In this document: positions 1 to 64,000 of the stretch, piece after piece
Numbering within the stretch: position 1 is the first letter of the stretch
How the letters are laid out: each line of letters starts with the position of its first letter
Assembly (NCBI GenBank): GCA_039586755.1
Contig: JBDHJU010000011.1
Span: 14,412 to 78,411 of the forward strand
Direction: 5' to 3'
Length of the DNA: 64,000 bases
Origin: Gemmatimonadota bacterium
GTDB taxonomy: Bacteria > Gemmatimonadota > Gemmatimonadetes > Palauibacterales > KS3-K002
The notes under the pieces: generated by a model
The model's input: the letters and a program-made list of their open reading frames with translations, nothing else
Databases searched by the model: none
What the model was told of the DNA's origin: nothing
Position numbers and translations under genes: made by a program

Positions 1-733
1 TTTCGATTTCTTTCCCGTCGGAGGGCCGCTGGATCTTGCCCCCCGTGGGGCCGCCCACCGAGGCGAGGCGCTCCATCATCAGGTTGGTGATCACGTTCGG
101 GTATGTACCGAACCCCAGATTCTCGATCTGCTCGGCTGGGAACGGGTCCCAACCGGTCGCCCAGATCACAGCCTGAACGTCCAGCTCGATCGTCTCGGTC
201 CCCATATCGAGCTCGATTGCATCGTACGGACATGCCGGCACGCATTTCCCGCATTCGGCTCCCGGGCACACGCTACCGTCGATCGCGTACTGCAGCGGAT
301 GAGCCATCTCGAACGGCAGGTAGATTGCCTTGGTCACCGCCATCCCGAGGTTGAACTCATCAGCTCGCTCCACGGGGCAGGCCTCGACGCACTTGGCGCA
401 GGCCGTGCACTTGGCGTTCACAAAGCGTGGTGTTCGCTGGATGGTGGCTTTGTAGTTTCCGGGGCCGCCGGTGATCTTTTCGACCTGTGACAGCGTCAGG
501 CATCGAATGCGCGGGCTGGTCCTGAGGCGACGAAAGTGAATCTCCAGGCCGCAGGTCGGTGGGCAGAGCTTGGGAAAGTACAGGCTCATCTGAGCCACAC
601 GGCCGCCCAAGTGAGGGTTCTTCTCCACCAACACCACCTCGCAGCCTGCTTCGGATGCCTCGATCGCGGCGGCGATACCGCTTATGCCGCCGCCGATCAC
701 CAGGACCGTTCCCCGCTTCCCGTTTCCGCTCAT
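1..733 (-). CDS. qmoA: QmoA / HdrA-like FAD oxidoreductase, N-terminal part only (gene runs off the left window edge)
   Basis: Absent from the ORF track because it is open to the window edge. My reverse-strand translation from ATG at 733 reads MSGNGKRGTVLVIGGGISGIAAAIEASEAGCEVVLVEKNPHLGGRVAQMSLYFPKLCPPTCGLEIHF...CTACAKCVEACP...CGKCVPACPYDAIEL, with no stop down to base 1. It has a GGGISG dinucleotide-binding fold, an LCPPxCGLE motif and two ferredoxin-type Cys motifs, as in HdrA/QmoA. It lies downstream of aprBA as in aprBA-qmoABC loci. ATGA start/stop overlap with the upstream gene. Confidence 0.7.
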   Translation of the reverse strand, partial: MSGNGKRGTVLVIGGGISGIAAAIEASEAGCEVVLVEKNPHLGGRVAQMSLYFPKLCPPTCGLEIHFRRLRTSPRIRCLTLSQVEKITGGPGNYKATIQRTPRFVNAKCTACAKCVEACPVERADEFNLGMAVTKAIYLPFEMAHPLQYAIDGSVCPGAECGKCVPACPYDAIELDMGTETIELDVQAVIWATGWDPFPAEQIENLGFGTYPNVITNLMMERLASVGGPTGGKIQRPSDGKEIE

Positions 734-1626
734 GGTTTGTCCTCGTCGCGGGCCGTGGCCGGCTGACTGCTGAATACCTTCCTTTTGTCGAGGCTGCCCT
801 TGAAGGCATCGACTACTTCCGCCTTGGCCTTGACGGTCGGCTCGCCGAAGAGGCTGAACCGCAGCCAGAGGAACGCGAATCGTAGCAGCGCCTCGTCGTT
901 GTAGCGCATCTCTTCGACGAAGTCCTCATCCACATCGAACCGCTGCAGCAGCGTGCTGTCGAAAACGAACTCCCGGAACTTGTCCAGGTCGTAACAGGCG
1001 GTGAACAGCATGTGCATCTTCTGCGGCGAGAGGATCCCGCCATCCTCGAAGAACTTGTGGAGCGTCAGCTCCTTGTACGCCTCACCCCACTCGTCGTACT
1101 CGTCGATACCCTGGTCGTCGAGCCACTCGCGAACCGTCCACCGGTGCGACTCCGCGAATCCGCGGCAGCCCTCCTCCTGCAGGAGGAAGTAGAAGCGGTC
1201 ACCACGCCAGCCGTCCGGCGTGTCTTTTTGGGCCGCCAGCCCGAGTGGGTACATGCGGCAAGGCCATGGCCGGTCCGAGTAGACGCCGCAGCCGCCGTCC
1301 GTCAAGAACGGACAGGTCCGCACCTCGTCGTCGTTCATGCGGAGCATGACGACGGGGGTCTTCATGTCCTTCTGGACGGGCAGCAGTGCGTACTGGTCGA
1401 GGAAGTCGCTCGATGTCATCCCCAGGCGTCGCTTCAGGCGCAGGACATCGTACGGGGACAGGAAGATGTTCACGTCGCTGCAGCACTTATTGAAGCAGGA
1501 GACGCCGGGATGGCAGGCGAACTTGAAGGTGTCCTCGGGTCCGAGCCTGGCGTGATCGGTCAGGATTTTCTCCTCCAGGCGGCCATGGGGATCCTCAGAC
1601 GTCGGGGAACGTTGCTCGTCGGTCAT
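730..1626 (-). CDS. YkgJ/UPF0153-type cysteine-cluster protein (putative Fe-S or Zn protein)
   Basis: 298-aa ORF. N-terminal cluster ACHPGVSCFNKCC, then TCPFLTDGGCGVYSDRPWPCRMYP, which matches the C..FL...C.iY..RP..Cr.yP hallmark of the CxxCxxCC (YkgJ) family as I recall it. 4-nt overlaps with both neighbouring genes. Confidence 0.6.
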   Translation of the reverse strand: MTDEQRSPTSEDPHGRLEEKILTDHARLGPEDTFKFACHPGVSCFNKCCSDVNIFLSPYDVLRLKRRLGMTSSDFLDQYALLPVQKDMKTPVVMLRMNDDEVRTCPFLTDGGCGVYSDRPWPCRMYPLGLAAQKDTPDGWRGDRFYFLLQEEGCRGFAESHRWTVREWLDDQGIDEYDEWGEAYKELTLHKFFEDGGILSPQKMHMLFTACYDLDKFREFVFDSTLLQRFDVDEDFVEEMRYNDEALLRFAFLWLRFSLFGEPTVKAKAEVVDAFKGSLDKRKVFSSQPATARDEDKP

Positions 1627-1907
1627 TCATTTTCTCCTTCTTCGTTCTCCACGATCATCTCACGCGTCGCGGAGTCCGACCAGACCGGAATCATCGACGA
1701 GGCGCCAGTTGTGGGATTGACCATATATCGATACGACGCATGTTGACTAAACTGCTGTTCCATCCACTCCCAGCCCTCCCGGTAATACGAGCAGTCGTCG
1801 TTGAAGCAGACGTAGAGGAACTTCTCGGTCCACGTAGCGCCGTCCGGGACGATCCACTTCTTGAGACGCTGACCACAATGTGGACAGTCTCGGGAGATCT
1901 TGACCAT
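1623..1907 (-). CDS. Small zinc-ribbon-like protein of unknown function (94 aa from the internal ATG; the ORF is open to 1997)
   Basis: MVKISRDCPHCGQRLKKW...YVCFNDDCSYYREGWEWMEQQF gives CxxC plus Cx4C, four Cys in total. GAGGA lies 7-8 nt upstream of the ATG at 1907. Its stop overlaps the start of the YkgJ-like gene (ATGA). Confidence 0.5.
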   Translation of the reverse strand: MVKISRDCPHCGQRLKKWIVPDGATWTEKFLYVCFNDDCSYYREGWEWMEQQFSQHASYRYMVNPTTGASSMIPVWSDSATREMIVENEEGENE

Positions 1908-2080
1908 CGGTATCCTCGATCGATTACTGGTTGCCGTGGGGATCCGTGCGCAGTCGATCACCTTGCCGGTATGGCTCGAAGAAACAACGCCTGACATAGG
2001 ACAAGCCTGGGAGTGTGGAGCGGCCGGAACCTTCGAGCGTCGTGCCGTGACGCCCGAAGATCCCGGAGCTCGTGAACTAC

Positions 2081-3082
2081 CTAACTCGTGATGTACTTGA
2101 CGGGCTTCTTCATCATCGTCCAGTCGCCCGTGCCCCTGTCGTACTTGCAGTTGCAGAAGGCAAGCCAGTTCTTGTCGTCCATGCTCGGTTTGTCAGCGCG
2201 GAAGTAGTAGCCCGGCCAGCGGGTCTCCTCCCGGAACAAGATCGAGCGCATGTGGGCATCGGCCTGGTACATGCGGTGGACGTTCTCCCAGCAGCGCATC
2301 AGCTCGTGCAGGTTGGAGGCCGCCAGCTTCTCGGCATCTTCCTTCAGGAAGCTCAGCAGCTCCATGCCCTTTTCGAGCAGCTTGTCGCTGGTCTTGAACT
2401 GGCTGGACACACCACCCGCGTACTCGTCCATGATCTTCTGCAAGCGGTACATGAACTGCTGCGGGCGGATGTAGTTGGGGTTGATATCCGGGTCAGTGGT
2501 CATGCCACTGTACTCCTCGAACGTTGCCATGGGCCTGAGGATCTCTGCCGTCAGCGCGTCGACCTGGCCCTGATCCAGGTTGGGGGCCTGGTTGTTGTCG
2601 ACGATGTAGGAGATCGCGGCCTTGGCTGCGATACGACCCTCGGCATGTGAGCCGGAGGAGAACTTGTGGCTCGAGGCTCCTGAGGCGTCGCCGGCGGCGA
2701 ACATCCCGTTGACCGTGGTCATGTGCGGGTAACCCCAGAAGTAGTCGTCCTTCGTGTCGGCGGTCTGCAGATCCTCCGGACCGGAGACCCAGGCGCCGGA
2801 GGCGCCGGAGTGCGACCCGATGAAGTAGGGATCACAGGCCATGATCTCGGAAGCCTTCTTCTCGGGCTCGACGTTCGTGGCGGCCCAGAGGATCGCCTGC
2901 GAGATCGTCATGTCGAGGAAGTCCTCCCAAGCTTCGGCCTCGCGGGTGCCTCGTCGGCGATCTTCTTGATCGCGTCGGAGGTCTGCATGTAGATCGGGCT
3001 CTTGCCGTCCATCACGTCCAACATCATCAGCCAGTTGCGGATATTGGCAGGACGCGGCTTCACCTTGCCGTAGGGCTCCCAC
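2081..3082 (-). CDS. aprA: Adenylylsulfate (APS) reductase alpha subunit, C-terminal fragment (the real AprA sequence begins near AEAWEDFLDM)
   Basis: From EAEAWEDFLDMTISQAILWAATN...FAAGDASGASSHKFSSGSHAEGRIAAKAA...RWPGYYFRADKP the translation is typical AprA. The N-terminal 40 or so residues of this ORF are out-of-frame read-through. Confidence 0.9.
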   Translation of the reverse strand: MGALRQGEAASCQYPQLADDVGRDGRQEPDLHADLRRDQEDRRRGTREAEAWEDFLDMTISQAILWAATNVEPEKKASEIMACDPYFIGSHSGASGAWVSGPEDLQTADTKDDYFWGYPHMTTVNGMFAAGDASGASSHKFSSGSHAEGRIAAKAAISYIVDNNQAPNLDQGQVDALTAEILRPMATFEEYSGMTTDPDINPNYIRPQQFMYRLQKIMDEYAGGVSSQFKTSDKLLEKGMELLSFLKEDAEKLAASNLHELMRCWENVHRMYQADAHMRSILFREETRWPGYYFRADKPSMDDKNWLAFCNCKYDRGTGDWTMMKKPVKYITS

Positions 3083-3939
3083 TTGTCGAGCTCGGCGGCG
3101 TTTTCCTGCATATAGTTGCCGCCCTCGGCGTTCGTCGCGATCGACTTGAAGAGCAGGAACCAGGCACCCACCGGGCCGTACGCGTCCTTGAACCGTACGG
3201 GGATGAAGCGAACTTCCTGGCAGGTCATCTCGGCACCGCCGTAGATCGTGAAGAAGGCGCTGGCGCCGGAGTTGAACGGCGGGTACCAGGAGCGGCCGAA
3301 GCCCTCACCGGTCGAACGCGGCTTGAACACGTGCACCGCACCGCCCATGGCGACCAGCGTGGCCTTTGCCTTGAACACGTAGATCTTATTCTCTCTGACG
3401 CTGAAACCGATCGCGCCCACGCACTTGTCGCCGTCCATCAGCGGGTGCGTGATGAACACGCGCTCGAAGTACTCGCCGCCGGCCTCTGCCAGCGCGTTCT
3501 TTGCCGCCTCAGCAACGATGACCTTGTAGGACTCGCCGTTGATCATCAGCTGCCAACGACCCTCGTGGACGTAGTTGCCTTCCTTGTCCTTCCAAATCGG
3601 CAGGCCCCACTTCTCGAACAGGTGGACAGTCGAGTCTACGTGGCGCGCGATGCTGGCCACGAGGTCCTCGCGGGTGATGCCCATGAGGTCGTTGCGGACG
3701 TAGTCGATGTAGTCCTTAAGACTGTTGTTGCCGCTGTTAAGGTCCACGTACTGGTTAATGGCCGACAGGCCCATGGCCACCGCTCCCGAGCGGTCCATGG
3801 CCGCCTTGTCCACCACGGTGACCTTCAACCCGTTCTTCTTCGCCCAATAGGACGCTTCGACCGCCGCTCCGCATGCGGCCATACCGCCGCCGCAGATAAG
3901 CAGATCGGTCTCAACCGTTACGGTCTCAAAATCCGGCAT
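2908..3939 (-). CDS. aprA: Adenylylsulfate (APS) reductase alpha subunit, N-terminal fragment (frameshifted relative to 2081-3082)
   Basis: MPDFETVTVETDLLICGGGMAACGAAVEASYWAKK... has the FAD-binding fold. It looks AprA-like through IYMQTSDAIKKIADE, then 11 unrelated residues and a stop. Confidence 0.9.
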   Translation of the reverse strand: MPDFETVTVETDLLICGGGMAACGAAVEASYWAKKNGLKVTVVDKAAMDRSGAVAMGLSAINQYVDLNSGNNSLKDYIDYVRNDLMGITREDLVASIARHVDSTVHLFEKWGLPIWKDKEGNYVHEGRWQLMINGESYKVIVAEAAKNALAEAGGEYFERVFITHPLMDGDKCVGAIGFSVRENKIYVFKAKATLVAMGGAVHVFKPRSTGEGFGRSWYPPFNSGASAFFTIYGGAEMTCQEVRFIPVRFKDAYGPVGAWFLLFKSIATNAEGGNYMQENAAELDKWEPYGKVKPRPANIRNWLMMLDVMDGKSPIYMQTSDAIKKIADEAPARPKLGRTSST

Positions 3940-3989
3940 TTTTCGTTGTCTCCTTCTTTTCGTCGTCCGAAGAGATCAAGTGTCGCCGA

Positions 3990-4457
3990 CTAGAGCGTTG
4001 GGACCTTGTCCATCTTGACCGGGCCGCGCTCCGTGTTGAGGCCCTGCGGCTCGCACATCAGCGTCGCGCTCTTCAGGTCATCGTCGCCTGTCGGATAGTG
4101 ATCGAACGGCTGAGCCTTACCTTCCTCGACGCCCCTGCGGATCGGGAACTTGAAGCGTTTCGGCTTGATGTCCTTACTGCGGAACTGCAGGGTCCACATG
4201 ATGTCCTCGCTGCTACGCATCGCCGTGACGCTCGCCCCCAGCGGGACGAAGTCCTGGTAACCGCGGACCTCGATAGCCTGCGTCGGGCAGATCTTCACGC
4301 AGCTGTAGCATTCCCAGCACATCTGCGGATCCTGGTTGAAGGCCTTCATGCTATCCTTGTTCAGGACCATGAGATCGTTCGGACAGATGTGCTGGCAGGC
4401 GGTCTTATCGAGCGCCTTGCAACCGTCACACTTGTCCACAATCACGTAACTCGGCAT
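3990..4457 (-). CDS. aprB: Adenylylsulfate (APS) reductase beta subunit
   Basis: MPSYVIVDKCDGCKALDKTACQHICPNDLMVL...MCWECYSCVKICPTQAIEVRGY...DIMWTLQFR shows the characteristic AprB two-[4Fe-4S] ferredoxin domain plus tail. It lies directly upstream of aprA. Confidence 0.93.
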   Translation of the reverse strand: MPSYVIVDKCDGCKALDKTACQHICPNDLMVLNKDSMKAFNQDPQMCWECYSCVKICPTQAIEVRGYQDFVPLGASVTAMRSSEDIMWTLQFRSKDIKPKRFKFPIRRGVEEGKAQPFDHYPTGDDDLKSATLMCEPQGLNTERGPVKMDKVPTL

Positions 4458-4581
4458 CTCCGCGCCTCCTGGTTGAATTGTACGTACGCCTACATCTCTC
4501 CGGGGTGATCGCTAGCGAGTCGCCGAGGGGCTTCCGCGGGGGCGGGAAGCTGTATGTGACTGCTTAGGGTGGGGCTTGTGC

Positions 4582-4628
4582 GATTTTTTTCACGATTCTC
4601 GGCACTTACCGAGATTTTTGTCACGATT
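4582..4628 (-). promoter_or_regulatory. Candidate operator/promoter element upstream of aprBA: two 16-nt direct repeats flanking a small inverted repeat
   Basis: Plus strand gatttttttcacgatt (4582-4597) and gatttttgtcacgatt (4613-4628) match at 15 of 16 positions with a 31-bp period. CTCGG-N6-CCGAG lies between them (4598-4613). This AT-rich patch sits 125-170 nt upstream of the aprB start in an otherwise GC-rich intergenic region. Confidence 0.4.
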
Positions 4629-4772
4629 ACAATCTGGCAAGGTATTCCGCCCCGCGCAAGGAGGGCGAAGAAACATGATACCGTTGTGAGTTTTAGGCCG
4701 GAAACGACCCGCACGAAGCCTCTCTCGGGGCCTAGATCCGGGCCGGTGGGGGCGCTGCCTGGAGCAGGTCGC

Positions 4773-6965
4773 TCAGGAGCCGATTAGCGAGGGGAGGTGG
4801 TTCTCGATCCACTCCTCGACCTCGTCGACGGCGGCTGAGAAGTGGGGTTGGGAGCGCATGGCGTCTGCGAAACCGGCAACGGCCCGGTCGAGATCCTCGG
4901 CGGTCCAGAGTGATAGGCCGTTCGGCAAGTCGGTCGCGGGGATGGAGCCGAACGTGTTGAAGTCGATGACCCTGAGGGGCTCGGCGGTGAAATCGCGCAG
5001 ACCGCCCAGGGTTTTGGCATCGAAAAGGGGTTCTTGGCTGTCGACGCCGAAGTAGACGAAACCTGCATGGGCGATGGCGCGGGCGACGCCGGCCTCGGAG
5101 TACGACTGGACACGCAGGCGCTTCCCGTGGCCGACGGCACTGCGCAGCAGCTTGAGCTGGCCGTGGTGCCTCCTGTAGATCAGGGTCATCTGGCTCTGAG
5201 GTACGTCGAAGTGCTCGGACAGGGCGGAGAGGATCGAACGCGAAGTAGCCGATCCCCCGATGACGACGTGACGACACTCGTCCATGTGGGCGCCGTCGAC
5301 CTCCTGGACCCGTGCCAGGGCGGCCAGACAGAAGCTGGGGCTGAAACGACCCCATGCGGTCTCGGCTCGTACGTCGCGCGCGAGAGCCACGGCGTTTTTC
5401 ACCAGGCAGGTCGCTCGCGGACCTGCCGTGCCGGCGCGTTCGGCGGTCCGGCAGGCCGTCTGCAGCTGCGCCACCACGTCGGTGTCCCCGGGCAGGGCAC
5501 TATTCAGGCCGCAGGCGGTGCGCATCAGATGATGCCAGGCCTCGAAACCGAGCAGTGTGTTCACCTCTAGCCCTTCGGTCTCGGGACCGTACAGTCGGTC
5601 GCGGATCTGCTCGGCGACCCGCTTCCGCGCCGCGGGGTCGCCCGGATCGGCGAGCCAGCCGTAGAACTCGATCCGCTGACAGGTACTCCAGACGAACGCC
5701 TCGCTGATACCGGGCATCTCCCGCACCGAGTCGAGGAAGCCACGCACTTGTTTACGGGTCTTCCTAACCTTGCCGAAAACCCGGGGACGGCTGTACCGCA
5801 TGCGGGGACCGCGGCCGGAACGGACTCCGCCCTCGAACGAGGCGCCGATCATCACCAGCGACTCGGGCTCGCCGTCACAGAGTTCCAACTCCGGCTTCAG
5901 CCTCAGCAGCGGAACGGGCGCCGGCCGATCCGCCGTCACCGGACGCGGCCCCCTGAGCACCAGATTCCTGAGGGCTGCGACGAACGGCTCGGACGCGTTC
6001 AACCCAGGGCACAAGCTGAGTTGGCCGCCCCCCGACTCGAAGACCTCCCGGCATTCCACGTCGATCTCCCCCAGCGTCTCGAACCCGTCGATCGGCGCCG
6101 TGATCGCACTGACCAGCACCTTCTTCTCACCCGCGTCGGCGAGCTCGGCGAGCCTCTCGCTGATATGGGGGCGGAGCGAGCAGAGCGGCGCCGGGTGGGT
6201 CAGGAAGCCTAGCGAGGCCCTTTCCAGCGGCCAGCCCAGTCGGTCGGCGACCAGCCTGACCGTCCGTCTCACCTGACCCGTGTAGAGGGCCCCCCCCTGG
6301 CCCCGCGAGGCCGGCTGGCCGTGAGCGCAAAAGACCAGGTGCGCCTCATCCGGCCACAGGCCCTCCGACGCGGCATAGTCGGCGATAATTCGGGCCTGCG
6401 CTTTGACGTAACCCACGTCGTCATACCAGGTGGATCGAAGCGCCACATTGATGTGCTGCCCCCTGTGCCTCAGCACTCGGTGCAGCTCGCGAAGGATGGT
6501 GCCGGACGTGGCACGGTTGAACTGAGGGTACATCGGCACGACCACCAGATCGTCGATGCCGTCGGCTTCTACCTGGCTCATGACGTCGGCTATCTTCGGC
6601 TGGCCGTAGCGCATGGCCACGTAAACGGCCCAAGCCTCGGGCAGCGCCGCGGCGAGGGCCGAGGCCTGATCCGACATGAGGACCGCCTGCGGAGCTCCGC
6701 GCACGTCCCAGACTTTGCCGTACAGATCGGCTGAGGGGGCAGCCAGGCGCCCGGCCCGCATACGGCCGAGACCCCGCTGAAGCCAGTTCAGCCCCTGAGG
6801 CCACTTGACGAGCGAGGAGTCGGTGAATGACTCCGCCAGCAGCTTGCGCACCGATGGAACGTCGGGCCGATCGGGCGCTCCTAGACCGACCAGCAGGACG
6901 CCCCGGCGTCGCGAAGCCTGTGGTGGGCGATCCGCGCCCAATGACGGCTCTGTCTGGAGGTTCAC
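4773..6965 (-). CDS. Fusion protein: N-terminal ferrochelatase (HemH/class II chelatase) domain plus C-terminal glutamyl-tRNA reductase (HemA)-like domain
   Basis: 730 aa. N-terminal half: VLLVGLGAPD...VVVPMYPQFNRATSG...VFCAHGQPASRG...IDGFETLGEIDVE, a ferrochelatase pattern. C-terminal half: AFVWSTCQRIEFYG (the GluTR catalytic-Cys STCNR-E motif), ALPGDTDVVAQL, and a degenerate VVIGGSATSRSI nucleotide-binding site. Confidence 0.7.
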   Translation of the reverse strand: MNLQTEPSLGADRPPQASRRRGVLLVGLGAPDRPDVPSVRKLLAESFTDSSLVKWPQGLNWLQRGLGRMRAGRLAAPSADLYGKVWDVRGAPQAVLMSDQASALAAALPEAWAVYVAMRYGQPKIADVMSQVEADGIDDLVVVPMYPQFNRATSGTILRELHRVLRHRGQHINVALRSTWYDDVGYVKAQARIIADYAASEGLWPDEAHLVFCAHGQPASRGQGGALYTGQVRRTVRLVADRLGWPLERASLGFLTHPAPLCSLRPHISERLAELADAGEKKVLVSAITAPIDGFETLGEIDVECREVFESGGGQLSLCPGLNASEPFVAALRNLVLRGPRPVTADRPAPVPLLRLKPELELCDGEPESLVMIGASFEGGVRSGRGPRMRYSRPRVFGKVRKTRKQVRGFLDSVREMPGISEAFVWSTCQRIEFYGWLADPGDPAARKRVAEQIRDRLYGPETEGLEVNTLLGFEAWHHLMRTACGLNSALPGDTDVVAQLQTACRTAERAGTAGPRATCLVKNAVALARDVRAETAWGRFSPSFCLAALARVQEVDGAHMDECRHVVIGGSATSRSILSALSEHFDVPQSQMTLIYRRHHGQLKLLRSAVGHGKRLRVQSYSEAGVARAIAHAGFVYFGVDSQEPLFDAKTLGGLRDFTAEPLRVIDFNTFGSIPATDLPNGLSLWTAEDLDRAVAGFADAMRSQPHFSAAVDEVEEWIENHLPSLIGS

Positions 6966-7459
6966 GGCTGGGGTTTGAGCTTGCGATCCTGGCCGATGAG
7001 ATCGGTGATCTGGTCGCGTGTGCGTCTCGCCAGCGCCGGATCGCGTCCATCGGTGAAGACGGCGATCGTGACGTCCTCACTTTGCAGCAGAGCTCCAAAG
7101 ATTACCTGCGAGCGCTCGGCCGATGACGCGTCGCACGCCAGTGCGCCGTTCCGAACTGCAGCTTGGACGACGGCGGCGTTGCGGTCATCCTCATCCGTGG
7201 CGGCGACGGCGAGGAACTTGCTACCCATGTGCTCTTCGCGGAACGAGTCCTGTACCCAGCGGACGCGGCCGGCCTCGATCAGCTGGGCGAGCTCGTCTGT
7301 AACCTCGGGTGATACCACGGTAACGACGGCCCCGGCATGCGTGAGGGTGATGACTTTGCGAGTCCCGACATTTCCGCCACCCACGACCAGGCAGTCCTTG
7401 TTCCGGACGTCGAGTCCTAGCGGCAGAAAGCGTAGCCTGTCCGAGGGGTCGCTGGTCAT
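6962..7459 (-). CDS. sirC: Precorrin-2 dehydrogenase / sirohydrochlorin ferrochelatase-type protein (SirC / CysG N-terminal domain-like)
   Basis: LPLGLDVRNKDCLVVGGGNVGTRKVITLTHAGAVVTVVSPEV...LAVAATDEDDRNAAVVQAAVRNGALAC is the typical siroheme synthase N-terminal Rossmann domain. GTGA overlap with the downstream fusion gene. Confidence 0.75.
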   Translation of the reverse strand: MTSDPSDRLRFLPLGLDVRNKDCLVVGGGNVGTRKVITLTHAGAVVTVVSPEVTDELAQLIEAGRVRWVQDSFREEHMGSKFLAVAATDEDDRNAAVVQAAVRNGALACDASSAERSQVIFGALLQSEDVTIAVFTDGRDPALARRTRDQITDLIGQDRKLKPQP

Positions 7460-7488
7460 GTCCTCCGGGGCCTTCTTATAGTCTCGTT

Positions 7489-7941
7489 TCAGTGGCCGAC
7501 GCTCAATATACCGCTCGCCGCGAGTGTCAGGATGGCAGCCTCCAACAGGGCCATGACCACGTAGGGCGTATCTCGTTTCTTGATTAGCGTGGGGACGATT
7601 CCCAAGAAGCAGAAGATGGTCACTGCGGAAAGCACGGCGATCCCCAGAAAATTCAGATAGTCACCCTTTCCGATCACGGACAGCCAGGACCATCCGGATA
7701 TCGGGTGCTCATGGTGCAGGTGGTCGTGATTCGTCGCCTCCAGATAGTCGTGGACGTTCATCGTCCAGTACTCGGGGAGTTGTTCCACCGGAACGGCCGG
7801 CGCAACGATGCCGCTGGTGTAAAGGGCAAAGGTCACGAGTAGGAGGGCCAGCCCGAAGTACATGCCGGTCTGGAGGATCTTGGCGTAGAGGAGTTGTTCC
7901 TCGTCAGCGCCAGGGCAATCTACGTTGCCGTTCGTCTCCAT
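7489..7941 (-). CDS. Small polytopic membrane protein, possibly the DUF1634-type partner of TauE/DUF81 permeases
   Basis: 150 aa with about four hydrophobic helices and a His-rich loop (HDHLHHEH). It lies 15 nt downstream of the TauE-like gene. The family assignment is from memory of gene-neighbourhood patterns only. Confidence 0.4.
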   Translation of the reverse strand: METNGNVDCPGADEEQLLYAKILQTGMYFGLALLLVTFALYTSGIVAPAVPVEQLPEYWTMNVHDYLEATNHDHLHHEHPISGWSWLSVIGKGDYLNFLGIAVLSAVTIFCFLGIVPTLIKKRDTPYVVMALLEAAILTLAASGILSVGH

Positions 7942-7956
7942 GTTTACACTCGCTCC

Positions 7957-8910
7957 CTAAACGATGAACGGGAGGCCGAGTCCCTTGGTGATCGCCTTGG
8001 CCCCGGCGAAGAGCAGCAGGGCGATGACGACCCAGCGAACGAACCCCGGCCTCGCGATCCGCAGGATTCGTACGCCGATAAACGACCCCAGCATTATGCC
8101 TACCAGTGACGGCACTACCATCATTGGGATTACGGCGCCCTTGTTAACATAGATCCAGGCCGCCGACGTGTCAGTGATTGACAAAAGGAATTTGCTGGTC
8201 GCCACACTGACCTTGAGCGGCGCTCCCATCACCAGGTTCAGAACCGGGATGTTGGCCCAACCGGCGCCCAGTCCGAACATCCCCGCCATCACGCCTATAA
8301 CAATGAACAGTAGCAAGCCGGGCACAGTACGGTGAACCTTCCAGTTGATCGTCTGACCCATGCTCGCCTCTGTGTACACGCCACAGATCCGCAACGCCGA
8401 AGAGACACGGTCTGGCTCAGCGACCTCCGGGAACACCGATTTCTTCGCTGCGATCATTATCGCGACAATCCCCAGGATGGTCGCTCCGAGGGCTGTCTGG
8501 ACAATATTCGTCGGTAGAGCGAGGCCGATCATCGCTCCGACGATCGCACAAGTCGAGGCGATCAGGGCCACAGGCATCGCCAGGCGCAGGCTGGCCAGGT
8601 TCATCTTCAGGAAGCCCGGCCCGGCGGCGAGCGCGCCGCTTAGCGCCACCAGAAGCCCACAGCCGCGAACGAAGTCGAGGTGGAAGGGAAAGAACCCACT
8701 CACGATCGGAACGAACAGAACGCCTCCGCCCACACCGCCCAGAGCCGCGAGGATGCCCATGACGAACGTGAGCACGAACAGGATGAGCGGCCACACCCAC
8801 CATGCTGTCGTGCTGCTGGAGACCGCTGGCGCCGTCAGATCGCTCGCCTGGATGACGGTTGGGTAGAGCAGCAGGAAAAGGCAGAGAAGTGCGCCCGTAA
8901 GATACGGCAT
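7957..8910 (-). CDS. tauE: TauE/SafE (DUF81) family sulfite/organosulfonate anion exporter
   Basis: Polytopic and Gly-rich: LGGVGGGVLFVPIVSGFFPFHLDFVRGCGLLVAL...GLGAGWANIPVLNLVMGAPLKVSVATSKF. The likely start is MPYLTGALLCLF at 8910. The ORF is open to 8988, but that extension looks like a relic of another gene (see findings). Confidence 0.75.
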   Translation of the reverse strand: MPYLTGALLCLFLLLYPTVIQASDLTAPAVSSSTTAWWVWPLILFVLTFVMGILAALGGVGGGVLFVPIVSGFFPFHLDFVRGCGLLVALSGALAAGPGFLKMNLASLRLAMPVALIASTCAIVGAMIGLALPTNIVQTALGATILGIVAIMIAAKKSVFPEVAEPDRVSSALRICGVYTEASMGQTINWKVHRTVPGLLLFIVIGVMAGMFGLGAGWANIPVLNLVMGAPLKVSVATSKFLLSITDTSAAWIYVNKGAVIPMMVVPSLVGIMLGSFIGVRILRIARPGFVRWVVIALLLFAGAKAITKGLGLPFIV

Positions 8911-8965
8911 GAATCGTCGCGTTCCTAAGATGTTCACCTGGCCTCGACTCGGGGTTCCACGCGAC

Positions 8966-8984
8966 ATCGTGATAATCGCACGAT
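8966..8984. promoter_or_regulatory. Perfect 6-bp inverted repeat ATCGTG-N7-CACGAT upstream of tauE
   Basis: Plus strand atcgtg (8966-8971), ataatcg, cacgat (8979-8984). It lies 56-75 nt upstream of the probable tauE start and shares the AATCGTG core with the aprBA upstream repeats. Confidence 0.35.
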
Positions 8985-9183
8985 TCAACCTGATGCGAGA
9001 TATGCTCGGCGGCGCGCGGTGTCAAGCTGAGCGGAGTGTGGGCTGTCTCATCGCTGGAGAAAGGTCGAGCAATATGATATCTTGCGGTGGCCGCTTTTCT
9101 CGTGCGAGGCCTCGCGACGTATTGCGCCTCGCGAGTCCGAAGGCGCTCAGCATCCACGCGAGCCCACATGTGGGCCAGGAGTC

Positions 9184-9834
9184 ATGAGCACGACTGAAGA
9201 TCGGGAAGCGGCGTTTATAGGCAAGATAACCGCCGGCGCCACCCATGAGCTCCGCAACGTTCTGGCAATCGTAAAAGAATCTGCGGGCCTGATCGAAGAC
9301 ATCGTCAATTCCCCCGACAAACCTGGGACAGATAAAGCCGACAGGCTAATGCGGCCGATTGCGCGGATTCGGGACCAGGTCGAGCGCGGATCGGAGCTCC
9401 TCACGAGCCTGAATCGATTCGCCCACAGCATGGATCACGCAGAGGACGAGACCGACCTGAACGAGATGGCCGAGCTGCTCGCGTTCCTATGCCAGCGAGC
9501 GGCCAGAAGGGGGAGGCATCTGGTAGAAGCGCAGCCGGGGGACCAGGCCCTGACGGTAGTGGCCAACCTGCTTCGGCTGCAGATGGCTCTGCACGCAGCC
9601 GTCGAGTGCTGTCTTGAGCAGTTGCCCGAGCGTGGCAAGCTGACCCTCAAGGCGGTTCGGCACGGAGATCGACCGGCGCTCGAGTTCAATGGTGAGTCCG
9701 AGGGTGAGGCAGTTTCATTCGTGCCAAACGAGGCCGCAGCTTGGAGCCGGCTGGCGGCGGTCCTCGACGACCTGGATGCATCGGTGGAGAAAGCCGAAGC
9801 AGAGCAGGGTTTCCGGCTCGCCCTTTCGGGGTGA
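9184..9834 (+). CDS. Soluble histidine-kinase-like protein with an intact H-box but a degenerate ATP-binding domain
   Basis: MSTTEDREAAFIGKITAGATHELRNVLAIVKES contains the HisKA H-box. I could not recognise N, G1 or G2 boxes in the C-terminal half. CAGGAG lies upstream of the ATG at 9184; the ORF is open from 9082. Confidence 0.55.
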   Translation: MSTTEDREAAFIGKITAGATHELRNVLAIVKESAGLIEDIVNSPDKPGTDKADRLMRPIARIRDQVERGSELLTSLNRFAHSMDHAEDETDLNEMAELLAFLCQRAARRGRHLVEAQPGDQALTVVANLLRLQMALHAAVECCLEQLPERGKLTLKAVRHGDRPALEFNGESEGEAVSFVPNEAAAWSRLAAVLDDLDASVEKAEAEQGFRLALSG

Positions 9835-9858
9835 TGCGAGCTTGGCAGTGGGGAGGAT

Positions 9859-10785
9859 TTGATGAGCAAAATCAAGCTGCTCCTCGTCGATGACGAAGAA
9901 GCCTACGTAAAGACGCTGGCCGAGAGAATGGAGATGCGCGACGTCGGCAGTCGCGTGGCCTTGAGCGGCGAAGAGGCGCTGGAGATGCTCGAGGACGAGC
10001 CGCCCGACGTGATGGTTCTCGACCTCCGCATGCCGGGCATCGACGGGATGGAAGTGTTAGAGCGGGTCAAGCAGAAGCATCCCCACGTAGAAGTGATCAT
10101 TCTCACCGGGCACGGCTCGGACAGAGAGGAAAAGGAGGCGCGCAGGCTGGGGGCGTTCGAGTACCTGCAGAAGCCGGCGGATACGAGTCACCTCCTGAAT
10201 ACCGTTCGGGCGGCTTGGCGAAAGAGCTTGAAGGCCGCCGCCGAGTTCATCAAGGACTCGCAGGAAGAATTCGACAGGAGCATGGCTGCGGCAGCTTTCG
10301 CTGAGGCGGGCGCGCCGGAGATCGCCAGGGAGACGATGCAGGAGTCGACCCCGCGACCCGACGTGGACACCGATGAAGCCGGCGCCGCGGAGGCCGACGC
10401 CGCCACTCAGACGCTCAAGGTCCTGTTCGTTGATGACGAAGAGGACTTCGTGCGGACCATGGCCGAACGAATGGAGATGCGCGACGTGGGCAGCGAGGTG
10501 GCGCTGGATGGACAGCAGGCATTGGAGATGCTCGAGGACGAAGTACCGGACGTCATGGTTCTCGACCTGCGTATGCCGGGCATCGACGGCTTGGAGGTAT
10601 TGCGGCGCGTCAAGAGGACGTATCCAGAGATGGCAGTGATCATCATGACCGGCCATGGGTCGGAGGCGGACGAAGCAGAAGCTCGCCGCTTGGGGGCGTT
10701 TGATTACCTGACCAAGCCGGTCGACATCAATCAGCTCATGGATGTTATCCGCGAAGCGGGTCGCTCGCGTCGGAAAGCGGAGTAG
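9859..10785 (+). CDS. Tandem double-receiver (REC-REC) response regulator with no output domain
   Basis: Two CheY-like domains. Each has DD (LLVDDEE / LFVDDEE), a phospho-acceptor Asp (VMVLDLRMPGIDG in both), T (ILTGHG / IMTGHG) and K (YLQKP / YLTKP). An acidic or Ala-rich linker joins them. Confidence 0.85.
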   Translation: MMSKIKLLLVDDEEAYVKTLAERMEMRDVGSRVALSGEEALEMLEDEPPDVMVLDLRMPGIDGMEVLERVKQKHPHVEVIILTGHGSDREEKEARRLGAFEYLQKPADTSHLLNTVRAAWRKSLKAAAEFIKDSQEEFDRSMAAAAFAEAGAPEIARETMQESTPRPDVDTDEAGAAEADAATQTLKVLFVDDEEDFVRTMAERMEMRDVGSEVALDGQQALEMLEDEVPDVMVLDLRMPGIDGLEVLRRVKRTYPEMAVIIMTGHGSEADEAEARRLGAFDYLTKPVDINQLMDVIREAGRSRRKAE

Positions 10786-10809
10786 GGATGGGCGGTCGGG
10801 TTAACGAAG

Positions 10810-12573
10810 ATGATGGTGGAGACGGTAAGCCTGGTTGACGGAACGGGGGAAGATCAAGATCAACTGATCTCCCGACGGCGCTACAGGAAGATGATTCTCG
10901 TGGCGGTGCTTTCGGTATCGGCTGTAGCCGTCGCTCCGCTTCTCATCATGTCGAGTATTACCTACCACCAGTATCAGGAGGCGTTCCGAGCTGAGCTGAC
11001 CCGCCCCATGCTGCGGTTCGCCGTGGCCGGTAAGCAGGCGATCGAGTCCTACCTCTCGGAGCAGGTAGCGGCTCTCGCCATGGTGGCGCGCGAGACGTCG
11101 CTCAAGGAGCTTCGTGACCCGGGAAGGTTGAGCTCGTTGCTCACCAACATGAACCAGACCTTTGGCGGAGTGGTCGAGCTCAGCATGATCAACGAGGGGG
11201 GCGTGCAGGTCGCCTATGCCGGTCCGGGGGAGCCGCAGGCGGTCAGCTACGCGGACGATCGGTGGTTCCGAGAGGTCAGCGCCCGCGGCACGTACGTTAG
11301 CGACATGTTCCTGGGGCACCGAAACGACCCCCACATGGTTGTCGCGATCCAGCACGAAGACTCGGAAGGGAATCGGTACATCTTACGTGCGACGCTCGAT
11401 ACCGATCCATTCCACTGGCTAGTGCGCGCTCGTACGGCCCGCCGTCCGGAACTCAACCAGGTCTGTCGCAGATGCCATTCGCTGGGGGCCCAACAATTCA
11501 GCGACGCGTTCATCGTCAACCGCGAAGGTGTCCTGCAGAGTTCCTCGCGTCTTTATGGCGGCGTGTTGGAGCGCACCCCCTTACCGACTTTTCCGTACAG
11601 CAGTCAGGTGGAGCTTGTCGATGTAGTGGACGAGCAGGGAGAGCCGCTCATCGTATGTTACGCGCAGATCGATCGCTCGCCGTTTACGCTGGTGGTGTTG
11701 AGTCCTCGCATCGCTCTGCACGCGGGTTGGTTCCCGCTGCGCCGCGACCTGCTGGTATTTCCGGCGATCAGCGTCGCGCTGATTCTGGCAGTCGTCATCT
11801 GGGGTTCGATCTACGTGGTGAACCGCGTTCGCGAGGCGGATGCAAAGCGCGCGGCGCTCTACCACAAGATGGAGTACACCAACAAGATGGCCGCTATCGG
11901 GCGCCTGGGTGCCGGTGTGGCTCACGAGATCAACAACCCGCTGTCGATCATCACCCAGAACGCGGGACTGCTGAAGGATCTGATCACGCTGTCCGAGGAG
12001 TTACCCCCGAGGGATAAGCTGACCCATCTGGTGAATTCGGTTCTCAACGCCGCCGAGCGCTGTGGTGGGATTACCCACCGTCTCCTGGGTTTCGCCAGGC
12101 ACATGGAAGTGCAATGGGAGACTATCGATCTCGATGGGTTGCTCAGAGAAGTCCTGGAGTTCCTTGGGAAGGAAGCCAGCTACCGTGACATCCAGATCGA
12201 ATTCAAATACTCCGGTACGCCGCCTCCCATCGTCAGCGACAGGGGGCAGTTGCAGCAAGTGTTCCTGAACATCGTCAACAATGCTTTCGCCGCAGTCGAT
12301 GATGGTGGGCAGATCGAGATTGGGATTGAACAGCTTGGGGACGACGCCGTTGCGGTGACCATCGCCGACGATGGCGTAGGCATTCCTGAGGAACAGCTGG
12401 GGCAGATCTTCGATCCGTTCTTTACGACGAAGAAAGGTGCGGGGACGGGCCTGGGTCTCTCCATTACATATGGGATAGTGCAAAAACTGGGTGGGCAGAT
12501 CAGCGTCGAGAGCAAGGTGGGTGAAGGTACCTGCTTCACAGTCACACTGCCGATACGTCGGGCGCACGCCTAG
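10810..12573 (+). CDS. Membrane sensor histidine kinase with a periplasmic double-Cache-like domain
   Basis: TM1 near residue 30 and TM2 LLVFPAISVALILAVVIWGSIYVV. H-box AAIGRLGAGVAHEINNPLSII, N-box QVFLNIVNNAFAA, G-boxes DDGVGI and GTGLGLSI. The periplasmic segment contains CRRCH. Confidence 0.85.
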   Translation: MMVETVSLVDGTGEDQDQLISRRRYRKMILVAVLSVSAVAVAPLLIMSSITYHQYQEAFRAELTRPMLRFAVAGKQAIESYLSEQVAALAMVARETSLKELRDPGRLSSLLTNMNQTFGGVVELSMINEGGVQVAYAGPGEPQAVSYADDRWFREVSARGTYVSDMFLGHRNDPHMVVAIQHEDSEGNRYILRATLDTDPFHWLVRARTARRPELNQVCRRCHSLGAQQFSDAFIVNREGVLQSSSRLYGGVLERTPLPTFPYSSQVELVDVVDEQGEPLIVCYAQIDRSPFTLVVLSPRIALHAGWFPLRRDLLVFPAISVALILAVVIWGSIYVVNRVREADAKRAALYHKMEYTNKMAAIGRLGAGVAHEINNPLSIITQNAGLLKDLITLSEELPPRDKLTHLVNSVLNAAERCGGITHRLLGFARHMEVQWETIDLDGLLREVLEFLGKEASYRDIQIEFKYSGTPPPIVSDRGQLQQVFLNIVNNAFAAVDDGGQIEIGIEQLGDDAVAVTIADDGVGIPEEQLGQIFDPFFTTKKGAGTGLGLSITYGIVQKLGGQISVESKVGEGTCFTVTLPIRRAHA

Positions 12574-12582
12574 GAGCGGCAC

Positions 12583-12969
12583 ATGGACCCCTTACGTGTT
12601 CTGATCGTCGACGACGAAGCCGAGCTGGTCACCGCCCTGGAGGAGCGGCTCAACCTGCGGGGGTTCGAGGCCAGGGGTGTGACGACCGGCGCCGATGCGC
12701 TCGCGCTACTCGCCGAGCTGCCGTTCGATGTGGTGCTACTGGACTTGAAGATGCCGGGGCTCGGCGGGTTGGAAGTCATCAGGAGGATCAAGCAAGAGCA
12801 ACCGGGGCTAAAGGTAATCCTGTTAACAGGTTGGGGCTCCGAGGAAGACGCCGAAAAAGGGAAGGCACTCGGGGCCTACGACTACCTGATGAAGCCCGTG
12901 AAGATCAGCGACCTGGTGCGGGTCCTGCTCTCCGCCTGTGACCGGGAGGAGGAGGAAAGAGAAGAATGA
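12583..12969 (+). CDS. Single-domain response regulator (CheY-like receiver)
   Basis: VLIVDDEAE...VVLLDLKMPGLGG...LLTGWG...YLMKP, with an acidic C-terminal tail. Confidence 0.85.
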   Translation: MDPLRVLIVDDEAELVTALEERLNLRGFEARGVTTGADALALLAELPFDVVLLDLKMPGLGGLEVIRRIKQEQPGLKVILLTGWGSEEDAEKGKALGAYDYLMKPVKISDLVRVLLSACDREEEEREE

Positions 12970-13397
12970 ACGAGAGCACCGTGCTGCTCGTCGATGACGA
13001 GGAGGAGTTCGTCGAGGTCTTGGCGGAACGGTTGGAGACGCGCGGTCTCACGGTGGACACCGCGGGGGACGGCGAGCTGGCGTTGGAGAAGGCGGGGAAG
13101 CGGTCGTTCGATGCCATCGTCCTCGATATGGCCATGCCGGGCATGGACGGCATCGAAACTCTCAAGGGGCTGCTCCGGATCAACCCGGACCTGCAGGTCA
13201 TTCTACTGACCGGTCGCGCGACCCTGGGCCAGGCGGTGGAGGCGATGAAGCTGGGGGCGTTGGATTTTCTGGAGAAGCCGGTAGACATCGAAACGCTGGT
13301 GGCGAAGATCGAGGAGGCGGCGACGAAGAAATCGTCACTCAAAGAGAAACGCATCGCGGACAAACTGTCCGACATCATGCGAAAGAAGGGCTGGTGA
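12966..13397 (+). CDS. Single-domain response regulator (CheY-like receiver)
   Basis: VLLVDDEEE...AIVLDMAMPGMDG...LLTGRA...FLEKP. 4-nt overlap with the preceding receiver gene. Confidence 0.85.
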   Translation: MNESTVLLVDDEEEFVEVLAERLETRGLTVDTAGDGELALEKAGKRSFDAIVLDMAMPGMDGIETLKGLLRINPDLQVILLTGRATLGQAVEAMKLGALDFLEKPVDIETLVAKIEEAATKKSSLKEKRIADKLSDIMRKKGW

Positions 13398-13927
13398 CAG
13401 TGGAAGCCATGAGGCGCATCAAGGAAATCATGATTCCCGTGGAGCAGTACCCCTCGGTGCGGGACAACGCCACGCTACGGGAAGCGATTGTGAAGATCGA
13501 GGAAGCGCAGCTCGAGGTCGAACTGCGCAAATCTCTGCCTCGTGTGCTGTTGGTGTTCGATGAGATCGACGTGCTGGTCGGGACGGTTCGGCGCCGCGAC
13601 ATCATGAGAGGTTTGGAGCCGAAGTATCTGCTTAGCAAGCCACTGGAGTACAAGAAGAAGCTGTTTGATATAGCTGTAGATCCCAATCTAGCGGAGCTTT
13701 CCTACGATCGGGTCGTACGAGGGATCAGGGAGCAGTCGAATAGGCCGGTGAGCGATGTGATGCAACCGATTCCAGCGATCCTCGATGCCGAGGATCACGT
13801 CATGAAGGCAGTGCAGGCGATGGTCGCTCTCGACGTCAACCTGATTCCGGTGCTTCGGGAGGGGAAGCTCGTCGGTGTCGTGCGGTCGGTCGACGCGTTT
13901 CACGACCTGGCCCAACTGGTGAGATAG
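13394..13927 (+). CDS. CBS-pair domain protein
   Basis: IKEIMIPVEQYPSVRDNATLREAIVKI...LVGTVRRRDIM and VSDVMQPIPAILDAEDHVMKAVQAMVALDVNLIPVLREGKLVGVVRSVD are two CBS motifs. GTGA overlap with the upstream gene; an alternative ATG lies at 13409. Confidence 0.8.
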   Translation: MTVEAMRRIKEIMIPVEQYPSVRDNATLREAIVKIEEAQLEVELRKSLPRVLLVFDEIDVLVGTVRRRDIMRGLEPKYLLSKPLEYKKKLFDIAVDPNLAELSYDRVVRGIREQSNRPVSDVMQPIPAILDAEDHVMKAVQAMVALDVNLIPVLREGKLVGVVRSVDAFHDLAQLVR

Positions 13928-13968
13928 TAGCGGCCCTATTTGGGACCGCTCGCGAGGTCGTCGCTACC

Positions 13969-15498
13969 ATGACCGATGAGGCGTTGTCCGAGAGAGTGAC
14001 AGCCATACCCGGCGCCGGGGGAGTCGAGCTGGCTCGCCCGAAGGGCGCCGATGAGACCCAGGAGGCTGATTGGAAGAGGATTGTCTTCATCCTGCTGGGC
14101 TTGGTTCTCTTCGTTCTGGTTTACATCGCGCCCATGCCGGATCCAGCGGTGGACCCACAGGGCCAGGCCTTCCCGCTGACGCGGGAGGGTAAGGCGGCGC
14201 TGGCTCTGTTCTTCCTCGCGGCGACCTGGTGGGTTACCGAGGTGATCCCCATCGGGGTAACCAGCATCGCTATCGGCGTGTTCCAGGCGCTGTTCTTGAT
14301 TCGCCCCGCCCGTGTCGCCCTCACCGATTTCATGGATCCGTCGGTCTGGTTCATCTTCGGCTCGCTGGTCTTCGGGATGGTCTTTACCAAGACCGGTCTC
14401 ACACGGCGGCTGGCGTACAAGATGCTGTCGCTGGTTGGAGAGCGGACGAGCATGATCTATCTCGGCTGTTACGTGATGACGGCGTCGCTGACGCTGGTCA
14501 TGGCGCACACGGCTGTGGCCGCCACCGTCTTCCCGCTCTTCCTCGCCATCTACGCCCTGTATACCGAAGAGAGTGAGCCGACGCGATTCGGTAAGGGATT
14601 GTTCATGGGGATGGCCTTCGTCGCCGGCGCCGGCAGCATCATCACGTTGCTCGGCGCCGCTCGCGGCGCGGTGGCGATCGGTTTCTTCCGGGACATCTCG
14701 GGCCGGACGATCAGCTTCTTCGAGCTGAGCTACTACATGCTTCCGGTCGGCTTGGTGATGACGGCCCTCCTCTGGGCCTACTTCATGCTCTACTACCCGC
14801 CGGAGGAGAAGACGATTCCCGGACTGCGGCAACGAGTTCAGAGCCTGTACGCCAGGCTGGGCCCCATCAGCCGTAACGAGATCATGGCTGTAGTGATCGT
14901 CTTCTCGACGATAGTAGTACTGAGCCTCCGCTCTTTCATTCCCGCCCTGGAGCCGCTCGACAAAAGTGCGATAATCCTCGTCGCTACGGTCCTGTTCTTC
15001 GTGTTTAGGGTCGTGTCATTGGAGGACCTGGAGCACACCTCGTGGAACATCGTGTTGCTGTTCGGCGGCGCGATGAGCATCGGTTTCTGCCTGTGGCAGA
15101 CGGGTGCGGCGGAGTGGCTGGCGGTAAAATGGCTTGGCCTGCTGCACGGCACACATTGGCTGTTCTTCGTGATTGGTGTGGCGGCGTTCGTTCTCGTGAT
15201 GACCAACCTGATCATGAACGTCGCGGCTATAGCTATCACGGTGCCGGTGGCGTTGGTCATTGCTCCATATGTAGGAGTTGCCCCCGAGGTGATCCTCTTC
15301 GCGTCGCTCGTTGCCGCGGGGATGCCCTTCCTGCTGCTGGTCGGCGCAGCACCCAACGCCATCGCCTACGCAAGCAACCAGTTCACTACGGGAGAGTTCT
15401 TCCGGGCGGGGATCCCGGCCAGCCTGCTGCTGCTCGTGGTGCTGGCGCTGTTCGTCTGGGTGATATGGCCGGCGATGGGGATGCCGGTGCTGTTATAG
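13969..15498 (+). CDS. DASS/SLC13-type (ArsB/NhaD superfamily) anion:cation symporter, candidate sulfate transporter
   Basis: 509-aa polytopic protein: FLAATWWVTEVIPIGVTSIAIGVFQALF...GGAMSIGFCLWQTGAAEWLA...AAPNAIAYASNQF, the typical SLC13/DASS pattern. The sulfate substrate is inferred from context only. Confidence 0.7.
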   Translation: MTDEALSERVTAIPGAGGVELARPKGADETQEADWKRIVFILLGLVLFVLVYIAPMPDPAVDPQGQAFPLTREGKAALALFFLAATWWVTEVIPIGVTSIAIGVFQALFLIRPARVALTDFMDPSVWFIFGSLVFGMVFTKTGLTRRLAYKMLSLVGERTSMIYLGCYVMTASLTLVMAHTAVAATVFPLFLAIYALYTEESEPTRFGKGLFMGMAFVAGAGSIITLLGAARGAVAIGFFRDISGRTISFFELSYYMLPVGLVMTALLWAYFMLYYPPEEKTIPGLRQRVQSLYARLGPISRNEIMAVVIVFSTIVVLSLRSFIPALEPLDKSAIILVATVLFFVFRVVSLEDLEHTSWNIVLLFGGAMSIGFCLWQTGAAEWLAVKWLGLLHGTHWLFFVIGVAAFVLVMTNLIMNVAAIAITVPVALVIAPYVGVAPEVILFASLVAAGMPFLLLVGAAPNAIAYASNQFTTGEFFRAGIPASLLLLVVLALFVWVIWPAMGMPVLL

Positions 15499-15520
15499 GA
15501 GCGACTGCTGGCGTGAGGGA

Positions 15521-16339
15521 CTAGGGGTACGGGTCAAACCACTCGACGTTCAGGCGAACCTGATCTACGCCCGGTACCGAGCGGGCGATCTCCACGATCT
15601 CTTGCCCCATCCGGCCGGACTTGAGGGCCGGAGCGCTGCCGGATACCTCTATTACTCCGTCGTGCCCTTCGATCTGGAGATCGAGGACGCGAGTCTCGCG
15701 CGTGCTCGCCAGGGCGGCCTTGACCCGAGACGCCATACGGAAGTCCATGAGCTTTGCCTTCACTTCGGGGGTGACGGCGAAGTCCGGCTGCCTCACCGCC
15801 CGCGCCACGATATTGCAGGCGGCGGGCACCGACAGGGTCTGCAGGTTGATCACCATATCGTACAGTGCCGGATCCTCGATGTCCTCACCGTACATCATCT
15901 TGACCCAGCGGGCCCGCGCTGCGTCGACGTGCTGTATGTACTCTTCGGCTGAAGTCGGGGTCATTTCGTTACGCTCCAGCAGCGTAGACACTCGTGCGCC
16001 CATGGGAGCGATCAGGCGCACCCGCAAAACAGCTGGAAGTCCCGCGAGCAGCATTTGCCCAGCGCGACCGTGGTAGACCAGATCTCCGCCGACGGTGTGT
16101 TCGGCGAGGGCTGCCTGGATTGTCGCGATGTAAGCACGCCGTACCGACGCGTGCCGCTTCCACAATCTCGGGGCGCGCTCCATCGCGCGGCTCAGCTCCT
16201 GCTCTGAAATACCGAGCTCAGAGGCCGCATCCTGAAGGACCTCCCGCGCAACCAGCGGATACTGAAGTTCCTCAGCAAGGCATTCCGCCAGCGCCTGGCC
16301 GCCGCTTTGCGTGCCCCGACAAATACTTATAATAGCCAC
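15521..16339 (-). CDS. Cytidylate-kinase-like family (Cytidylate_kin2-type) protein with a C-terminal BON domain
   Basis: MAIISICRGTQSGGQALAECLAEEL is the family-typical N-terminus and lacks the Walker-A Lys. C-terminal part: VKAALAS...LQIEGHDGVIEVSGSAPALKSGRMGQEIVEIARSVPGVDQVRLNV, a BON-like pattern. Confidence 0.6.
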   Translation of the reverse strand: MAIISICRGTQSGGQALAECLAEELQYPLVAREVLQDAASELGISEQELSRAMERAPRLWKRHASVRRAYIATIQAALAEHTVGGDLVYHGRAGQMLLAGLPAVLRVRLIAPMGARVSTLLERNEMTPTSAEEYIQHVDAARARWVKMMYGEDIEDPALYDMVINLQTLSVPAACNIVARAVRQPDFAVTPEVKAKLMDFRMASRVKAALASTRETRVLDLQIEGHDGVIEVSGSAPALKSGRMGQEIVEIARSVPGVDQVRLNVEWFDPYP

Positions 16340-16342
16340 GTC

Positions 16343-16990
16343 TCAGCCTTCTCCCGCCTGTTGGAGCTGCTCGCGGCACTTGGCTGCAAAGGCTGCGAGC
16401 TTCTGCTTCACATCGTCGGTCATCTCGTACTGTGGCTGTGCCGCCGCTTCTGCGATGATCTCGCACGCCGTCTCGAGGGAGATCGACTGCAGGTTGATGG
16501 TTAGATCGTATAACGAAGGATCCTCGACATCCGCCCGGTACATCAGCTTCACCCAACGCCGGCGGTCTTCGTCCACGTCTTGAATGAACTCCTCGGCCGC
16601 CTTATGGGTCATGCGGTGGTGCGAGTCCATCAATGCCCGCATGCGCATCTCGAGCGGCGCGATGAGCCGGACAGCCAGTACGCCGGGAAGCTCACGCAGC
16701 AGGAATTGCCCGGCCAGTCCGTGGTAAACCACTTCACCGGTCGTACAGTGCTCGGCCAGGGCAGTCTGAACGGCGAGCAAATACGTCTTGCGCTCCTGGG
16801 TCAGTCGAGCCCAGCGAGATGGGGTCGCCTCGAGCTTGCCGCTCAGATCCTCCTCTGACGCTCCTAACTTCTTGGCGGCCTCCTGAAGGATCTCGCGCCC
16901 GACGCAGGGATAGTTGAGCGCGCGGGCGAGACACTCCGCCGTCGCGCGGCCTCCGCTAAGCGTTCCACGGGAAATCGTAATAATAGCCAC
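16343..16990 (-). CDS. Cytidylate-kinase-like family (Cytidylate_kin2-type) protein, paralog of 15521-16339
   Basis: MAIITISRGTLSGGRATAECLARALNYPCVGREILQEAAKKLG is colinear with its neighbour over about 200 aa (VYHG.AGQ.LL..LP.VL.VRLIAP...RRRWVK.MY..D.EDP.LYD..INLQ). There is a 3-nt gap to the next gene. Confidence 0.6.
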   Translation of the reverse strand: MAIITISRGTLSGGRATAECLARALNYPCVGREILQEAAKKLGASEEDLSGKLEATPSRWARLTQERKTYLLAVQTALAEHCTTGEVVYHGLAGQFLLRELPGVLAVRLIAPLEMRMRALMDSHHRMTHKAAEEFIQDVDEDRRRWVKLMYRADVEDPSLYDLTINLQSISLETACEIIAEAAAQPQYEMTDDVKQKLAAFAAKCREQLQQAGEG

Positions 16991-17190
16991 GATGCGGTCC
17001 TTTCAGGCGCGTCGTTGGCATCTTTGGAGGTTGGGGGGGCAAATCGTGCCCAAGAACAAGATAGGGTCAAAGCCCGGGGGCGGGAAACCGGTGGCCTGTA
17101 GCTGCCCGCTTGTGAGTTGTGGGAACCTCGGGCAGATTGTCCCGGCCAATCCGACCCGAGTTACCGCAGACCCGCACAGGAGGATACGCC

Positions 17191-17634
17191 TTGAGGAGCA
17201 GATATCTGGTAATCGTGTCACTGGCTTGCGCGGCCGCGTTCGCGGCGGGAGCACTCGCGCGCCAGCCCGCCGCGTCGGGTCAGGAGGCGTCGCCGGAGTC
17301 GTCGAAGCTCGCCGTGCTGTGGAGCAGCGGCGACCGGGACGTGGCGTTGAAGATGGTCTTCATGTACACGCTTAACGCCGAGCGACGTGCCTGGTTCGAC
17401 GAAGTCCAGCTCATCGTGTGGGGGCCCTCGTCGAAGCTTCTCTCGGTCGACGAGGAGTTGCAGGCCGCTATCCGGGAGATGGGTGAGGCCGGTGTGGAGC
17501 TCGTCGCCTGCAAAGCGTGCGCCGACAGTTACGGAGTGTCGGAAAAATTGGAGGAGCTAGGCGTCGAGGTGAAGTACATGGGCGTGCCGCTCACCGAGAT
17601 GCTCAAGAGAGACTGGGTGGTGGTGACGTTCTGA
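17191..17634 (+). CDS. DsrE/DsrF-like family protein with a predicted N-terminal signal peptide
   Basis: TTG at 17191 lies 6 nt after GGAGGA. LRSRYLVIVSLACAAAFAAGALA looks like a signal peptide. The mature part reads LAVLWSSGDRDVALKMVFMY...LIVWGPS...GVELVACKACADSYGV...VKYMG, DsrE-like. Confidence 0.6.
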   Translation: MRSRYLVIVSLACAAAFAAGALARQPAASGQEASPESSKLAVLWSSGDRDVALKMVFMYTLNAERRAWFDEVQLIVWGPSSKLLSVDEELQAAIREMGEAGVELVACKACADSYGVSEKLEELGVEVKYMGVPLTEMLKRDWVVVTF

Positions 17635-17761
17635 AGGTTAGCCGGGAGGCCGGTGCGTCGCTGCGCCTCGCGACGGGAAGCTGCTCTCGGCCACCGGCCC
17701 TCTATCGACATCTCCTACCGACACACCGGCCTCCCGGCGAACCTTCAGCGCTCGGAAGAAC

Positions 17762-18769
17762 CTACGGTTCGAACGGGAAGACTCGCTTCCAGTCGATCTT
17801 CATCGAGATCACGGTCCAGCCGCGCTCAGCTGCCTCGTCGAGCGCTTCGTCGAGGTGGCCAATCGACGAGTCGCGGTCGTAGGCCCACTCGCGCTCGGCG
17901 TCGTCATGATGCACCAAAGCCATGAGTCTGGGGCCCGCGCCGGCGGCCGTGTACTGCAGCATCTGTAAATCGCCGTCCGAGTTGCCGAACGCCGCTATCG
18001 GGCGCCGCCCGATGAAGCGGTTGATACCCACAGGCTTACCTTCCTTATCGTCGACGAACTCGATCTCGGGTTGCTTGACCAGGACCGGCTCGCCGGCGCG
18101 CCACTCGAACCGGGTCACACCGCTCGACCCTATGACCTGCTCGGGCTCGATCCCGTAGACGTCCTCGGTGAAGACGCGCATGAAGTCGATGCCGCCGCCC
18201 GAGACGATAAAAGTCTTGAACTCGTTCGCCCGCAGGTATTCGAGCAATTCCAGCATCGGCTGGTAGGCCATGCCGGTGAACGGCTGATCGAAGCGCGGAT
18301 GACGCGCCGTGGCCAGCCAGTCGGCGACGTAGTTGCCGAACTCGTCCACCGTCATGCCGGCATGGGTCGCCATGACGACTTGCACGATGTCGTGTTCCGA
18401 CATCCGGGCGAGCGCTTCGCGATCGTTCTCCAAGATCGCCCTGAACGGCCCCTGATCGCGCCACTCCGGATGCTCTGCGGCCATGGCCCGTACGCGGTCG
18501 AGGGCGAAGAGCAGTTGGAAGTACAGCGGCTGCTCAGCCCAAAGCGTGCCGTCGTTGTCGAACACGGCGATCCGCTCTTCCGGCTCGACATAGGCCGAGC
18601 TGTTGGGATCGGTCACCGTCGCGACGAAGCTCGTGATCGCCTGCTTCGCGGGCCCGTCGTTCCAGGAGGGTAGAGGGTCAGCGCTGGTACCTCTGAGCGG
18701 TTCCTCCGAGACACCGCATCCTCCCAACAAGGCGAGCCCAATCAGACCGAGGGCGAGAATACGGGACAT
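17762..18769 (-). CDS. HAD-IB family hydrolase/phosphatase lipoprotein
   Basis: Lipobox LALLGGCGV. HAD motif I AVFDNDGTLW, FIVSGGGIDFMR, and motif IV AFGNSDGDLQML. Confidence 0.7.
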   Translation of the reverse strand: MSRILALGLIGLALLGGCGVSEEPLRGTSADPLPSWNDGPAKQAITSFVATVTDPNSSAYVEPEERIAVFDNDGTLWAEQPLYFQLLFALDRVRAMAAEHPEWRDQGPFRAILENDREALARMSEHDIVQVVMATHAGMTVDEFGNYVADWLATARHPRFDQPFTGMAYQPMLELLEYLRANEFKTFIVSGGGIDFMRVFTEDVYGIEPEQVIGSSGVTRFEWRAGEPVLVKQPEIEFVDDKEGKPVGINRFIGRRPIAAFGNSDGDLQMLQYTAAGAGPRLMALVHHDDAEREWAYDRDSSIGHLDEALDEAAERGWTVISMKIDWKRVFPFEP

Positions 18770-18863
18770 AGTGAACCTCAGCGGTTAGTGGCTGGTGACG
18801 CTTGACCGGGCGGGCGCCTGAAGCGCGCGCCCACCCGGTTTCTCTTGCAGCTTCGTGACAGTG

Positions 18864-20447
18864 TTAGTGTGCGCCTCCGCTGCTCTGCAGCATCTCCATC
18901 ACCTGGTCGAGGCTGAAGCTCGCCGGCCTTTGGCGCGGCGGGTACTCCCGGAACGTCGCCAGGAAACTACCCACGTACGACTGCGCCGGCACCAGCAGGT
19001 AGGCGCGGTCGAGCAGCCAATCGAAGTAGGTGTTCGAAGTGATGGGCGCCCGCTCGTACGGATCGCGCCGCAGGTTGAGGATGAGCGGGACCCGCAGCGG
19101 TACGAAGGGCTCCATCCAGACCCGGAAGGTGCCCGGCGACTTTTGCTCCATGAAGATGAGCTTCCAGTCGTCGTAGCGCAGCGCCGTGAGGTCGCCGTCG
19201 TCCGAGAAATAGAAGATCTCGTGGCGGCCGCTGCTCTCGGACTCGCCGATCAGATGCGGCAAGATGTTGTAGCCGTCGAGGTGGATCTGGTAGTTACGGC
19301 CCAGGGCGCGGGAGCGCCACCCGTCCAACAGGTCTTCCTTGACGTCGTCCTTGCCGGCGGCCGCGCTGAAGGTCGGGAGCCAATCCATGTGGTGGACGAT
19401 CTCGTTGGAGACCGAGCCGGCCTCGATATGACCAGGCCAGCGCACCAGCGCCGGTACGCGCCAGCCGCCCTCCCAGTTGGTGTTCTTTTCGCCGCGGAAC
19501 GGCGTGGCGGCGGCGTCGGGCCACGTGTTGTAGTGTGGGCCGTTGTCCGTGCTGTAGAAGACGATCGTGTTGTCGGCGATGCCGAGCTCGTCGAGCAGGT
19601 CGAGGAACCGCCCGATGTGCATGTCGTGCTCGACCATACCGTCGGCGTACTCGTCCTGGCCCGAGATGCCCCGTAGCTCTTCTTTGACGTGGGTGCGGAA
19701 GTGCATCCGCGTGCCGCTCCACCAGACGAAGAACGGTGTACCCTGGGCGTGTGCGTCCCGGATGAAGCGCATGGCAGCTTCCGAGGTCTCGTCATCGACC
19801 GTTTCCATCCGCTCTTTGGTCAGGGGCCCCGTGTCCTCGATGCGTCCGTCGGCCCAGCTGTGCATCACGCCCCGCGGGCCGAACGCCTCGCGGAAGGTGC
19901 GACCGTCAGCCATCACCACGTCGCCCGGGTAGTCCTCGTTCTCCGGCTCCTCCTCGGCGTTCAGGTGGTAGAGGTTGCCGAAGAACTCGTCGAACCCGTG
20001 GTTCGTCGGCAAAAACTCGTCGCGGTCACCCAGGTGGTTCTTACCGAACTGACCTGTGGCGTAGCCCAGCTCCTTCAGGACCACCGCGATCGTCGGATCC
20101 TCCTCACGCAGGCCCAGGTCGGCGCCTGGTAGCCCCACCTTACTGAGGCCGGTGCGGAACACGCTCTGGCCTGTGATGAACGAGGATCGTCCCGCCGTGC
20201 AACTCTGTTCACCGTAGTAGTCGGTGAAGATCATCCCCTCGTTGGCGATCCGATCGATGTTGGGTGTGCGGTAGCCCACCATGCCCATGGTATAGGCGCT
20301 GATGTTGGATTGGCCGACGTCGTCGCCCCAGACGACCAGGATGTTGGGTCGGTCCTGGGCGCCAGCCGGCGGCGCCGTCCAGGCGAGCAGGGCGACGGCG
20401 GCCACAGCAGCCACGGCGAAGCGCGTTAGGGTCTTGCAGTGAATCAC
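18864..20447 (-). CDS. Arylsulfatase (type I sulfatase family), secreted
   Basis: Signal peptide, then RPNILVVWGDDVGQSNISAY...YRTPNIDRIANEGMIFTDYYGEQSCTAGRSSFITGQ, which carries the formylglycine motif in its CxAxR variant. Also FGKNHLGD. Confidence 0.85.
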   Translation of the reverse strand: MIHCKTLTRFAVAAVAAVALLAWTAPPAGAQDRPNILVVWGDDVGQSNISAYTMGMVGYRTPNIDRIANEGMIFTDYYGEQSCTAGRSSFITGQSVFRTGLSKVGLPGADLGLREEDPTIAVVLKELGYATGQFGKNHLGDRDEFLPTNHGFDEFFGNLYHLNAEEEPENEDYPGDVVMADGRTFREAFGPRGVMHSWADGRIEDTGPLTKERMETVDDETSEAAMRFIRDAHAQGTPFFVWWSGTRMHFRTHVKEELRGISGQDEYADGMVEHDMHIGRFLDLLDELGIADNTIVFYSTDNGPHYNTWPDAAATPFRGEKNTNWEGGWRVPALVRWPGHIEAGSVSNEIVHHMDWLPTFSAAAGKDDVKEDLLDGWRSRALGRNYQIHLDGYNILPHLIGESESSGRHEIFYFSDDGDLTALRYDDWKLIFMEQKSPGTFRVWMEPFVPLRVPLILNLRRDPYERAPITSNTYFDWLLDRAYLLVPAQSYVGSFLATFREYPPRQRPASFSLDQVMEMLQSSGGAH

Positions 20448-20584
20448 GTTTTCCTCCCGGTTCTTGGTTCAGCTGTTGTTGGTTAGGTATCAGACATTCT
20501 CGTCAAGAGACAACGCCAAGGCAACCGGGGGTTCCGGCAGCTCCATGGCGAAGAGAAGCGACGCGGGCGCCCGCTCGGCACTCA

Positions 20585-22894
20585 TCAGTCGATCAACCGG
20601 AAAACGACCCTGTCCAACTCCCCGGTGAAAGGGAAGGCGCCGGTGTATTGCAATGACACCTGGGTGCCGTTGTCACGTCCGACGTCGAACGGTTCCGAGA
20701 GCGAGAACGTGGAGATGTGCGTTCTCGGCATGTCCACCTCGTCGACCTTCTCGCCGTTGACGAACAGCTCGCCATAGCCGGCGAAGTTGCCGGTGTTGGT
20801 GTACTTGAAGCTAAGCGTCGTCGGGCCGGTGGGTAGAGGTGGCGAAGTCAGCGTCCAGAACTCGCCGTCGAGGAAGTTATAATCGTAGTACAGGCGACCG
20901 TCCTTGATGAACATCGTGTAGCCGCCAGTGAACCCTCCGCAGGCGACGATCACGCCTTCCTCGTCGCCCTGCAGATCGATTGTGGTTTCGATGGTGTGAG
21001 AGCGGCCCTTAATGGGCGGTGACGCCTTCTCGGCGATTCGTACGGCCCCTGGATAGTAGAACGTGAACTCGGTCTGATCCCCGAACTGTCGGTCCTGCTG
21101 ACGACTGAGGCGCATGATCATGTCATCGTACAGCGGGTATACGTTGTACTTCCAGGCTTCCTGGTCGAACAGTTCGATCATCTCCTGCAGCTTCTCTGGG
21201 TACTGATCGGCGAGGTTCGTGCTCTCCGAGAAGTCCTCGTTCGTGTTATAGAGCTCCCACTCATCTAGCGCGAAATCCAGGGTGACGTTGAGGTCCCAGG
21301 GCATACGGCCCGCGTGCAACGTGACGGCCTTCCAGCCGTCGGCCCAGATCGCCCGGTTGCCGAACATCTCGTAGTACTGGACCTGCTTGGCGTTGGGTGC
21401 GTCGGCATCGTCGAAAGAATAACTCATGCTTACGCCGTCCATCGGCCGTTGGGGTATCCCGTCGATCTCGTCCGGCAATTCCAGTCCGGCCACGTCGAGC
21501 AGCGTGGGTGCGATGTCCGAGATATGGTGGTACTGGTTGCGGATCTCGCCTCTGGCCTGGATGCCAGCCGGCCAGTGGATGACGAGTGGGTCGTGAATAC
21601 CGCCGCGGTGCACCGACTGCTTGAAGTACTTGAAGGGCGTGTTCCCAGCCATCGCCCAGCCTGCGTGATAGTGCGGATAGGTGGACGGGTCACCCCACGT
21701 CTCGAGGCGCCGCATGTTGGCCTCGAACGCGGTCTGCAGGCCGTTGAGCACGTAGGTCTCGTTGAACGTTCCGGCCAGGCCTCCCTCGCCGCTGGCACCG
21801 TTGTCGGATGTCACTAGTATGATCGTGTTCTCCAATTCACCGACTCGCTCGATCGCTTCGATCATGCGACCGATTTCCATGTCGGTGTGCTCCATCATTC
21901 CGGCGAAGACCTCCATCTGTACCGCGTAGAGGCGCTTCTCCTCTTCAGACAGTGAGTCCCAGGCCGGGATGTCGTCGACCCTCGCGCTCAACTGTGTGTT
22001 CTCCGGCACGATGCCGAGCTCCTTCTGGCGGGCGAGGATCTGCTCGCGGACCTCGTCCCAGCCCACGTCGAACGCGCCCTGGTACTTGTCGATATACTCC
22101 TGCCAGACCTGGTGCGGCGAGTGCATGGCTCCGGGCGCCCAGAACACCATCCAGGGCCGGTCCGGCGCGGTGGACTCGTGTCCGGTAATGAGCTCAATGG
22201 CTCTGTCGGCCAGGTCGGTAGTGAGGTGGTAGTCCTCTTGATCCAACCACGGTTCGACGGGGTGGTGGTCGGCAAACAGCACGGTGCGGTACTGGTCCGC
22301 ATCTGCGGCCATGAAGCCATAGAAGTGATCGAACCCCTCGCCACTCGGCCACCGGGTGAACGGACCGGTCTGGGACACCTCGTTCAGTGGCGTGTGGTCC
22401 CACTTGCCGAGGGCGTAGTTCACGTAGCCGTTACCCTGCAAGACCTTGGCGACCGACTTGGCGTCCTCGGGGACGATGGCGTTGTAGCCGGGGAAGCCCA
22501 TGGCGGTGAGCGAGTGCGAGCCCAGGCCGATGGAGTGCGGGTTGCGCCCGGCCATGATCGAGGCACGGGACGGCGAGCAGAGCGCTGTGGTGTGGAAGTT
22601 GTTGTAGCGTAAACCGTTCGCCGCCAAGCGGTCGATGTTGGGCGTCTCGATCAAACCACCGAAGCTGCCGATCTGTGCGAAGCCAACGTCATCCAGCAGG
22701 ATGAGCAGCACGTTGGGTGCGCCCTCGGGTGCCGGTGTAAACGTCTCCGGCCACCACTCCTCGCTCTCATCATAAGAGCGGCCAATCGTGCCCTCGAACT
22801 CCTGCGCCCCATGCTGAGTGCTCGTCGTCTCGCATCCGGCCAGCAGGGCCAGAAAAGCGAGACCGGCGAACGCTCTGGGCCTGCTCCATCGCAT
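20585..22894 (-). CDS. Large arylsulfatase lipoprotein with a C-terminal extension domain
   Basis: Lipobox LALLAGCET. PNVLLILLDDVGFAQIGSFGG...TPNIDRLAANGLRYNNFHTTALCSPSRASIMAGRNPH has the canonical CSPSR motif. Also VTSDNGAS. Confidence 0.85.
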   Translation of the reverse strand: MRWSRPRAFAGLAFLALLAGCETTSTQHGAQEFEGTIGRSYDESEEWWPETFTPAPEGAPNVLLILLDDVGFAQIGSFGGLIETPNIDRLAANGLRYNNFHTTALCSPSRASIMAGRNPHSIGLGSHSLTAMGFPGYNAIVPEDAKSVAKVLQGNGYVNYALGKWDHTPLNEVSQTGPFTRWPSGEGFDHFYGFMAADADQYRTVLFADHHPVEPWLDQEDYHLTTDLADRAIELITGHESTAPDRPWMVFWAPGAMHSPHQVWQEYIDKYQGAFDVGWDEVREQILARQKELGIVPENTQLSARVDDIPAWDSLSEEEKRLYAVQMEVFAGMMEHTDMEIGRMIEAIERVGELENTIILVTSDNGASGEGGLAGTFNETYVLNGLQTAFEANMRRLETWGDPSTYPHYHAGWAMAGNTPFKYFKQSVHRGGIHDPLVIHWPAGIQARGEIRNQYHHISDIAPTLLDVAGLELPDEIDGIPQRPMDGVSMSYSFDDADAPNAKQVQYYEMFGNRAIWADGWKAVTLHAGRMPWDLNVTLDFALDEWELYNTNEDFSESTNLADQYPEKLQEMIELFDQEAWKYNVYPLYDDMIMRLSRQQDRQFGDQTEFTFYYPGAVRIAEKASPPIKGRSHTIETTIDLQGDEEGVIVACGGFTGGYTMFIKDGRLYYDYNFLDGEFWTLTSPPLPTGPTTLSFKYTNTGNFAGYGELFVNGEKVDEVDMPRTHISTFSLSEPFDVGRDNGTQVSLQYTGAFPFTGELDRVVFRLID

Positions 22895-23028
22895 ACGACA
22901 CCTCCCGGAAGGTTCAGGTCGAAATCATCGTGGTGGTCCTCGGGTTCCCGGTCTGACGCGACCGAGGAGCTATCCCGGATCCTTACGGCAATGTCCTTCT
23001 ACTGTGTGCGGTTCCATGGGCTCACCGC

Positions 23029-24051
23029 TTATGGCTTACCGGCCCGCCAGGTACGGCCGGAGCGCAGCAGGTCGTTTAGGTCGCCGCAGCAGGCGGCATC
23101 GAGGCGCGACTCGACCTGGTCCTCGTAGGCCGGCGCCGGGTCGCAGTAGATGACGCCCAGCGCCACCGGGAGCTCCGGCGGCTCCATGGCGACGAGCAGC
23201 TGGGCGAGCCCGCGGTCCTTCTCGTCGTGGACCAGGATGTCGTCCTCGGTCACACCATCCTCGCCGATCGTCACGGCTTCGAGCTGCAGGGTGCCGGGCT
23301 TGAGCCGCAGGCCCTTCTCCCTGTCCTTGCCGAACAGCAAGGGCTGCCCGTGCTCGACGTGGACCTGGCGGTCGGAGGCGATACTCTTTTCGGTGAAGTC
23401 AGAGAACGCCTTGTCGTTGAAGACGATGCAGTTCTGGAAGATCTCTGTGAACGAGGCGCCGTGATTCTCGTGGGCGCGCTTCAGTACCTCTATCAGGTGC
23501 TTCTGCATCGTGTCGACGGAGCGGGCGACGAAGCGGGCGCCGGCGCCGAGTGCGAAGGAGCAGGCCGACAGCGGCTGCTCGAGCGAGCCGCGCGGGCTGG
23601 ACGGTGAGGTCGTACCCTGGCGCGAGGTCGGCGAGTACTGCCCCTTGGTGAGCCCGTAGATCTCGTTGTTGAAGAGGCAGATCTGCAGGTTCACGTTGCG
23701 GCGTAGGGTGTGGAGCGTGTGGTTGCCGCCGATGCTCAGGCCATCGCCGTCGCCGGTGACGACCCAGACGTCGAGCTCGGGGTTGGCCAGCTTGATACCG
23801 GTGGCGAACGCTGGAGCGCGCCCGTGAATCGTGTGGAAGCCATAGCTCGACATATAGTAGGGGAACCGCGCGGCGCAGCCGATCCCCGAGACGAAGACCG
23901 TGTCCTCGCGCTTCACGCCCAGCTCGGCCAGCGTTTTCTGGATGGCCTTGATGATCGCGTAGTCGCCACAGCCGGGGCACCAGCGGACCTCCTGGTCCGA
24001 GGCGAAGTCGCCGGGCTTCAGCTGATCGATATCCTTCATCGTTGTGCTCAT
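23029..24051 (-). CDS. korB: 2-oxoacid:ferredoxin oxidoreductase beta subunit (TPP-binding)
   Basis: QEVRWCPGCGDYAIIKA...SGIGCAARFPYYM...HGRAPAFATGIKLANPELDVWVVTGDGDGLSIGGNH. Confidence 0.88.
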   Translation of the reverse strand: MSTTMKDIDQLKPGDFASDQEVRWCPGCGDYAIIKAIQKTLAELGVKREDTVFVSGIGCAARFPYYMSSYGFHTIHGRAPAFATGIKLANPELDVWVVTGDGDGLSIGGNHTLHTLRRNVNLQICLFNNEIYGLTKGQYSPTSRQGTTSPSSPRGSLEQPLSACSFALGAGARFVARSVDTMQKHLIEVLKRAHENHGASFTEIFQNCIVFNDKAFSDFTEKSIASDRQVHVEHGQPLLFGKDREKGLRLKPGTLQLEAVTIGEDGVTEDDILVHDEKDRGLAQLLVAMEPPELPVALGVIYCDPAPAYEDQVESRLDAACCGDLNDLLRSGRTWRAGKP

Positions 24052-24052
24052 G

Positions 24053-26011
<1,959 letters not shown>

Positions 26012-26277
26012 TACTATCAGAATCGTCGTTCCCCGCTAGGCGCTGGTAATCTCGAAGAATCGCCCGAATTCCTCCTTCTGGTAACAGGCATTGGGCGAGC
26101 CCCTGACCGTGTTCAGCCCCTGGGTGTGAAACGGCCGAAATACGAATCCGTGTTCCCGATAACAAGAATCGAGGGGGCCCTGGCTCCCTCCGGCTATGGG
26201 CATTTGACAGCTACTGAGGTGGGTCCGCAACGTAGGGCGCGGCCCCTCTGCCATCAAACCTCTGACGGATCCGGCTC

Positions 26278-27201
26278 ATGCAGGAGACCATTCGGAGAAC
26301 CGTGCGGCTCGCCGCCCTCGGCGTCGCCCTGGCGCTGGCGGGCGCCGGCTGCGCTGGCGACCGGCTCAAGGCGCTGGGCGAACGTATCGAGGGACGTATC
26401 GCAGATAGCGGTGCCGAGGTCGTCGGCGTCTACTTCAAGGATCTGCTGAACGACGACTCGCTGCTGATCGCGGCGGACGTTCGAGTTCATGCGGCGAGCA
26501 TGATAAAGGTTGCGGTGATGATCCAGCTGTTCCGCGATCACGCGGCGGGGCTATCGAGCCTGGACGATAGCCTGACCATCACCAGGACCTTCGAATCGAT
26601 CGTCGACGGCTCGCCCTACGAGCTGGGCGCCCCGGACGACAGTGACACGACGCTCTATCGCCGGGTCGGCGAGCGTGAGAGCGTGCGGCGGCTGACGGAG
26701 CTGATGGTCACCGTCTCCAGCAACCTGGCGACCAACATGCTGATCGAGCACGTGGGCGCCGATCGAGTGACGGCGACGATGCGTTGGCTGGGGGCGGACT
26801 CGATCGAGGTTCTGCGTGGGGTGGAGGACGGCAAGGCATACCGCGCGGGCCTTAGCAACACTACTACGGCCCGAGATCTTGGAGTAATCTTCAGCGCTAT
26901 CGCCGAAGGTCGGGCGGCGGCCGGCGCAGCGGGCCGGGAGATGATCGAGATCCTCCTGCGTCAGGAGTTCAACACAAAGATCCCCGCCGGCCTCCCAGCG
27001 GGCGCGCGGGCGGCGCACAAGACGGGTTGGATACCCGACTACGTCAGCCACGATGGCGGCATCGTCTATCCCGACGGCGGGGATGTGTACGTGCTGGTGG
27101 TGCTGACCAAGGGCGGGGAAGGTCACGACGATTACGCCGAAGAGTTAATCGCCGACATCTCGCGCATGGTCTACGACGCGGTTCGAGACGGCCGGGGTTG
27201 A
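26278..27201 (+). CDS. Class A beta-lactamase-like serine hydrolase, secreted
   Basis: Signal or lipoprotein-like N-terminus (LALAGAGCAG). SxxK in HAASMIKVAVM, SxN in VSSNLATN, and KTG in AHKTGWI. Confidence 0.7.
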   Translation: MQETIRRTVRLAALGVALALAGAGCAGDRLKALGERIEGRIADSGAEVVGVYFKDLLNDDSLLIAADVRVHAASMIKVAVMIQLFRDHAAGLSSLDDSLTITRTFESIVDGSPYELGAPDDSDTTLYRRVGERESVRRLTELMVTVSSNLATNMLIEHVGADRVTATMRWLGADSIEVLRGVEDGKAYRAGLSNTTTARDLGVIFSAIAEGRAAAGAAGREMIEILLRQEFNTKIPAGLPAGARAAHKTGWIPDYVSHDGGIVYPDGGDVYVLVVLTKGGEGHDDYAEELIADISRMVYDAVRDGRG

Positions 27202-27212
27202 GCGACGACCTG

Positions 27213-28040
27213 TCAGGCGAGGCCGACGAGCAATGCGGCCAAGACCAGGACGTTGCTCGCAACCAGCGACCAGCCCAAGCGCCGCAGGTTGCGTGGATGA
27301 ACGCCCAGCAGGCCGAAGACGAGTGCGGCCAACGCCGTTGGCACGATGGCCACGGCGGCGAGAACCGGGACGTCACTGCCAAGGGCGAGGGCGATGGCTA
27401 GGGCGATGGCAACGGCGCAGAGCAGGGGGGCCAGGTGAACGGCTCGGCTCGGGTCCGCCGTCTTCTTTGCCCGTGCGATGATGGCCCGCACCGTTATTGT
27501 GCCGAGTTGGAAGACGACCGCCCAGACGACGAAGGCGACTACGGTCTCGCGAACGCCGGCGCCTCCGGCGAGCGCCACCGGGATCATGGTGCTCGAAAGG
27601 GTGACCGAAACGAGCAACTCGCCGATAAGTGTTTTTTCCTGACGCTTGAGGGTCAGGGGAGCGAGCAGCGTGCCCAGTGCTAGAGGGACGACGGCTGAGT
27701 AGCGCGCGGTCGGTGTCGCCAACCACAGCCCTGCGGCCCCGGCAATCGCAGCGACGGCCAACACCATGGCGCTGAGCCTGCGTGCCCGATCACCCTGCTC
27801 GCGCTTCGCACGACCCCCGCGTCCGCCACTCAAGACCATGACCGGCTCGTGGACCAAGAAGACGGCGATGATGCCGACGACTAGCAGTAGAGGAGCGAAG
27901 CCCGGGTCGCCGAGCGCCAGCGCCGTCACCAGCGGGAAGCCCAGCTGGGCATAGGCGCCGTGTTCCCGCGGCAGAAGCGACGGCCCGTGGCCGGCACGCC
28001 CTTCCGTCACCGGTTCAGCCCCCGCCTCTCGTAGTAACAC
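27213..28040 (-). CDS. YwiC-like polytopic membrane protein
   Basis: [23 protein letters not shown] is followed by about 8 hydrophobic helices; the family is recalled from the PxEHGAW N-terminal pattern. The start is uncertain because the listed start overlaps msrA by 34 nt. Confidence 0.45.
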
Positions 28041-28468
28041 TGGTGGTAGTCCTCGGCCGGGTAGAATTCGGCCGACGGCACGATCTCCGTCACGATCGAA
28101 TGGCTGAAGTGACCGCTCGCCTCGAGCCTTTCCTTTGAGGCGAGTGCCGCCGCCTCCTGCTCAGGCGAGTGGAAGAAAACAGCCGAGCGGTACTGCGACC
28201 CCACATCGGGACCCTGCCGGTTCGGCGTGGTCGGGTCGTGGATGTTCCAAAAGATCTCGAGCAGTTGCTCATAGGAGATCCTCGACGGGTCGTACTCGAC
28301 TTCAACCGCCTCCGCGTGCCCCGTCGTGCCCGAGCACACGTCGTCATAGCTGGGGTCCTCGGCGTGTCCTCCGGTGTACCCCACGAGTGTCGATTCAACT
28401 CCTTCGACCTTGCGAAAGGCGGCCTCGATTCCCCAGAAGCAGCCTGCAGCGAACGTGGCCTTCTCCAT
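28007..28468 (-). CDS. msrA: Peptide-methionine (S)-S-oxide reductase
   Basis: [35 protein letters not shown]...[23 protein letters not shown]...[16 protein letters not shown]. Confidence 0.93.
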
Positions 28469-28741
28469 CGCGTTACCGCTCTCCTTGTTCGTCCCGTGAC
28501 CATCAGCGCGCCGCGCTGTCTAGGAAACCGCTCCAGGCCGTCCTGAGTTCGCGCCAAATAAAGTGGGCACTCGATTGGGCGCAAGCTGAGGGCGGATCCC
28601 GGGTGGCAGCCGGAGGATGATTGGACCCGGGGCCGTTGGCTGGATTCCGTAAGCTTAACGGGGGATCGTGCTAGACTTACGCAGGTCGGCTTAGCCATCC
28701 TATCCGACTGTAATTGCCATCCAACCAGCGGGCGGGAGGGA

Positions 28742-29530
28742 ATGAAACTCTGGAGCGAGCTGCGTAAGCGCCATGTTTTTGGGTTCTTAGGCGCCTAGAT
28801 CGCGGCCGGATTTCTCGTACTCGAGGGCGTTGACCAGGCGGTAGGGAACGGGCTCCTACCGGTGCTGGCGCACAAGCTCGTTCTGGTCTTCTACCTGTTT
28901 GGTTCCACGGCGAGAGGGGGACGCAGAAGCCGACCGCAGTGGAGATCTGGCTGCAAGCGCTTCTCCTGGTGGCGGGTTCGGGCTCTGGAAGTGGTCTCGA
29001 GGAACGGCGTGCGGCCCTTCCGTGGGAGCATGTTATCGGAGGACAGCATCGCCCGGGCTCTGGAGGTGGGTAGCCTGATCGCCGGGAGCGTTGAGGAAGT
29101 CAGGGATCGGATTCGTGTGACCACCCGTTTGGTGGATGGCGTCAGCGGCGCGGACTTCCAGCGCGAGGACTTCGAGCTGCCGGCGGGTGCAGAGCTCGAG
29201 TTGAGCGACTCGCTGGCGCAGGAGGTGTCGCGGTTCCTGCGCGAGCGCCTGGGCGAGGAGGTACGGGTTCGCGAGCGACGGTTGGCGACCTCCAGCACCG
29301 ACGCGTGGTCGTTGGTGGAGCGGGCCGAACGACTTCGTAAGGATGCGCTCGAGCTGGCAAACGACGATCCGGCCGCGGCGTTCGAAGCGCTGCAGAGGGC
29401 AGATTCCATTGCGCGAGCAGCGGAAGCTGCGGATCCCGATTGGGTTGATCCGGTCGTCTTGCGCGCTCGGATCTCTTATGAAAGAGCGCGCCCCGGAGCA
29501 GTAGCTCCGGGAGCCTTCTCATTTGTGTGA
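28742..29530 (+). pseudogene. Remnant of a membrane-anchored TolB-like/TPR-type regulator gene, interrupted by an in-frame TAG
   Basis: ATG at 28742 gives MKLWSELRKRHVFGFLGA, then TAG (28796-28798). The same frame continues IAAGFLVLEGVDQAVGNGLLPVLAHKLVLVFYLFG and runs into the listed ORF 28862-29530. The N-terminus resembles the ELRRRNVFRVAAAYLVVAW anchor of that protein class, with the stop where Tyr is expected. The sequence downstream is short and Arg-rich. Confidence 0.45.
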
Positions 29531-29545
29531 ACTGGCGCCCGCGCT

Positions 29546-30172
29546 TCAGCTACCGAGCGTCATTATGTAAGCGGCTGAGAAGTACCAGGTGCGGGTCTTG
29601 ATCGATTCGATCGCGTCGGTCCTCTCGCTGATGTCGGTGAGACCGTAGTTGTACCATATATCGCCGGTCAGCATGCCGGGACCGAAGTCGAAGCCCAGGC
29701 CGGCGCCGAAGATGATGCCCGAGTCGGCGCCCTTGGTGCGCGGCGCTCCTTCCCTTGCATCCTCGCAGTTCTGCTTTTCTCCCTCGAACGTCACTTCGCA
29801 GCCGGACTCGAGGCCCAGCACGGGGCCGGAGAAGAGTCGCGGCGACAGGGGTAGCCCGAGCTTGACCACCGCCAGGACGGGGATCTCGATGTACGTCAAG
29901 TCGAGGGCTACACTGCCGGCGCCTTCCGAGAAGCCCTTCTTGGAATACCAGACCTCGGTCTGCAGTGCGAACCAGTTGGAGATGTCCACCGACCCGATCA
30001 AACCCAAGTGGTAGCCGGTCTGGGAGCCGGTTTCCCCGTTGAAGGTGGTTCCCTTGGTCTCGGCGTCGGCAACATTGACACCGCCCCTCAGGCCGAAGTG
30101 CAGCCGCTGGGCCTGGGCCGGTGCGGCGAACCAGAGAGACGCCGCGAGTATGGCAAGTGTGAGTCGCTTCAT
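29546..30172 (-). CDS. Small outer-membrane beta-barrel protein (OmpA-like barrel / porin family)
   Basis: The internal start at 30172 gives MKRLTLAILAASLWFAAPAQAQ as a signal peptide. Alternating hydrophobic strands follow, e.g. YHLGLIGSVDISNWFALQTEVWYSKKGF and SGIIFGAGLGFDFGP. Confidence 0.7.
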   Translation of the reverse strand: MKRLTLAILAASLWFAAPAQAQRLHFGLRGGVNVADAETKGTTFNGETGSQTGYHLGLIGSVDISNWFALQTEVWYSKKGFSEGAGSVALDLTYIEIPVLAVVKLGLPLSPRLFSGPVLGLESGCEVTFEGEKQNCEDAREGAPRTKGADSGIIFGAGLGFDFGPGMLTGDIWYNYGLTDISERTDAIESIKTRTWYFSAAYIMTLGS

Positions 30173-30453
30173 CGGAATCGCTGCTCCTATCCGTATGGTC
30201 ACCTCGGCCGGATGTATATCGTCCTGGTATCGAGGCGGTGGTCTTAATAAGGGGCGCGCAGGTGGAGCGCAAGCGCTTCTCCCGCCAGCCTTAACACCTG
30301 ACATGACTGCATCGCTGGAGCGTGGGCCATCCCCACAATCCTTACGAGGCCGGGGGTGAGGAGTTTCGGGTCCCGAACGGCAAGAAAAGGGGCCCTGCCG
30401 GCGTGCGCCCGGCAGGGCCCTCGGTGGAGCCGGCAGGTCGGATCGCTGCAGTG

Positions 30454-32145
30454 CTAGACCTCCCAGCCGCCGACCAGGCGCCGCAGGTCCTCGGCGGCGG
30501 CGACGAGCTGGGTCACCGATGCGCTGATCTGCTGAGTCGTCGCCGACTGTTCCTGCACCGCGGCGCTCACGTCCTGGCTGCGAGAGGCGTGCGCCGTCGC
30601 CGTGGCCGTAACCGACTCGACGTGCCCGGCCACCTGCTCGAGCAAAGTCCTGCTGCGCTCCACGGTGGCCAGCGCCTGATCGGAAGCCTGAGCGACCTTC
30701 GCCAGGCCGGCGGCGATTGCGTCGAGGGCATCCTCAGCGCCACGCGCCACGCCCTCGACCTGGACGACCTGGCCTTCGCCCTGCTCCATCTTGAGGACCG
30801 CGGCGCCAACCCGCTCGCGTAGCTTGGCGACGACCTCCTCCACCTCGGTCGCCGCCCCATCGGCCTCCGCGGCCAGCTTGCCGACCTCGTCGGCGACGAC
30901 GGCGAAGCCACGCCCCTCGTGACCGGCGTGTGCGGCCTCGATGGCCGCGTTCAGCGAGAGTAGATGCGTCTGTTCGGCGATCGAGGCGATCCGCCTGACG
31001 AAGCCGGTGATACGGTCGGTGGCGTCCTGCAGCCCCTCGAATTCCAGGGCCGAGTCGTGCACGTACCCTTTGAGGCTCAGCAGAAGGGAGACAGCCTGGC
31101 GAACCGAGTCTTGGCTCTGACCGGTTTGCTCCTGGATCGAGTGACTCAGTTGGCGGTTGCGGTTGGCTTCCGATTCGATCTTAAGCGCTCCGTCCCGTAG
31201 CTCGACCACCGCGGCGGCAGTCTCGCTTAACGAGTCGGCCTGTCTGTCGGCCCCTTCCGATATCTCGCCCATCGCCAGCGCGACCTCATGGGTCGAGGAG
31301 GCGACTTGCTCCGAGATCGATGAAAAGTCGGCTGCCGAAGACGAGATCTGGGAAGCGGTCGAGACCACCTGCCCGGCGACATCGGTCATGCTCGAGGCCA
31401 TCGCGTTGAACGAGAAGCCGAGATCTGCGAATTCCTTTGGCATGCCAGATGTCCCGACCCGGGTACGCAGCTGGCCTTCCCCGAACCGCCTGGCCGCGCC
31501 GACCAGCTCGGCGAGCGGGCGATCGAGGGAGCGGACGGCCAAGTAGGCCAGGCCTCCGCCGATCAGGAGGGCGATGAGCAGGATGCCGAATACGTACCTC
31601 GAACGCTCCAGGGCGCGTTGTTGGAAGGCGGCGGTGGAGTTTGCCAGAACCAGCGACTGTCGCTCGCCGAGCGCCGAAATCAAACCCGCTACCTGTCGTG
31701 CCAGAGGCTGCAGCTCGTCGGCCAGCTGCCGTGCCTGCGTGCGCCGGCCGATGTCGTACAGCGCGTGAGCACGCGCGAACTCGACTTCGAGGGTGGTGAG
31801 TGCCGCGGTCAGTTGCTCGACGAGCAGGACGTCTTCCGCCGAGAGGCCCTCCAAGTCCCGGTAGCGGTTGGCCACATCCTGAGTGCGGCCGGCGAGCTGG
31901 GTAAATTGTCCCTTCTGGTCACGATCGCCGGTGGCCAGATACCCTTCGGCGGCGAAGATCAGATCGAGAACGTCGGCCTGAAGACCGCTACCCCACTCGG
32001 CGACGCGTGTCACCTGATCTATCCCGGCATCGTACTCGTCGGCCAGCCCGTTGAGCGAGCTAATGCCGATCAGCCCACTGGCCAGCAAGCCGATGAGCAG
32101 GGCGAGGAAGGCGCCGGCCTGTCGAGCTTTAATAGTCTGAATCAC
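30454..32145 (-). CDS. Methyl-accepting chemotaxis protein (two TM helices, periplasmic helical domain, HAMP, MA domain)
   Basis: The highly conserved signalling hairpin [40 protein letters not shown] is present. TM helices are [16 protein letters not shown] and [23 protein letters not shown] start in a GTGA overlap with the upstream binding-protein gene. Confidence 0.9.
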
Positions 32146-33281
32146 GAGCCACCCTCTACGCTCACGAATTCGATTGCATCTCCGGAAACACGTCCTACCG
32201 CGAAGCTCTTGCCGATCGGATCGCCATTTTCGTCAAAAGCGATACGCCCGCTCACGCCGGCAAAGGCCTCGCGTTCAGCACCGACCTGCTCGAGGTGTGC
32301 GCGAATGCTCGTTCGGTCGAAGCCGGCCTCGCTGACCGCCCGTGCCAGCAGCATCAAGGCGTCATAGCCCAGGGCCGCGAAGTGATCGGGCGGATCCCCG
32401 TGCCGGGCCGTGTAGGCGTCGACGAACTCGCGGCCGCCGCCACCCGGAGCGTTGGGGTGGTAGAGCAAGCCGATGTAGGTCCCCTCGAAGGCCGCTCCCT
32501 GGCCCGCGAGGCCCAGGATCCCGTCTCCACCCACGAACGGTGCGTCGATTCCCATCTCGCGCGCCTGGCGGATCACGGGTGCGGCGCCGACGTCGGTGCT
32601 GCCGATGAATATCAGGTCCGGTCGTGCAGCGCGGACTCCCATCAGATAGGCTTCGAAGTCCGTAGTGCTCCCCTCGATAAATGGGTACTCCTCAACCAGG
32701 ACACCGCCGCCGGCCGCGTAGGTCCTGCCGAACGCATCTCTGAGACCGCGGCCGTACGGGTCGTTGGCGTAGATGATCGCCGCCTGCGTGCCCAACTCGC
32801 GCAGCGCGAACTCGGCCAAACCGGCGGCGTTGACCACGTCGCTCGAGCAAACGCGGAAGATCCACTCGCCGGCATCGCTGATCTCAGGGCTCGTGGCGGC
32901 GGGCGATACGGTGGGAAGGCCGCGGTTGTAGATCGGAGCCGCGGCGAGCGTGGCGCCCGAATTGACGTGCCCGACCACCGCTAGCACCGTGGCGTCATTG
33001 TATAGCCGGTCAGCCACCGTCACCGCCTGGCGCGTGCTGGCGCTGTCGGTCAGTGCTACGAGCTCGACCGTTCGCCCTTCGATTCCGCCCGCCAGGTTGA
33101 GCTGGTCTCGGGCCAACTCGGCGCCGCGGAGCGTGTGTGAACCGATGAACTGCTCGAGAGGCGCCGCGACGCCGAAACGCACGGTGTCGGCGGGGCCTTC
33201 TCCGCCGCAGGCGGTGGCGGCGAGGCTGAGGGTTGCCAGCCCTAGGAGCGACGCGCGTATCCGCGAGTATCGCATGAGCAT
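32142..33281 (-). CDS. Periplasmic solute-binding lipoprotein, Leu/Ile/Val-binding (type I PBP, LivK-like) family
   Basis: Lipobox [54 protein letters not shown]...VGHVNSG is the typical Peripla_BP_6 pattern. Confidence 0.75.
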
Positions 33282-33486
33282 GGTCGGAATGGGGTATGGG
33301 GAAGCGGGTGGGGGAGACGGGGTAAACTACAATAATCGAATGGGTTACGTGCCGTCAAGGACGCGGCTTGCTGTCGCACTCCGGCGCTGAGAGAGTCCCC
33401 GACACATCGGAGGTGCTCGTCTCGTACGGAAGGGCGGGGCTCCCGGCCCTGCGGGCACAACTCCGAAGATCCGACAAGGAGGCAAA

Positions 33487-33663
33487 ATGGGCGGTATCGG
33501 CGGCCTTTTCGGCCTTATCGTGCTGATCGCCGATATCTGGGCTCTCCTCAACATCTGGGAGTCCGGTGAGTCCACGGGCAGCAAGCTTCTGTGGACCGTG
33601 GCGGTTCTCGTATTCCCGGTTGCCGGGTTCATCGCCTGGCTCCTCTTTGGACCGAAAAAGTAG
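33487..33663 (+). CDS. Small two-helix membrane protein, PLD-nuclease-N-terminal (PLDc_N) type
   Basis: 58 aa, so below the ORF-track cutoff: MGGIGGLFGLIVLIADIWALLNIWESGESTGSKLLWTVAVLVFPVAGFIAWLLFGPKK. AAGGAGG lies 6 nt upstream of the ATG. The pattern ...W.....KLLW...VL.FP..G...Y...G matches the family as I recall it. Confidence 0.6.
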   Translation: MGGIGGLFGLIVLIADIWALLNIWESGESTGSKLLWTVAVLVFPVAGFIAWLLFGPKK

Positions 33664-33704
33664 CGGGGCTCAGCCGGCGCCGTTCGTTGGGTTGGCCGGC
33701 GGGC

Positions 33705-35156
33705 TCAACTTTCCGCCGGTCCGACCCGCTGAGCGGAAGTGAACTCGGCGACGGCGGCCTCAGGGGTCTTTACGATCAGGAAGTAGGCGAACAGCAAGCT
33801 GGGCCACAGGTGGAGTGCTAGTCGGTGCCTCGACGTGCCCATGTGCCAGGCGAGATCGTACGGCGTCACGACGTATACAAACAGATAGGCCGCGAGGACC
33901 AGGCTCAGCGTGACCAGCATGGTGACCACACTCTCTCGCTCTATACTCTTTCTTCGCCAGCCAACGGCCAGCAGGTAGAGCGCCAGCACGAGCGGCGCCG
34001 CCACCAGCCAGCCGCTGAGGTTCAGAAAGCGCTCTCCGAACGACACGAGCACGAACCAGATTCGGCCGGGATCCGTCAACCGTTCGATGATGTCGGCGAG
34101 GCGCAGTGAAGCGAGTAAATCGTTGGGGGGCGCGACCGTCCACCTGAACACCACGATCAGAGTCAGCAACGGGGCCAGCCCCAGTAACAAGGTGCCCTGA
34201 CTGCGAAGGGCCCGGCCCCAACCTCGCAGGTGTGCGACGACCAGCAGTCGGCCAACCAGCAGAGCGAGTACGAAGATCAGACCCTCATTCTTTGTCCAGG
34301 CGGCAAGGCCCGCGGTCAGTCCTGCCAGGGCGATGAACCCTCCGCCTCCGTCCTCGACCGTGTCGGCGAGGGCCAGCACAACGAAGGTCGCCAGTATGAA
34401 GAATGCCAAAGGGACGTCGGCGTACTGATTCGCCGCCTGGTAGACCAGCGTGTTACAAGAGAGCACTAAGATGCCGGCCAGCAGGCCCTGGCCAGAGCTC
34501 CGCAACGAGGTGAGGGCCCCCAGCAGCAGGAAGGCCGTGGCGAGGGCGAAGAGCAGGCCCAGCAGAATCGGCACGATCTGCGGCTCGGACCCGATGAAGC
34601 TCCAGGCGCGTGCGGTTGCCCCCGGTACCAGTAGAGGATAGTCGGCGTGGGTCCAGGTCCCCAGCAGATTGGAAAAGGCATCCCTCCAATGGTCAGCTCC
34701 ACGGAACAGGAATCGGGCACGCAGGTTCCAGATGCTTGCGGCGTCCCAGCCACCGTGTGGGTAGGTTGCCGAACGGTAACCGAAGCTGAGGGCTGCTGCG
34801 ATGAGCGAGACGGCGAACCCCGGAACCAGCAACCAGGAGACGAACGGTGACGCGCTCGGGCGATCGACGGGCCTGCGGCTAGCGGTCAGCGCTCCGCTCC
34901 GCGCCCGGCGCAGGGCGAAGCCGATCAGCAGCGCCAGGCCCGCGACCTCCATCACGAAATACACTTTCGCGGAGCCGAGTCCGACCAGCCCGACAAAGAA
35001 ACCCGCTGAAGACAGACCCAGCCCCAGACCGACCCCCAGCGCCAGCATTGTTGGCATTTCTGTCATCGACACACGCGCCCGCGGCCAGAACGCGAAGAGA
35101 AACAGAGCGCCTCCGATGACGGAGAGGATAATTGCGAGGAGCAGCTCCGAAGTCAT
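33705..35156 (-). CDS. Polytopic membrane protein, candidate GT-C (ArnT/PMT, GT39-like) glycosyltransferase
   Basis: 483 aa with at least 10 predicted helices and overall topology resembling ArnT-type enzymes. No catalytic motif was verified by eye. Confidence 0.4.
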   Translation of the reverse strand: MTSELLLAIILSVIGGALFLFAFWPRARVSMTEMPTMLALGVGLGLGLSSAGFFVGLVGLGSAKVYFVMEVAGLALLIGFALRRARSGALTASRRPVDRPSASPFVSWLLVPGFAVSLIAAALSFGYRSATYPHGGWDAASIWNLRARFLFRGADHWRDAFSNLLGTWTHADYPLLVPGATARAWSFIGSEPQIVPILLGLLFALATAFLLLGALTSLRSSGQGLLAGILVLSCNTLVYQAANQYADVPLAFFILATFVVLALADTVEDGGGGFIALAGLTAGLAAWTKNEGLIFVLALLVGRLLVVAHLRGWGRALRSQGTLLLGLAPLLTLIVVFRWTVAPPNDLLASLRLADIIERLTDPGRIWFVLVSFGERFLNLSGWLVAAPLVLALYLLAVGWRRKSIERESVVTMLVTLSLVLAAYLFVYVVTPYDLAWHMGTSRHRLALHLWPSLLFAYFLIVKTPEAAVAEFTSAQRVGPAES

Positions 35157-35713
35157 CGCTCCTCTCGTTCGAGCACTAGGAGACCGTCACCCAGATCGCG
35201 CCGCACGATCAGTCCCTCGGGGTACTTCCTGTCGAAACCCGGCTCACCGGTCGAGTCGGCGGGGTAGTTGCCGACTACGATCGGGAGATCGGTGTCTCTG
35301 AGGACGATGAGCGGCGCCAGCGAGTACTGGGTGAGGAAATAGTCCCGCATCGCCTCCGCGCTGGTGAACGAGCCGCCGCTCAAGCCGTCGCTGGCGTAGC
35401 CCACGATTCCGCGTGGCGGCAGATGCTCCCGCAATCGCCGCAACCGCTCGTCTTGCTCGCCTGTCCGCTGATCGCCGGCCGGGGCCGCGAACCGCGAGTC
35501 GCGATGTAGCTCGACGGTTTGGTGGAGCGCTTCCACGCTTCCGGCCAGCGCCAGGAAGACGGTAGTTGCCAAGGCGGCTCGGGCCAGCAGAGGTCGGTGG
35601 GTTCGCATACCCGCCAAGATACCGGTCATGCCTCGTTTCAGCCACGAAAGGGGGCGCGCCATGGAACCCGGAACCGGGGCGCGGGCGTTGACTTCGGGCA
35701 GGCCAGGCTGCAT
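35153..35713 (-). CDS. Hypothetical membrane-anchored or secreted protein coupled to the GT-C-like gene
   Basis: 4-nt overlap with the downstream gene. The hydrophobic anchor LLARAALATTVFLALAG suggests the real start is Met36 at 35608. I recognise no family. Confidence 0.35.
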   Translation of the reverse strand: MQPGLPEVNARAPVPGSMARPLSWLKRGMTGILAGMRTHRPLLARAALATTVFLALAGSVEALHQTVELHRDSRFAAPAGDQRTGEQDERLRRLREHLPPRGIVGYASDGLSGGSFTSAEAMRDYFLTQYSLAPLIVLRDTDLPIVVGNYPADSTGEPGFDRKYPEGLIVRRDLGDGLLVLEREER

Positions 35714-35750
35714 GCTCAGCCAGTTGTGGCCAATTCGCGGAGGGATTCCA

Positions 35751-36758
35751 ATGCTAGCTCGGAGTTTGCCATGGAAGCGGCGCGCCGTTCAGCCGGCGCG
35801 GAGGTTGGCTCGGTGGCGCTGCCTCGGCCTGCTTGCGGTCCTCCCCGTCCTCGTCAGCGTCCCGCAGGACGGCTTCGGCCAGTACGAGAATATCGTCCTG
35901 CCCGTCGACACGATCGAGTACCTGTTCCGCTACGAGGAGTTCCGGATAGCGCAAATGAGGGACACGCGCTTCGAGGGGGACAGGACGCAGGTCGTCGTGC
36001 TGGCGTTTCCCGGCTACATGCCGCTACGCATCAAATGGGCGGCGGCTCCCAGGGGCGCCGACTCGTTCAACAACAAGCCCCGTTTCGAGATAGGGGTCTA
36101 CGAGCTGCAGAAGCTGTTCTTGGATGAGGAGGACTACGTTGTTCCTCCGACCGTGCTCCGCAGCATGACGTTGGATGAGTATCCTCGGTCGGATGCCGTG
36201 ATCACGACCTTCCGAGGCATCGATGCTGTGCTTGTTCTCATGCAGTACTGGCTGAGCCAGGTCACCGACGAAGACGTCTACGACGAGGACAGAATCGAGG
36301 ACGATTCGCTGTACGCCCGGCACCTGGCCGACATGAACATCCTGACCTATCTGGTCAGGCACGCGGACGCCAACCCGGGCAACATGCTGATCTCGACGGC
36401 CGGTAACGCCAGGGTCTTCGCCGTGGATAACGGCGTCTCGTTCGGCGACATCAGCGATCGGCCCGACGACTGGCGGAAGATGCGCACCGAGCGTCTGCCG
36501 CAGGGCACGGTGGAGAGGCTGCGGGGCATTAGCGAGGAAGATCTGCACCAGACGCTGGGCGTGTTGGCCCAGTTCGAGGTCCGAGGCGGCCGACTGGTGC
36601 AGGTCGAGCCCACCGAGAACCTGGACCCGGGGAACGGCGTGCGTCGCAAGGACGATGTCGTTCAGTTGGGGCTGACCAGACGTGAGATCGGGAGAGTCTT
36701 TGGACGCCTGGAGGATCTGCTGAAGGACATAGACGAAGGGAAGTACGATATTTTCTGA
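35751..36758 (+). CDS. Secreted atypical kinase-like protein (PI3/4-kinase-like catalytic signature), paralog 1
   Basis: ATG at 35751 lies 6 nt after GGAGGG; the ORF is open from 35628. Signal-like N-terminus RWRCLGLLAVLPVLVSV. Candidate Lys in PLRIKWAAAP, catalytic-loop-like VRHADANPGNMLI, and DFG-like VFAVDNGVSFG. 335 aa. Confidence 0.5.
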   Translation: MLARSLPWKRRAVQPARRLARWRCLGLLAVLPVLVSVPQDGFGQYENIVLPVDTIEYLFRYEEFRIAQMRDTRFEGDRTQVVVLAFPGYMPLRIKWAAAPRGADSFNNKPRFEIGVYELQKLFLDEEDYVVPPTVLRSMTLDEYPRSDAVITTFRGIDAVLVLMQYWLSQVTDEDVYDEDRIEDDSLYARHLADMNILTYLVRHADANPGNMLISTAGNARVFAVDNGVSFGDISDRPDDWRKMRTERLPQGTVERLRGISEEDLHQTLGVLAQFEVRGGRLVQVEPTENLDPGNGVRRKDDVVQLGLTRREIGRVFGRLEDLLKDIDEGKYDIF

Positions 36759-36765
36759 GCAGGGT

Positions 36766-37773
36766 ATGGAGCCCGCAGGGATCGCAGTGTTGTATCGGGT
36801 CGCACCGGGGAGGCGGCAGCTGGGCGCACGGAACGGTCTGCTGTTGTCACTTTGCGTCCTGGCTGTCCTGGGTCGTCCGCTCGACGTCTTCGGCCAGTAC
36901 GAGAACTTCATTCTGCAGGTCGACACGCTCGAGATGCTATTGCGTGACCGTGAATTTTGGATCGCGCAATTCGCCGACAACCGTATCGTTGGAGACCGGA
37001 CACAGCGCGCGGTCCTGGTGTTTGAAGATTTTCCGCCCATAAACGTCAAGTGGGCGGCGGCGCCCAGGGGCGCCGACTCGTTCAACAACCGCCCGCGCTT
37101 CGAGATGGCGGTCTACGAGCTGCAGAAGCTGTTCCTGGACGTAGAGGACTACGTCGTGCCGCCGACGGTGGTCCGTGCGATGCCGCTGGACGAGTACCCG
37201 CGGAAGAACGCCGTGCAGACGACGTTTCGCGGCATAGACGTCGTCTTGGTTCTCTTGCAGTACTGGCTGAGACAGGTCACCGACGAAGACGTCTACGACA
37301 GGGACCGCATAAGGGAAGATTCGCTGTACGCCCGGCACCTGGCCGACATGAACATCCTGACGTATCTGGTCAGGCACGCGGACGCCAACCCGGGGAACAT
37401 GCTGATCTCGACGGCCGGCAATGCCAGGGTCTTCGCGGTGGATAACGGCGTCTCGTTCGGCGACATCAGCGATCGGCCCGACGCCTGGCGGAAGATGCGC
37501 ACCGAGCGTCTGCCGCAGGGCACGGTGGAGAGGCTGCGAGGCATTAGCGAGGAAGATCTGCTCCAGGCGCTGGGCGTTTTGGCTCAGTTCGAGGTGAGAG
37601 GTGATCAACTGGTCCAGGTAGAGCCGACCGAGAACCTGGACCCGGGGAACGGTGTGCGTCGCAAGGACGATGTGGTTCAGTTGGGGCTGACGACCCGTGA
37701 GATCGGGAGAGTCTTTGGACGCCTGCAGGATCTGCTGGAGGATATAGACGAGGGGAAGTACGAAATCTTTTGA
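36766..37773 (+). CDS. Secreted atypical kinase-like protein (PI3/4-kinase-like catalytic signature), paralog 2
   Basis: 335 aa, colinear with paralog 1. The VRHADANPGNMLI and VFAVDNGVSFG motifs are identical, and the N-terminus LLLSLCVLAVLG is hydrophobic. Confidence 0.5.
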   Translation: MEPAGIAVLYRVAPGRRQLGARNGLLLSLCVLAVLGRPLDVFGQYENFILQVDTLEMLLRDREFWIAQFADNRIVGDRTQRAVLVFEDFPPINVKWAAAPRGADSFNNRPRFEMAVYELQKLFLDVEDYVVPPTVVRAMPLDEYPRKNAVQTTFRGIDVVLVLLQYWLRQVTDEDVYDRDRIREDSLYARHLADMNILTYLVRHADANPGNMLISTAGNARVFAVDNGVSFGDISDRPDAWRKMRTERLPQGTVERLRGISEEDLLQALGVLAQFEVRGDQLVQVEPTENLDPGNGVRRKDDVVQLGLTTREIGRVFGRLQDLLEDIDEGKYEIF

Positions 37774-37784
37774 GTGGGAGACGT

Positions 37785-39095
37785 ATGAGGCGAAGGGGCT
37801 TGACGGCAATCGGCATCGCCGCGTTGGCCGTCCCGTTGCTGGCGGCCGCTGGGTCGGCGGTCATTCTCGATTGCGGGCCGGCGCGGTCCGCTCCCCAGGA
37901 GGAAGCCGGGCGGTCCAAGATCCGTGTCGACGGCGAGTACGGCCTCTGGGTGCGGGAGATCGGTGACTCGTTGCAGATGCGCTGGTTTACACGGGAACAC
38001 GGTGTGGGGTACCTGGAAGTGGTCGTCGACGGCGGAGCGGTCTACGGGGTCGAGACCGAGCCCAGCACGGCCCACGCCGCGTCGTTTCCTAAGCCGGCCG
38101 CACCCGAGCTGACGCTGCGCTACGGTGGTCGCGGGGATCCGCAGGACGCGCACGAGACGGTCATCTACTTCGACCTGCCGCAACGCCCGATCGAGACAGA
38201 GTTCGAGGGCGTCGACACGCTCTTCGTCGTCGGTGATGTCCACGGTCAGTACGACACGCTCACCGCGCTGTTTCGCAACGCCGGCCTCATCGACGGCGAC
38301 GATCGCTGGACCGGCGGCCACAAATGGATCGTGCTGCTCGGCGACCTGGTCGATCGCGGGCCCGATGTCCACAAGGTCTTGTGGTTTCTGTACGAGCTGG
38401 AGCGCGACGCGACGCGACAGGGCGGCCGCGTCCAGGTCCTGTTGGGCAATCACGAGATCATGGCGATGAGCGACGACCCCCGGTACGTGTCGGCGAAAGA
38501 GAGGCTGATCGCCCAGAATCACGGCGTCGCATACTGGCAGCTGTTCGACCCGCGAAGCTCGATTCTCGGGAAGTGGCTTGCATCGAAACCGGCGCTGATC
38601 AGAATCGACAGGGTGGTACTAGCGCACGGTGGTGTCGGTCCCGAGTACATGGCCTACTCGATCCCCGAGTTCGACGACTCGCTGGGGCTGTTCATGAGCG
38701 AGGAGTGGTTCTACCGCATGGCCGACAGCACAGCTGCTTACACCCCACTGGACTCGGTGACGCTCTTCCGTCGCATCGACTTCTTCTTCGACGAAAACAG
38801 CGTCTTCTGGTATCGGGGCTACATGCATACCGATACCCTCTATACCGATAGCCTCGCGTCAGTACTCCAGCAGGTTCTCGAGCGGCACGACAGCGACCTC
38901 CACGTGGTCGGCCACACGGCGGTCGATTCGATCCAGACAATGTACGATGGATCTTTGGTCGCTGTGGACCTGAAGGAAGCGGCAACGGAGATGCTCCTCC
39001 TGGTACGCAGTCCCGAGAGTTACGAGCGGTATCGCTATACTTTGTCGGGGCCGCCGCAGCCGCTCGAGATCCCCGTCGCCGCCGGCGGCGGGTAG
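37785..39095 (+). CDS. PPP-family metallophosphatase, Shewanella-like phosphatase (SLP) type, with an N-terminal signal-like segment and an extra N-terminal domain
   Basis: LFVVGDVHGQYDTL, LLGDLVDRGPD, LLGNHEIMAMSDDPRYV and LAHGG are the PPP motifs GDxHG / GDxxDRG / GNHE. N-terminus MRRRGLTAIGIAALAVPLLAAAG. The ORF is open from 37770, overlapping the upstream stop; GGGAG precedes the ATG at 37785. Confidence 0.75.
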   Translation: MRRRGLTAIGIAALAVPLLAAAGSAVILDCGPARSAPQEEAGRSKIRVDGEYGLWVREIGDSLQMRWFTREHGVGYLEVVVDGGAVYGVETEPSTAHAASFPKPAAPELTLRYGGRGDPQDAHETVIYFDLPQRPIETEFEGVDTLFVVGDVHGQYDTLTALFRNAGLIDGDDRWTGGHKWIVLLGDLVDRGPDVHKVLWFLYELERDATRQGGRVQVLLGNHEIMAMSDDPRYVSAKERLIAQNHGVAYWQLFDPRSSILGKWLASKPALIRIDRVVLAHGGVGPEYMAYSIPEFDDSLGLFMSEEWFYRMADSTAAYTPLDSVTLFRRIDFFFDENSVFWYRGYMHTDTLYTDSLASVLQQVLERHDSDLHVVGHTAVDSIQTMYDGSLVAVDLKEAATEMLLLVRSPESYERYRYTLSGPPQPLEIPVAAGGG

Positions 39096-39245
39096 CTCTT
39101 CCACCAGACCCACCGGACTCACGTTGGTCGAGGTATAGGCGCAGCCGAACGAACCACGAAACCGCCCATGGCGTCGGGTCGTAGAGGGCCCTAAGGTTCA
39201 CACCCGGGAGCCCCACCCATCTCAGTGCCTTTCGGTTGAGGTGAT

Positions 39246-41417
39246 ATGTACCCTTCTGCGGTGGGGCGCGTTCTTCTACTCCTGTCACTGGCGAGCGGGG
39301 CGATCACCCCGGCACAGACCCAGGAGCCGCTTCGTCCCCTGCGCACCGATGATCCGCCGGTGATCGATGGCGACCTGGCAGACCCGGTGTGGCAGGAGGC
39401 CCCCCAGCTTTCCGAGTTCATGACGTGGGCGCCGGACTACGGCAAAGAGATGCTCGGCGCGACAACGGTATACATGGCTCACGATGCGTCGAACCTCTAC
39501 TTCGCCTTTCGCTCCTTCGACGCCGAGCCCGAGAAGATCAAGACGTCGATCACCAGCCGGGACAACATATGGCGGGAAGATTGGGTCGCCATCAACCTCG
39601 ACTCGTTCAACGATCAGCAATCGCTCTACGCGCTTTACATCAATCCGCACGGCATCCAGGCGGACAGCCGCTATGCCGCAGGCCACGAGGACCGCAGCTT
39701 CGATCTGGTCTGGTACAGTGCCGGCCGAGTGGACGAGGCCGGGTACACCGTCGAGGTGCAGATACCGCTCAAGAGCATCCGCTACGCCGAGGGAGACTCG
39801 GTCAGCATGGGGGTCATCTTCGAGCGCCACATCAGCCGCCGCTCGGAGTATGGCAGTTGCCCGCCACTCGATCCGAATCAGCAGGAGTGGCTCACTCAGA
39901 TGGCGCCGATGGTCTTCCACGACCTCGAGCGCTCGAAGCTGTTGGAAGTGATTCCGGCCGCGACTTACGCGTACAGCGAGGCGCTGGAGGAGGGCGGGCT
40001 GGCCACTGACGAGCGGCAGGGCGAGCTCAGCCTGACCGCCAAATACGGCGTCACCTCGGACCTGATCTTGGACGGTACCTACAATCCCGACTTCAGCCAG
40101 GTCGAAGCCGATGCCGGGCAGGTAGATGTCAACCTGCGCTACCAACTCTACTTTCCCGAGAAGCGGCCGTTCTTTCTCGAGGCGCGCGAGAACTTCACCG
40201 TCGCCGCCACCGCATCATCGGAGAGGGATCCCGTTCAGTCGATCGTCTACACCAGGACGATCGTCGATCCCGTCGCCGGGTTCAGGCTGTCGGGCAAGCT
40301 CGGTGCCAAGAACACCGTGGCCTCGATCTACGCGGCTGACCAGCTGCCGGAACCCGAGCCTGCGTCGGGCGCCGGTTACGCCCACTTCCCCATACTGCGG
40401 TACAAGCGGACGCTAAACGAGGACAGCTACGTCGGGGGTATCATCGCCGGCCGTGAACTGCGGCATCAATACAACCGTTTGGCAGGAGTCGACGGTCAGC
40501 TGCGTGTCAGCGATTCCAGCATGCTCGGGTTTCACGGCCTCTTCTCTTGGGCCCGGCAGAGTCTCGCGACCCTGGCGGTAGAGGGACGGTCCCTCAGTGC
40601 ACAGTACTCGCACGGGACCCGCGACCTCGACTACGGCCTGGCCGTGAACGACGTCTCAGAGGATTTCCGTGCCGAGATGGGTTACGTGATCCGTACGGGG
40701 ATACTCCAGTTCAGTGGCCTGCTCAAACCGAAGATCTACCCGAACTCGAACGTCCTGCGACGGATCGACATCGAGCTTTTCTCGGCTCAGACCGAGGACA
40801 GGTTCAGCGGGCTATGGGAGACGTTCAATCACGTCTCGATGCTGAACCGCCTTTGGGGAAGCCTGACCCTCAAGCTGAAATACTCGTATTCGACTGAGAT
40901 CTTCCTCGGTCAGCGATTCCGGACCGGTGGGTTCCACGTATTCGGCGGCGGCCAGTTTACCCGGCAGCTCTATTTGGGAGTCCTCTACAGGAACGTCGGG
41001 TCGATCTTCTACTCGGAAGACCCGTATCAGGGTCGCAGCAACGTGTTGCGGGCCGACCTCGTCTATCAGCCGTCGGACAAACTGCGTTCCGAGCTGAGCT
41101 TCACTTACAGTGACTTCTATCGGGAGTCGGACGGACAGAAGATCTATAACTACCCGATCGTTTGGGGAAAACTGACTTACCAGTTCAACAAGTATCTCTT
41201 CCTGCGCGGGATCCTCGAGTACAACGACTTCCGGGATGAGATGCTCACCGACCTCTTGGTTTCCTTTACCTACATTCCGGGCACCGTGATCCACATCGGC
41301 TATGGCGCTCTCTTGGACAAGATCGAATGGAGGAACGGCGAATACGTGGAGGGTGACAGGTTCCGCCAGACCCGGAGGCGATTCTTCTTCAAGGCGTCGT
41401 ATCTCTGGCGGATCTAG
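39246..41417 (+). CDS. CBM9-like plus DUF5916-type large secreted/outer-membrane protein
   Basis: Signal peptide VLLLLSLASGAITPAQTQ. DDPPVIDGDLADPVWQEAPQLSEF...NLYFAFRSFD is a CBM9-like N-terminal domain. A long beta-rich region follows, including GTYNPDFSQVEADAGQVDVN, which the second copy shares as NPDFGQVEADPAVVN. Confidence 0.6.
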   Translation: MYPSAVGRVLLLLSLASGAITPAQTQEPLRPLRTDDPPVIDGDLADPVWQEAPQLSEFMTWAPDYGKEMLGATTVYMAHDASNLYFAFRSFDAEPEKIKTSITSRDNIWREDWVAINLDSFNDQQSLYALYINPHGIQADSRYAAGHEDRSFDLVWYSAGRVDEAGYTVEVQIPLKSIRYAEGDSVSMGVIFERHISRRSEYGSCPPLDPNQQEWLTQMAPMVFHDLERSKLLEVIPAATYAYSEALEEGGLATDERQGELSLTAKYGVTSDLILDGTYNPDFSQVEADAGQVDVNLRYQLYFPEKRPFFLEARENFTVAATASSERDPVQSIVYTRTIVDPVAGFRLSGKLGAKNTVASIYAADQLPEPEPASGAGYAHFPILRYKRTLNEDSYVGGIIAGRELRHQYNRLAGVDGQLRVSDSSMLGFHGLFSWARQSLATLAVEGRSLSAQYSHGTRDLDYGLAVNDVSEDFRAEMGYVIRTGILQFSGLLKPKIYPNSNVLRRIDIELFSAQTEDRFSGLWETFNHVSMLNRLWGSLTLKLKYSYSTEIFLGQRFRTGGFHVFGGGQFTRQLYLGVLYRNVGSIFYSEDPYQGRSNVLRADLVYQPSDKLRSELSFTYSDFYRESDGQKIYNYPIVWGKLTYQFNKYLFLRGILEYNDFRDEMLTDLLVSFTYIPGTVIHIGYGALLDKIEWRNGEYVEGDRFRQTRRRFFFKASYLWRI

Positions 41418-41628
41418 CCGCCAACCCTGGCCTCCGATGGACTGTCCAACTGTGGCGAAGGGCCGGGTGAGGGCCTGGCTGTGGCGGCCAGGGCGTTGCT
41501 TGACCCACCGAACCAGGTGTCCGATTATGGGACTGGCCGATCCCACAGGCAGACACCCGGCGGCAGCTCCGGGGCCCGGATATCCTGGAATCTGTTGGGC
41601 TTCAGGCGTGCCGGGACGGTGCGGGCCT

Positions 41629-41643
41629 TGGCACGGATCTTCC
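41629..41643 (+). promoter_or_regulatory. Candidate sigma-54 (-24/-12) promoter upstream of the macA-like gene
   Basis: TTGGCACGGATCTTCC compared with the consensus TGGCAC-N5-TTGC: the -24 element and spacing are perfect, and the -12 element reads TTCC (one mismatch). It lies about 77 nt upstream of the TTG start at 41720. A sigma-54-dependent activator is encoded two genes downstream. Confidence 0.4.
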
Positions 41644-41719
41644 CCCTACGAATCCGCACGAGGGTTAGATCCGTATGAGAGACTGAAGGTATGGGTTTCA
41701 CCTCACAGGGGTGACTTAA

Positions 41720-42964
41720 TTGGATATCAAGCGGGAACCGCGGCCGAAGACAAAGCGCTGGGTTTACCTTGGCGTTGGGATCGTCGCGGTCGTCGTGATC
41801 ACGGTGGCCCTGGGTCGGTTGGGGCCTGCCGCCCCCGGCGTCGACCGGTCGAGTGTTTGGACCGACGTGGTAAAGCGGGGCGAGATGGTGCGGCAGGTCC
41901 GTGGCCCGGGGAACCTGGTCTCGGAGCAGGTGCGCTACATCGCGGCGCTGACGGCCGGGCGCGTCGAGCGTAGGTTTGTGGAGCCCGGGGCCGTGGTGGA
42001 TAGTGCGACGGTGCTGCTGGTGCTCAGCAATCCCGACGTCGAGATCCAGGCGCTGGACGCGCAGCGTCAGCTGACCGCGGAAGAAGCCCGCCTCGTGGAT
42101 CTGCGGACGCGGCTGGAGAACCAGCGGCTGAGCCAGGAAGGGTTGGTGGCGACGGTCCACGCCCAGTACCAGGAGTCGATGCGAAACGTCGCCCGGGACG
42201 AAGAGCTCGCGGGAAGAGGCCTGCTCTCGGATATCGACCTGCAGACCTCCCGCGACAGGGCGGAGGAACTGGAGAAGCGGTGGGACATCGAACAGCAGCG
42301 GTTGGCCGTGATGACTGACGCGGTGGAGACCCAACTTTCGGCGCAACGGGCCCAGGTCGAGTGGCTGCGCTCGATCGCCGTGTTCAAGGAAAACCTTGTA
42401 AGCTCGATGATAGTGGTGGCCGGTGTGTCGGGTGTGCTGGCCGACCTGCAGTGGGAACCAGGCCAGTGGGTGAGGCCGGGGGACGAGCTGGCGCGGATCG
42501 TACAGCCCGGCCGGCTGAGGGCGGAGGTGCGGATCCCCGAGACCCAGGCACGCGACGTGGCGATCGGGCAGCTGGCGCTGATCGACACGCGCCCCGACAC
42601 GGTTATGGGGCGAGTGATGCGGATCGATCCCGCGGTTGCGGGCGGCAGCGTGACCGTCGATGTGCGGCTCGAGGGCGAGTTGCCGAAGGAAGCGCGTCCG
42701 GATCTAAGCATCGACGGAACCATCGAGATCGAGCGCCTGACCGATGTCCTCTACGTGTCGCGGCCGACGTACGGGCAGCCGAACAGCTTGGTCGGGCTGT
42801 TCAAGGTCGTCGAAGACGGGAACGCCGCCGTGCGGGTCAGGGTGCGACTGGGCCGCGCATCGGTCAATACGATAGAGATCATTGAAGGCTTGATTGAGGG
42901 TGACGAGGTTATCGTGAGTGACATGTCGACCTGGGACGAGTACGACCGGGTACGACTGCGGTAG
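41720..42964 (+). CDS. HlyD/MacA-family periplasmic adaptor (membrane fusion protein)
   Basis: N-terminal anchor WVYLGVGIVAVVVITVA, a long coiled-coil segment, and beta-barrel/lipoyl-like parts (GEMVRQVRGPGNLVSEQVRYIAA...VLSNPD...V). TTG start. Confidence 0.75.
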   Translation: MDIKREPRPKTKRWVYLGVGIVAVVVITVALGRLGPAAPGVDRSSVWTDVVKRGEMVRQVRGPGNLVSEQVRYIAALTAGRVERRFVEPGAVVDSATVLLVLSNPDVEIQALDAQRQLTAEEARLVDLRTRLENQRLSQEGLVATVHAQYQESMRNVARDEELAGRGLLSDIDLQTSRDRAEELEKRWDIEQQRLAVMTDAVETQLSAQRAQVEWLRSIAVFKENLVSSMIVVAGVSGVLADLQWEPGQWVRPGDELARIVQPGRLRAEVRIPETQARDVAIGQLALIDTRPDTVMGRVMRIDPAVAGGSVTVDVRLEGELPKEARPDLSIDGTIEIERLTDVLYVSRPTYGQPNSLVGLFKVVEDGNAAVRVRVRLGRASVNTIEIIEGLIEGDEVIVSDMSTWDEYDRVRLR

Positions 42965-42994
42965 TGAACTCGAAACGAGAGCGAAGACAGAACA

Positions 42995-43732
<738 letters not shown>

Positions 43733-43807
43733 AGAGATCCCCTTTCTAGGCACGCTGCTCCACTAGGTGGATTCGTGTGCCCGGAGGGACCGTAGGAAGG
43801 CATCCGC

Positions 43808-45181
43808 GTGAGCCAACCGTCCGCTTGCTACCGCGTACTCATCGCCGATGACCAGCCCGACGTGCTGCAGGCTCTTCGCCTGCTGCTGAAGGGCGAGGGC
43901 TTCGAGATCGAGACCGCCACTTCACCGGCCGGCGTCCTGTCGGCAGTCGAGGCGCAGGACTTCGATGCCGTCCTCCTCGACCTCAATTACAGCCGCGATA
44001 CGACCTCGGGCCGCGAAGGCCTCGATCTGCTGGCCACGGTTCAGGTGCTCGACGACACGCTGCCCGTCATCGTGATGACCGCTTGGGCTAGCGTGGAAAC
44101 GGCGGTGGAGGCGATGCGGCGCGGCGCCCGCGACTACGTACAGAAACCGTGGGACAACGCGCGCCTGCTCACCACCTTGAGCACCCAGGTCGAGCTGGGA
44201 CGGGCGCTGCGCAAGGGTCAACGGCTAGAGCACGAGAACCTGCGACTGAGAAGGCAGGAGCTGCCCGGACTGATCGCCGAATCGCGCGCGATGCAACCGG
44301 TGCTCGAAATCATGGAGCGGGTCGCCGCATCGGATGCCAACGTCCTGATCAGCGGTGAGCACGGGACCGGCAAGGACGTGGTGGCAAGGTGGCTGCACGT
44401 GGCCTCCGATCGGGCGGCCAAGCCACTCGTTACGATAAACGCTGGCGGCATCTCCGAGACGCTGTTTGCCAGTGAACTGTTCGGGCATGTGAAGGGCGCG
44501 TTCACCGACGCCAAGTCCGACCGCATCGGCTGCTTCGAGCTGGCACATAGCGGAACACTCTTTCTGGATGAAATTGCCAACGTCCCCATCCAGCAGCAGG
44601 CCAAGCTGTTGCGTGTGCTCGAGACCGGCGAACTACAACGCGTCGGTTCATCGAAGACACGTCAGGTAGATGTCCGACTCCTATCGGCCACCAACGCGAA
44701 CATCTTCGAAGAGGTCGCCGAGGGGCGGTTCCGCGAGGACCTTCTATATCGGCTCAATACGGTTGAGATCGAGCTTCCTCCGCTGCGCGATCGGCGCGAG
44801 GATATTTCCCTACTGGCCAACAACTTCCTCCTGCGGATGGCCGAGCGGTATCGCAAGCCAGTTGAGCGCTTCGAGGCCGACGCGATGCAGGCGTTGCTGG
44901 AGCACACGTGGCCGGGCAACGTGCGTGAGCTCGAGCACGTGATCGAGCGCGCCGTCTTGATGGCGCGTGGAGCGGCGATCCGAGCCTCCGATTTGGGGCT
45001 GCGTTCGAGAAGCGACGGGGCCGCGCAGCTCGAGGAGATGAAACTGGAGGAGGCGGAGCGTTATCTTATCCAGAGGGCGCTCGAGCGGCATGGCGGCAAT
45101 GTGAGCCAGGCGGCTGCGGCGCTCGGCCTCAGCCGCAGCGCCCTATACCGGCGCCTCCAGCGCTACGACCTTCCACATTAG
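43808..45181 (+). CDS. Sigma-54-dependent NtrC-family response regulator (REC + AAA+ + Fis-type HTH)
   Basis: REC domain (LIADDQPD...AVLLDLNY); AAA+ domain with GEHGTGKDV and a GAFTDA variant of the GAFTGA loop; FLDEI; GNVRELEHVIERA; C-terminal HTH GNVSQAAAALGLSRSALYRRLQRY. Confidence 0.9.
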   Translation: MSQPSACYRVLIADDQPDVLQALRLLLKGEGFEIETATSPAGVLSAVEAQDFDAVLLDLNYSRDTTSGREGLDLLATVQVLDDTLPVIVMTAWASVETAVEAMRRGARDYVQKPWDNARLLTTLSTQVELGRALRKGQRLEHENLRLRRQELPGLIAESRAMQPVLEIMERVAASDANVLISGEHGTGKDVVARWLHVASDRAAKPLVTINAGGISETLFASELFGHVKGAFTDAKSDRIGCFELAHSGTLFLDEIANVPIQQQAKLLRVLETGELQRVGSSKTRQVDVRLLSATNANIFEEVAEGRFREDLLYRLNTVEIELPPLRDRREDISLLANNFLLRMAERYRKPVERFEADAMQALLEHTWPGNVRELEHVIERAVLMARGAAIRASDLGLRSRSDGAAQLEEMKLEEAERYLIQRALERHGGNVSQAAAALGLSRSALYRRLQRYDLPH

Positions 45182-45195
45182 AGCAGAAACGGCGG

Positions 45196-46512
45196 ATGAT
45201 AAGATTGCGCCACGAACAGCGCATACTCGTTATGACGCTGATCGCCGGGCTACCGGGTACGCTCGTGGCGACGATCTTGCTCTGGATAGGAGATTTCTCG
45301 ACCAAAGTCCAATGGACCTTCACGCTGTTGGTCGCCTCCATCTGGTTGGGGTACGCGTTCGCGGTGAGGGAGCGCGTCATCCGTCCTCTGCAGACACTCT
45401 CGAACATGCTCGCCGGTTTACGCGAGGGCGACTATTCCATCAGGGCAAGGCGCAGTAGTCCGAGAGGCCCGCTGGGACTCGCCATGCTGGAGGCGAACAT
45501 CCTCGGCGAAACGCTTCGCGAGCAGCGGCTCGGGGCCCTGGAGGCGACGGCGCTCTTGCGTCGCGTGATGGAAGAAATCGATGTGGCGGTCTTCGCGTTC
45601 GATGCGGAAGGCCGACTGCGGCTCGCCAATCGAGCTGCCGAGCGCCTGCTGGATCAGCCGCTGGAAAGGCTGATCGGCCGCGATGCGGGTTCGCTGGGCC
45701 TCTCCCGACCGCTGGAGGAAAATCCCGGGACCATGGACCTGACCTTCCAGGGCCGCCTGGGTCGCTGGGACGTGCGGCAGACGACGTTCCGTCAGGGCGG
45801 CGTGCCCCACCGGTTGTTAGTGCTGGCCGACCTCAGCCAGGCGCTGCGGCAGGAGGAGCGCCAGGCCTGGAAGCGCCTCATCCGTGTGTTGAGCCATGAG
45901 ATCAATAACTCGCTGGCCCCGATCAAGTCGACGGCGGAGAGCCTACTGAGCCTGACGCGTCGTGAGCCGAAGCCCGCCGACCTGGACGAGGACGTGGAGC
46001 AGGGGCTCAAAGTGATCGCCGGCCGCTCAGAGGCGCTGAGCCGCTTCATGGCCTCGTACGCCGACCTGGCGCGGCTGCCGCCGCCGGAGCTCGGTCCGGT
46101 CGAGGTCGGGGCCTGGGTTCGACGGATCGCCGAGCTCGAGACGCGCCTGCCGGTCACCGTCCGTGACGGGCCCGAACTGACGATCCTCGCCGATGGAGAC
46201 CAGCTCGACCAGCTGCTCATCAACCTGGTCAGGAACGGCGTGGATGCGGCGCTGGAAACGGGCGGCGCCGTGGAGGTTGGCTGGCGACGTAACGGGGGTA
46301 CGCTGGAAGTGTGGGTGCGGGATGAGGGTCCCGGGCTGTCCGAGACCAAGAATCTGTTTGTCCCCTTCTACAGCACCCGGCAGGGCGGTTCGGGGATCGG
46401 CCTCGTCCTCAGCCGCCAGATCGCCGAGGGCCACGGCGGGACCCTCGAGTTGCATAATCGGAGGGACCGTAGCGGCTGCGTTGCCATGCTGACGTTGCCG
46501 GAGGGTAGCTAG
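45196..46512 (+). CDS. Sensor histidine kinase (two TM helices, HAMP, PAS-like, HisKA, HATPase)
   Basis: H-box RVLSHEINNSLAPIKS, N-box LLINLVRNGVDA, and G-boxes RDEGPGL and GSGIGLVLS. It lies immediately downstream of the NtrC-type regulator. Confidence 0.85.
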   Translation: MIRLRHEQRILVMTLIAGLPGTLVATILLWIGDFSTKVQWTFTLLVASIWLGYAFAVRERVIRPLQTLSNMLAGLREGDYSIRARRSSPRGPLGLAMLEANILGETLREQRLGALEATALLRRVMEEIDVAVFAFDAEGRLRLANRAAERLLDQPLERLIGRDAGSLGLSRPLEENPGTMDLTFQGRLGRWDVRQTTFRQGGVPHRLLVLADLSQALRQEERQAWKRLIRVLSHEINNSLAPIKSTAESLLSLTRREPKPADLDEDVEQGLKVIAGRSEALSRFMASYADLARLPPPELGPVEVGAWVRRIAELETRLPVTVRDGPELTILADGDQLDQLLINLVRNGVDAALETGGAVEVGWRRNGGTLEVWVRDEGPGLSETKNLFVPFYSTRQGGSGIGLVLSRQIAEGHGGTLELHNRRDRSGCVAMLTLPEGS

Positions 46513-47726
46513 CCCGTCAGCACTTCCTCTCCATCCAGCCGCGCCACGATTACCGAGCCGCAAGAATCACTGAGCACGTTAACCGTGGTGCGGAACATGT
46601 CGAGGACTCGGTCAACCGCCAGAATTATCCCCACACCTTCGAGCGGCAATCCCACGGCGGCAAGTATGATCGACATCATCACCAGACCCGACATGGGCAC
46701 ACTGGCTGCGCCGATCGACGCGAGCAGCGCCGTGACGACGATGATCAGCTGCTGGTCGAAGGAGAGCGCAAAGCCGTAGACCTGTGCGATGAAGATCACG
46801 GCGACGCATTCGTAGAGCGCCGTACCATCCATGTTGACTGTCGCGCCGATCGGGAGCACGAACGAGGCGATCTTTTCTGACACTTTCGAGTTGTCGGTCA
46901 CCGCCTCCATCGTGAGCGGCAGCGTCACTATGGTGGAACAGGTAGAGAAGGCGGTCACCAAGGGCGGTGGCATCCCTTTGTAGTGTCGCCAGGGATTCTT
47001 GCGCGTCACGAGATAAACGAGCAATGGCAGCGTCACGCTGGCATGGATGAAGAGCCCGATTAGAACGACGACGAAGTAGAAGCCCAACGACCGAAACGCC
47101 TCGAAGCCCGTCGTCGCCACGATCGTGGCGTTTATTCCGAAGACGCCCAGCGGCGCCGACCAGATCACCAGTCGCGTCATCTTCATCATCGCCTGGAATG
47201 CCGCCTGAAACAAATCCCCCAACTGCGTTCGCTGCGGTTCCTTCAGCTGCGTGATGAAGTAGCCGAACAGGATGCAGAAGAATATCACCGGAAGAACATC
47301 GCCTTCGGCCAGCGACTGGAACGGGTTCTCCGGGATGATCCGTAGTATGAGGTCCTTGACACTCTGTTGTGCGGCCGGGATCTCGGTGACGGCTTCAGTG
47401 AGCTGGATGGCCGACCCGGCGCCGGGCCTGAAGATGTTCACCAGGATCTGGCCGGTCAGTATCGCCAGCAGGCTGCTAGTGACGTAGTATGCGAAGGTCT
47501 GCGCGCCCAGCAGGCCCAGGTTCTTCCGCTCGCCGACGCTGACGACCGCCGCGGTCAGAGATGTGATGATCAGCGGCATGATCGCCATGCGGAGGAGCCT
47601 GAGAAACACGTCGGACAAAGGCTCGGCTACCGGTACGATCGCTTCGCCGAACAGCTTACCGGCGAGCATACCGGCGAAGAGGCCGACGAATATCCAGAAT
47701 GTCAGCGATCTATAGGGGATCCTCAT
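46509..47726 (-). CDS. Dicarboxylate/amino acid:cation symporter (DAACS; DctA/GltP family)
   Basis: RMAIMPLIITSL..., FFCILFGYF, PIGATVNMDGTALYECVAVIFIAQ and ASIGAASVPMSGLVMM are hallmark DAACS segments. Confidence 0.88.
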   Translation of the reverse strand: MRIPYRSLTFWIFVGLFAGMLAGKLFGEAIVPVAEPLSDVFLRLLRMAIMPLIITSLTAAVVSVGERKNLGLLGAQTFAYYVTSSLLAILTGQILVNIFRPGAGSAIQLTEAVTEIPAAQQSVKDLILRIIPENPFQSLAEGDVLPVIFFCILFGYFITQLKEPQRTQLGDLFQAAFQAMMKMTRLVIWSAPLGVFGINATIVATTGFEAFRSLGFYFVVVLIGLFIHASVTLPLLVYLVTRKNPWRHYKGMPPPLVTAFSTCSTIVTLPLTMEAVTDNSKVSEKIASFVLPIGATVNMDGTALYECVAVIFIAQVYGFALSFDQQLIIVVTALLASIGAASVPMSGLVMMSIILAAVGLPLEGVGIILAVDRVLDMFRTTVNVLSDSCGSVIVARLDGEEVLTG

Positions 47727-47797
47727 AGCCGCGTAATCTGCAGCGCCGTGGCCTGTTAGGAAACCACCGGCGCTCTAGCCCCACCGGGAGGTCAGCC

Positions 47798-49495
47798 ATG
47801 CGCGACGCAGTCACAGCATTCGCCTCGGTCCTGATCGCCTGGGCCGCCATTGGGGCGGCTCCGGGCTTTGCGCAGCAGGCGGAACTAGATAGTGGCGCAA
47901 TCACGCCGCGCGTCGACAGCGTCTTCGCCGAGTACGACCGAACCGATTCGCCGGGCTGCGCGCTGGGCGTGATCCGGGACGGCGAGCTGATCTACGCGCG
48001 CGGCTACGGGATGGCGAACCTCGATCTCGGCGTCGCGATAACGCCGGCCAGTGTCTTCCGCATTGGGTCGACGTCGAAGCAGTTCACGGCTGCGGCCGTC
48101 GTGCTGGCGGCGCAGAACGGAGAACTATCGCTCGAAGACGATATCCGGAAGCATCTGCCCGAGATGCCCGACTACGGTAGGACGATCACGATCCGTGACC
48201 TGCTGCATCACACGAGCGGCATTCGCGACTACATTGGACTTATGTATTTGTCGGGTCTCCGCGAAGACGACTGGTTCACCGACGGTGAAGTCGTGGCGAT
48301 GGTGGCGCGGCAGCAGGCGACCAACTTCGAACCGGGCTCGGAGCATCTGTACAGCAACTCCGGCTACTTCCTGATATCGCAGATAGTCAAGCGAGCCACC
48401 GGGATGTCGCTTCGCGAGTACGCGCAGGAGCACATCTTCCGGCCGCTGGGGATGACCCACACACACTTCCACGACGACCACAAAGAGATCGTCGCGGAGC
48501 GCGCCAGCGGCTACGCGCCGGCACGTGGCGGCGGCTTCCGTATCAGCATGACGACCCTCGACATGGTGGGCGACGGCGGCGTTTTCACGACGGTCGAGGA
48601 CTTGCTACTCTGGGACGGTAACTTCTACGAGCCGCGCGTGGGTGGCGACGAGTTGGTGCAGACGATGCTCCAACGTGGCGTCCTCACGGGCGGCGACACG
48701 CTGAGCTACGCGCTGGGGCTGGGGCACGCGATGTATCGAGGATTGCCCACTGTGCGACACGGGGGAGCGTGGGTGGGGTTCCGGGCGCAGATGATTCGCT
48801 TCCCGGAGCAGCGCTTCTCGGTTATCTGCCTGTGCAATCTGGCCGCGGCGAACCCGACGGAGCTGGCTGAGCAGGTGGCCGACGTCTACTTGGCTGACCT
48901 GCTGGAGCCCGAGCAGGCGGGCCCAGCCACGGCGGCCACATCGCCCGACGATCCGCCCATCGAGCTGGCTCGGGATGAGCTGGCCCGCTGGGTAGGCCTG
49001 TACAGGCGACTCGATGGCGACAGCTATCTGCAGTTGGAGATGCGTGAGGACAAGCTGACGTTGGCCGCAGATGCCGGCTACGAGCTCGTGCCACTGGCCG
49101 AGGATCGTTTCCGACTCGCCGGCATCCCGGTTCAGATCCACTTCGCCGTAACCGAAGACGGGTCCCGCATGACGGTGGTCCAGCGGGGCGGCAGGCGTGC
49201 CTACGATCTCGTGGAAGCGGCGAAGTACAGTGCGGCGGAGCTCGCTGCGTTTGCCGGTACGTTTCACAGCGAGGAGCTCGACTCGAGCTATCGGATCTAT
49301 ATAGCGGAAGGTGAGCTCAAGGTGCTGCGGGGCCGAGGCGACCCGGAAACGCTCCGACCCACGGTGGCGGATGAGTTCATGCTGGCAGGTGCTCGCGTGA
49401 CGTTCGAGCGCGACGTTCGCGGCCGGGCTGGAAGCTTCGTCCTCAACGCGGGTCGTGTCAGAGGCATCCGTTTCGTGCGGATTGACGGGGAGTGA
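47798..49495 (+). CDS. Serine hydrolase of the class C beta-lactamase / PBP4* family with a C-terminal extension domain
   Basis: Signal peptide, SxxK in FRIGSTSKQFTAAAV, YxN in LYSNSGYFL, and HGG in VRHGGAWVGF. Confidence 0.75.
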   Translation: MRDAVTAFASVLIAWAAIGAAPGFAQQAELDSGAITPRVDSVFAEYDRTDSPGCALGVIRDGELIYARGYGMANLDLGVAITPASVFRIGSTSKQFTAAAVVLAAQNGELSLEDDIRKHLPEMPDYGRTITIRDLLHHTSGIRDYIGLMYLSGLREDDWFTDGEVVAMVARQQATNFEPGSEHLYSNSGYFLISQIVKRATGMSLREYAQEHIFRPLGMTHTHFHDDHKEIVAERASGYAPARGGGFRISMTTLDMVGDGGVFTTVEDLLLWDGNFYEPRVGGDELVQTMLQRGVLTGGDTLSYALGLGHAMYRGLPTVRHGGAWVGFRAQMIRFPEQRFSVICLCNLAAANPTELAEQVADVYLADLLEPEQAGPATAATSPDDPPIELARDELARWVGLYRRLDGDSYLQLEMREDKLTLAADAGYELVPLAEDRFRLAGIPVQIHFAVTEDGSRMTVVQRGGRRAYDLVEAAKYSAAELAAFAGTFHSEELDSSYRIYIAEGELKVLRGRGDPETLRPTVADEFMLAGARVTFERDVRGRAGSFVLNAGRVRGIRFVRIDGE

Positions 49496-49577
49496 GGTTG
49501 TGGCGGGTACTATCGGCTGTCAGGAGCCTCTCGACTGTCGCGCCTAAGGTGCACTGTCGAAATTCGGAGGAAGCCCC

Positions 49578-50588
49578 ATGTCCCGTCGGAGAATCGACGG
49601 CATAGAGTGGTACGTGGATGGAAAGGCTGAGGAACGCGGTGAGCCCGGCATCTACCACTCTTACATGGCGAGCCTGGCGACGGCCATCAACCACGTCGCC
49701 GGATCGCTCGACCCTGCGTGGCTGATGGGGAGCAGCGGCTTCGCGTTTAGGAGCTTCGTGAACGAGGTCTTCTGTCCCAGCGCGATGAGCATCTTCAAAT
49801 GGGCGGACGTCCTGCCGGAGGCGATGGAGCAGGCGGGCTATGAGTGCAGATACATAAGTCGTATGTGGGATGACGGCCAGGTGGAGGAGCAGAGGAGGGA
49901 GGAGGCTCACGCCGCGATAGTCGAGGGGGTCGGCCGGGGCGTTCCCGCTATCGTCTGGGACGTCGCCGACGTGGAGTGGGGACTGATAGTCGGGTACGAC
50001 GACGACGGCGAGTCGTACGATGTGCTTTCGTATGTGGGCAAGCCGTCATCGCTTCCCTATGCCAGGTTGGGGAAGAACGGCATCGATGTTCTCTCGGTGG
50101 CTATCCCGGTAGACCCGAATCGCAGGAGTCGCGAAGAGGTCGTACTCAACTCGCTAAGGGTCGCCATCGCCCACGCCGACGGGGAGGAATGGACCGAGCG
50201 GCCCAAGTACCAGAACGGTTTCGCCGGACTCGACCTGTGGGCGACGATCTACAACCGCTGGGCATTACTGGTCGGCGCCGGCAAAGGCGAGAAGCTATCT
50301 CTGGACCTGGTCGACTGGGCCGCTTACTACGCCGGGCATCACTATTCGGCCCGCTGCTACGCCCGGGATTACCTGGAGGCCGTCGCCGGTGAGAGCGAGC
50401 CTTTGCGGCAGGCGTCGTCGTCGTTCGCGGCGGTCGCTTGCCACCTGCGGCCGGTCTGGGAACACGCCTGCGAGAAGCGCCCCCCCGAAAGCGTCGTTCT
50501 GTCTTCCCTGGCGGATCATATAAGAGACGCGCTGCTCTCCGAGGTGCGGGCGATCGATTACATCAGGGAGCACGTGGAAGATCGCTAG
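49578..50588 (+). CDS. Hypothetical protein
   Basis: 336-aa ORF with coherent codon usage and no signal peptide. It vaguely resembles BtrH-N/DUF4872-type proteins, but I cannot support that assignment from motifs. Confidence 0.35.
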   Translation: MSRRRIDGIEWYVDGKAEERGEPGIYHSYMASLATAINHVAGSLDPAWLMGSSGFAFRSFVNEVFCPSAMSIFKWADVLPEAMEQAGYECRYISRMWDDGQVEEQRREEAHAAIVEGVGRGVPAIVWDVADVEWGLIVGYDDDGESYDVLSYVGKPSSLPYARLGKNGIDVLSVAIPVDPNRRSREEVVLNSLRVAIAHADGEEWTERPKYQNGFAGLDLWATIYNRWALLVGAGKGEKLSLDLVDWAAYYAGHHYSARCYARDYLEAVAGESEPLRQASSSFAAVACHLRPVWEHACEKRPPESVVLSSLADHIRDALLSEVRAIDYIREHVEDR

Positions 50589-53287
50589 AGGCTCAGCCAG
50601 TAGTTGACCTTCACCAGGACCGTGTTCTGGGCCGGATCGTCGAACAGCCTGTCGAACTCCTTCAGGCCCCGGAACGTGGGGTCACTCAACCAATTGAAGC
50701 GGTCGTGGTTCCAGACCAGGAAGAGCGTCGAGCCGGGCATGTACTCCCAACGCAGTACCAGGTTGGTGCGAAGCGAACGGGTGGAGAAATCCGGGTTGAA
50801 GAAGGTAAACGGCTCGGCCGGACCGTCGCCGTCCGGGTCCACCGTGTAGGTGTTGGATTCGTCGTCCAACGAGATCATCGAGCCACCATCCACCCCGTAG
50901 ACAAGGTGGTTGAACGTACCGGGCTCGGCCAGCTCCTTGAAGCCCATGTAGTCGCCGCTGGCGATGAACGGTTGTGCCCAGAGCTGCAGCGACAGGTTGG
51001 GCGTGACCGCCAAGTCCATCCGCACGGTAAGGTCGAAACTGGTCTGAACGAGCTCGCTAAACACGTAACGCCCGCCGAACGTTGCCGTAGCGAGAGAATC
51101 CTGTCGCTGCGTGACGTAGAAGCCCATCGAATGTGACTTTTCGAAGCCGGGCGAAAGGGTGAGGTTGAGCGATCCGGTCGGCCGGATCCGGATGGTTACG
51201 CCGCTACCGAGGCCCCAGCCGCCGTATTCGTTTCCGGCGTAGTACGTGAAGAGGCCGAGCGAAACGGGTTTGCGACTGTCGGTACTGACGAAGACTTCGC
51301 CGTTCCAAACCTGCGGCCTCTCCCTCAGTGGACCGCCTCGGGTCGCTTTGTCGTCCTGCGCTCTGAAGCTGTAGCTAGCCCCGACGTTGAAGTCCCAGTA
51401 GTTGAGGAACTGCCCCCCGACGCCGATGTACGGCGTGCGGCCCAGAGCTGCACCGCCGAAGTTCCACGATTGCGCGAAGGTCGCATTTATGCGAAAGTTG
51501 CGGAAGACTTTCCCGGGATCGAGCCAGCGTCGCTGCAGACGCAATCCCCAGAAGACACGGTCGACGACGCTTTCGAACCCGGCATCGTTGATCTCGAATC
51601 CCGGCGAGTAGGCGAAGAAGTCCGTCGCGTAGGTCCAGTTGCCGCTTACCTTGCCCGCCTGCAGCGAGGTGGCGTAACCCGACAGGCCCGTTGCCGTCGT
51701 GTCGACCGAGACGTAGTCCTGGTCGGGCCGCTGGTAATAGCGAGCCGACGAGCGCTGCGTGCCAGTAATCGCCAGCTGGTCACCCCGGATGTGCGACGCG
51801 GCAAACGAGCCATTCACCACGAACTGGTCGTTGCTGAAGCGGTGGAAGAAGTCGACCCCGCCCGAAAAGGCAGAGGAGCGCAGGTAGTTGAAGTCGGGGT
51901 CGTTGATATCGCGCAGCACGCTCGTACCGAGCAGACCGATACCGCTGGCGCCGTCGCGAAAATCCCTCCTGAGGCTGAGTACGGCATAGTTGGCCAGCGG
52001 TTCGACCTGGGTGGAGCTTCGGGTCCCGTCCTCGGCGAAAAGCTGCGCGTATTCCCGCGAGGTCAGCGCGTCCATCGCGCCGATCGACCAACGGCCCGTC
52101 TTACCCGAAACTTTGGCTGCTCCGATGACTTTGGTGGCAGTCGGGTAATCGACGTACCCTCCCGGCTCGAAAACTGCGCGGGTGGGACTGCGGCCGACGC
52201 GGCGCGAGTAGAACAGCTGTGGCGCTCCAAAGACGAAGCCGCCGCTGCCGGCGCCGAACTGGAAGAGGTCCGCCCCCTCGACGAAGAAGGGTCGACGCTC
52301 CTGGAAGTAAGTCTCGAAGGCGCTCAGGTTGACGACCGCCGGGTCCGCCTCGACCTGACCGAAGTCGGGGTTGACCGTGGCATCGAGCGTTAGGCCGCTG
52401 GTGACGCCGTACTTCAGGTCGAAGCCGGCGGAGAGGTCGTAATTGCCGCCCTGGGTGAAGGGGTTGTCCGGATCGATGCCTTCCTTGTAGTCGGCCGTGC
52501 CGACGGTGTACGGCAACAGCTCCAGCCGGCGCGGCGCCGGGATATCCCGCAGTCCGACAAGATGCCCGAAGTTGGACGCGTAGCCCTGCTCGGTGTTGGG
52601 TACCCAGCTCCAGCGGACTCTCTCGTTCTTGCGGAAGATCCTCCGCGCGATGTTGATTCCCCATACCTGCTCTTCGCCGCCTGGGAAACGGAGCTGTGAG
52701 AAGGGAATCTGCATCTCCACGACCCAGCCCAACGAATCCACCTGCGCCGCCACGGCCCACACCGGCTCCCAGGAATCATCGCCGTGCATATCGTCGTTCG
52801 TGGCCACTTCATCGTTCCGCACGCCGGCCGGGTTGACCGAGAAGCGAAAGGCTGTGCGGTGATCATGATACGAGTCGATGATGACCCAAAACTCATCACT
52901 CGACGTGTGGGTGTCGCGCCTGCCGAGGCGTCGGACGATCGCCTCGGGCGCGCTGTCGTACAGCCGGGCACCGATGTAGAGAGCGCTCCCGTCGTAGACG
53001 ATGCAGACTTCGGTGCGCTCGCTCGGCGCCGTCCCGTCCTCCGGCTCGACCTGGGTGAAGTCCGAGACGATCATGGCGCCCTGCCACGCCGCGTCGTCCA
53101 GCCGCCCGTCCAGGTCGGGCGCCTGGTCCACGTAGGTTGCGGTGATCTGCGGCGGCACACGCCCGTCCCCGTGCGTCAGCATCGACGCCAGGGCCTGGCT
53201 GGTGGTCTCGGTCTGTGGTGCTGCCGCCTGAATAGCGAGCGCGAAAGCGAGTATGATCATGGTGCACGGTGTGTAGGGTGCCACCAA
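50585..53287 (-). CDS. CBM9-like plus DUF5916-type large secreted/outer-membrane protein (distant paralog of 39246-41417)
   Basis: YVDQAPDLDGRLDDAAWQGAMIVSDFTQVEPEDG...ALYIGARLYD, NPDFGQVEADPAVVNLSAFETYFQERRPFF, and a long beta-rich C-terminus ending VKVNYWLSL. The probable start is Met10 at 53260 (MIILAFALAIQAAAPQ). Confidence 0.6.
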   Translation of the reverse strand: MVAPYTPCTMIILAFALAIQAAAPQTETTSQALASMLTHGDGRVPPQITATYVDQAPDLDGRLDDAAWQGAMIVSDFTQVEPEDGTAPSERTEVCIVYDGSALYIGARLYDSAPEAIVRRLGRRDTHTSSDEFWVIIDSYHDHRTAFRFSVNPAGVRNDEVATNDDMHGDDSWEPVWAVAAQVDSLGWVVEMQIPFSQLRFPGGEEQVWGINIARRIFRKNERVRWSWVPNTEQGYASNFGHLVGLRDIPAPRRLELLPYTVGTADYKEGIDPDNPFTQGGNYDLSAGFDLKYGVTSGLTLDATVNPDFGQVEADPAVVNLSAFETYFQERRPFFVEGADLFQFGAGSGGFVFGAPQLFYSRRVGRSPTRAVFEPGGYVDYPTATKVIGAAKVSGKTGRWSIGAMDALTSREYAQLFAEDGTRSSTQVEPLANYAVLSLRRDFRDGASGIGLLGTSVLRDINDPDFNYLRSSAFSGGVDFFHRFSNDQFVVNGSFAASHIRGDQLAITGTQRSSARYYQRPDQDYVSVDTTATGLSGYATSLQAGKVSGNWTYATDFFAYSPGFEINDAGFESVVDRVFWGLRLQRRWLDPGKVFRNFRINATFAQSWNFGGAALGRTPYIGVGGQFLNYWDFNVGASYSFRAQDDKATRGGPLRERPQVWNGEVFVSTDSRKPVSLGLFTYYAGNEYGGWGLGSGVTIRIRPTGSLNLTLSPGFEKSHSMGFYVTQRQDSLATATFGGRYVFSELVQTSFDLTVRMDLAVTPNLSLQLWAQPFIASGDYMGFKELAEPGTFNHLVYGVDGGSMISLDDESNTYTVDPDGDGPAEPFTFFNPDFSTRSLRTNLVLRWEYMPGSTLFLVWNHDRFNWLSDPTFRGLKEFDRLFDDPAQNTVLVKVNYWLSL

Positions 53288-53452
53288 ACCTTAGATGCCA
53301 GTTGCCTTCAGATGGTTGCGGGCGGAAACCACTGCCGCGACCGGCGAGCGTCATCGTATTAGATGTACGATGAGTGACGAAGGTTGCCGGAGGTCTTTTC
53401 GACATCGAGCAGCCCACAGCCGACCGCCGATTGTCGGCTTCTCTTCAACGAC

Positions 53453-53509
53453 CGACGAACGACGACCCACCCTCGACGTCGAACGTCGCGAGTGGGGCGT
53501 CGTTCGTCG
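53453..53509. repeat. Extended GC-rich inverted repeat in the 276-nt intergenic region
   Basis: CGACGAACGACGACCC (53453-53468) pairs with GGGGCGTCGTTCGTCG (53494-53509): 12 perfect bp, then 3 more after one mismatch. The 25-nt loop is itself partly self-complementary (CGACGTCG). Confidence 0.6.
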
Positions 53510-53563
53510 AAAACCGGCTGAAGAATCGGCTGTCGAATGTCGGTTTTCTTACTGTACCCGCAA

Positions 53564-55231
53564 CTAGTAAGTCGCCTGTGCCAGAAGTTCCATCGAGTTG
53601 ACCGCCTCGACCAACCTGACGAACTCGGCTCTGTAGCCTTGCGAATCGTCGCCGGTCGCGGCGCGGGCCACTTCAAGGACATCGGCCAGCGTCCAATCGT
53701 CGCCGCAGTACTCGGACTCTCTGAGGATCATCCCGAACCCGGCCACCGCGGCGGCGAAACGCATATCGACGGACGGGTCGTCGGACGAGTCGAGCACCGG
53801 ATGGTGGATGAGCCGGCTCTCGTCTCCGTCGGGCTCCTTGTAGCGGAGCTTGACGAACATGAGCTCGGGCGAGTCCGAGGTCGAAGTCGTCGCAGCCGGC
53901 GTCTGGTAGCGCAGCGAATCGACGCCGCGGATCCCGTACGGACTGTCGATGCCGACTGGGATCAACTCGTAGAGGGCGGTCACCGAGTGACCGGCGCCCA
54001 GCTCGCCGGCGTCCTTCGTGTCGTCGTTGAAATCCTCGTTCGCCAGCAGACGGTTTTCGTAGCCGATCAGGCGGTAGGCCGCCACCCGGCTCGGGTTGAA
54101 CTCGACCTGGATCTTCACGTCTTTGGCGATTGTGAGCAGCGTGCCGCCCATCTCGGTCACCAGCACCTTACGAGCTTCCATCAGGTTGTCGATGTAGGCG
54201 AAGTTGCCATTCCCGTGATCTGCCAGCTGCTCCATCTTCGAGTCCTTCAGGTTGCCCGTACCGAAGCCGAGCACGGTGAGGAAGGTACCCTGCTCGCGCT
54301 TCTCCTCGATGAGACGGACCATCGCGGCGTCGCTCGAAGCGCCCACGTTGAAGTCGCCGTCTGTCGCCAGGATTACGCGGTTGTTTCCACCGTCGATGTG
54401 GTTCTCGTGCGCGATCCTGTAGGCGAGGATGATCCCCTCGCCGCCTGCGGTCGAGCCGCCGGCCTCGAGCGCCTCGATGGCGCTGAGGATCGTGTCCTTC
54501 TCATCGCCTGGCGTCGACGGGAGCACGAGGCCGGCGGCGCCGGCGTAGACCACTATGGCGACCCGGTCCTCAGGACGAAGCTCGTTCACCAGCATCCGGA
54601 ACGATGCCTTCAACAGCGGCAGTTTGTCCGGCGATTGCATCGAGCCCGAAACGTCGAGCAGGAAGACGAGGTTGCTGGGCGGCAGGTTTTCCGTATCGAC
54701 CCTCTCTCCCTGAATGCCTATGCGCACCAGCTTGTGAAGCGGGTTCCAGGGCGCGTCCGTCAGCTCGGTGGTGATCGAGAACGGGTGCTCGCCGTCGGGG
54801 TCGGGGTAGTCGTAGTGGAAGTAATTGATCAGCTCTTCGATGCGCACGGCGTCGATGGGCGGCCGCTGACCGTGGTTGATGAACCGCCGCACGTTGCTGT
54901 ACGACGCTCGGTCGACGTCGATGGAGAAGGTCGACAGCGGGTTGACCGCCGCGCTGAGAAACATGTTCTCGACGATCCGAGCGTACGACTCGGTATTGAA
55001 GTTGGGGTCGTAGCGGCCCTGTAGCTCGTAGCTCACGCCGCCTACTGCGTCGGCGGCGGCCTTGCCGCGCTCCCTCAACTCGGTGGCCGAGATCGGCACG
55101 GCCTGCGGCGTGACAACTGCGGGATCCTGCTCGCCCTCATCCGTCCGCGCCTCTTGCTTGAGGGCGGTCGCCGTGCAGGCGTATACGCCCAGTACGAAAA
55201 GGGCAATCAGTGTGGTCGGTCGGTGGTTCAT
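53564..55231 (-). CDS. von Willebrand factor A domain protein, YfbK-like (vWA + DUF3520 architecture), secreted
   Basis: The internal start at 55231 gives MNHRPTTLIALFVLGVYACTA. NPLSTFSIDVDRASYSNVRRFINHGQRPPIDAVRIEELINYF, and vWA MIDAS in NLVFLLDVSGSM...ATDGDFNVG. The listed ORF extends to 55741, but the upstream 170 codons look non-coding. Confidence 0.75.
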   Translation of the reverse strand: MNHRPTTLIALFVLGVYACTATALKQEARTDEGEQDPAVVTPQAVPISATELRERGKAAADAVGGVSYELQGRYDPNFNTESYARIVENMFLSAAVNPLSTFSIDVDRASYSNVRRFINHGQRPPIDAVRIEELINYFHYDYPDPDGEHPFSITTELTDAPWNPLHKLVRIGIQGERVDTENLPPSNLVFLLDVSGSMQSPDKLPLLKASFRMLVNELRPEDRVAIVVYAGAAGLVLPSTPGDEKDTILSAIEALEAGGSTAGGEGIILAYRIAHENHIDGGNNRVILATDGDFNVGASSDAAMVRLIEEKREQGTFLTVLGFGTGNLKDSKMEQLADHGNGNFAYIDNLMEARKVLVTEMGGTLLTIAKDVKIQVEFNPSRVAAYRLIGYENRLLANEDFNDDTKDAGELGAGHSVTALYELIPVGIDSPYGIRGVDSLRYQTPAATTSTSDSPELMFVKLRYKEPDGDESRLIHHPVLDSSDDPSVDMRFAAAVAGFGMILRESEYCGDDWTLADVLEVARAATGDDSQGYRAEFVRLVEAVNSMELLAQATY

Positions 55232-55417
55232 GATTATCGCTCCCTCTCTAGCCCGGGCCGGGCCCGGTGCAATTTGGCTCAGGTCCTCCTTCCAAGAAGG
55301 GAGACGATCTAGGCCCCGGGGCTTGCACACCTCAGCCCCGGCCCCTCTGGTTCGTGAATCGGTGGGCCCGCATACTGCGTAGTGTATCCCATAGCCAAAT
55401 ACCGTCCGGAGGGCGTT

Positions 55418-56608
55418 ATGAAACGACCACCCGAATCTCAGGAGCGGGAGATCAGTCGCAGGGACTTCGTGCGCCTGTCGGCTATGGTGGTGGGGAGCGC
55501 CGCGGTGGGGGGGTGCGGAGGCACCCCCAGCTCGCAGGGGCCGACCACACCGGATCCAGAGATCCCGGTGGAGCCGACGGCGAGCGTGGCGGCGGCTCGT
55601 GGCACCGACCTTTACAGCATGACCCGTGAGGTGCTGGAGCGGGTCGGCGGGATCGAAAGCGTCGTCCACGAAGGCGAGACGGTGTTCATCAAGCCCAACA
55701 TGGTGACCTTCCCCTGGGCATCGAATGGCAGTGTCTTCCACAACGGAGAATGCACGAAACCGGAGATCCTCATCGCCACGGCCGAGGAGTGCCTGAGGGT
55801 GGGTGCGTCCGAGGTCGTCATCGGCGACGGCTCACAAATAGCGTCTTTCGACTGGGAAGAGGCGACGACCCTGGACGGCTCGACGAACCTGGTCGCCGAG
55901 GCGGCGCGCTTGAGCTCGGAGTACGCCGGTAACTGCAGGGTGGCATGCCTCGAAGTCGATTCGCCGGAGTGGGACGAGGTCCCCTCTAGCACTTACCTGG
56001 GGACGATCGCGACGTCCAGCCTCGTAACCCGAGCCGATCGCGTAATCACGGTACCCGTCGCCAAGACTCATTGTTGGGCCCAGCTGACTCTGGGGCTGAA
56101 GAATTTCGTCGGCGTCACGTCGCTGGCGCGCTACGCGGGAACCGCCAACGATCGCGGTGTTGTGTTCGATCACAGCAGCACTCGGTCGATCGCCGAGATC
56201 TATCTCGATGTCGTGCGCGGTGCGCAGGTAGACCTCTCGATCATCGACTTCTCCATCGGGGTCGAGGGCGATGGCCCGACCACGGGCCATGGCGGCCGGA
56301 CGGTGGACATGAGGAACCGGCTCGGTTCATGGCTCTTGCTCGCCAGTACCGATGTGGTGGCGGCCGACGCGATGGCGGCCCAGGTCATGAACCACAACCC
56401 CCACTCGATAACGCAGCTGCCCATGGCGAGGTCGCTGGGTTTGGGCGAGTATCGTCCGGACTACATCGAGCTCGTCGGCGCGGACCTCGACGATCTGCGC
56501 GTCACCTGGGCGCCGGCCGTACTCAGGAACCGGATCGCCAGTTGTCCCTTCTCGGGCCCGCACTTCGCGGCCCGGCCTCGCAACAGAACCACTGGGCACG
56601 CGGTCTAG
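55418..56608 (+). CDS. DUF362-domain protein with a Tat-type signal and lipobox
   Basis: MKRPPESQEREISRRDFVRLSAMVVGSAAVGGCGG has a twin-arginine-like signal. ETVFIKPNMV and AKTHCWAQLTLGLKNFVG match the DUF362 pattern as recalled. Confidence 0.6.
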   Translation: MKRPPESQEREISRRDFVRLSAMVVGSAAVGGCGGTPSSQGPTTPDPEIPVEPTASVAAARGTDLYSMTREVLERVGGIESVVHEGETVFIKPNMVTFPWASNGSVFHNGECTKPEILIATAEECLRVGASEVVIGDGSQIASFDWEEATTLDGSTNLVAEAARLSSEYAGNCRVACLEVDSPEWDEVPSSTYLGTIATSSLVTRADRVITVPVAKTHCWAQLTLGLKNFVGVTSLARYAGTANDRGVVFDHSSTRSIAEIYLDVVRGAQVDLSIIDFSIGVEGDGPTTGHGGRTVDMRNRLGSWLLLASTDVVAADAMAAQVMNHNPHSITQLPMARSLGLGEYRPDYIELVGADLDDLRVTWAPAVLRNRIASCPFSGPHFAARPRNRTTGHAV

Positions 56609-56644
56609 GGTGACCGCGTGCCAGTGCCAGATCGGAGGACGCAG

Positions 56645-58120
56645 ATGATTCGCAAGTCTCTCGTAGGTCTCATTCTCACTCTCCTTTCAGCTCAAACCGC
56701 GCAGGCGCAGCAGCCTGGGGAAATCAGCTATCACGATGAGTCGGTGATGCCCACCGGGCTCATCGGCGAAAGGATAAGCTCGGTTATCAGCACCTTGAAC
56801 GCCGGCGATCCGGCCGCTGTACGCAGTTTCATAGAGGAGGAGTGCAGCGAGCGGTTCGCGAACTTCGCGCCGATGGAGGAGCATGTCAGCGTATTCCTCG
56901 GCATACGGCGCCAGACGGGCGGTGTGGACTTTCACAGCATTCGCACCTACGTGCCGGAACGAGTCGGTGAGACGGTCGTCATCCTCAAGGACCGCAACTT
57001 CGGCGCCTGGCGCGCTTTCACCCTGAGGCTCGACGACGCCGGCCGCGTGGCCGGACTCGGCTTCAACAATGCCCGTACTCCCTCGAACGTCGATGAGCCA
57101 CCGCTCGGCGAGTCGCAGGTCGTCGAGATAATCGAGGAAACGGTCGAGCGAATCTGCGCAAATGATGTGTTCTCCGGCACGGTGCTGCTCGCCAAGGATG
57201 ATGAAATCCTCTTCTCGCACGCCTGCGGCGAGGCCAGCAAGCGTTTTCACGCACCGAACAACATCGACACGAGGTTCAACATCGGATCGATGAACAAGAT
57301 GTTCACGGCGACGGCGATAGCGCAGCTGGTCGAGCGCGGCGAACTGTCGTACGACGAAACCATCGATAAGTACGTCGACGAATCGTGGCTACCTCGGGAA
57401 ATCACGAGCAAGATCACGATTCACCATCTGCTGTCCCACACCTCGGGGCTCGGCAACTATTTCAACGAGACCTACGCGACCGGATCTCGGCAGTTGTACC
57501 GGAGCGTGGACGATTTCAAGCCGCTAGTGCAGGGTGACGAACCGGCGTTCGAGCCTGGCGAACGGTACCGCTACAGCAACACGGGGATGTTGCTACTGGG
57601 TGTCGTGATCGAGAGCGCCACCGGCGGCAGCTACTTCGATTACATCCGCCAGCACATCTACGAACCCGCCGGCATGGAGGGCTCCGACAGTTACGAGATG
57701 GACTACCCCGTCGAGAACTTGGCGATCGGGTACGATCCGAATCCTGGGGGCGAGTACGGCTGGAAGAACAACCTCTACATGCACGTCATCAAAGGTGGCC
57801 CGGCGGGCGGCGGGTTCTCGACCGTCGGGGACTTGCACCGCTTCGCCCGGGCGCTGGTGACGGGCAAGCTCGTTTCGCAGGGCTCGTTGGACGTCATGTG
57901 GACCGCCAAGTCGGATGCGGGATACGGCTACGGGTTCGGCACTCGGGTGGGGCCGAAGGGTAGGGTCGTCGGACACGGTGGTGGCTTTGCCGGAATTAAC
58001 GGCGATCTCGAGATCTTCGTCGACGCCGGATATGTCGTCGCCGTCCTCTCCAACTACAGCAACGGGGCCAGCCCGCTATCCGGGAGGATCCAAGATCTCA
58101 TCGGACGGGTGCAGCCGTGA
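56645..58120 (+). CDS. Serine hydrolase of the class C beta-lactamase family with an N-terminal extra domain
   Basis: GGAGGA precedes the ATG at 56645. Signal peptide LILTLLSAQTAQAQ, SxxK in FNIGSMNKMFTATAI, YxN in YSNTGMLL, and HGG in VGHGGGFAGI. Confidence 0.75.
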   Translation: MIRKSLVGLILTLLSAQTAQAQQPGEISYHDESVMPTGLIGERISSVISTLNAGDPAAVRSFIEEECSERFANFAPMEEHVSVFLGIRRQTGGVDFHSIRTYVPERVGETVVILKDRNFGAWRAFTLRLDDAGRVAGLGFNNARTPSNVDEPPLGESQVVEIIEETVERICANDVFSGTVLLAKDDEILFSHACGEASKRFHAPNNIDTRFNIGSMNKMFTATAIAQLVERGELSYDETIDKYVDESWLPREITSKITIHHLLSHTSGLGNYFNETYATGSRQLYRSVDDFKPLVQGDEPAFEPGERYRYSNTGMLLLGVVIESATGGSYFDYIRQHIYEPAGMEGSDSYEMDYPVENLAIGYDPNPGGEYGWKNNLYMHVIKGGPAGGGFSTVGDLHRFARALVTGKLVSQGSLDVMWTAKSDAGYGYGFGTRVGPKGRVVGHGGGFAGINGDLEIFVDAGYVVAVLSNYSNGASPLSGRIQDLIGRVQP

Positions 58121-58147
58121 GTGTGGTAAGCTAGGGCGCGGCGGCGG

Positions 58148-59542
58148 ATGTCAAGAGCTGAGACCGGTGGGGGCGGCACAGCTGCCGAGCCGGCTCTTCC
58201 AGGCCGGTGGGGGCCCGTCTCCGCTGAGGAGCGGATCGTCACTCTGGACGTGCTGCGCGGGGTCGCGATCTGCGGCATGCTGTTGGCCAACATCGTCATC
58301 TTTGCATTCCCAGCCAGTTCCAGAAACATGATGGGCGGAGCGGCCACCGCTGCCGAGGTTGCGGTGGCTACCGTCCTCGCGCTACTCGTCGAGGGCAAGT
58401 TCTACACGCTCTTCTCCATCCTCTTTGGGATGGGTCTGGCGCTTCAAAGCTGGCGGGCCGACGAGCGTGGTAGGCCGTTCATTGGCGTCTACGTCCGCCG
58501 CATGATCGTGCTGCTTGTCATCGGCGTCGCCCACGGCCTGCTCTTTTCCGCCGTCGACATCCTGGCCTTTTACGCTCTGATTGCTCTCATTGCTCTCCCT
58601 TTTCGGAGACTCGAGGCGCGGTCACTTCTCGTGACCGCCGTCGCGCTGTATCTCGGCAGTATTGTCGCGCTCGGTGTGTACGCTCAACGCGCGCTCGGCG
58701 GTGCGCTACCGGGCGAGCCGAACTGGCAGCAACTGCTTGACGAACGAGCTGGGGCGTCTGGGGATGCCCTTCGTGCGGGCGGCGCGAGCGCGTCGGGGAT
58801 CGCGACGGGGGTGACGTTCATACCTCTGGTCACGAAGGTCTTCAAGGTATCCGAGCGCGAGCTTTTTGAGTTCATGGCGGACGAGGAGCGCATCTTCAGC
58901 GAGGGCACGTGGGCGGAGCAGGTCCGGCATCGGGCCGTGAGCTACCTCGCCGTGGTGATGCCCCTCAGGCTCGTGTTTCTGAGCTGGCGTGTGCTCGCCC
59001 TGTTCATCCTCGGTATGTACTTCGTCAAGCGCTCGCTCTTCCTCGAGCGCGATCGAAATCTCGGGCACTACAGAACGATCGTCTTCTCGGGTCTGGTACT
59101 TGGACTGCTGCTCGAGCTGACGGGGGGAGCGGCGCAGCAGCTGAGCGGCGAGTACGTGGCGGCGATCTGGGTCTTATTGATAGGCTTCAACATGGGGATT
59201 CCGGCGCTGAGCCTAAGCTATGCCGGCGCGGTGGCGCTGGCCTGCGCGAGAAACGCCGGGTCGAGCGTCGTCCGCTCGCTCGCCGCGCTAGGTCGCACGG
59301 CGCTGACGAACTACGTGGGCCAGTCCGTCATCTGCGGCCTCATCTTCTACTCCTACGGATTGGGGCTATTCGGAGAATTGAGCGGCATCGAGGCGCTGCT
59401 GCTCGCCGTGCCGATCTTGGCCGCTCAGCTGGTTGTGAGCGTGGTCTGGCTGAAGTTCTTCCGCTTCGGCCCGCTCGAGTGGGCCTGGCGATCCCTGAGC
59501 TATTGGCAGATTCAGCCGCTGCGTCGGCAGGAAGCGCTATGA
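58148..59542 (+). CDS. DUF418 / YeiB-like polytopic membrane protein (acyltransferase-3-like)
   Basis: RIVTLDVLRGVAICGMLLANIVIF...FYTLFSILFGMGLAL...RTALTNYVGQSVICGLIFYSYGLGLFG...GPLEWAWRSLSY. Confidence 0.7.
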   Translation: MSRAETGGGGTAAEPALPGRWGPVSAEERIVTLDVLRGVAICGMLLANIVIFAFPASSRNMMGGAATAAEVAVATVLALLVEGKFYTLFSILFGMGLALQSWRADERGRPFIGVYVRRMIVLLVIGVAHGLLFSAVDILAFYALIALIALPFRRLEARSLLVTAVALYLGSIVALGVYAQRALGGALPGEPNWQQLLDERAGASGDALRAGGASASGIATGVTFIPLVTKVFKVSERELFEFMADEERIFSEGTWAEQVRHRAVSYLAVVMPLRLVFLSWRVLALFILGMYFVKRSLFLERDRNLGHYRTIVFSGLVLGLLLELTGGAAQQLSGEYVAAIWVLLIGFNMGIPALSLSYAGAVALACARNAGSSVVRSLAALGRTALTNYVGQSVICGLIFYSYGLGLFGELSGIEALLLAVPILAAQLVVSVVWLKFFRFGPLEWAWRSLSYWQIQPLRRQEAL

Positions 59543-59680
59543 ATCGGCGTGCGGCCCGACATCGTAAGGTGTGGTAGAGCTTCAGGATCGCCGGCTTGAT
59601 GCGGACAACCGTACGGCGGCCGGGCCCGTCCAAATGATGGGAGAGGGTGTTCCGGCAGCCTAACCGGTTCAATCGTTGGT

Positions 59681-60340
59681 TTGCACTGGAGGGCGCCCGT
59701 GAAGGCGATCTGGGTCTGGGCGCAAGGAAGGTCCAGGTTCGAGGTCCTGGTGGCATCGGCCGTGGTGCTGGTAGGTGTCGCTGCGGGTCTGGTCGCGCTG
59801 GAGGCCGTGACGGTTGCCCGTCTGGGGGACTCGACCCTGAGGGCCCCGACAAGGATATACGCACGTCCCCTCGTACTTCACCTTGGCATGCAACCGAGCC
59901 GCTCGTTGGTCGAGGACGAGCTCGAGCGGTTGGCCTACGTGGGTGCCTCGGGCCGCGATGTCGGGATCGGCGAGTACCACCTCCAGTCACGAACTTGGAC
60001 GATCGGTCGTCGGCCTTTCCGCCACCACGAGAGGATCAGCCCGGGCGGCACCGCCATCATCCGCTTCGACTACAGAGGGCGCATCGCGAGAATCGATGAC
60101 GCCAGCGGTGAACGGCTGACCCATGTCACGCTGGAGCCGCAGCTGATCGGCACTTTCCAGGGCACATCGCACAAGGATCGCGTTCCGGTACAGATGGCCG
60201 ATGTGCCGAAGCATGCGACGCATCGTTGCCGCGTCCATTGCCAACCTCCGGGCCGGACAGGTCAGGCAGGGCGCCAGCACTCTCACCCAGCAGCTTGCCA
60301 AGAATCTGTTCCTGAATCCGCGACGCACGATAATCCGTAA
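59681..60340 (+). pseudogene. mrcB: Class A penicillin-binding protein (PBP1B-like), N-terminal fragment: TM anchor and UB2H-like region
   Basis: Anchor VLVASAVVLVGVAAGLVAL, then APTRIYARPLVLHLGMQPSRSLVEDELERLAY...LEPQLIGTF...DRVPVQMADVPKH. The frame then degenerates into Arg/Pro-rich text and a stop. Confidence 0.7.
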
Positions 60341-62048
60341 AGTGCGCGAGGCCGCCATAGCGGTAGTTCTCGAGCGACGCTACAGCAAGGAACAGATCCT
60401 CGAGGCCTACCTGAACGAGGTCTACCTCGGGCAAGACGGTGGGCTCGCGATCCACGGTGTGGGTCGGGCGGCACAGTACTACTTCGGCAAGGATGTGAGC
60501 GCGCTCGACCTCGGCGAAGCGGCGACCCTCGCCGGCTTGATACGCGGCCCGGGCCTCTACAACCCGTTCCGGCGACTGGAAGCAGCGAGGATGCGTCGCG
60601 ACCTGGTGTTGCGACGGATGGAAGAAGTGGGGGTCATCGACCAGGAGGCCCATCAGGCAGCGGTGAACTCGCCACTTGTCATACGCGTGGAGCCCCAGCC
60701 GACGCGCAGTGCCCGCTACTTCATCGATTTCGTGAGAGAGCAGTTGAGGTCCGATGGCCAGGATGACCTCGCCGGCGAAGGCCTCGCGGTCTTCACTACG
60801 CTGGACACACGGCTTCAGCGCGCCGCTGAGCGGGCCTTGGGCCAGGGCCTACTCCAGCTCGAGTCACAGTACCCGCACCTGGCGCGCGATGATTCGCCGA
60901 TCCAGGCGGCGCTGGTCGCTCTCGACCCGCAGACCGGCGATGTCCTCGCCATGGTGGGAGGTCGCGATTATGGTGCCTCGCAGTTCAATCGCGCGGTGCA
61001 TGCGCGCCGGCAGCCGGGCAGCGCCTTCAAGCCCGTCGTAGCGCTTGCCGCGTTGTCGCGCCGCGGTGATGACAGCGACGCAGAGGATCAGCCGACCCTC
61101 GCGACGATCCTGAACGACGAGCGGTTCGTCGTGCAGACGCGACAAGGACCTTGGGAGCCGGTCAACTACGATCGGCGTTTTCGCGGGCCGATAAGGTTGC
61201 GCGAGGCGCTCGAGAAATCGCTGAATGTGCCATTCGCCAGGCTCGGCATGATGGTGGGGCCGGAACGAATCGTCGAGACCGCTCGCGACCTGGGAATCGA
61301 GGGCCGACTCATCGCCGTGCCCAGCATAGCCCTCGGCTCGAACGAGGTGACCCCGCTGGAACTGACCCGCGCCTACGGGGTGCTGGCGGCGGGTGGATAT
61401 CGCGCGGAGACGCGGGCGGTGTTCGGCGTGCTCGATCGTGAGGGCGAACTGACAGCCCGCAACGACAGGACCGGTGAGCAGGTCTACGAGCTGGCCGAGA
61501 CATATCTCGTCACCTCGGCGCTGCGCGGGGCGGTCGAGCGCGGCACCGGTCGCGGGCTGCGATCGCTGGGCTACCGCGGTGATGTGGCGGCAAAATCCGG
61601 CACGACGAACGACTTCCGCGATGGGTGGTTCATCGGCTACACGCCCTCGCTGACCGTCGGCGTTTGGGTCGGATTCGATGATGGGCAGAGCATCGACTTG
61701 CCCGGCGCCAGAGTAGCGCTGCCGATCTTCACTCGCTTTCTGGTCGAGGCCGTCGGTTCCTACGGCGATCGAGGCCCCTACGGTGGCGACCGCTTCAGCA
61801 TACCGCCGGGGATCGAGGTGGTGGAGGTCGATCCGCGCACCGGCCTGCGCGCCGGCCTGGGCTGCCGCGGCGAACGCGAGCTCTTCCTGCGCGGCACAGC
61901 TCCACGCCGCAGCTGCTCGCCCTACGCGGTCGTGCGCTGGCTGCGCGATGGCGAGGAGTGGGTGAGCGAGCAAGCTGATCGCCTACGTCTCGAGCTACAG
62001 CGACTGTTGGAGCAGGACGCCCGTCGCAGGCGCGGCGGAGGTCGCTAG
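60201..62048 (+). pseudogene. mrcB: Class A penicillin-binding protein (PBP1B-like), C-terminal fragment: remainder of the GT51 domain plus the transpeptidase domain
   Basis: RRIVAASIANLRAGQVRQGASTLTQQLAKNLFLNPRRT...YSKEQILEAYLNEVYLGQDG are GT51 motifs 2-3. SxxK in RQPGSAFKP, SxN in EKSLNVP, and KTG in AKSGTTND. The ED..F..H.G catalytic motif that should precede it is absent. Confidence 0.75.
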
Positions 62049-62196
62049 CGCCTATACCGTCACCAACACGACACGGCAATCGTCTTCGTCGGCCCTCTCG
62101 AGTTTGCCTACTCCAGGACGCGATACGTTTGACTCGCTATGCGGATGGTCGTAGCGTGAAGGGGCCAATTCGTTCCCTGTAACCGAAGAGCGGGAC

Positions 62197-62637
62197 ATGT
62201 CGCTGACGACGAAGGAAAAGCAATTGGTTTCTGTGGGCGCGTCGCTGGCCTCCGGGTGCAAGCTTTGCGCCGACTACCACTTCGAGAAGGTGCGCAAGGT
62301 CGGCGCTACGGATGAGGAGATCGAGCAAGTCATGAACGTCGCCATTGCAGTGCGCGACGAAGCCAGGAAGATAATGGAGTGGCATGGGCTAAAGCTCCTG
62401 GGGCGCAAGTTGCTCGGGCAGGAAAGTGAGCCGCCCGTCAGCGGTGGTGACACGACACGTATGACAGAGCTTGTGTCTATCGCCTCCGCTTTCGCGGTCA
62501 ATTGCACCTCGAGCTTGGAGAAGCACATCGAGGCGGCCCGCAGCCTGGATGTTTCTGATGACGACGTACAGGCGGCCGTTGACATAGGCAGGTTCATCAA
62601 GGGAAAGGCAGACTCTTACTGCTGTAAGGTCATATAG
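62197..62637 (+). CDS. Carboxymuconolactone decarboxylase (AhpD-like) family protein with two half-domains
   Basis: LVSVGASLASGCKLCADYHFEKVRKVGATDEEIEQVMNVAIAV and LVSIASAFAVNCTSSLEKHIEAARSLDVSDDDVQAAVDIG. The first half keeps the CxxC..H redox motif. Confidence 0.65.
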   Translation: MSLTTKEKQLVSVGASLASGCKLCADYHFEKVRKVGATDEEIEQVMNVAIAVRDEARKIMEWHGLKLLGRKLLGQESEPPVSGGDTTRMTELVSIASAFAVNCTSSLEKHIEAARSLDVSDDDVQAAVDIGRFIKGKADSYCCKVI

Positions 62638-62663
62638 CTACACCCATCAGGAGGAATCTGAGG

Positions 62664-63185
62664 ATGGTTTCCCCCGCGGACTGCATTCTCGTCAAGCCCA
62701 GTTTTGGACGCTTTGTCTACTACAAGCTCCTCACTGCGGTCCCAGTCGCCGCTGCCTTAATCGCTATCATTCGGTACTCCGATGCACCCTACTGGCCTTT
62801 CGTATACATCGGACTCTGCCTGCTGCACGCCGGCATCATGTACACGATCAAGTGTCCCCATTGCGCTTACTATAAGATGGGCGGAAAGACGCACCACTGT
62901 TTCATGATCTGGGGCACCCCCAAGATATGGAAACCTAGATCGACGCCGGAGAGCCGGATCGTTGGAATTTACGCTCCAATCGGCATGCTGGTCCTTACGG
63001 CCTTTCCCGTATACTGGCTGCTATCGCAATGGGAGTTGCTGCTCGTCTACGTTCTCTCCATCGCGGCCCTCGTCATGTCGTTCGGACTGAACGATTGTCC
63101 ACGGTGCCTCAACTTCGAGTGTGGGCACAATACGGTACCCGAGGAAGTGAAGAGGGCGTACTTGGAATCGATCGTAGTGGACTGA
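62664..63185 (+). CDS. Hypothetical polytopic membrane protein with two Cys/His clusters
   Basis: 173 aa with about four helices. Clusters KCPHCAYYKMGGKTHHC and NDCPRCLNFECGHN. It starts 27 nt downstream of the AhpD-like gene. I recognise no family. Confidence 0.4.
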   Translation: MVSPADCILVKPSFGRFVYYKLLTAVPVAAALIAIIRYSDAPYWPFVYIGLCLLHAGIMYTIKCPHCAYYKMGGKTHHCFMIWGTPKIWKPRSTPESRIVGIYAPIGMLVLTAFPVYWLLSQWELLLVYVLSIAALVMSFGLNDCPRCLNFECGHNTVPEEVKRAYLESIVVD

Positions 63186-64000
63186 TCTCGACCCTGGGGG
63201 CGTGGCGGGGATGAGTGTCTCGCAGGACACCTGACCCTCCGCTGCGCGTGTCCGCCTGGACACGAAACCACCGTGCGGCGCCGAGCCGGGTCTGGCCCCC
63301 GGCCTGCCTCTCTGATTCCGTGAAGGCCCCGCGATGGGCGGGGTGCGGAACCAGGAGGAGGCTACGCGTGATGGCGCTCAAAGTCCGAACCGGGGTGGTG
63401 CAGACAGCGGTGGCCGTCGCCCTCTGGGTGCTGCTGACCCTCCTCCTGGCCTAGCATAAGGTCGGTCGAACCTGAAGCTCCACTGCAGCGCCTAACGGAG
63501 CCGTACCAACACGGCGCCCCTCTCCGAATTCCGCACTGCGAGGAAGCATCGCTTGACAAGCGCTTGACGGCTGAACCCTCAGGTCGCTATTCCCCTGGTT
63601 CGCATCACGAAACTAGAAGTCTGCCGCGGCGACCAGGCGTGCGCGCGAGCGGTTGCGAACAACGCACCGGGCAGGTTGCTGATGGGCATCCTTCTGGGTG
63701 CCACCGCCGGAGTCGTCGGCGAAGGGGTAGGCTCGGCCCTCACCTTGAAGGAGGCCGAGCTTGGTGAGGCGGCGGCCCAGGGGGCTCTCTACGGTGCGGC
63801 GCTCGGCGCTGACGCAGAAAGAGGAAGGGAGGGCGAAGGGCTGTGGCAAGAAGTGACGGTCGGACAACTGCGGCAGGAACTGGCGGCGGCCTCTCCTTCA
63901 AAGCGGTGATCTGACCCTGTTCGACACCTTCCGCCGCAAACCCTCGTAGGGCTATAGGGGACGGACCTGTCCCCAGCCGATAGCCCCAATCCAGCCCCTC

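Follow-up and report, generated by a model that had tools for sequence, protein, structure and literature searches.

A tandem pair of cytidylate kinase-like proteins lacking the Walker A GK[ST] motif and its conserved gene linkage to TauE permeases

Organization of the ckA-ckB locus

The window analyzed here, a 64-kb stretch of Gemmatimonadota DNA, contains two adjacent, colinear genes on the minus strand, ckA (16343-16990) and ckB (15521-16339), as the first-pass annotation had described. Both start with GTG and encode proteins of 215 and 272 amino acids, respectively; the start of ckB follows the ckA stop after 3 nt (16340-16342). AAAGGA lies 8 nt 5′ of the ckA start, and a ribosome-binding-like GGAGAAGG is located within the 3′ end of ckA, which together with the short spacer is consistent with translational coupling of the two genes. 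A spacing of 2-4 nt is also seen in most Gemmatimonadota loci. In a scan of positions 15300-17300, sigma-70-like promoters were absent and the number of terminator-like sites, one, was that expected by chance; such a scan is uninformative for this phylum. The flanking genes are those originally assigned: a DASS permease gene (13969-15498, plus strand) converges on ckB, and a DsrE-like gene (17119-17634, plus strand) diverges from ckA. The same island carries aprBA, with a putative frameshift of aprA in the region 2908-3082.

Assignment of both genes to the Cytidylate_kin2 type (PF13189) is secure, with scores of 125.4 bits for ckA and 129.7 bits for ckB compared with the Pfam gathering score of 28 bits, each match spanning profile positions 1-174 of 176. 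The two proteins share 53% identity over 206 residues (E = 3e-76). ckB comprises the PF13189 domain (residues 1-185), a linker helix and a BON domain; ckA has no BON domain. The anti-phage defence models of PADLOC did not match ckA, ckB or the TauE, DUF1634-like and DsrE-like proteins.

Fold and glycine-rich loop

The AlphaFold model of ckB (mean pLDDT 89.9, pTM 0.86) has as its best Foldseek matches two structural genomics entries, 3HDT from Clostridium symbiosum (E = 3.2e-9) and 3FDI from Eubacterium ventriosum (E = 5e-9), with TM-scores of 0.78-0.84 normalized to the target, followed by CMP, shikimate and adenylate kinases. A profile search recovered 3FDI at E = 4e-13, and a PDB sequence search for a characterized relative returned nothing but 3FDI and 3HDT and, for the BON domain, OsmY and DolP. 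The two entries have PF13189 in common with ckA and ckB (125-130 bits) and likewise possess a glycine-rich loop without the Walker lysine (GREFGSGG and EREYGSGG). In contrast to 3FDI and 3HDT, the subfamily described here exhibits the signature S-R-G-[ST]-x-S-G-G, a Y-H-G replacing V-G-R, a conserved W145, BON or transmembrane extensions, and linkage to TauE. The structural likeness explains nothing about mechanism.

As seen in the N-termini of ckA and ckB, MAIITISRGTLSGGRA and MAIISICRGTQSGGQA, GK[ST] is absent, which confirms the earlier reading of the P-loop. The Walker A pattern GxxxxGK[ST] corresponds to GTLSGGRA in ckA (loop S7-R-G-T-L-S-G-G-R15-A16) and to GTQSGGQA in ckB (loop C7-R-G-T-Q-S-G-G-Q15-A16). 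The Walker lysine position is thus Arg in ckA, and is basic in 93% of its orthologues; in ckB it is Gln, as in 63% of orthologues, with a basic residue in only 19%. The Ser/Thr position is mostly Ala in the orthologues of both. Across 150 diverse representatives the lysine position is unconstrained (K 26%, R 20%, E 17%) and the Ser/Thr position is Ala in 27% and Glu in 24%, and R8 (85%), YHG, R108, R116, D139, R142, W145 and D161 are 83-99% conserved. The missing lysine is no peculiarity of this locus but characterizes the entire subfamily and is shared by 3FDI and 3HDT. In ckL, a long paralogue, the position is K or R in 86% of homologues, and 'GR' follows YHG in all 116 of those in which the YHG motif was found (120 listed). 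The basic residue in ckA and ckL may permit some nucleotide-phosphate binding or slow hydrolysis.

The NMP-kinase/P-loop kinase fold is common to ckA, ckB and the CMP kinases (E. coli Cmk and the archaeal type TIGR02173), but ckA and ckB lack GxxxxGK[ST], and their weak matches to the (d)CMP kinase model TIGR02173 (40.9 and 43.3 bits, E about 1e-10) fall below its equivalog cut-off of 102.1. An hhalign comparison with E. coli Cmk aligned 29 N-terminal columns with a probability of 1.2%, a reach that warrants no claim on a retained CMP or NMP site. Judged from their sequences, ckA and ckB are not CMP kinases, and 'cytidylate kinase', the current JGI label, should not be used for genes of this type. 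The doubt raised initially about nucleotide kinase activity is upheld as to canonical chemistry, given the missing Walker GK[S/T]. The best explanation is that ckA and ckB would be non-catalytic, or at least non-canonical, NMP-kinase-fold proteins.

BON domain and predicted membrane association

The BON domain of ckB (15536-15769, minus strand; residues about 191-268) follows the order alpha-beta-beta-alpha-beta, with helices at residues 191-212 and 243-253 and strands at 222-226, 229-237 and 260-268 of the model. Its Pfam match is borderline (PF04972, 27.5 bits compared with a threshold of 27, E = 3.8e-6), and a profile built from ckB orthologues matches OsmY (8RJX, E = 2.4e-9) and DolP/YraP (7A2D, E = 0.0015). 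ckA keeps just the first BON helix. Because the sister clades ckA and ckB have as their outgroups single ck+BON proteins (about 270-280 aa), the BON domain is ancestral and was lost by ckA, contrary to the proposal that the downstream copy had gained it.

BON domains are typically periplasmic. OsmY and DolP are periplasmic secreted proteins or lipoproteins with two BON domains, unlike ckB, which has a single BON domain and an N-terminal cytoplasmic kinase-like domain. No signal peptide or lipobox was found at the ckB N-terminus, where MAIISICRG constitutes strand 1 of the kinase fold, and ckB is therefore predicted to be cytoplasmic. A crude hydropathy scan found no transmembrane segment in 96 of 120 ckB homologues. 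All 120 ckL homologues have 2-3 predicted transmembrane segments, and ckL is always paired with a second TauE (TauE2). The BON2 domain of DolP binds anionic phospholipids (PMC7806268). By extrapolation, the BON domain of ckB might bind the membrane from the cytoplasmic side.

Adjacency to TauE genes in relatives

Loci in other genomes were selected by the motif GxLVYHG[LR][AT]G and hence sample one subfamily only. Neighboring genes were assigned by tblastn with reference proteins; taking the longest downstream ORF as the neighbor was abandoned, as high G+C yields spurious long ORFs. A TauE gene is located directly downstream on the same strand, within 700 nt, in 76 of the 103 ck gene runs with enough flank; the runs are not all independent, as related Gemmatimonadota contribute many of them. 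The ck→TauE order occurs under about ten phylum labels: Gemmatimonadota, Acidobacteriota, Planctomycetota, Chloroflexota, NC10, Latescibacterota, Sumerlaeota, Anaeromyxobacter, Pseudomonadota and Thermodesulfobacteriota. Pfam confirmed the TauE assignment in one locus each of Acidobacteriota (L043) and Dehalococcoidia (L061), and precomputed annotation also shows it. Within Gemmatimonadota, tauE lies directly 3′ of ckB in 38 of 43 loci. The remaining 27 runs are followed by DUF202 membrane proteins, by a histidine kinase or response regulator, or by a TadA-like deaminase (distant relatives).

No ck-TauE fusion protein was found among the 150 representatives or in the Pfam columns of 360 listed homologues; the ck domain is fused to CBS in 8 and to REC in 2 of the 150 representatives. 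Histidine kinase and response regulator genes adjoin most modules, and the ckL-TauE modules of other phyla adjoin both, with no recognizable sulfur enzymes nearby. A ckL-TauE2-response regulator locus (L079) is present in a metagenome-assembled genome that bears the name of Anaeromyxobacter dehalogenans, of which cultures exist. TauE/SafE is the sulfite exporter family. The postulated link to sulfur genes in other genomes holds in so far as TauE genes follow ck genes and, in part of the Gemmatimonadota, a dsrN-like gene precedes them (see below); the partner that recurs most consistently is the TauE permease, rather than apr, sat, dsr or DASS themselves. A literature search found no description of a ck-TauE module, mentions of 'cytidylate kinase-like' being incidental, and the only papers found for PF13189 were the one on DolP/BON and its bioRxiv preprint. 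TSUP/TauE permeases are abundant in sulfur-metabolizing prokaryotes, with nine reported in Desulfovibrio vulgaris (PMC5840216).

The ck pair in Gemmatimonadota dsr clusters

In 20 of the 43 Gemmatimonadota loci, the ck pair is flanked directly upstream by a dsrN-like gene and downstream by tauE, in a cluster of the order dsrOP-dsrAB-dsrL-like-dsrN-like whose DsrA, DsrB, DsrO and DsrP pass the NCBIfam equivalog cut-offs. The other 23 loci have no dsr gene upstream of the pair. Many Gemmatimonadota keep the order dsrN-like, ckA, ckB, tauE, DUF1634-like, and then sirC-like/cbiX/cobA-hemD/ferrochelatase-GlutR_N; the DUF1634-like gene always follows tauE in the loci of this phylum. A small ORF of 84 aa at the dsrD position has no Pfam or NCBIfam match and for this reason was not called DsrD. 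Elsewhere, dsrP lies directly 5′ of ck in one Acidobacteria contig, and dsrA is 10 kb away in a Terriglobia contig.

Like the dsr accessory genes (dsrN, dsrL, dsrD, dsrT, dsrR/S), the ck pair occupies a fixed position in the Gemmatimonadota dsr cluster, but it is none of the named dsr genes and its linkage to dsr is lineage-restricted. We found no literature on a cytidylate-kinase-like gene together with dsrAB, and the papers on Gemmatimonadota dsr genes do not mention ck genes.

Inversion and relic in the window

The window differs from this arrangement. No tblastn match to DsrA, B, L, N, O or P was found in its 64 kb, and the ck pair is 6.5 kb from tauE (7957-8910, minus strand; PF01925, TSUP family permease), so that a ck gene directly upstream of a PF01925 gene is not seen here. 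The genes beyond tauE follow the conserved order, all on the minus strand: a 150-aa membrane protein (7489-7941) with no Pfam match, whose orthologue in another locus (L006) matches DUF1634 below the Pfam threshold; a sirC-like gene (NAD_binding_7, 6962-7459); and a ferrochelatase-GlutR_N fusion gene (4773-6965), the last two being siroheme/tetrapyrrole genes. The intervening plus-strand block (9082-15498) encodes a 250-aa unannotated ORF, a double-REC protein, a dCache/HisKA histidine kinase, two REC proteins, a CBS pair and the DASS permease. In relatives, this block shares the strand of ckAB and is positioned 3′ of the siroheme genes; in the window it has been inverted and placed between ckB and tauE. 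As a consequence of the distance and the inverted block, ckAB is no longer co-transcribed with tauE here.

A relic of the ckA 5′ end, 45 nt long (8940-8984, minus strand), abuts tauE and comprises the start-codon region and about 14 codons. When it is aligned with the start region of ckA, 36 of 46 positions match, with one gap, a score that none of 500 shuffles reached. The relic start codon carries a 1-nt deletion, and the encoded AIITMSRGTPSRGQ is in frame with tauE, fused to its upstream region. The relic is a scar left by the ancestral ckA-ckB-tauE arrangement, its position implying that ck-tauE adjacency once existed here. The relic noted at tauE in the first-pass annotation is therefore real, if tiny, but it is a rearrangement scar and neither a third copy of the gene nor a sign of family expansion. 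The pair itself remains intact in the window lineage, where orthologues are 100-85% identical and of fixed length despite the absence of dsr at the locus.

Proposed function and alternatives

The fold, the motif loss, the domain architecture and the conserved gene order are demonstrated here; a physical interaction, membrane binding, the ligand and the regulatory direction are what we infer. The reading that we tentatively prefer, at slightly less than even odds, is that ckA and ckB constitute a partner of the TauE permease that is non-catalytic, associates with the membrane, binds a ligand and is often connected to two-component systems. The two proteins would probably assemble into a heteromer, as the conserved tandem pair with its 2-4 nt spacing and the tandem ck+BON pairs of Acidobacteriaceae suggest, on the cytoplasmic side of the inner membrane. 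The heteromer would serve the TauE/TSUP anion permease, and the small DUF1634-like membrane protein that partners it, in an accessory or regulatory capacity. The arginine-rich cleft (R8, Y89-H90-G91, R108, R116, D139, R142, W145, D161), in which the Lys and Ser/Thr that Mg-ATP phosphotransfer requires are missing, may bind an anionic ligand, putatively a nucleotide or an oxyanion of sulfur or phosphorus. The BON domain of ckB would anchor the complex on the membrane, a task presumably performed in ckL by the C-terminal transmembrane hairpin. Ligand occupancy would then modulate transport and perhaps also adjacent two-component signalling. Since the module is built into the dsr cluster in Gemmatimonadota, sulfite or a related oxyanion of sulfur is the most likely species to be transported there.

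The frequent proximity of two-component genes also suits a signalling adaptor, in which ck and TauE act as a co-sensor that controls the neighboring histidine kinase instead of gating transport. The order ckL-TauE2-response regulator-histidine kinase (HAMP-HisKA-HATPase) is seen in Gemmatimonadota, Latescibacterota, Pseudomonadota and an unassigned metagenome contig, an NC10 locus has the order ck, histidine kinase, TauE, a response regulator lies 3′ of the ck pair in a Desulfobacteraceae locus, some ck domains are fused to REC and CBS, and the window pair abuts the histidine kinase/four-REC/CBS/DASS block. However, ckA-ckB-tauE of the dsr clusters has no immediately adjacent histidine kinase or response regulator, and the first neighbor in several single ck-TauE pairs of Acidobacteriota and Chloroflexota is TauE, not a histidine kinase. 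We consider the adaptor unlikely as a replacement for the preferred reading, with which it is compatible rather than mutually exclusive. A further reading, developed from the first-pass annotation, is a sensor of adenylated sulfur intermediates (APS, PAPS) or AMP that regulates dissimilatory sulfur metabolism. An NMP-kinase fold with a conserved Arg/Asp-rich cleft, aprBA in the same island and the dsr neighbors in Gemmatimonadota, Acidobacteria and Terriglobia would all accord with such a sensor, whereas the negligible hhalign match to Cmk, the occurrence of the same module in loci without recognizable sulfur enzymes and the 23 Gemmatimonadota loci without upstream dsr argue against it. The data agree better with a binding or regulatory role, as proposed there, than with catalysis; that APS, PAPS or AMP in particular is bound is pure conjecture, and this version of the role has a low probability.

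An active enzyme is similarly improbable. In such a non-canonical ATPase or kinase, R8 and the basic position 15 would replace the Walker lysine, and the protein would either energize TauE, in the manner of ArsA with ArsB, or phosphorylate a small molecule. The strictly kept glycine-rich loop S-R-G-x-x-S-G-G, the well-conserved R8, the prevalence of K or R at the lysine position in ckA and ckL and the 'GR' that follows YHG in ckL are what an enzyme of this kind might retain. On the other side stand the replacement of the Mg-coordinating Ser/Thr by Ala or Glu, the lack of constraint on the lysine position across the subfamily, the Gln of ckB and the low CMP kinase score (41-43 bits vs 102). The least likely of the alternatives is a Dsr- or siroheme-specific accessory factor, acting for example in siroamide cofactor maturation. 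The conserved order from the dsrN-like gene through ckA, ckB, tauE and DUF1634-like to the siroheme genes in many Gemmatimonadota speaks for this role, but outside that phylum the conserved neighbor is TauE, with no dsr or siroheme genes, and the window lineage maintains ckAB at a locus without dsr.

Relation to known systems and implications

Cytoplasmic regulatory or accessory partners of transporters include CBS pairs, RCK/TrkA, and ArsA with ArsB. In MAGUK and CaV-beta proteins, whose domains of this type are guanylate-kinase-like, the NMP-kinase fold has lost its P-loop chemistry and become a channel-associated binding module. The likeness of the ck proteins to these systems lies in a soluble nucleotide-binding-fold module encoded next to, or fused with, a transporter; there is no homology and there are no common motifs beyond the fold class, and the comparison is an analogy. 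A bolder version of the preferred reading, which we regard as possible but doubtful, is that the SRG-x-SGG/YHG branch of PF13189 is a bacterial pseudo-NMP-kinase turned dedicated auxiliary subunit of TSUP/TauE anion permeases, tethered to the membrane by BON or, in ckL, by the transmembrane hairpin. It would be a prokaryotic counterpart of the MAGUK and CaV-beta guanylate-kinase-like domains, and the duplicated and sub-functionalized ckA/ckB heteromer of Gemmatimonadota would gate DsrAB sulfite traffic under the control of a nucleotide or oxyanion signal.

Two structures have been solved for PF13189, and the substrates and regulation of TSUP/TauE permeases are poorly defined. A ck-TauE partnership, if true, would give both families a testable function, and the Gemmatimonadota-type dsr cluster would gain a fixed, so far unnamed component. 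It would also offer a handle on the movement and sensing of sulfite and related anions in uncultured dsrAB lineages.

Fold and conserved site

The tandem genes ckA (16343-16990, minus strand, 215 aa) and ckB (15521-16339, minus strand, 272 aa) both begin with GTG and are separated by 3 nt, and a comparable spacing of 2-4 nt is conserved in most Gemmatimonadota loci. Purine-rich ribosome-binding-like motifs lie 5' of each, that of ckB within the 3' end of ckA. The two products are 53% identical and match PF13189 (Cytidylate_kin2) across the whole model, with 125 bits for ckA and 130 bits for ckB against a Pfam threshold of 28; ckB also carries a BON domain. Following strand 1, ckA has the loop SRGTLSGGRA and ckB the loop CRGTQSGGQA; the ORFs, the PF13189 matches and these loop sequences bear out the first-pass annotation of a tandem kinase-like pair, 3 nt apart and devoid of GK(S/T). 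The neighbors it named also stand: the DASS permease gene is convergent with ckB and the DsrE-like gene is divergent from ckA.

Both the PF13189 family and the PF13189-BON architecture are already in databases. Homologues 100-53% identical come nearly all from Gemmatimonadota MAGs and are markedly constant in length (272 aa for ckB, 215 aa for ckA). When 1.84 billion cluster representatives were searched exhaustively by phmmer with ckA as the query, 4239 relatives reached E<=1e-3 and 1153 reached E<=1e-10; the best 150 of the 4239 fall mostly into two length classes, ~265-283 aa (kinase-like domain plus BON) and ~455-520 aa (the long paralogue, ckL). A domain scan of 150 sequences, comprising 148 of the best representatives and the window's ckA and ckB, detected PF13189 in all 150, BON in 67, CBS in 8 and REC in 2. 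The only solved relatives are 3FDI and 3HDT, structural-genomics entries without assigned function, whose loops (GREFGSGG and EREYGSGG) likewise lack the Walker lysine. Judged from these sequences, the degenerate loop characterizes the family. Against true CMP kinase models ckA and ckB score far under the cut-off, and profile-profile comparison with E. coli Cmk aligned only the first 29 columns (probability 1.2%). Thus, despite an NMP-kinase-like fold, ckA and ckB are not cytidylate kinases.

Loss of the Walker residues is accompanied by conservation of an alternative site. Among the 150 scanned sequences, S7, R8, G9, S12, G13 and G14 are 71-87% conserved, while position 15, the Walker-lysine equivalent, is occupied by K (26%), R (20%), E (17%) or Q (8%) and position 16, the Ser/Thr equivalent, by A (27%) or E (24%). 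R8, Y89-H90-G91, R108, R116, D139, R142, W145 and D161 are 83-99% conserved in the same set. In the AlphaFold2 model these residues map to the loop that follows strand 1, to the place where strand 3 ends, and to strand 4 with the lid helices. In NMP kinases the same three elements form the walls of the phosphoryl-transfer cleft, which points to an arginine-rich, putative anion site that would not be built for Mg-ATP phosphotransfer. Position 15 is basic in 93% of ckA and 86% of ckL sequences; in ckB it is Gln in 63% and basic in 19%. The residue after YHG is always Leu in ckA, Leu or Arg in ckB, and always Arg in ckL. This complementary pattern looks like sub-functionalization following duplication. 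The ckL loop itself often reads GxxxxGKE.

Ancestry of the BON domain

The Pfam score of the ckB BON domain is borderline (27.5 versus 27 bits), and the assignment is backed by a profile of 42 ckB orthologues, which matches OsmY (E=2.4e-9) and DolP/YraP (E=0.0015), and by the AlphaFold2 model (mean pLDDT 89.9, pTM 0.86), in which residues 191-268 are arranged as alpha-beta-beta-alpha-beta. The same topology has been reported for BON in DolP (PMC7806268). That DolP/BON study mentions PF13189 once (PMC7806268).

In a neighbor-joining tree of the kinase-like domains, ckA orthologues form a single clade (91% bootstrap), as do ckB orthologues (79%), and these clades group as sisters (62%). Single proteins of 277 aa that combine the kinase-like and BON domains, from Acidobacteriota, Terriglobia and Planctomycetota, fall outside both clades, and ckA can still be aligned with the BON region's first helix. 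The tree and this alignment indicate that the BON-bearing form is ancestral and that ckA is the copy that lost the domain; the earlier view, that the downstream copy gained it, had the polarity reversed.

Gene context in relatives

In long contigs with precomputed annotation, the conserved Gemmatimonadota cluster starts with dsr(M)KJOP, dsrA, dsrB, a small ORF and a DsrL-like gene, and continues with a DsrN-like a,c-diamide synthase gene, ckA, ckB, tauE (a PF01925 TSUP permease gene) and a gene for a DUF1634-like membrane protein. An optional segment of ckL, tauE2, response regulator and histidine kinase follows, and the cluster ends with sirC-like, cbiX, cobA-hemD and ferrochelatase-GlutR_N genes before a two-component/CBS/DASS block. 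In one such locus, DsrA, DsrB, DsrO and DsrP exceed NCBIfam equivalog cut-offs.

Scanning one genome per GTDB species gave 78 loci, annotated by tblastn with reference proteins and, for part of them, checked against Pfam. Adjacency to TauE is conserved: among 103 ck gene runs with 1 kb or more of flank downstream, 76 have a TauE gene on the same strand within the next 700 nt. In Gemmatimonadota, TauE is directly downstream in 38 of 43 loci, and ckA is immediately preceded by a dsrN-like gene in 20 of the 43. The ck-to-TauE order is shared by loci of ten phylum labels (Gemmatimonadota, Acidobacteriota, Planctomycetota, Chloroflexota, NC10, Latescibacterota, Sumerlaeota, Anaeromyxobacter, Pseudomonadota and Thermodesulfobacteriota). 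The loci represent one motif-defined subfamily and many are from related Gemmatimonadota; recurrence across phyla is the stronger of the arguments.

The kinase-like domain carries BON or transmembrane extensions; ckL (about 500-535 aa) comprises this domain together with a BON-like region as well as 2-3 predicted transmembrane segments. The ckL module is found at 12411-15022 of L006, 14785-17497 of L003, 8001-16857 of L086 and 8001-12689 of L087 (homologous loci from other genomes). A second TauE always follows ckL, in most cases with a REC protein and then a HAMP histidine kinase after it, and the module is kept across phyla. Some ckL loci have added PEP-utilizer and PPDK_N genes; two such genes are interleaved in the Latescibacterota module.

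TauE adjacency is missing from the window's own rearranged lineage, from Acidobacteriaceae, where a DUF202 membrane protein takes its place, from some loci whose neighbor is a histidine kinase or response regulator, and from distant relatives (~35% identity), in which a TadA-like deaminase is next. The Acidobacteriaceae/Terriglobia loci (L060, L065-L068, L082) have tandem BON-bearing pairs before the DUF202 gene, a divergent ckL-TauE2 upstream and a histidine kinase-TauE pair ~4 kb downstream.

Rearrangement in the window

Upstream of ckA, neither the window nor its close relatives L004, L005 and L008 have any dsr gene, and tblastn found no match to DsrA, B, L, N, O or P in the whole 64 kb. 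The block running from a 250-aa ORF to DASS, usually on the same strand and downstream of the siroheme genes, is inverted between ckB and tauE in the window's lineage. It occupies 9082-15498 (plus strand) versus 14844-20819 in L001, and encodes the 250-aa ORF, a double-REC protein, a histidine kinase, two REC proteins, CBS and DASS; relative to other Gemmatimonadota it is inverted and relocated. The 250-aa ORF has no Pfam match in the window, and its L006 orthologue has a weak HisKA match (E=0.0015).

Directly upstream of tauE (7957-8910, minus strand), the minus-strand stretch 8940-8984 resembles the start region of ckA: 36 of 46 aligned positions agree, and its start codon has lost one base. 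None of 500 shuffles reached this score, ckB gave no comparable match there, and the relic is also kept in L004 and L005. It marks the ancestral position of ckA-ckB before tauE, and the copy from which the intact pair descends must have come to rest 6.5 kb away. The first-pass annotation was right that a relic lies at tauE; it is a rearrangement scar and not a third copy attesting expansion.

The island retains aprB, a split aprA, tauE with the DUF1634-like gene (7489-7941, minus strand), siroheme genes, the DASS and DsrE-like genes, and two sulfatase genes. The aprA gene (2081-3939, minus strand) consists of two overlapping ORFs in different frames, 2908-3939 (TIGR02061 positions 1-321, E=7e-137) and 2081-3082 (positions 325-614, E=5e-122), which points to a frameshift/pseudogene or to faulty assembly near 2908-3082. 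Just upstream, the aprB-like ORF (3990-4457), assigned by sequence only, starts MPSYVIVDKCDGCK. Directly downstream of aprA, a CxxCxxCC (PF03692) protein (730-1626) and a 124-aa Cys-rich ORF (1623-1997), both on the minus strand, may be APS reductase electron-transfer partners replacing Qmo. An unusual tetrapyrrole-pathway fusion of ferrochelatase (PF00762) and the glutamyl-tRNA reductase N-terminal domain (PF05201), 664-730 aa, is kept downstream of sirC in Gemmatimonadota dsr/tauE clusters (4773-6965, minus strand, in the window; 12813-14807 in L001; 17680-19740 in L006). The DsrE-like ORF (17119-17634, plus strand) matches PF02635 in its C-terminal part only (E=1e-6) and TIGR03527 (YedF-like) weakly (E=5.5e-5); its divergence from ckA is kept in the rearranged lineage (L004, L005). 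Two adjoining ORFs at 35628-36758 and 36766-37773 (plus strand), an unusual pair for a bacterium, match PI3_PI4_kinase (PF00454) weakly (E ~1e-6) and precede a metallophosphoesterase gene.

Proposed role

The reading with most support, which we propose tentatively and at somewhat less than an even chance, is that ckA and ckB lack catalysis, associate with the membrane and serve the TauE/DUF1634 permease as a ligand-binding partner. The two proteins would form a heteromer, with BON binding the membrane, and would contact TauE, bind an anionic ligand, and affect transport; the TauE substrate in the dsr context would be sulfite. The guanylate-kinase-like domains of MAGUK and CaV-beta are NMP-kinase folds that lost catalysis and became membrane-proximal channel partners; their likeness to ckA/ckB is an analogy only.

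CBS, REC and histidine kinase genes are frequently fused to or near ck, and the proteins could instead be a signaling adaptor for the adjoining two-component system, an unlikely reading beside the recurrent order with TauE. Given the retained apr genes and the putative anion site, the pair might sense APS, PAPS or AMP, which is improbable as well. A non-canonical ATPase or kinase is similarly doubtful, the site appearing ill-suited to Mg-ATP phosphotransfer even where position 15 is basic. Least probable is a Dsr/siroheme maturation factor: dsrN-like and siroheme genes share the cluster, and the persistence of ckA-ckB as intact, fixed-length orthologues though no dsr adjoins argues against a strictly Dsr-specific role.

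No literature tying cytidylate-kinase-like proteins to TauE/TSUP or dsr clusters was found, and a comparison of sulfate-reducer transporters stressed how little is known of TSUP proteins (PMC5840216). The partnership with the permease would make the ck-TauE module a kind of transporter accessory module, for which the context evidence is strong.

Follow-up and report, generated by a model that had tools for sequence, protein, structure and literature searches.

We describe herein a bacterial locus in which two genes for kinase-like proteins (K1 and K2) and one for a PPP phosphatase (PPP) may form a single transcription unit for an extracytoplasmic phosphorylation module, a reading to which we give somewhat better than an even chance. 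All support for this module is computational. Accounts of bacterial kinase/phosphatase signaling place it in the cytoplasm, and the periplasm is taught as ATP-free; the locus challenges both views, and provides a specific candidate, open to testing, for regulated phosphorylation beyond the bacterial cytoplasm. A preliminary description of the same DNA had proposed a writer/eraser system outside the cytoplasm. Export and pairing are now supported, while the signaling role is one that we infer.

Gene organization and export signals

The window, i.e., the whole 64-kb stretch of DNA that was analyzed, contains the three same-strand reading frames noted in the preliminary description, with gaps of 7 nt between K1 and K2 and 11 nt between K2 and PPP. 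These short gaps, together with the ribosome-binding sites and the lack of a terminator-like site in the intergenic gaps searched, argue for one transcription unit. The features of the locus are as follows.

33705..35156, minus strand: polytopic membrane protein with about 11 hydrophobic segments and weak GT-C (PMT/ArnT-like) similarity
35153..35713, minus strand: p186, a small protein with a single N-terminal hydrophobic segment and no family assignment, divergent from K1
35739-35744: K1 ribosome-binding site GGAGGG, ahead of the ATG that gives 335 aa
35751..36758, plus strand: K1, predicted exported protein-kinase-like protein, 335 aa (open reading frame, ribosome-binding site, PF00454, identity to K2)
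35751..35879, plus strand: predicted Sec signal peptide of K1, residues 1 to about 43, putatively cleaved before QYEN
36357..36434, plus strand: K1 catalytic loop RHADANPGN and Mg-binding VDNG motif, residues 203-228 (family conservation)
36766..37773, plus strand: K2, the second paralogue, predicted exported protein-kinase-like protein, 335 aa
36766..36894, plus strand: K2 predicted Sec signal peptide, residues 1 to about 43
37372..37449, plus strand: K2 catalytic loop and VDNG motif, residues 203-228 (family conservation)
37776-37780: PPP ribosome-binding site GGGAG
37785..39095, plus strand: PPP, predicted exported Shewanella-like PPP metallophosphatase, 436 aa
37785..37859, plus strand: PPP N-terminal hydrophobic leader, residues 1 to about 25, signal peptide or signal anchor
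37917..38168, plus strand: PPP N-terminal beta-sandwich, residues about 45-128, with an invariant GEYGLW motif

The p186 gene, the true start of which is probably internal (MRTHRPLL...), has the same orientation as the GT-C-like gene. Because it is a conserved neighbor only in the nearest clade, its membership of the module is uncertain. The GT-C-like protein scored below the cut-offs (16.2 bits against 22.7 for PMT, and 21 against 200 for NF047440, LA_3751/LA_3752) and had no sequence match in the PDB; only its polytopic topology fits a GT-C enzyme. Its gene is a conserved divergent neighbor in seven nearest-clade loci (L001-L005, L008 and L009), and since synteny is limited to these, it too is an uncertain member. 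Two neighbors had earlier been taken to hint at an envelope substrate. The hint from the GT-C-like gene holds insofar as this neighbor is kept in the nearest clade, but it is kept only there and the assignment is weak; the hint from the DUF5916 gene found no support, as that gene is not syntenic in other loci. An HlyD/ABC export pair also lies downstream in the window.

K1 and K2 both carry predicted Sec-type signal peptides. The K1 leader has a positive n-region, an uncharged h-region of 15 residues and a c-region of small residues; it resembles the leader of single-copy orthologues, and the K1 N-terminus can be aligned with those of orthologues P0013 and P0014. Leaders were called by a purpose-made heuristic on the N-terminal layout rather than by SignalP, and on this basis a Sec-type layout (positive/hydrophobic/AxA-QD) was found in 89 of 96 full-length kinase relatives. 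The signal peptide and extracytosolic site of the Fam20 kinases thus have a predicted counterpart here, to which the fusion protein P0218 (signal peptide, Beta-lactamase2 and kinase), with its periplasmic-type beta-lactamase domain, also points. All PPP homologues examined have ordinary Sec-type or lipobox leaders (lipoboxes in L042, L054, L058 and L062), and the RRR to which the preliminary description drew attention in the PPP N-terminus is not a conserved twin-arginine motif. Unsupported signal peptides, named there as a result that would overturn the proposal, were not what the heuristic returned.

The N-terminal segments might instead be membrane anchors, in which case the catalytic domains would be cytoplasmic and the genes would encode a conventional kinase/phosphatase pair at the membrane. 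The window's PPP does have a long h-region (about 23 residues), and the leaders were judged by the heuristic. Nonetheless, we regard anchoring as barely credible: the kinase leaders have positive charges ahead of a short hydrophobic stretch (median about 16 residues) and an acidic QD after it, some PPPs have lipoboxes, one kinase lies behind a signal peptide and a domain of a periplasmic enzyme class (the beta-lactamase family), and the second leader is dropped in kinase::PPP fusions.

Fold and catalytic residues of the kinase-like proteins

K1 and K2, which share 80% identity over 325 aa, have a protein-kinase-like fold, nearest to that of the secretory-pathway Fam20 kinases and type II PI4K (PI4KII); both the two-lobed PI3K/PI4K-type fold and the Fam20-type atypical kinase fold are recognizable in them. 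The top structural match was 5xom (Hydra Fam20), a glycan (xylose) kinase, and PI4KII scored equally; the protein kinase Fam20C matched almost as well, and CtkA and Legionella MavQ were further matches. Identity to the structural matches is at most 18%, and near the catalytic and activation loops the kinase model is of no more than moderate quality (pLDDT 56-62, residues 200-250). A non-kinase fold, which had been set down as a refuting result, was not found.

With respect to sequence profiles, K1 and K2 passed PF00454 (PI3_PI4_kinase, Pfam) at the borderline, with 28.5 and 30.0 bits against a gathering cut-off of 27.1. The match is a single stretch in each kinase (residues about 162-250, profile positions 108-186 of 241). 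Most relatives fall under this cut-off, many have no precomputed match, and the fusion proteins score 16-20 bits. The Vps34 profile matched weakly, reaching the QLGLT helix, and the Fam20C profile (PF06702) gave 12.2 and 11.9 bits (E = 0.15-0.18), short of its cut-off of 26.8. The resemblance to SCO1664-type kinases found little if any support, as TIGR03843 returned 13.1 and 17.0 bits against a cut-off of 172.4.

The ATP/Mg catalytic set (K95, E113, D206, N211 and D226; RHxDxNxGN plus VDNG) is kept in 219-228 of the 229 family members, with D206 in 228, N211 in 226 and D226 in 225. The motifs quoted earlier, VRHADANPGNMLI and VFAVDNGVSFG, occur in K1 and K2 alike, as does the conserved Lys context, although its spelling in K2 is NVKWAAAP, not NIKWAAAP. 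The catalytic-loop/VDNG segment of K2 falls in a stretch of 95% DNA identity to K1. The N-lobes of the two paralogues have diverged while the C-lobe has been homogenized, which suggests two specificities served by one common phosphatase.

Like Fam20B (a xylosylkinase) and Fam20C (the Golgi casein kinase), which are atypical kinase-like proteins made with a signal peptide and acting outside the cytosol on ATP that has to be transported across a membrane, the present proteins combine an unusual kinase with a leader. They differ in that they are bacterial, with a mature length of ~290 aa and a C-terminal helical/beta extension of their own, in that they are paired with a PPP phosphatase, and in that identity to Fam20 is only 14-16% (Fam20C profile, 12 bits against 26.8). 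With PI4KII alpha/beta and other PI3_PI4_kinase members they share the PF00454 match over the catalytic-loop and Mg-loop segment, though it spans only about 80 of the 241 profile positions. PI4KII also has an xDNG Mg-binding motif and a D-x4-N loop similar to those of K1 and K2. However, PI4KII works on the cytosolic membrane face, whereas K1 and K2 are predicted to be exported, a location that sets them apart from all characterized PF00454 members, whose cytosolic-face targets are phosphatidylinositol or, for PIKKs, protein; they have no helical, C2 or palmitoylation elements, and a phosphoinositide is only a candidate substrate for Gemmatimonadota kinases. Hanks kinase/phosphatase pairs such as PknB-PstP follow the same kinase-plus-phosphatase logic, but their catalytic domains are cytoplasmic and their phosphatases are PP2C. 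Secreted bacterial kinases (CtkA, CotH and Legionella effectors) share this logic too, but those that are effectors work inside host cells. The present module differs from both groups in belonging to free-living bacteria, in being Sec-exported (as predicted) and in using a PPP. A literature search found no publication on the K1/K2 family.

A kinase fold does not always mean a kinase. Other nucleotide-dependent chemistry is known among atypical kinase-fold proteins (references in PMC7948968), and given at most 18% identity to its structural matches, a family so remote from every characterized kinase could carry out AMPylation or glutamylation, as in SelO/SidJ, or consist of ligand-binding pseudokinases. 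We consider this decidedly improbable, with the canonical catalytic Asp, Asn, DxG-like Asp and Lys-Glu pair nearly invariant. Moreover, a phosphatase is the partner throughout, in the fusion proteins too, and this suggests that the product is a phosphate ester.

The PPP phosphatase and its association with the kinase

Judged from its sequence, PPP belongs to the Shewanella-like PPPs and has kept its catalytic residues; it also has an export leader of its own and an additional beta-sandwich. The motifs GDVHG, GDLVDRG and GNHEIMAMSDDPRYV are present, in agreement with the unambiguous PPP assignment made earlier, and the metal/catalytic residues (D151/H153, D187/R191, N222/H223, H281 and H377) are invariant across 20 diverse homologues. 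The closest characterized relative is Shewanella PPI/CAPTPase, a protein-tyrosine phosphatase, rather than a member of another PPP clade. With the Shewanella-like PPPs (Shelph/SLP; the cold-active protein-tyrosine phosphatase, PDB 1v73/2z72) the window's PPP shares GDxHG, GDxxDRG and GNHE, and the SLP-type insert after GNHE is a common feature (PMC535813). Tyr-specific phosphoprotein phosphatase activity was reported for Shewanella PPI (PMC535813). That enzyme lacks the strongly conserved N-terminal beta-sandwich, and the window's PPP is unlike other Shewanella-like PPPs in being genetically coupled, and in relatives sometimes fused, to an exported kinase. The extra domain of the preliminary description does exist, but as a beta-sandwich of about 85 aa behind the hydrophobic leader and not as a domain of ~130 aa. 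The locus provides a bacterial setting for SLP phosphatases, the eukaryotic relatives of which reside in organelles of bacterial origin.

Conservation of the kinase-PPP pair extends across Gemmatimonadota and into a few other phyla. Of 71 genomic loci, 34 have PPP directly after the kinase on the same strand and 40 have it within 3.5 kb; an adjacent PPP is missing in about half of the loci, those of Marinimicrobia among them. In a kinase family of 662 clusters (at 50% identity), adjacency at this frequency places the association far beyond chance. Furthermore, at least three lineages carry kinase::PPP fusions, namely P0121 (two assemblies), P0125 and P0308, each consisting of a signal peptide, the kinase and a PPP that has lost its leader. 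A lack of synteny elsewhere, held in advance to be a refuting result, was looked for and not seen, given this adjacency and three independent fusions.

Such fusions would suit consecutive steps of a pathway no less than a reversible switch. The kinase may accordingly be biosynthetic, phosphorylating an envelope glycan or lipid intermediate transiently at the periplasmic face, with PPP removing that or another phosphate later. Fam20B, which gates glycosaminoglycan assembly by phosphorylating xylose, provides a parallel; the top structural match is itself a glycan kinase, the lipid kinase PI4KII scores equally, Pfam puts the catalytic segment in PI3_PI4_kinase, the weakly GT-C-like protein is a conserved divergent neighbor in the window's clade, and a fused kinase and phosphatase would suit enzymes working in sequence. 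While the case is not negligible, we think it unlikely, since the GT-C assignment is under all cut-offs and linked in seven loci only, the protein kinase Fam20C matches the fold almost equally, and most other loci neighbor genes of a signaling kind (histidine kinase, response regulator, cNMP-binding domain and Hanks kinase).

Most of the secreted kinases known from bacteria are effectors, and CtkA, Legionella MavQ and the phosphatases WipA/WipB appear among the structural matches. With an HlyD/ABC export pair downstream in the window, the module might thus be aimed at competitors, predators or hosts rather than at the producer's own envelope. This is very improbable for a family broadly and vertically conserved in free-living soil/sediment Gemmatimonadota and linked to housekeeping-type regulators and a transporter. 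In addition, some PPP partners are lipoproteins, and therefore retained on the cell, and no immunity gene or defense-system match was found.

A putative nucleotide transporter in related loci

What is new here is that a gene for an NTT(TLC)-HEAT-cNMP-binding protein lies upstream of the kinase in 31 of 56 related loci, where genes for a response regulator and a histidine kinase usually accompany it (25 have the histidine kinase in between). The gene order is NTT(TLC)-HEAT-cNMP-binding, response regulator, cytoplasmic histidine kinase, kinase and PPP. In the window's own clade the transporter gene is not adjacent to the kinase pair, and the 64-kb window contains no TLC gene, so the ATP-supply step is drawn from the relatives. 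[quoted passage not shown] The upstream gene has exactly this architecture; published work has no link to kinases or phosphatases (PMC5381601), whereas in the present loci these proteins are linked with a two-component pair and with an exported kinase and its PPP.

The periplasm is generally held to be without ATP. The operon, present in over half of the related genomes, suggests an ATP/ADP exchanger feeding the periplasm, and from the relatives' loci we infer a periplasmic kinase/phosphatase system so supplied. In such a scheme, the exchanger would bring ATP into the periplasm under cyclic-nucleotide and two-component control, the kinases would move phosphate from the nucleotide to an envelope target (protein, glycan or lipid) in the periplasm or at the cell surface, and PPP would take it off again. 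This supply may resemble the ATP carriers that feed Fam20 kinases in the Golgi/ER lumen. We put forward only tentatively, as possible but doubtful, the full proposal of periplasmic ATP-dependent phosphorylation in Gemmatimonadota and some Marinimicrobia, KSB1 and Bacteroidota-labelled MAGs, with ATP exported by a cNMP/two-component-gated NTT, used by a Sec-exported Fam20/PI4KII-like kinase and the product reversed by PPP. If true, it would be the bacterial equivalent of phosphorylation in the Golgi lumen, extend the Fam20/PI4KII branch to a housekeeping bacterial role, and provide the NTT-HEAT-cNBD proteins of free-living bacteria, whose role has been open since 2017 (PMC5381601), with their first function.

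The same genes could serve to scavenge extracellular nucleotides or organophosphates, PPP (and an NPP in relatives) hydrolyzing phosphoesters, the NTT importing, and the kinase-like protein binding or processing nucleotides. Characterized NTTs are nucleotide importers, none of them an NTT-HEAT protein (PMC5381601), and exported Phosphodiest (PF01663) genes adjoin the operon in L010, L018, L031 and L037 and lie near the kinase in Marinimicrobia too. We find scavenging quite improbable: the kinase conserves an intact Lys/Glu/Asp/Asn/Asp phosphotransfer set, the nearest PPP relative is a protein-tyrosine phosphatase, and no phosphate-starvation (Pho) genes were seen nearby. The Marinimicrobia NPP, moreover, has smpB- and tyrS-like genes between it and the kinase and may reflect clade synteny only.

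Linkage of transporter, regulators, kinase and PPP takes several forms. The operon genes of L018 overlap stop to start, and in L016 and L021 the gene order is rearranged but linkage is kept. On a single contig, transporter and kinase are joined in one protein, P0145, a TLC::kinase fusion in which the hydrophobic segment is retained just ahead of the kinase domain.

Gene arrangement and divergence of the two kinase paralogs

K1 and K2, the tandem kinase-like paralogs of the window, and the gene for a Shewanella-like (SLP) phosphatase 3' of K2 (PPP) were found exactly at the coordinates of the preliminary description, on the same strand and separated by gaps of 7 and 11 nt.

Genes of the unit (position, strand, product)
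35751-36758, +, K1, ORF of 335 aa
36766-37773, +, K2, ORF of 335 aa
37785-39095, +, PPP, ORF of 436 aa

A GGAGGG sequence lies 6 nt 5' of the K1 ATG and a GGGAG sequence 4 nt 5' of the PPP ATG, and no terminator-like hairpin was found within the two short gaps, K1-K2 and K2-PPP. G+C is even across the window (about 62-65%). Long antisense ORFs opposite the three genes were set aside as ordinary shadows of GC-rich coding DNA, and the ORF clusters c3, c11 and c25 likewise proved to be antisense shadow ORFs in GC-rich DNA. The protein motifs quoted earlier are all present, although the Lys context of K2 reads NVKWAAAP, a slip in the preliminary description.

The K1 and K2 proteins are 80% identical, but their nucleotide identity forms a mosaic: 45% in the leader, 67% over codons 44-100, 81% over codons 101-180, 95% over codons 181-260 and 89% over codons 261-335, with synonymous third-position identity rising from 0.61 to 0.90 toward the C-lobe. 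This rise toward codons 181-260 suggests that the C-lobe was homogenized by gene conversion and that the N-lobe and leader diverged; a divergence concentrated in the N-lobe would be the alternative. The N-lobes may be what sets the specificities of K1 and K2 apart.

Fold and active sites of the kinases and the phosphatase

Both paralogs match the Pfam profile PI3_PI4_kinase (PF00454) over the segment from the catalytic loop to the Mg loop, with 28.5 bits for K1 and 30.0 bits for K2 against a cut-off of 27.1, so that the proposed resemblance to PI3/PI4 kinases stands by a borderline margin. The likeness to SCO1664-type kinases had to be given up, since K1 and K2 score below the threshold of that profile; relationships to ABC1, OspG and Fam20C were rejected on sub-threshold scores as well, and PF00454 is the only profile passed. 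A search of PDB sequences with K2 as sole query gave no match, and the profile of the kinase family (the relatives of K1 and K2) gave a marginal match to Vps34 (E = 0.11). The kinase fold was therefore assigned from a predicted structure, which is weakest around residues 200-250.

Structural matches to the kinase model (score)
Hydra Fam20 xylosylkinase (5xom), 15.9
Fam20C orthologs, 14.9-15.1
PI4K type II alpha, 14.8-15.0
Actin-fragmin kinase, 11.4
CtkA, HipA, CotH, PI3K/PIKK, 8-10.6
Hanks kinases, 6-7

Foldseek, which had been recommended for the paralogs, returned identical top matches. Among 229 aligned family members, K95 is kept in 221, E113 in 219, D206 in 228, N211 in 226 and D226 in 225. 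Since these phosphotransfer residues are nearly invariant, the family is predicted to comprise active enzymes of the protein-kinase-like superfamily. On the strength of the model, K1 and K2 are predicted to belong to the Fam20/PI4KII neighborhood and, by fold, would work like Fam20/PI4KII enzymes; by sequence criteria they fall outside every described family.

K2 matches 826 clusters at 90% identity, and the family profile, searched against 1.84 billion representatives, recovers 662 clusters at 50% identity, of which 250 reach E <= 1e-30. Almost all members are unnamed or "hypothetical", and most are from Gemmatimonadota; the labels of metagenome-assembled genomes outside this phylum may be unreliable. 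No named isolate occurs in the best 120 of 1463 matches of a homolog search with a Gemmatimonas-type member as query.

The phosphatase receives a single Pfam assignment, Metallophos. In a PDB sequence search its residues 124-406 match the cold-active protein-tyrosine phosphatase of Shewanella (E = 2e-38), and none of its metal-binding or catalytic motifs varies among 20 diverse homologs; both results bear out the earlier SLP assignment. Unlike the Shewanella enzyme, PPP has an additional, highly conserved Fn3/Ig-type beta-sandwich at residues about 45-128. Judged by these matches, PPP is a genuine SLP phosphatase with an added domain.

Kinase-phosphatase linkage and predicted export

When GTDB was scanned with a single genome for each species, 218 kinase relatives were found, and 80 loci (numbered with L) were retrieved. 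In the 71 loci with enough downstream sequence, tblastn places a full-length PPP gene directly 3' of the kinase, both genes on one strand, in 34, and within 3.5 kb in 40. In three separate protein clusters (P0121, P0125 and P0308) kinase and PPP form one polypeptide, laid out as signal peptide, kinase, beta-sandwich and PPP. P0121 is found in two assemblies (L082 181-2337; L083 174-2330), where the C-terminus of an operon-type histidine kinase precedes it. The kinase-PPP order thus recurs beyond the window, and gene order and domain layout establish a conserved, sometimes fused kinase-phosphatase partnership. Tandem duplication of the kinase is uncommon but recurrent (L046, L049, L074).

In a variant arrangement at L015, L017, L022 and L053 (also L013, L019 and L071), the exported kinase is separated from PPP, which is encoded convergently, by a membrane-anchored Hanks Ser/Thr kinase (Pkinase match, E = 2e-39). 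Two other loci (L006 1307-7734; L007 1338-7765) have no PPP, and two very large ORFs of 1106 and 1036 aa precede the kinase; by eye, these resemble methyltransferase-type and helicase-type proteins, as in a restriction/defense island.

A home-made rule on charge, hydrophobicity and cleavage-site layout served to recognize signal peptides. By this rule 89 of 96 full-length kinase relatives begin with positive charge, continue with 10-26 uncharged residues (median about 16) and have small residues at a site immediately ahead of a conserved QD(A/S)N, a layout that is heuristically that of a cleaved Sec signal peptide. Homologs of PPP carry a hydrophobic leader ahead of a conserved GEYGLW, with a lipobox in four. 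Export of all three proteins, as first proposed, is thus upheld in the form of predicted Sec-type leaders, but not by the Tat route, as homologs do not share the RRR found in the window's PPP. In the three kinase-PPP fusions the phosphatase has lost its own leader, as expected only if both domains reside in the same, exported compartment. One further protein (P0218, 644 aa) joins a signal peptide, a Beta-lactamase2-family domain and a diverged kinase domain.

The operon is predicted to encode two exported kinases and one exported SLP phosphatase with intact catalytic residues, and the balance tips slightly toward an exported kinase/phosphatase module as described here. The kinases would phosphorylate an extracytoplasmic target and PPP would dephosphorylate it. 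For this writer/eraser reading, the partnership is conserved and predicted to be exported, whereas opposing action on one target is what we infer. The signaling neighbors favor a regulatory role for the pair. Given the resemblance to Fam20B and PI4KII (PMC7948968), the clade-specific GT-C-like neighbor and the kinase-PPP fusions, the exported kinase may instead phosphorylate a glycan or lipid transiently. In the literature on periplasmic kinases, bacterial Fam20/PI4KII homologs and SLP operons, no description of the kinase family was found, and no account of its pairing with an SLP phosphatase or of a link to the transporter genes considered below; the suggestion that the operon had not been described agrees with this survey. 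We rate the pair as a known kind, kinase and phosphatase, in a new place, outside the cytoplasm.

Possible ATP supply in relatives, and neighbors in the window

At 31 of the 56 loci with enough upstream sequence, a protein of ~1030 aa that combines TLC (ATP/ADP transporter) with HEAT-repeat and cNMP-binding domains (NTT-HEAT-cNBD) is encoded 5' of the kinase on the same strand. A histidine kinase intervenes in 25 of the 31, and at seven loci the kinase follows the transporter directly. The five-gene order is NTT-HEAT-cNBD, receiver-only response regulator, soluble histidine kinase, exported kinase and exported PPP, as at L018; other linked loci include L011, L012, L028, L062 and L077.

Operon at L018
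3375-10170, whole operon, genes overlapping or abutting
3375-6458, NTT-HEAT-cNBD
6455-6949, receiver-only response regulator
6946-7890, soluble HisKA/HATPase kinase, followed by exported kinase and exported PPP

The linkage is kept despite rearrangement to kinase-PPP-NTT-histidine kinase (L016) or kinase-NTT-PPP (L021). In one protein (P0145, L081 5718-8132) TLC and kinase are fused in frame, and their junction still contains a hydrophobic segment (residues 486-504); the fusion comes from a single Logan contig and could be an assembly or frameshift artifact. The topology argument from this fusion is only suggestive, because a crude hydropathy count did not settle how many transmembrane segments the NTT domain has.

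Exported type I phosphodiesterase/nucleotide pyrophosphatase genes (PF01663) next to or near the kinase
L018, 1094-3121, -, divergently upstream of the operon
L010, 1478-3007, -
L031, 4637-6196, -
L037, 4638-6230, -
L063, 8145-9749, as an example of the Marinimicrobia loci

Their recurrence might reflect extracytoplasmic nucleotide turnover; for Marinimicrobia, where smpB- and tyrS-like genes intervene, it may be mere clade synteny.

NTT-HEAT-cNBD proteins are a recognized, widespread and functionally unexplained family of free-living bacteria (PMC5381601), and Lig E, a periplasm-targeted ATP-dependent ligase, indicates that ATP-using enzymes can function in the periplasm (10.64898/2026.03.22.713542). 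In many relatives, the adjacent exchanger might supply ATP to the periplasm, controlled by cyclic nucleotides and a two-component pair. Such a supply by NTT would mirror the need of lumenal Fam20 kinases for imported ATP. Such a periplasmic ATP economy would be a categorically new reading; the full scheme, in which the adjacent NTT feeds the exported kinase, seems to us less likely than not. No TLC gene was found within the 64-kb window, and in the window's own lineage no transporter adjoins the kinases.

Neighbors of the unit in the window
30454-33281, -, MCP with HAMP domain and periplasmic binding protein
33705-35156, -, polytopic GT-C-like protein
35153-35713, -, p186, ORF of 186 aa divergent from K1
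39246-41417, +, CBM9_1 and DUF5916 protein with signal-like N-terminus
41720-46512, +, HlyD-type adaptor, ABC ATPase, sigma-54 activator response regulator and PAS histidine kinase

The outer flanking genes (30454-33281 and 41720-46512) are ordinary, and PADLOC gave no match to an anti-phage defense system. The DUF5916 gene had been taken as a hint of an envelope substrate; this finds no support, as the gene is absent from the closest relatives that keep PPP and the HlyD/ABC/NtrC flanks (at L004 these follow PPP without it). Its membership in the module was rejected too, the sole other locus with a match being L074 (27% identity). The gene seems to have been either inserted in this lineage or lost in the relatives.

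The divergent pair, p186 (a small anchored protein) and the polytopic protein, is shared by the window's clade (L001-L005, L008, L009). The earlier link to a GT-C-like neighbor holds in this clade only. The GT-C similarity of the polytopic protein is weak, and a firm GT-C identity was rejected, with all scores below cut-offs and no PDB match. p186 has one hydrophobic segment and matches no family. Its start probably lies within the ORF, at MRTHRPLL as in L003, and the spacer between p186 and the divergent K1 would then measure about 140 nt instead of 37 nt.

Follow-up and report, generated by a model that had tools for sequence, protein, structure and literature searches.

The window, by which we mean the whole stretch of DNA analysed (64,000 nucleotides), carries two tandem kinase-like genes, here called A and B, that are likely to be old duplicates, the 3' part of B having later been overwritten by gene conversion, probably from A. 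Gene conversion of this part was one of two explanations offered by the first-pass annotation, and it is supported here by a synonymous change-point, a GENECONV-type fragment test, dS controls against orthologues and conflicting trees for the N and C parts of the genes.

Organization of the locus

Gene A (35751-36758, forward strand) is an open reading frame of 335 codons predicted to encode an exported PI3/PI4-kinase-like protein; it is of type 1 throughout and is the probable donor. GGAGGG lies 7 nt before its ATG at 35751, and the same start is called in the identical loci L003-L005. The open reading frame of its tandem paralog, the mosaic and probable recipient gene B (36766-37773, forward strand), also has 335 codons and begins 7 nt past the A stop codon, the pair being in perfect register (offset 1015 nt, zero indels). 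Downstream and co-oriented lies a gene for a predicted exported metallophosphatase of the PPP/ApaH-like kind (37785-39095, forward strand; Pfam Metallophos, E = 6e-14), with weak matches to the NCBIfam ApaH-like and Ser/Thr phosphatase models and an ATG at 37785 that is also the start called in L003. This gene adjoins the kinase gene(s) in all related loci examined except one. A promoter scan of the locus gave no match, and the long minus-strand open reading frames at 36024-37088 and 36937-37809 were set aside as artefacts of high GC content, mirror images of the sense genes. A terminator-like scan found a hairpin with a perfect 11-bp stem in B only (37217-37246, forward strand; folding energy -14.2 kcal/mol; homologous stretch of A, -2.6), which lies directly next to the 5' border of the homogenised zone.

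Divergence along the gene pair

Identity between A and B was computed directly, as a repeat scan showed just 70-80% identical parts and missed the high-identity tract. Over codons 42-161 (A side 35874-36233) the genes share 72.5% of nucleotides and 85 of 120 amino acids (71%), in keeping with the earlier description of N-terminal halves that differ at one residue in three or four. From codon 185 onwards 36303-36758 aligns without gaps to 37318-37773 at exactly the 1015-nt offset first reported, with 424/456 nucleotides (93.0%) and, over codons 185-335, 142/151 amino acids (94%) identical. "Almost identical", as this stretch had been called, fits only codons 185-257 (97.3%), the whole running at 93% with a longest perfect run of 54 nt. 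Homology ends at the stop codon, with only 31% identity directly past the stops.

The homogenised part is patchy. A transition zone of codons 162-184 (A 36234-36302, B 37249-37317, forward strand) is 85.5% identical (59/69) and ends in an 18-nt block (36285-36302) with 8 mismatches, after which the core starts at 36303. The core, codons 185-257 (A 36303-36521, B 37318-37536, forward strand), is identical at 213/219 positions (97.3%; dS 0.10), with five synonymous and one non-synonymous changes, and includes the catalytic-loop motif HADANPGN (36360-36383 in A, 37375-37398 in B) and the metal-binding DNG motif (36426-36434 and 37441-37449, respectively). Codons 258-290 (A 36522-36620, B 37537-37635, forward strand) are less homogenised, at 85.9% identity; their pS of 0.40 differs from the 0.09 of the core (Fisher p = 0.002) and not from that of the N part (p = 0.26). 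A 3' terminal homogenised tract, codons 291-335 (A 36621-36755, B 37636-37770, forward strand), follows at 91.3% identity and a pS of 0.23. The boundary claimed as sharp is a zone rather than a point, as identity climbs from ~36234 and the core begins at 36303.

Synonymous sites place a change-point after codon 161 (~36233), with a pS of 0.53-0.55 to the left and 0.20 to the right (Nei-Gojobori; NG86 was used for divergence and neighbour joining (NJ) for trees throughout). The log-likelihood gain of 13-17 was reached by 0-1 of 5000 codon shuffles (permutation p <= 2e-4), so that the shift in synonymous divergence on which the first-pass annotation had staked its claim is significant. Between A and B dS falls from ~0.96 in codons 42-161 to 0.23 in codons 185-335 and 0.10 in codons 185-257, whereas between A and five orthologues it is flat (0.52-0.80, 0.50-0.74 and 0.44-0.60 for the same segments); contingency (Fisher) tests of A-B against the orthologue pairs gave p = 0.001-0.03. 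As the orthologue pairs have uniform dS along the gene, the 3' part is not intrinsically slow. The conversion proposed earlier was called "recent", which holds only in a relative sense, the core dS of 0.10 being about one fifth of the divergence of A from its orthologues in other genomes. Between A and B, synonymous sites beyond the tract approach saturation, so the age of the duplication is only bounded.

A GENECONV-type permutation test in our own implementation (rather than the GENECONV or RDP programs) identified codons 185-333 as the best fragment shared by A and B at polymorphic sites (p < 1e-4), in agreement with the conversion proposed at first. The result held for third positions only (p < 1e-4) and for third positions of protein-invariant codons (p = 0.008), and none of the orthologue control pairs was significant.

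The other explanation raised at the outset, diversifying selection on the N part, belongs to a scenario in which no recombination took place, the 3' part being more constrained at protein or nucleotide level and the N part under diversifying or relaxed selection. At protein level the C-lobe is indeed better conserved in the family than any other part, many of its columns being invariant, and the N part of B shows a modest relative-rate excess. It is, however, synonymous divergence itself that falls, four- to ten-fold, while the orthologues evolve at normal synonymous rates in the same codons (dS 0.44-0.60), and the trees for the N and C parts conflict. In the N part dN is 0.224 against a dS of 0.96, an omega of ~0.23 that lies well below the value above 1 expected of diversifying selection. 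Given the shift in dS itself and an N-part dN/dS of ~0.23, the pattern is beyond what selection alone can explain, and we consider this scenario very improbable.

That the mosaic is an artefact of assembly, either a metagenomic chimera or a collapsed repeat, appears similarly remote. The window does come from an uncultured lineage, and a related short contig (L019, carrying P0016) looks as if it might be a chimera of copies 1 and 2, but A and B are both complete and in tandem, and their 3' parts differ at 32/456 positions, so neither was copied from the other's reads. The A/B sequence is identical in all four assemblies of the organism, a 2.3-kb region being base-for-base the same in the three other assemblies. 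The pair had been flagged as a hotspot for assembly collapse; with a longest identical run of 54 nt and identical assembly of the pair in three other MAGs, this worry is weak.

Phylogenetic placement of the two gene parts

Nucleotide NJ trees of codons 42-161 never recovered A and B as sisters (0/500 bootstraps), and a type-1 clade containing A and excluding B was supported at 89%; the N part of B was sister to type 1 in 71% and to type 2 in 5%. For codons 185-335, A and B were sisters in essentially all replicates, nested inside type 1, and codons 185-257 gave the same result within type 1 in essentially all of 500 bootstraps. (Our NJ code may count a bipartition twice; supports print up to 1.08 and are read as ~100%.) Protein trees concur, grouping A with B in the C part at 84% support. 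Gene A itself nests in the type-1 clade for both halves. Elsewhere, position-2 genes have a type-2 C part, marked by G208, P220, T230 and N236 and one extra codon; the C part of B has the type-1 states at positions 208, 220, 230 and 236 and lacks that codon. Profile scores (T1 minus T2) likewise change along B, from -11 bits in codons 42-95 to +54 bits in codons 185-335. Trees and identity values taken over the whole gene are misleading for this pair, whose N and C parts differ in history.

Relatives with the same flanking genes, the orthologous-locus comparison that had been proposed at the outset, have one or two copies: two in tandem in L006-8, L009-11, L018 and L020, and one in L012, L013, L014, L017 and the P0005 contig. 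One related two-copy lineage also shares the downstream CBM9/DUF5916 gene with the window. The type-1 genes most closely related to A occur as single copies. Scans of genomes and metagenome contigs with B returned three loci only, with no close two-copy relative among them.

The divergent 5' part of gene B

Codons 42-95 of B (36889-37050, forward strand), a hyper-divergent N-lobe segment, are the only part of the gene that is not type-1-like. They have 60-72% nucleotide identity to A, type 1, type 2 and outgroups alike, and their profile difference of -11 bits compares with +14 to +35 for type-1 members. Strictly diagnostic type-1/type-2 residues in the N part amount to just two sites, both plesiomorphic and too few to classify B. 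Third-position GC (GC3) is 0.70 in codons 42-95, against 0.85-0.91 in all relatives. The lowered GC3 could inflate dS locally; codons 121-161 have normal GC3 and yet a pS of 0.71. Over its first ~55 mature residues B carries 13-16 unique changes against 3-6 in type-2 paralogs with L014 as outgroup, a relative-rate excess that is modest (chi2 1.3-6.3) and not significant with L015 as outgroup. A divergence hot spot at codons 52-80 is common to all paralog pairs. Codons 96-161 (37051-37248, forward strand) lean towards type 1 without being specifically A-like: their profile difference is +9.6 bits (A, +8.5), their pS to A is 0.35-0.71, and their identity to type 1 (0.86-0.92) exceeds that to A (0.80-0.86). 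They are possibly the product of a very old conversion.

These features could also be read the other way round, with B as a young full-length duplicate of A (C-part dS ~0.2) whose 5' part either recombined with, and was replaced by, a divergent homologous foreign allele or mutated at an exceptional rate, which would place the origin of the mosaic on the 5' side. The equal distance of codons 42-95 from every known relative (60-72% at nucleotide level) would fit such an origin, as would their atypical GC3 of 0.70, the grouping of B with type 2 in only 5% of N-part trees and the single-copy state of the nearest type-1 relatives of A. A search of 5.8 billion proteins with the B N part, however, returned two matches only, both at most 72% identical, and thus neither a donor-like foreign sequence nor an unconverted B orthologue. 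Several related lineages have two-copy loci in which the gene order is the same, one of them with the CBM9/DUF5916 gene as well, and the hot spot at codons 52-80, common to all paralog pairs, points to B as an ordinary position-2 gene. In codons 121-161, GC3 is normal while pS is 0.71, and the mixed ages within the 3' part fit repeated conversion better than a single duplication. We therefore regard a young duplicate as unlikely and prefer conversion of an old one.

The direction of that conversion was probably from A to B. Other lineages also have two copies and codons 42-95 of B lean towards type 2 (-11 bits), but the tree places the N part of B with type 2 in only 5%; because this part is a long orphan branch with no closer relative found, type-2 orthology, and hence the A-to-B direction, is no more than probable.

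A model for the mosaic

Under the gene conversion model, an exported kinase-like gene would have been duplicated in tandem before the split from several related Gemmatimonadota lineages, and non-reciprocal homologous recombination between the direct repeats would later have put type-1 sequence on the 3' part of B. The converted region would start at the hinge that separates the N-lobe from the C-lobe (codons ~162-185), extend through the stop codon and comprise at least two tracts or ages, with a young core at codons 185-257, older or patchier tracts at codons 162-184 and 291-335, and codons 258-290 left largely unhomogenised. Non-type-1 identity would then survive only in the first ~55 mature residues of B (codons 42-95). 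Recombination requires runs of identity, which the conserved C-lobe may provide; the diverged 5' part may block extension of the tract, be shielded by selection for a distinct function, or both.

Concerted evolution by gene conversion is known between bacterial paralogs, for example tufA and tufB in Salmonella. The A/B pair resembles such cases in that the paralogs are closer to each other than to their orthologues over a defined tract, in the incongruence of the trees and, as to mechanism, in what would be non-reciprocal homologous recombination between direct repeats. It differs in that only the 3' ~45-50% is homogenised while the 5' part is anciently divergent, and in that A and B are uncharacterised accessory genes rather than core translation or antigen genes. 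Unlike long-lasting concerted evolution of whole genes, conversion appears sporadic here, as other two-copy lineages show only small tracts. Gene conversion between paralogs has been surveyed across prokaryotes (PMC6053082) and described in M. tuberculosis gene families (PMC13061034, PMC12046097).

Hybrid genes formed by unequal crossing-over of tandem paralogs are a further point of comparison: in L019 (P0016) an N part of type 1 is followed by a C part of type 2, with a junction at codon ~175-190, in the same region as the A/B boundary. L019, however, is a 1.1-kb contig and maybe an assembly chimera, whereas A and B are both retained, which makes the event a conversion rather than a deletion or fusion. 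We also considered P0016/P0019 as a conversion in the reverse direction and rejected it; P0016 lies on a 1.1-kb contig from another sample with the phosphatase gene directly after it, and as its origin may lie in a fusion, in conversion of the 5' part or in chimeric assembly, it was excluded from the evidence.

Protein family and predicted fold

Both proteins match Pfam PF00454 just above the cut-off of 27.1 bits (A, 28.5; B, 30.0), over profile positions 108-186 of 241 only. Residues H204, D206, N211, D226, N227 and G228 are invariant in 38 family members and K95 of the N-lobe is conserved in at least 90% of them, all being present in A and B. An AF2 model (pLDDT 78.9, pTM 0.79) has a bilobal kinase fold whose best structural matches in the PDB are PI4KIIalpha, Fam20, Vps34 and ePKs, at TM scores of just 0.4-0.5 (4hnd, E 1.3e-6 and TM 0.46; 5xoo, TM 0.51); searching the PDB by sequence gave no meaningful match. 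From sequence and model, A and B would thus be uncharacterised exported PI4KII/Fam20-like kinase-fold proteins with a putative phosphotransfer activity. They resemble the type II phosphatidylinositol 4-kinase PI4KIIalpha and the secretory-pathway kinase Fam20 in the conserved HxDxxxxN and DxG motifs and N-lobe lysine, and Fam20 also in a predicted N-terminal export-type signal. They differ from both in an identity of only 14-18%, a Pfam match confined to the catalytic-loop region, their bacterial origin, a mature length of ~290 residues and a C-terminal beta/helix subdomain, and their kinase activity is putative. If the proteins are exported as their sequences suggest, a phosphoinositide substrate would be unlikely.

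The first-pass annotation called the homogenised part the "catalytic half", which is apt insofar as the tract contains HADANPGN and DNG (the kinase C-lobe plus the C-terminal subdomain), though the N-lobe with Lys95 also belongs to the catalytic domain. Its suggestion that the N part recognises the substrate is unsupported, as by analogy with the kinase fold the N-lobe would bind nucleotide and not substrate.

Implications

A more ambitious reading is that the kinase-kinase-phosphatase cassette forms a Gemmatimonadota-specific extracytoplasmic phosphorylation module, in which the paralogs must share the C-lobe and C-terminal subdomain and differ in a ~55-residue specificity element of the N-lobe, so that 3' homogenisation is selected. 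We think this doubtful. Were it true, the shared C-lobe might reflect, for example, docking of both paralogs on a common partner, the exported phosphatase or a substrate in the envelope, and repeated 3' homogenisation in several lineages would be kept by selection rather than being a neutral by-product of tandem repeats.

The conversion between A and B is well supported yet ordinary, and the event itself is unsurprising. In practical terms, each segment is best treated separately when orthology is called or copy number inferred in these MAGs. As bacterial genes outside the core set, the two offer a clean case of partial concerted evolution: the conversion boundary falls at the domain hinge of the predicted kinase fold, and a small N-lobe segment is the only durable difference between the paralogs, a pointer to what sets the two proteins apart. 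The putatively exported PI4KII/Fam20-like family, which sits beside a predicted exported PPP-type phosphatase and is conserved across Gemmatimonadota, could merit study.

Layout and predicted function of the tandem genes

Gene A (35751-36758) and gene B (36766-37773), two co-oriented kinase-like paralogs of 335 codons each, have 7 nt between them and can be aligned without any indel, every position of B lying 1015 nt after its counterpart in A. Gene A starts at ATG 35751, with a GGAGGG Shine-Dalgarno motif 7 nt 5' of it, and the same start is found in identical public loci; a second possible ATG farther upstream gives a longer ORF. From an N-terminal positively charged segment that precedes a short hydrophobic one, we infer that both proteins are exported. 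Pfam PI3_PI4_kinase matches both barely over threshold, covering the catalytic-loop region only. The AlphaFold model of B has a bilobal kinase-like fold (pLDDT 78.9), for which the best solved structures were type II PI4-kinase and Fam20 (TM 0.46-0.51), and A and B carry all of the family-invariant residues (H204, D206, N211, D226-N-G228) as well as the nearly invariant K95. Among the matches seen, the family occurs only in Gemmatimonadota.

An exported PPP/ApaH-like metallophosphatase (37785-39095) lies 3' of gene B. Its mechanical ORF begins at TTG 37770 and overlaps the gene B stop codon; the gene calls of relatives and an upstream GGGAGA motif point to ATG 37785 as the true start (436 aa). 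Two long antisense ORFs, 36024-37088 (-; 354 aa) and 36937-37809 (-; 290 aa), lie across both kinase-like genes and are likewise 'duplicated'; they were rejected as genes, being typical high-GC artefacts without independent support.

Mosaic divergence and probable gene conversion

Nucleotide identity between A and B is 72.5% in codons 42-161 (the N part, 35874-36233), 93.0% (424/456) in the 3' part (codons 185-335; 36303-36758 vs 37318-37773) and 97.3% (213/219) in the core (codons 185-257; 36303-36521), and protein identity is 71% in codons 42-161 and 94% in codons 185-335. The first-pass annotation, whose observation hinged on a change-point in synonymous divergence, stands: the maximum-likelihood change-point falls after codon 161 (pS from Nei-Gojobori synonymous differences 0.53-0.55 to the left, 0.20 to the right), and at most one of 5000 codon shuffles matched the observed value. 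Its description of the genes as almost identical from codon 185 to the stop holds for the core alone; codons 258-290 are far less homogenised (pS 0.40 vs 0.09 in the core, p = 0.002) and indistinguishable from the N part. The 'sharp' boundary is a significant change-point but spans a zone (~36234-36302), within which mismatches form a small cluster (36285-36302). A hairpin in gene B (37217-37246 (+), -14.2 kcal/mol) with a perfect 11-bp stem (AGACGACGTTT...ACGTCGTCT) ends precisely where A-B identity begins rising, and the homologous segment of A forms no such structure (-2.6 kcal/mol). The hairpin may bear on the tract end-point or lie there by chance.

It is very unlikely that the mosaic is an assembly artefact, as three other assemblies of the same organism (L003-L005) are identical at every base; the suggestion that the repeats are a hotspot for assembly collapse is also weak, at 93% identity and with longest identical runs at present of 54, 46 and 44 nt. 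The low dS of the 3' part is not intrinsic to the region: A compared with five orthologues from other genomes has an even dS along the gene (N part 0.52-0.80, codons 185-335 0.50-0.74, core 0.44-0.60), whereas between A and B it falls from 0.96 in the N part to 0.23 in codons 185-335 and 0.10 in the core (contingency tests against the orthologue pattern, p = 0.001-0.03). When the sites that vary among 11 sequences were put through a GENECONV-style permutation test, codons 185-333 emerged as a fragment shared by A and B (p < 1e-4); the result was also significant with third positions alone (p < 1e-4) and with third positions of protein-invariant codons (p = 0.008), but not for orthologue pairs. 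The dS pattern and an N-part omega of ~0.23 exclude selection alone, without recombination, and with it diversifying selection on the N part, the other reading initially offered. The first ~55 mature residues of B are indeed fast-evolving (relative-rate chi2 up to 6.3), with lowered GC3. Gene conversion of the 3' part, the main reading, is confirmed.

Split phylogeny

The first and single copies of relatives group as 'type-1' and the second copies as 'type-2', with a distinct type-2 C part (G208, P220, T230, N236 and one extra codon). In the nucleotide tree of codons 42-161, A and B are sisters in 0/500 replicates, A falling within type 1 and B outside it (89%), with B on a long orphan branch; in codons 185-335, and also in the core alone, essentially every replicate joins them as sisters, and the pair nests in type 1. 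Protein trees concur. In profile scores, taken as type 1 minus type 2, B is not type 1 in codons 42-95 (-11 bits; type-1 members +14 to +35), leans towards type 1 without being specifically A-like in codons 96-161 (+9.6 bits) and is strongly type 1 in codons 185-335 (+54 bits). Codons 52-80 are a divergence hot spot in every paralog pair of every lineage, so B acts as a normal second copy there. Codons 42-95 of B (36889-37050) have a GC of 0.54 and a GC3 of 0.70, against 0.85-0.91 for GC3 in A and all eight relatives compared, which suggests either relaxed constraint with AT-biased mutation or foreign origin. That B is a young duplicate carrying a foreign or hyper-mutated 5' part is nevertheless improbable: a search for relatives of its N part found no donor, and the shared two-copy synteny is fitted more poorly.

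The data are most simply explained by an old tandem duplication and later non-reciprocal recombination, in which type-1 sequence from the neighbouring A would have overwritten the 3' part of B as two or more tracts or on two occasions, perhaps spreading gradually from the 3' end towards the 5' end. That A was the donor is suggested by the position of B as second gene and its non-type-1 codons 42-95, but is not proven because the N part of B is a long orphan branch. In the AlphaFold model the homogenisation boundary falls at the hinge between the two kinase lobes, and the catalytic loop, the DNG motif and a C-terminal beta/helix subdomain all lie within the converted part. The C-lobe, as the most conserved region, may have supplied the identical stretches for recombination, while the 5' part may have been too diverged or shielded by selection.

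Related loci and copy number

Related loci share conserved flanks. One flank encodes an MCP, a periplasmic binding protein, a small PLDc_N protein, a PMT-like membrane protein and a 152-186-aa protein, and the opposite flank the metallophosphatase. Kinase-like copy number differs among related genomes in otherwise identical synteny: two tandem genes are present in loci L006-8, L009-11, L018 and L020, and one in L012/L016, L013, L014, L017 and the contig of protein P0005, as well as in L001, which was seen for gene number only. Among type-1 relatives, those closest to A (P0007/L017 and P0005) are single-copy. Such variation implies that the second copy was lost, or the gene duplicated, more than once. 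Recombinational copy-number change, also raised in the first-pass annotation, is in principle plausible and compatible with both the single-copy relatives and the hybrid-looking contig L019, itself possibly a chimera. In L019, protein P0016 (L019:43-1105 vs L020:432-1506), with the phosphatase start directly 3' of it, joins a type-1-like N part at ~codon 175-190, the same region as the A-B boundary, to a C part that is 100% nucleotide-identical to P0019 from a different sample. P0016 may have arisen by an unequal-crossover fusion or a 5' conversion, or may be a chimera of metagenome assembly.

Other two-copy lineages show signs of what may be smaller 3' homogenisation: the L009 copies (L009:5001-7040) share a derived C-terminal tail (GEIEDVYERL...EGEYEI), RLLDLL is common to both L018 copies (L018:1-1435), and the L006 pair (L006:5001-7106) has a pS of 0.12 in codons 258-290. 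Their fragment tests were marginal (p ~0.015-0.07; raw p ~0.015-0.02 for the L006 and L009 pairs).

The cassette recurs in Gemmatimonadota (window 35751-39095; L003-L014, L017, L018 and L020) as one or two putatively exported PI4KII/Fam20-like kinase-fold genes followed directly by the exported PPP/ApaH-like metallophosphatase, with a PMT-like (GT39/ArnT-like) 483-aa membrane protein and the 152-186-aa protein divergent upstream. This would be an unusual, putative extracytoplasmic kinase/phosphatase pair, and we found no literature on such a cassette.

Among bacterial paralogs, tufA/tufB exemplify gene conversion and concerted evolution. For paralogous genes of bacteria, gene conversion or partial concerted evolution is a standard phenomenon (PMC6053082), and A and B represent the same phenomenon but in an uncharacterised gene family. 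The value of the case is mostly methodological, in that orthology has to be assigned segment by segment, and the N-lobe segment that sets A and B apart is a pointer for distinguishing the paralogs.

Follow-up and report, generated by a model that had tools for sequence, protein, structure and literature searches.

A 62-nt gap in a PBP1B-type gene of a Gemmatimonadota metagenome contig, probably an error of assembly

In the present study, we analysed a PBP1B-type class A penicillin-binding protein gene from a Gemmatimonadota population, of which the deposited contig lacks one stretch of 62 nt. From the comparison of sequences, we consider it probable, at roughly 80%, that this gap is an assembly error in the short-read metagenome scaffold as deposited (a mis-closed join), and the population most likely carries an ordinary functional bifunctional peptidoglycan synthase of the PBP1B type. 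The artefact is favoured because eight assemblies of 99.9+% identity keep the 62 nt, and also because the deletion is private to one contig, similar deletions and gaps recur across these assemblies, and outside the gap the gene shows no damage. The initial annotation had left the choice between a pseudogene and a local mis-assembly. Mis-assembly is strengthened by the siblings that keep the segment, and pseudogene is weakened, as the lesion is unshared and no decay accompanies it. The further suggestion, loss of this bifunctional PBP from the organism, is unsupported, since eight sibling assemblies carry the 62 nt. All positions refer to the window, which is the whole 64,000-nt stretch of DNA that was analysed.

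The locus at 59681-62048 consists of two overlapping ORFs on the plus strand in differing frames, 59681-60340 and 60201-62048. Its span of 2368 nt is 3n+1, and the frameshift read from that span in the initial annotation is confirmed. The following features were assigned to the gene:

59699..62048, plus strand: PBP1B-type class A penicillin-binding protein gene, from GTG 59699 to the stop at 62048, with one 62-nt deletion
59699..60213, plus strand: 5' part of the PBP1B-type gene, with anchor, UB2H and the first GT51 residues (...DRVPVQMADVPKH), from ORF translation, Pfam and NCBIfam
60213..60214, plus strand: deletion junction, 62 nt absent (TTTGGTGGACGCCGTTCTCACCACGGAGGACCAGCGGTTCTTCGAGCACGACGGGCTCGATC), from DNA alignments to L001/L002 and L003-L010
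60214..60340, plus strand: out-of-frame tail of the upstream fragment (ATHRCRVHCQ...), with its stop codon at 60338-60340, from ORF translation
60214..62048, plus strand: 3' part in the shifted frame, with GT51 motifs 2-5 and the transpeptidase domain, fully intact, from Pfam and motif scan

The true start is probably GTG 59699, in frame with TTG 59681, because the orthologs begin with M/VKAIW. Counted from this GTG, the first stop is reached after 213 codons, and a single uninterrupted frame is thus lacking. The in-frame sense of the upstream ORF stops at ...DRVPVQMADVPKH, with out-of-frame reading thereafter, and the downstream ORF includes RRIVAASIANLRAGQVRQGASTLTQQ. In the upstream translation, the hydrophobic stretch FEVLVASAVVLVGVAAGLVALEAV forms the N-terminal membrane anchor, and Pfam UB2H is matched at residues 66-148 with 29.5 bits against a cut-off of 27. 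The same 5' fragment matches the NCBIfam model TIGR02071 (PBP_1b) at profile positions 8-157. In the downstream ORF, Pfam Transgly is matched from profile position 46 to 177 (of 178) and is followed by Transpeptidase (E = 6.5e-29). This frame holds GT51 motifs 2-5 (GASTLTQQ, RKVRE, KEQILEAYLN and RRDLVL), and the motif scan found SAFK, SLN and KSG for the transpeptidase motifs SxxK, SxN and K[ST]G. GT51 motif 1 (EDxxFxxHxG, with the catalytic Glu) is missing from the window copy: when 60100-60330 was translated, the motif was encoded in none of the three frames between the two ORFs. Hence, the first description of a PBP1B-like gene holds (UB2H, GT51 and transpeptidase are all present, and PBP_1b is the best NCBIfam match), and so does the absence of the glycosyltransferase Glu motif from all three frames, which is seen both in the translation and in the entry of Transgly at profile position 46. 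In the public record, the 3' part is called as a 611-aa protein with its start at ATG 60213.

In the DNA alignment with the closest ortholog loci, we found one gap of exactly 62 nt at 60213|60214 and no further indel in the gene. What is missing is a run of 21 codons (LVDAVLTTEDQRFFEHDGLDL), which amounts to GT51 motif 1 including the catalytic Glu, E233 in E. coli numbering, and the frame is shifted. A deletion of 3n+2 nt, of about 59 or 62 nt, had been proposed, and the alignment settles its length at 62 nt. The junction is blunt, with 1 nt of homology and no N. When the 62 nt were re-inserted, a clean 2412-nt ORF was obtained which encodes 803 aa with all five GT51 motifs as well as SxxK, SxN and KSG, and the restored window protein differs from that of one sibling contig (L007) by one residue. 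Against the sibling contigs, no window-private substitution was detected in the PBP1B gene, which thus shows no sign of decay. Secondary decay in the form of another indel or another stop was likewise absent from the gene. If the sequence were read as it stands, the allele of the window would be null, because it has no catalytic Glu and its transpeptidase half is cut off from the membrane anchor. In E. coli PBP1B, the GT51 glycosyltransferase uses E233 as its catalytic general base (PMC8119973).

For the ortholog search, the two gene halves were fused and used as the query, by which thousands of class A PBPs were returned. The best matches came from Gemmatimonadota metagenomes and MAGs, namely P0001 with 94% and P0002 with 87% protein identity, each of 803 aa. 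Eight full-length orthologs were then aligned, with the N-terminal 359 aa of the window protein as first sequence, to which they are 61-96% identical, and all of them have exactly 21 residues, LVDAVLT[VI]EDQRFFEHDGLDL, between PKH and RRIV, where the window has none. The estimate of about 20 residues missing between the fragments was therefore close, and the idea that orthologs may naturally do without the segment found no example among the eight. The motif EDQRFFEHDG is present in 8/8 sibling contigs and in 8/8 aligned orthologs. The genes of P0001 (JGI metagenome, contig L001) and P0002 (MAG CP070812.1, L002) stand in the same synteny as that of the window, DUF418 - PBP1B - CMD-family protein. 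Over these three genes, the DNA identity to the window is 96% for L001 and 87% for L002, the complete MAG, and the sole indel is the stretch of 62 nt which both genes carry, unlike the window. With the family models, the intact sibling protein scored 615.7 bits for TIGR02071 PBP_1b, its best family match, which is below the equivalog cut-off of 717.75, and it passed TIGR02074, the PBP1A-family subfamily model, with 546.1 against 508.75. The window downstream fragment reached 499.2, just under the same subfamily cut-off of 508.75. Judged from these scores, 'PBP1B-type class A PBP' is a fitting label for the intact gene, because PBP_1b is the best model at a score below its cut-off and the broader PBP1A-family model is passed. 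In the 64-kb window, tblastn with P0001 found the PBP1B-type gene and no second class A PBP.

Sibling contigs of the same population were found by the exact sequence of the neighbouring CMD-family protein (62197-62637). This gave ten contigs (L003-L012) from ten different JGI metagenomes, nine of the series 3300041076-87 and one of 3300041024. Over ~52-64 kb of the window (52.2-63.3 kb), L003-L010 are 99.8-100% identical to it, and the divergent-haplotype contig L011 is 98.9% identical. All eight contigs that span the site (L003-L010) contain the 62 nt, and seven of these encode the uninterrupted 803-aa protein. The lesion is accordingly shared by 0/8 sibling contigs, which are independent samplings of the lineage. 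The initial annotation had stated that gene loss would fall if some 60 extra nt restoring EDxxFxxHxG in frame came to light, and by proxy these are what the eight sibling assemblies supply. In addition, a 90%-identity protein cluster of 17 members contains the truncated 611-aa form (P0128) from a single 78,514-nt contig only, evidently the one from which the window was taken, and intact forms from several contigs. The sequence of P0128 equals window 60213-62048, and the deletion stands in both the JGI and the NCBI copies of the record.

With three further look-ups, the siblings cover window 844-37275 and 39800-64000 at ~4x depth, and window 1-843 and 37276-39799 lie outside this coverage. In 275 kb of aligned sibling sequence there were 133 mismatches, a mismatch rate of 0.048%, and ~60 polymorphic positions were counted across the 61 kb of sibling-covered window. 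Exact-pattern scans of public genome and metagenome contig collections gave zero matches for the deletion junction and zero for the intact junction. Since these collections hold none of the population, the result is uninformative either way. A literature search on the sample and assembly accessions found no publication. We also observed that the gene calls for the intact siblings differ between databases: the JGI call is 740 aa from an internal ATG (MQPSRSL...), for example L004 7630-9852, by which the membrane anchor would be dropped, and the NCBI calls (P0130, P0131 and P0134) are 803 aa, which equals the length of the GTG-start ORF in the siblings and agrees with the orthologs.

The 62-nt gap is one of a larger group of private deletions in these assemblies. 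Two more were found in the window itself:

2942..2943, minus strand: second window-private deletion, 34 nt in comparison with L024 and L025, which frameshifts an aprA-like gene
63269..63270, no strand: third window-private deletion, 68 nt, in an intergenic, strongly polymorphic segment, from the sibling alignment

By the 34-nt deletion, the aprA-like gene is split into ORFs 2081-3082 and 2908-3939 on the minus strand, and in L024 and L025 it is intact with 630 aa. This gene has the domains FAD_binding_2 and Succ_DH_flav_C and adjoins an APS-reductase_C ferredoxin gene. At the 68-nt deletion, the window base at 63268 is C, as in haplotype B, and that at 63273 is G, as in haplotype A. On these alleles the junction 63269|63270 is a chimeric join, because haplotype B lies on its left and haplotype A on its right. 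Among the siblings, L003 has private deletions of 39 nt (window 58852-58890) and 43 nt (window 62808-62850), the L006/L015 contig has 61 nt (window 61333-61393) and 36 nt (window 47283-47318), and L020 has 74 nt at 3908/3909 (window 27789-27862). The 61-nt deletion (L006 9198) again frameshifts the PBP1B gene, in this case within the transpeptidase domain, and the 36-nt deletion (L015 2813-2815) splits an SDF transporter gene. The genes broken by private deletions in the sister assemblies are those for the PBP1B transpeptidase domain, the SDF transporter, a YwiC-family protein, DUF418 and the 173-aa protein. This makes eight events in all, three in the window (34, 62 and 68 nt) and five in the siblings (36-74 nt). 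Every one of them is a deletion, and no private insertion was seen in the window or the siblings over the aligned range. Between 52 and 64 kb, the window has two private deletions and a single private substitution.

Two runs of N in the sister contigs are imprecise as well. In L008, 46 N at 8600-8645 take the place of 59 nt, at the position where L003 has its 43-nt deletion, and L007 has a spurious 26 N with a 5-nt duplication (TCGAA) at 9094-9119, where three other contigs are contiguous. Thus, lesions like that of the PBP1B gene recur elsewhere in this contig as well as in its sister assemblies, together with a chimeric join and two inexact N-runs, as would be seen with artefacts of assembly joining. 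The deletions are concentrated in few assemblies, namely the window, sample 3300041082 and sample 3300041085. The deleted segments have a GC content of 0.53-0.74, around the 0.63 of the window, and do not deviate consistently in either direction. Junction homology is 0-1 nt at all eight, and on this ground replication slippage at direct repeats was rejected as their origin.

Regarding the mechanism, sequence common to co-occurring genomes and strain variation are classic causes of breaks in de Bruijn graph assembly. We suggest that two contig ends may have been joined directly, with no Ns, after some tens of bases that belong between them had been left unassembled. The missing segment overlaps the part of the gene which is most conserved between co-occurring relatives, and k-mers common to these genomes could have tangled the assembly graph there. 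Among the exact matches between the gene and its counterpart in the 87%-identical species of L002, the longest (44 nt) is overlapped by the 62-nt deletion of the window and the second longest (41 nt) by the 61-nt deletion of L006. Furthermore, for 4/8 deletions a site that varies between strains lies in the deleted segment or no more than 10 nt from one of its ends. These associations with conserved runs and polymorphisms are suggestive, being post hoc and drawn from eight events. Next to the PBP junction itself, the flanking polymorphism is one SNP, 2 nt away, in L004, which provides too few sites for a call of haplotype switch.

The lesion could also be real, that is, a very recent 62-nt deletion which dominates the population of one sample. 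We regard this as unlikely. It does stand in the deposited record, in the JGI and NCBI copies of P0128 alike, and blunt junctions with 0-1 nt of homology would fit end-joining repair. However, none of the eight near-identical sibling assemblies shares it, and the gene has gathered no window-private substitution. If it were real, translation would yield a membrane-anchored stub with UB2H from the upstream part and a product without membrane anchor and catalytic Glu from the downstream part, so that neither glycosyltransferase activity nor an exported transpeptidase activity would be predicted, and SEDS/bPBP pairs or other class A PBPs would have to serve the cell instead. A variant that goes further takes recurrent small deletions, for example from end-joining repair, as the cause, with PBP1B lost twice in parallel. 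According to it, all of the 34-74-nt deletions would be real, the population would make blunt microdeletions at about the rate of point substitutions, and different clones would dominate different samples. PBP1B would then have been knocked out twice, in GT51 motif 1 in the window and in the transpeptidase domain in L006, which would point to selection for loss of the synthase in a neighbourhood rich in beta-lactamase-like genes. The second, independent frameshifting deletion in L006 can indeed be read as parallel selection rather than as the mark of a gene that assembles poorly, and clustering of the events by assembly also fits real variants specific to clones. Nevertheless, we hold this variant to be quite improbable. 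Against a real deletion in either form, eight deletions of 34-74 nt and no insertions, beside ~60 polymorphic positions in 61 kb, make an implausible spectrum of natural mutation, and the excess of two private deletions over one substitution at 52-64 kb adds to this. In addition, one of the window deletions lies exactly at a haplotype switch, as in a chimeric join, N-gaps coincide with deletions of other assemblies, and several of the events frameshift genes which are otherwise conserved (aprA-like, SDF transporter and PBP1B).

A naturally split or recoded gene was considered too, in which two polypeptides would be functional, or a programmed frameshift would join them, in a PBP1B lineage without motif 1. 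In its favour, both fragments are long open frames. Against it, the 21 residues are present in 8/8 orthologs (including the 96%-identical P0001), in every sibling contig and in E. coli PBP1B, the motif is found in no frame of 60100-60330, neither a membrane anchor nor a signal sequence is present in the downstream fragment itself, and the residue removed corresponds to E233, which acts as general base in GT51 catalysis (PMC8119973). The split or recoded gene was rejected on the frame scan, the orthologs and the siblings, and we give it next to no credence.

Several observations on the neighbourhood may be recorded here. Genes related to beta-lactams are abundant nearby, comprising a class A beta-lactamase-like gene (PF13354), two of the beta-lactamase family PF00144, DUF418 and PBP1B:

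26278-27201, 47798-49495, 56618-58120, 58148-59542 and 59699-62048: beta-lactam-related neighbourhood genes

In the relatives, a BlaI/BlaR1-like pair (Penicillinase_R and Peptidase_M56 with HEAT repeats) is located ~1.5-2 kb downstream, at L001 7033-9262 and L002 14131-16315. Downstream of the 173-aa gene, window 63270-64000 occurs in two haplotypes which are ~86% identical with many 29-96-nt indels, between flanks of 99.9% identity. L003, L005, L007 and L008 form one haplotype group, and L004, L009 and L011 the other. This hypervariable stretch holds small ORFs. Within the 173-aa gene, L011 at ~2330-2530 (window 62966-63162; sample 3300041087) has 28 substitutions in ~200 nt and is otherwise identical, and the cluster looks like a segment of a divergent strain that was recombined or co-assembled. 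At the other end, window ~1-22000 contains a sulfur-related cluster (AprA/AprB-like, TauE exporter, Na/sulfate symporter, DsrE-like and two sulfatases), and also a ferrochelatase/GlutR fusion and a histidine kinase with several response regulators. The annotations in this region were taken from sibling gene calls.

Concerning the meaning of these results, a scan of this contig or its MAG would report that PBP1B and an aprA-like gene are lost, and the population almost certainly has both. Silent deletions of 30-75 nt are also present in sister assemblies. Therefore, calls of gene loss or pseudogenes from these MAGs need confirmation at the level of reads. The main value of the present case is such a caution against pseudogene calls from these assemblies. 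If the deletion were real, it would add one more dispensable class A PBP, which is known biology and moderately interesting only.

The intact protein resembles E. coli PBP1B (MrcB; PDB 3FWL, 3VMA and 5HL9) in its working as in its build, with the same order of anchor, UB2H, GT51 and transpeptidase. Residues 24-704 of the intact sibling protein align to positions 24-696 of the 3FWL chain (E = 7e-110), and the segment absent from the window aligns over LVDTLLATEDRHFYEHDGISL of the E. coli protein, which contains E233 (numbered from the offset of the chain, with the active-site Ser510 as anchor). Unlike E. coli PBP1B, the intact sibling protein has an Arg-rich C-terminal extension of ~100 aa. The lesion, in turn, resembles the known join and gap-closure errors of short-read metagenome scaffolds, which are likewise private, tens of nucleotides long and accompanied by variable N-runs in sister scaffolds. 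Here too an N-run stands at the deletion site of another assembly, one haplotype switch is chimeric, and the sites fall in sequence that is conserved between genomes or polymorphic between strains. Unlike typical scaffold gaps, the junctions in the window have no Ns, and the attribution to a mis-closed join draws on the comparative evidence.
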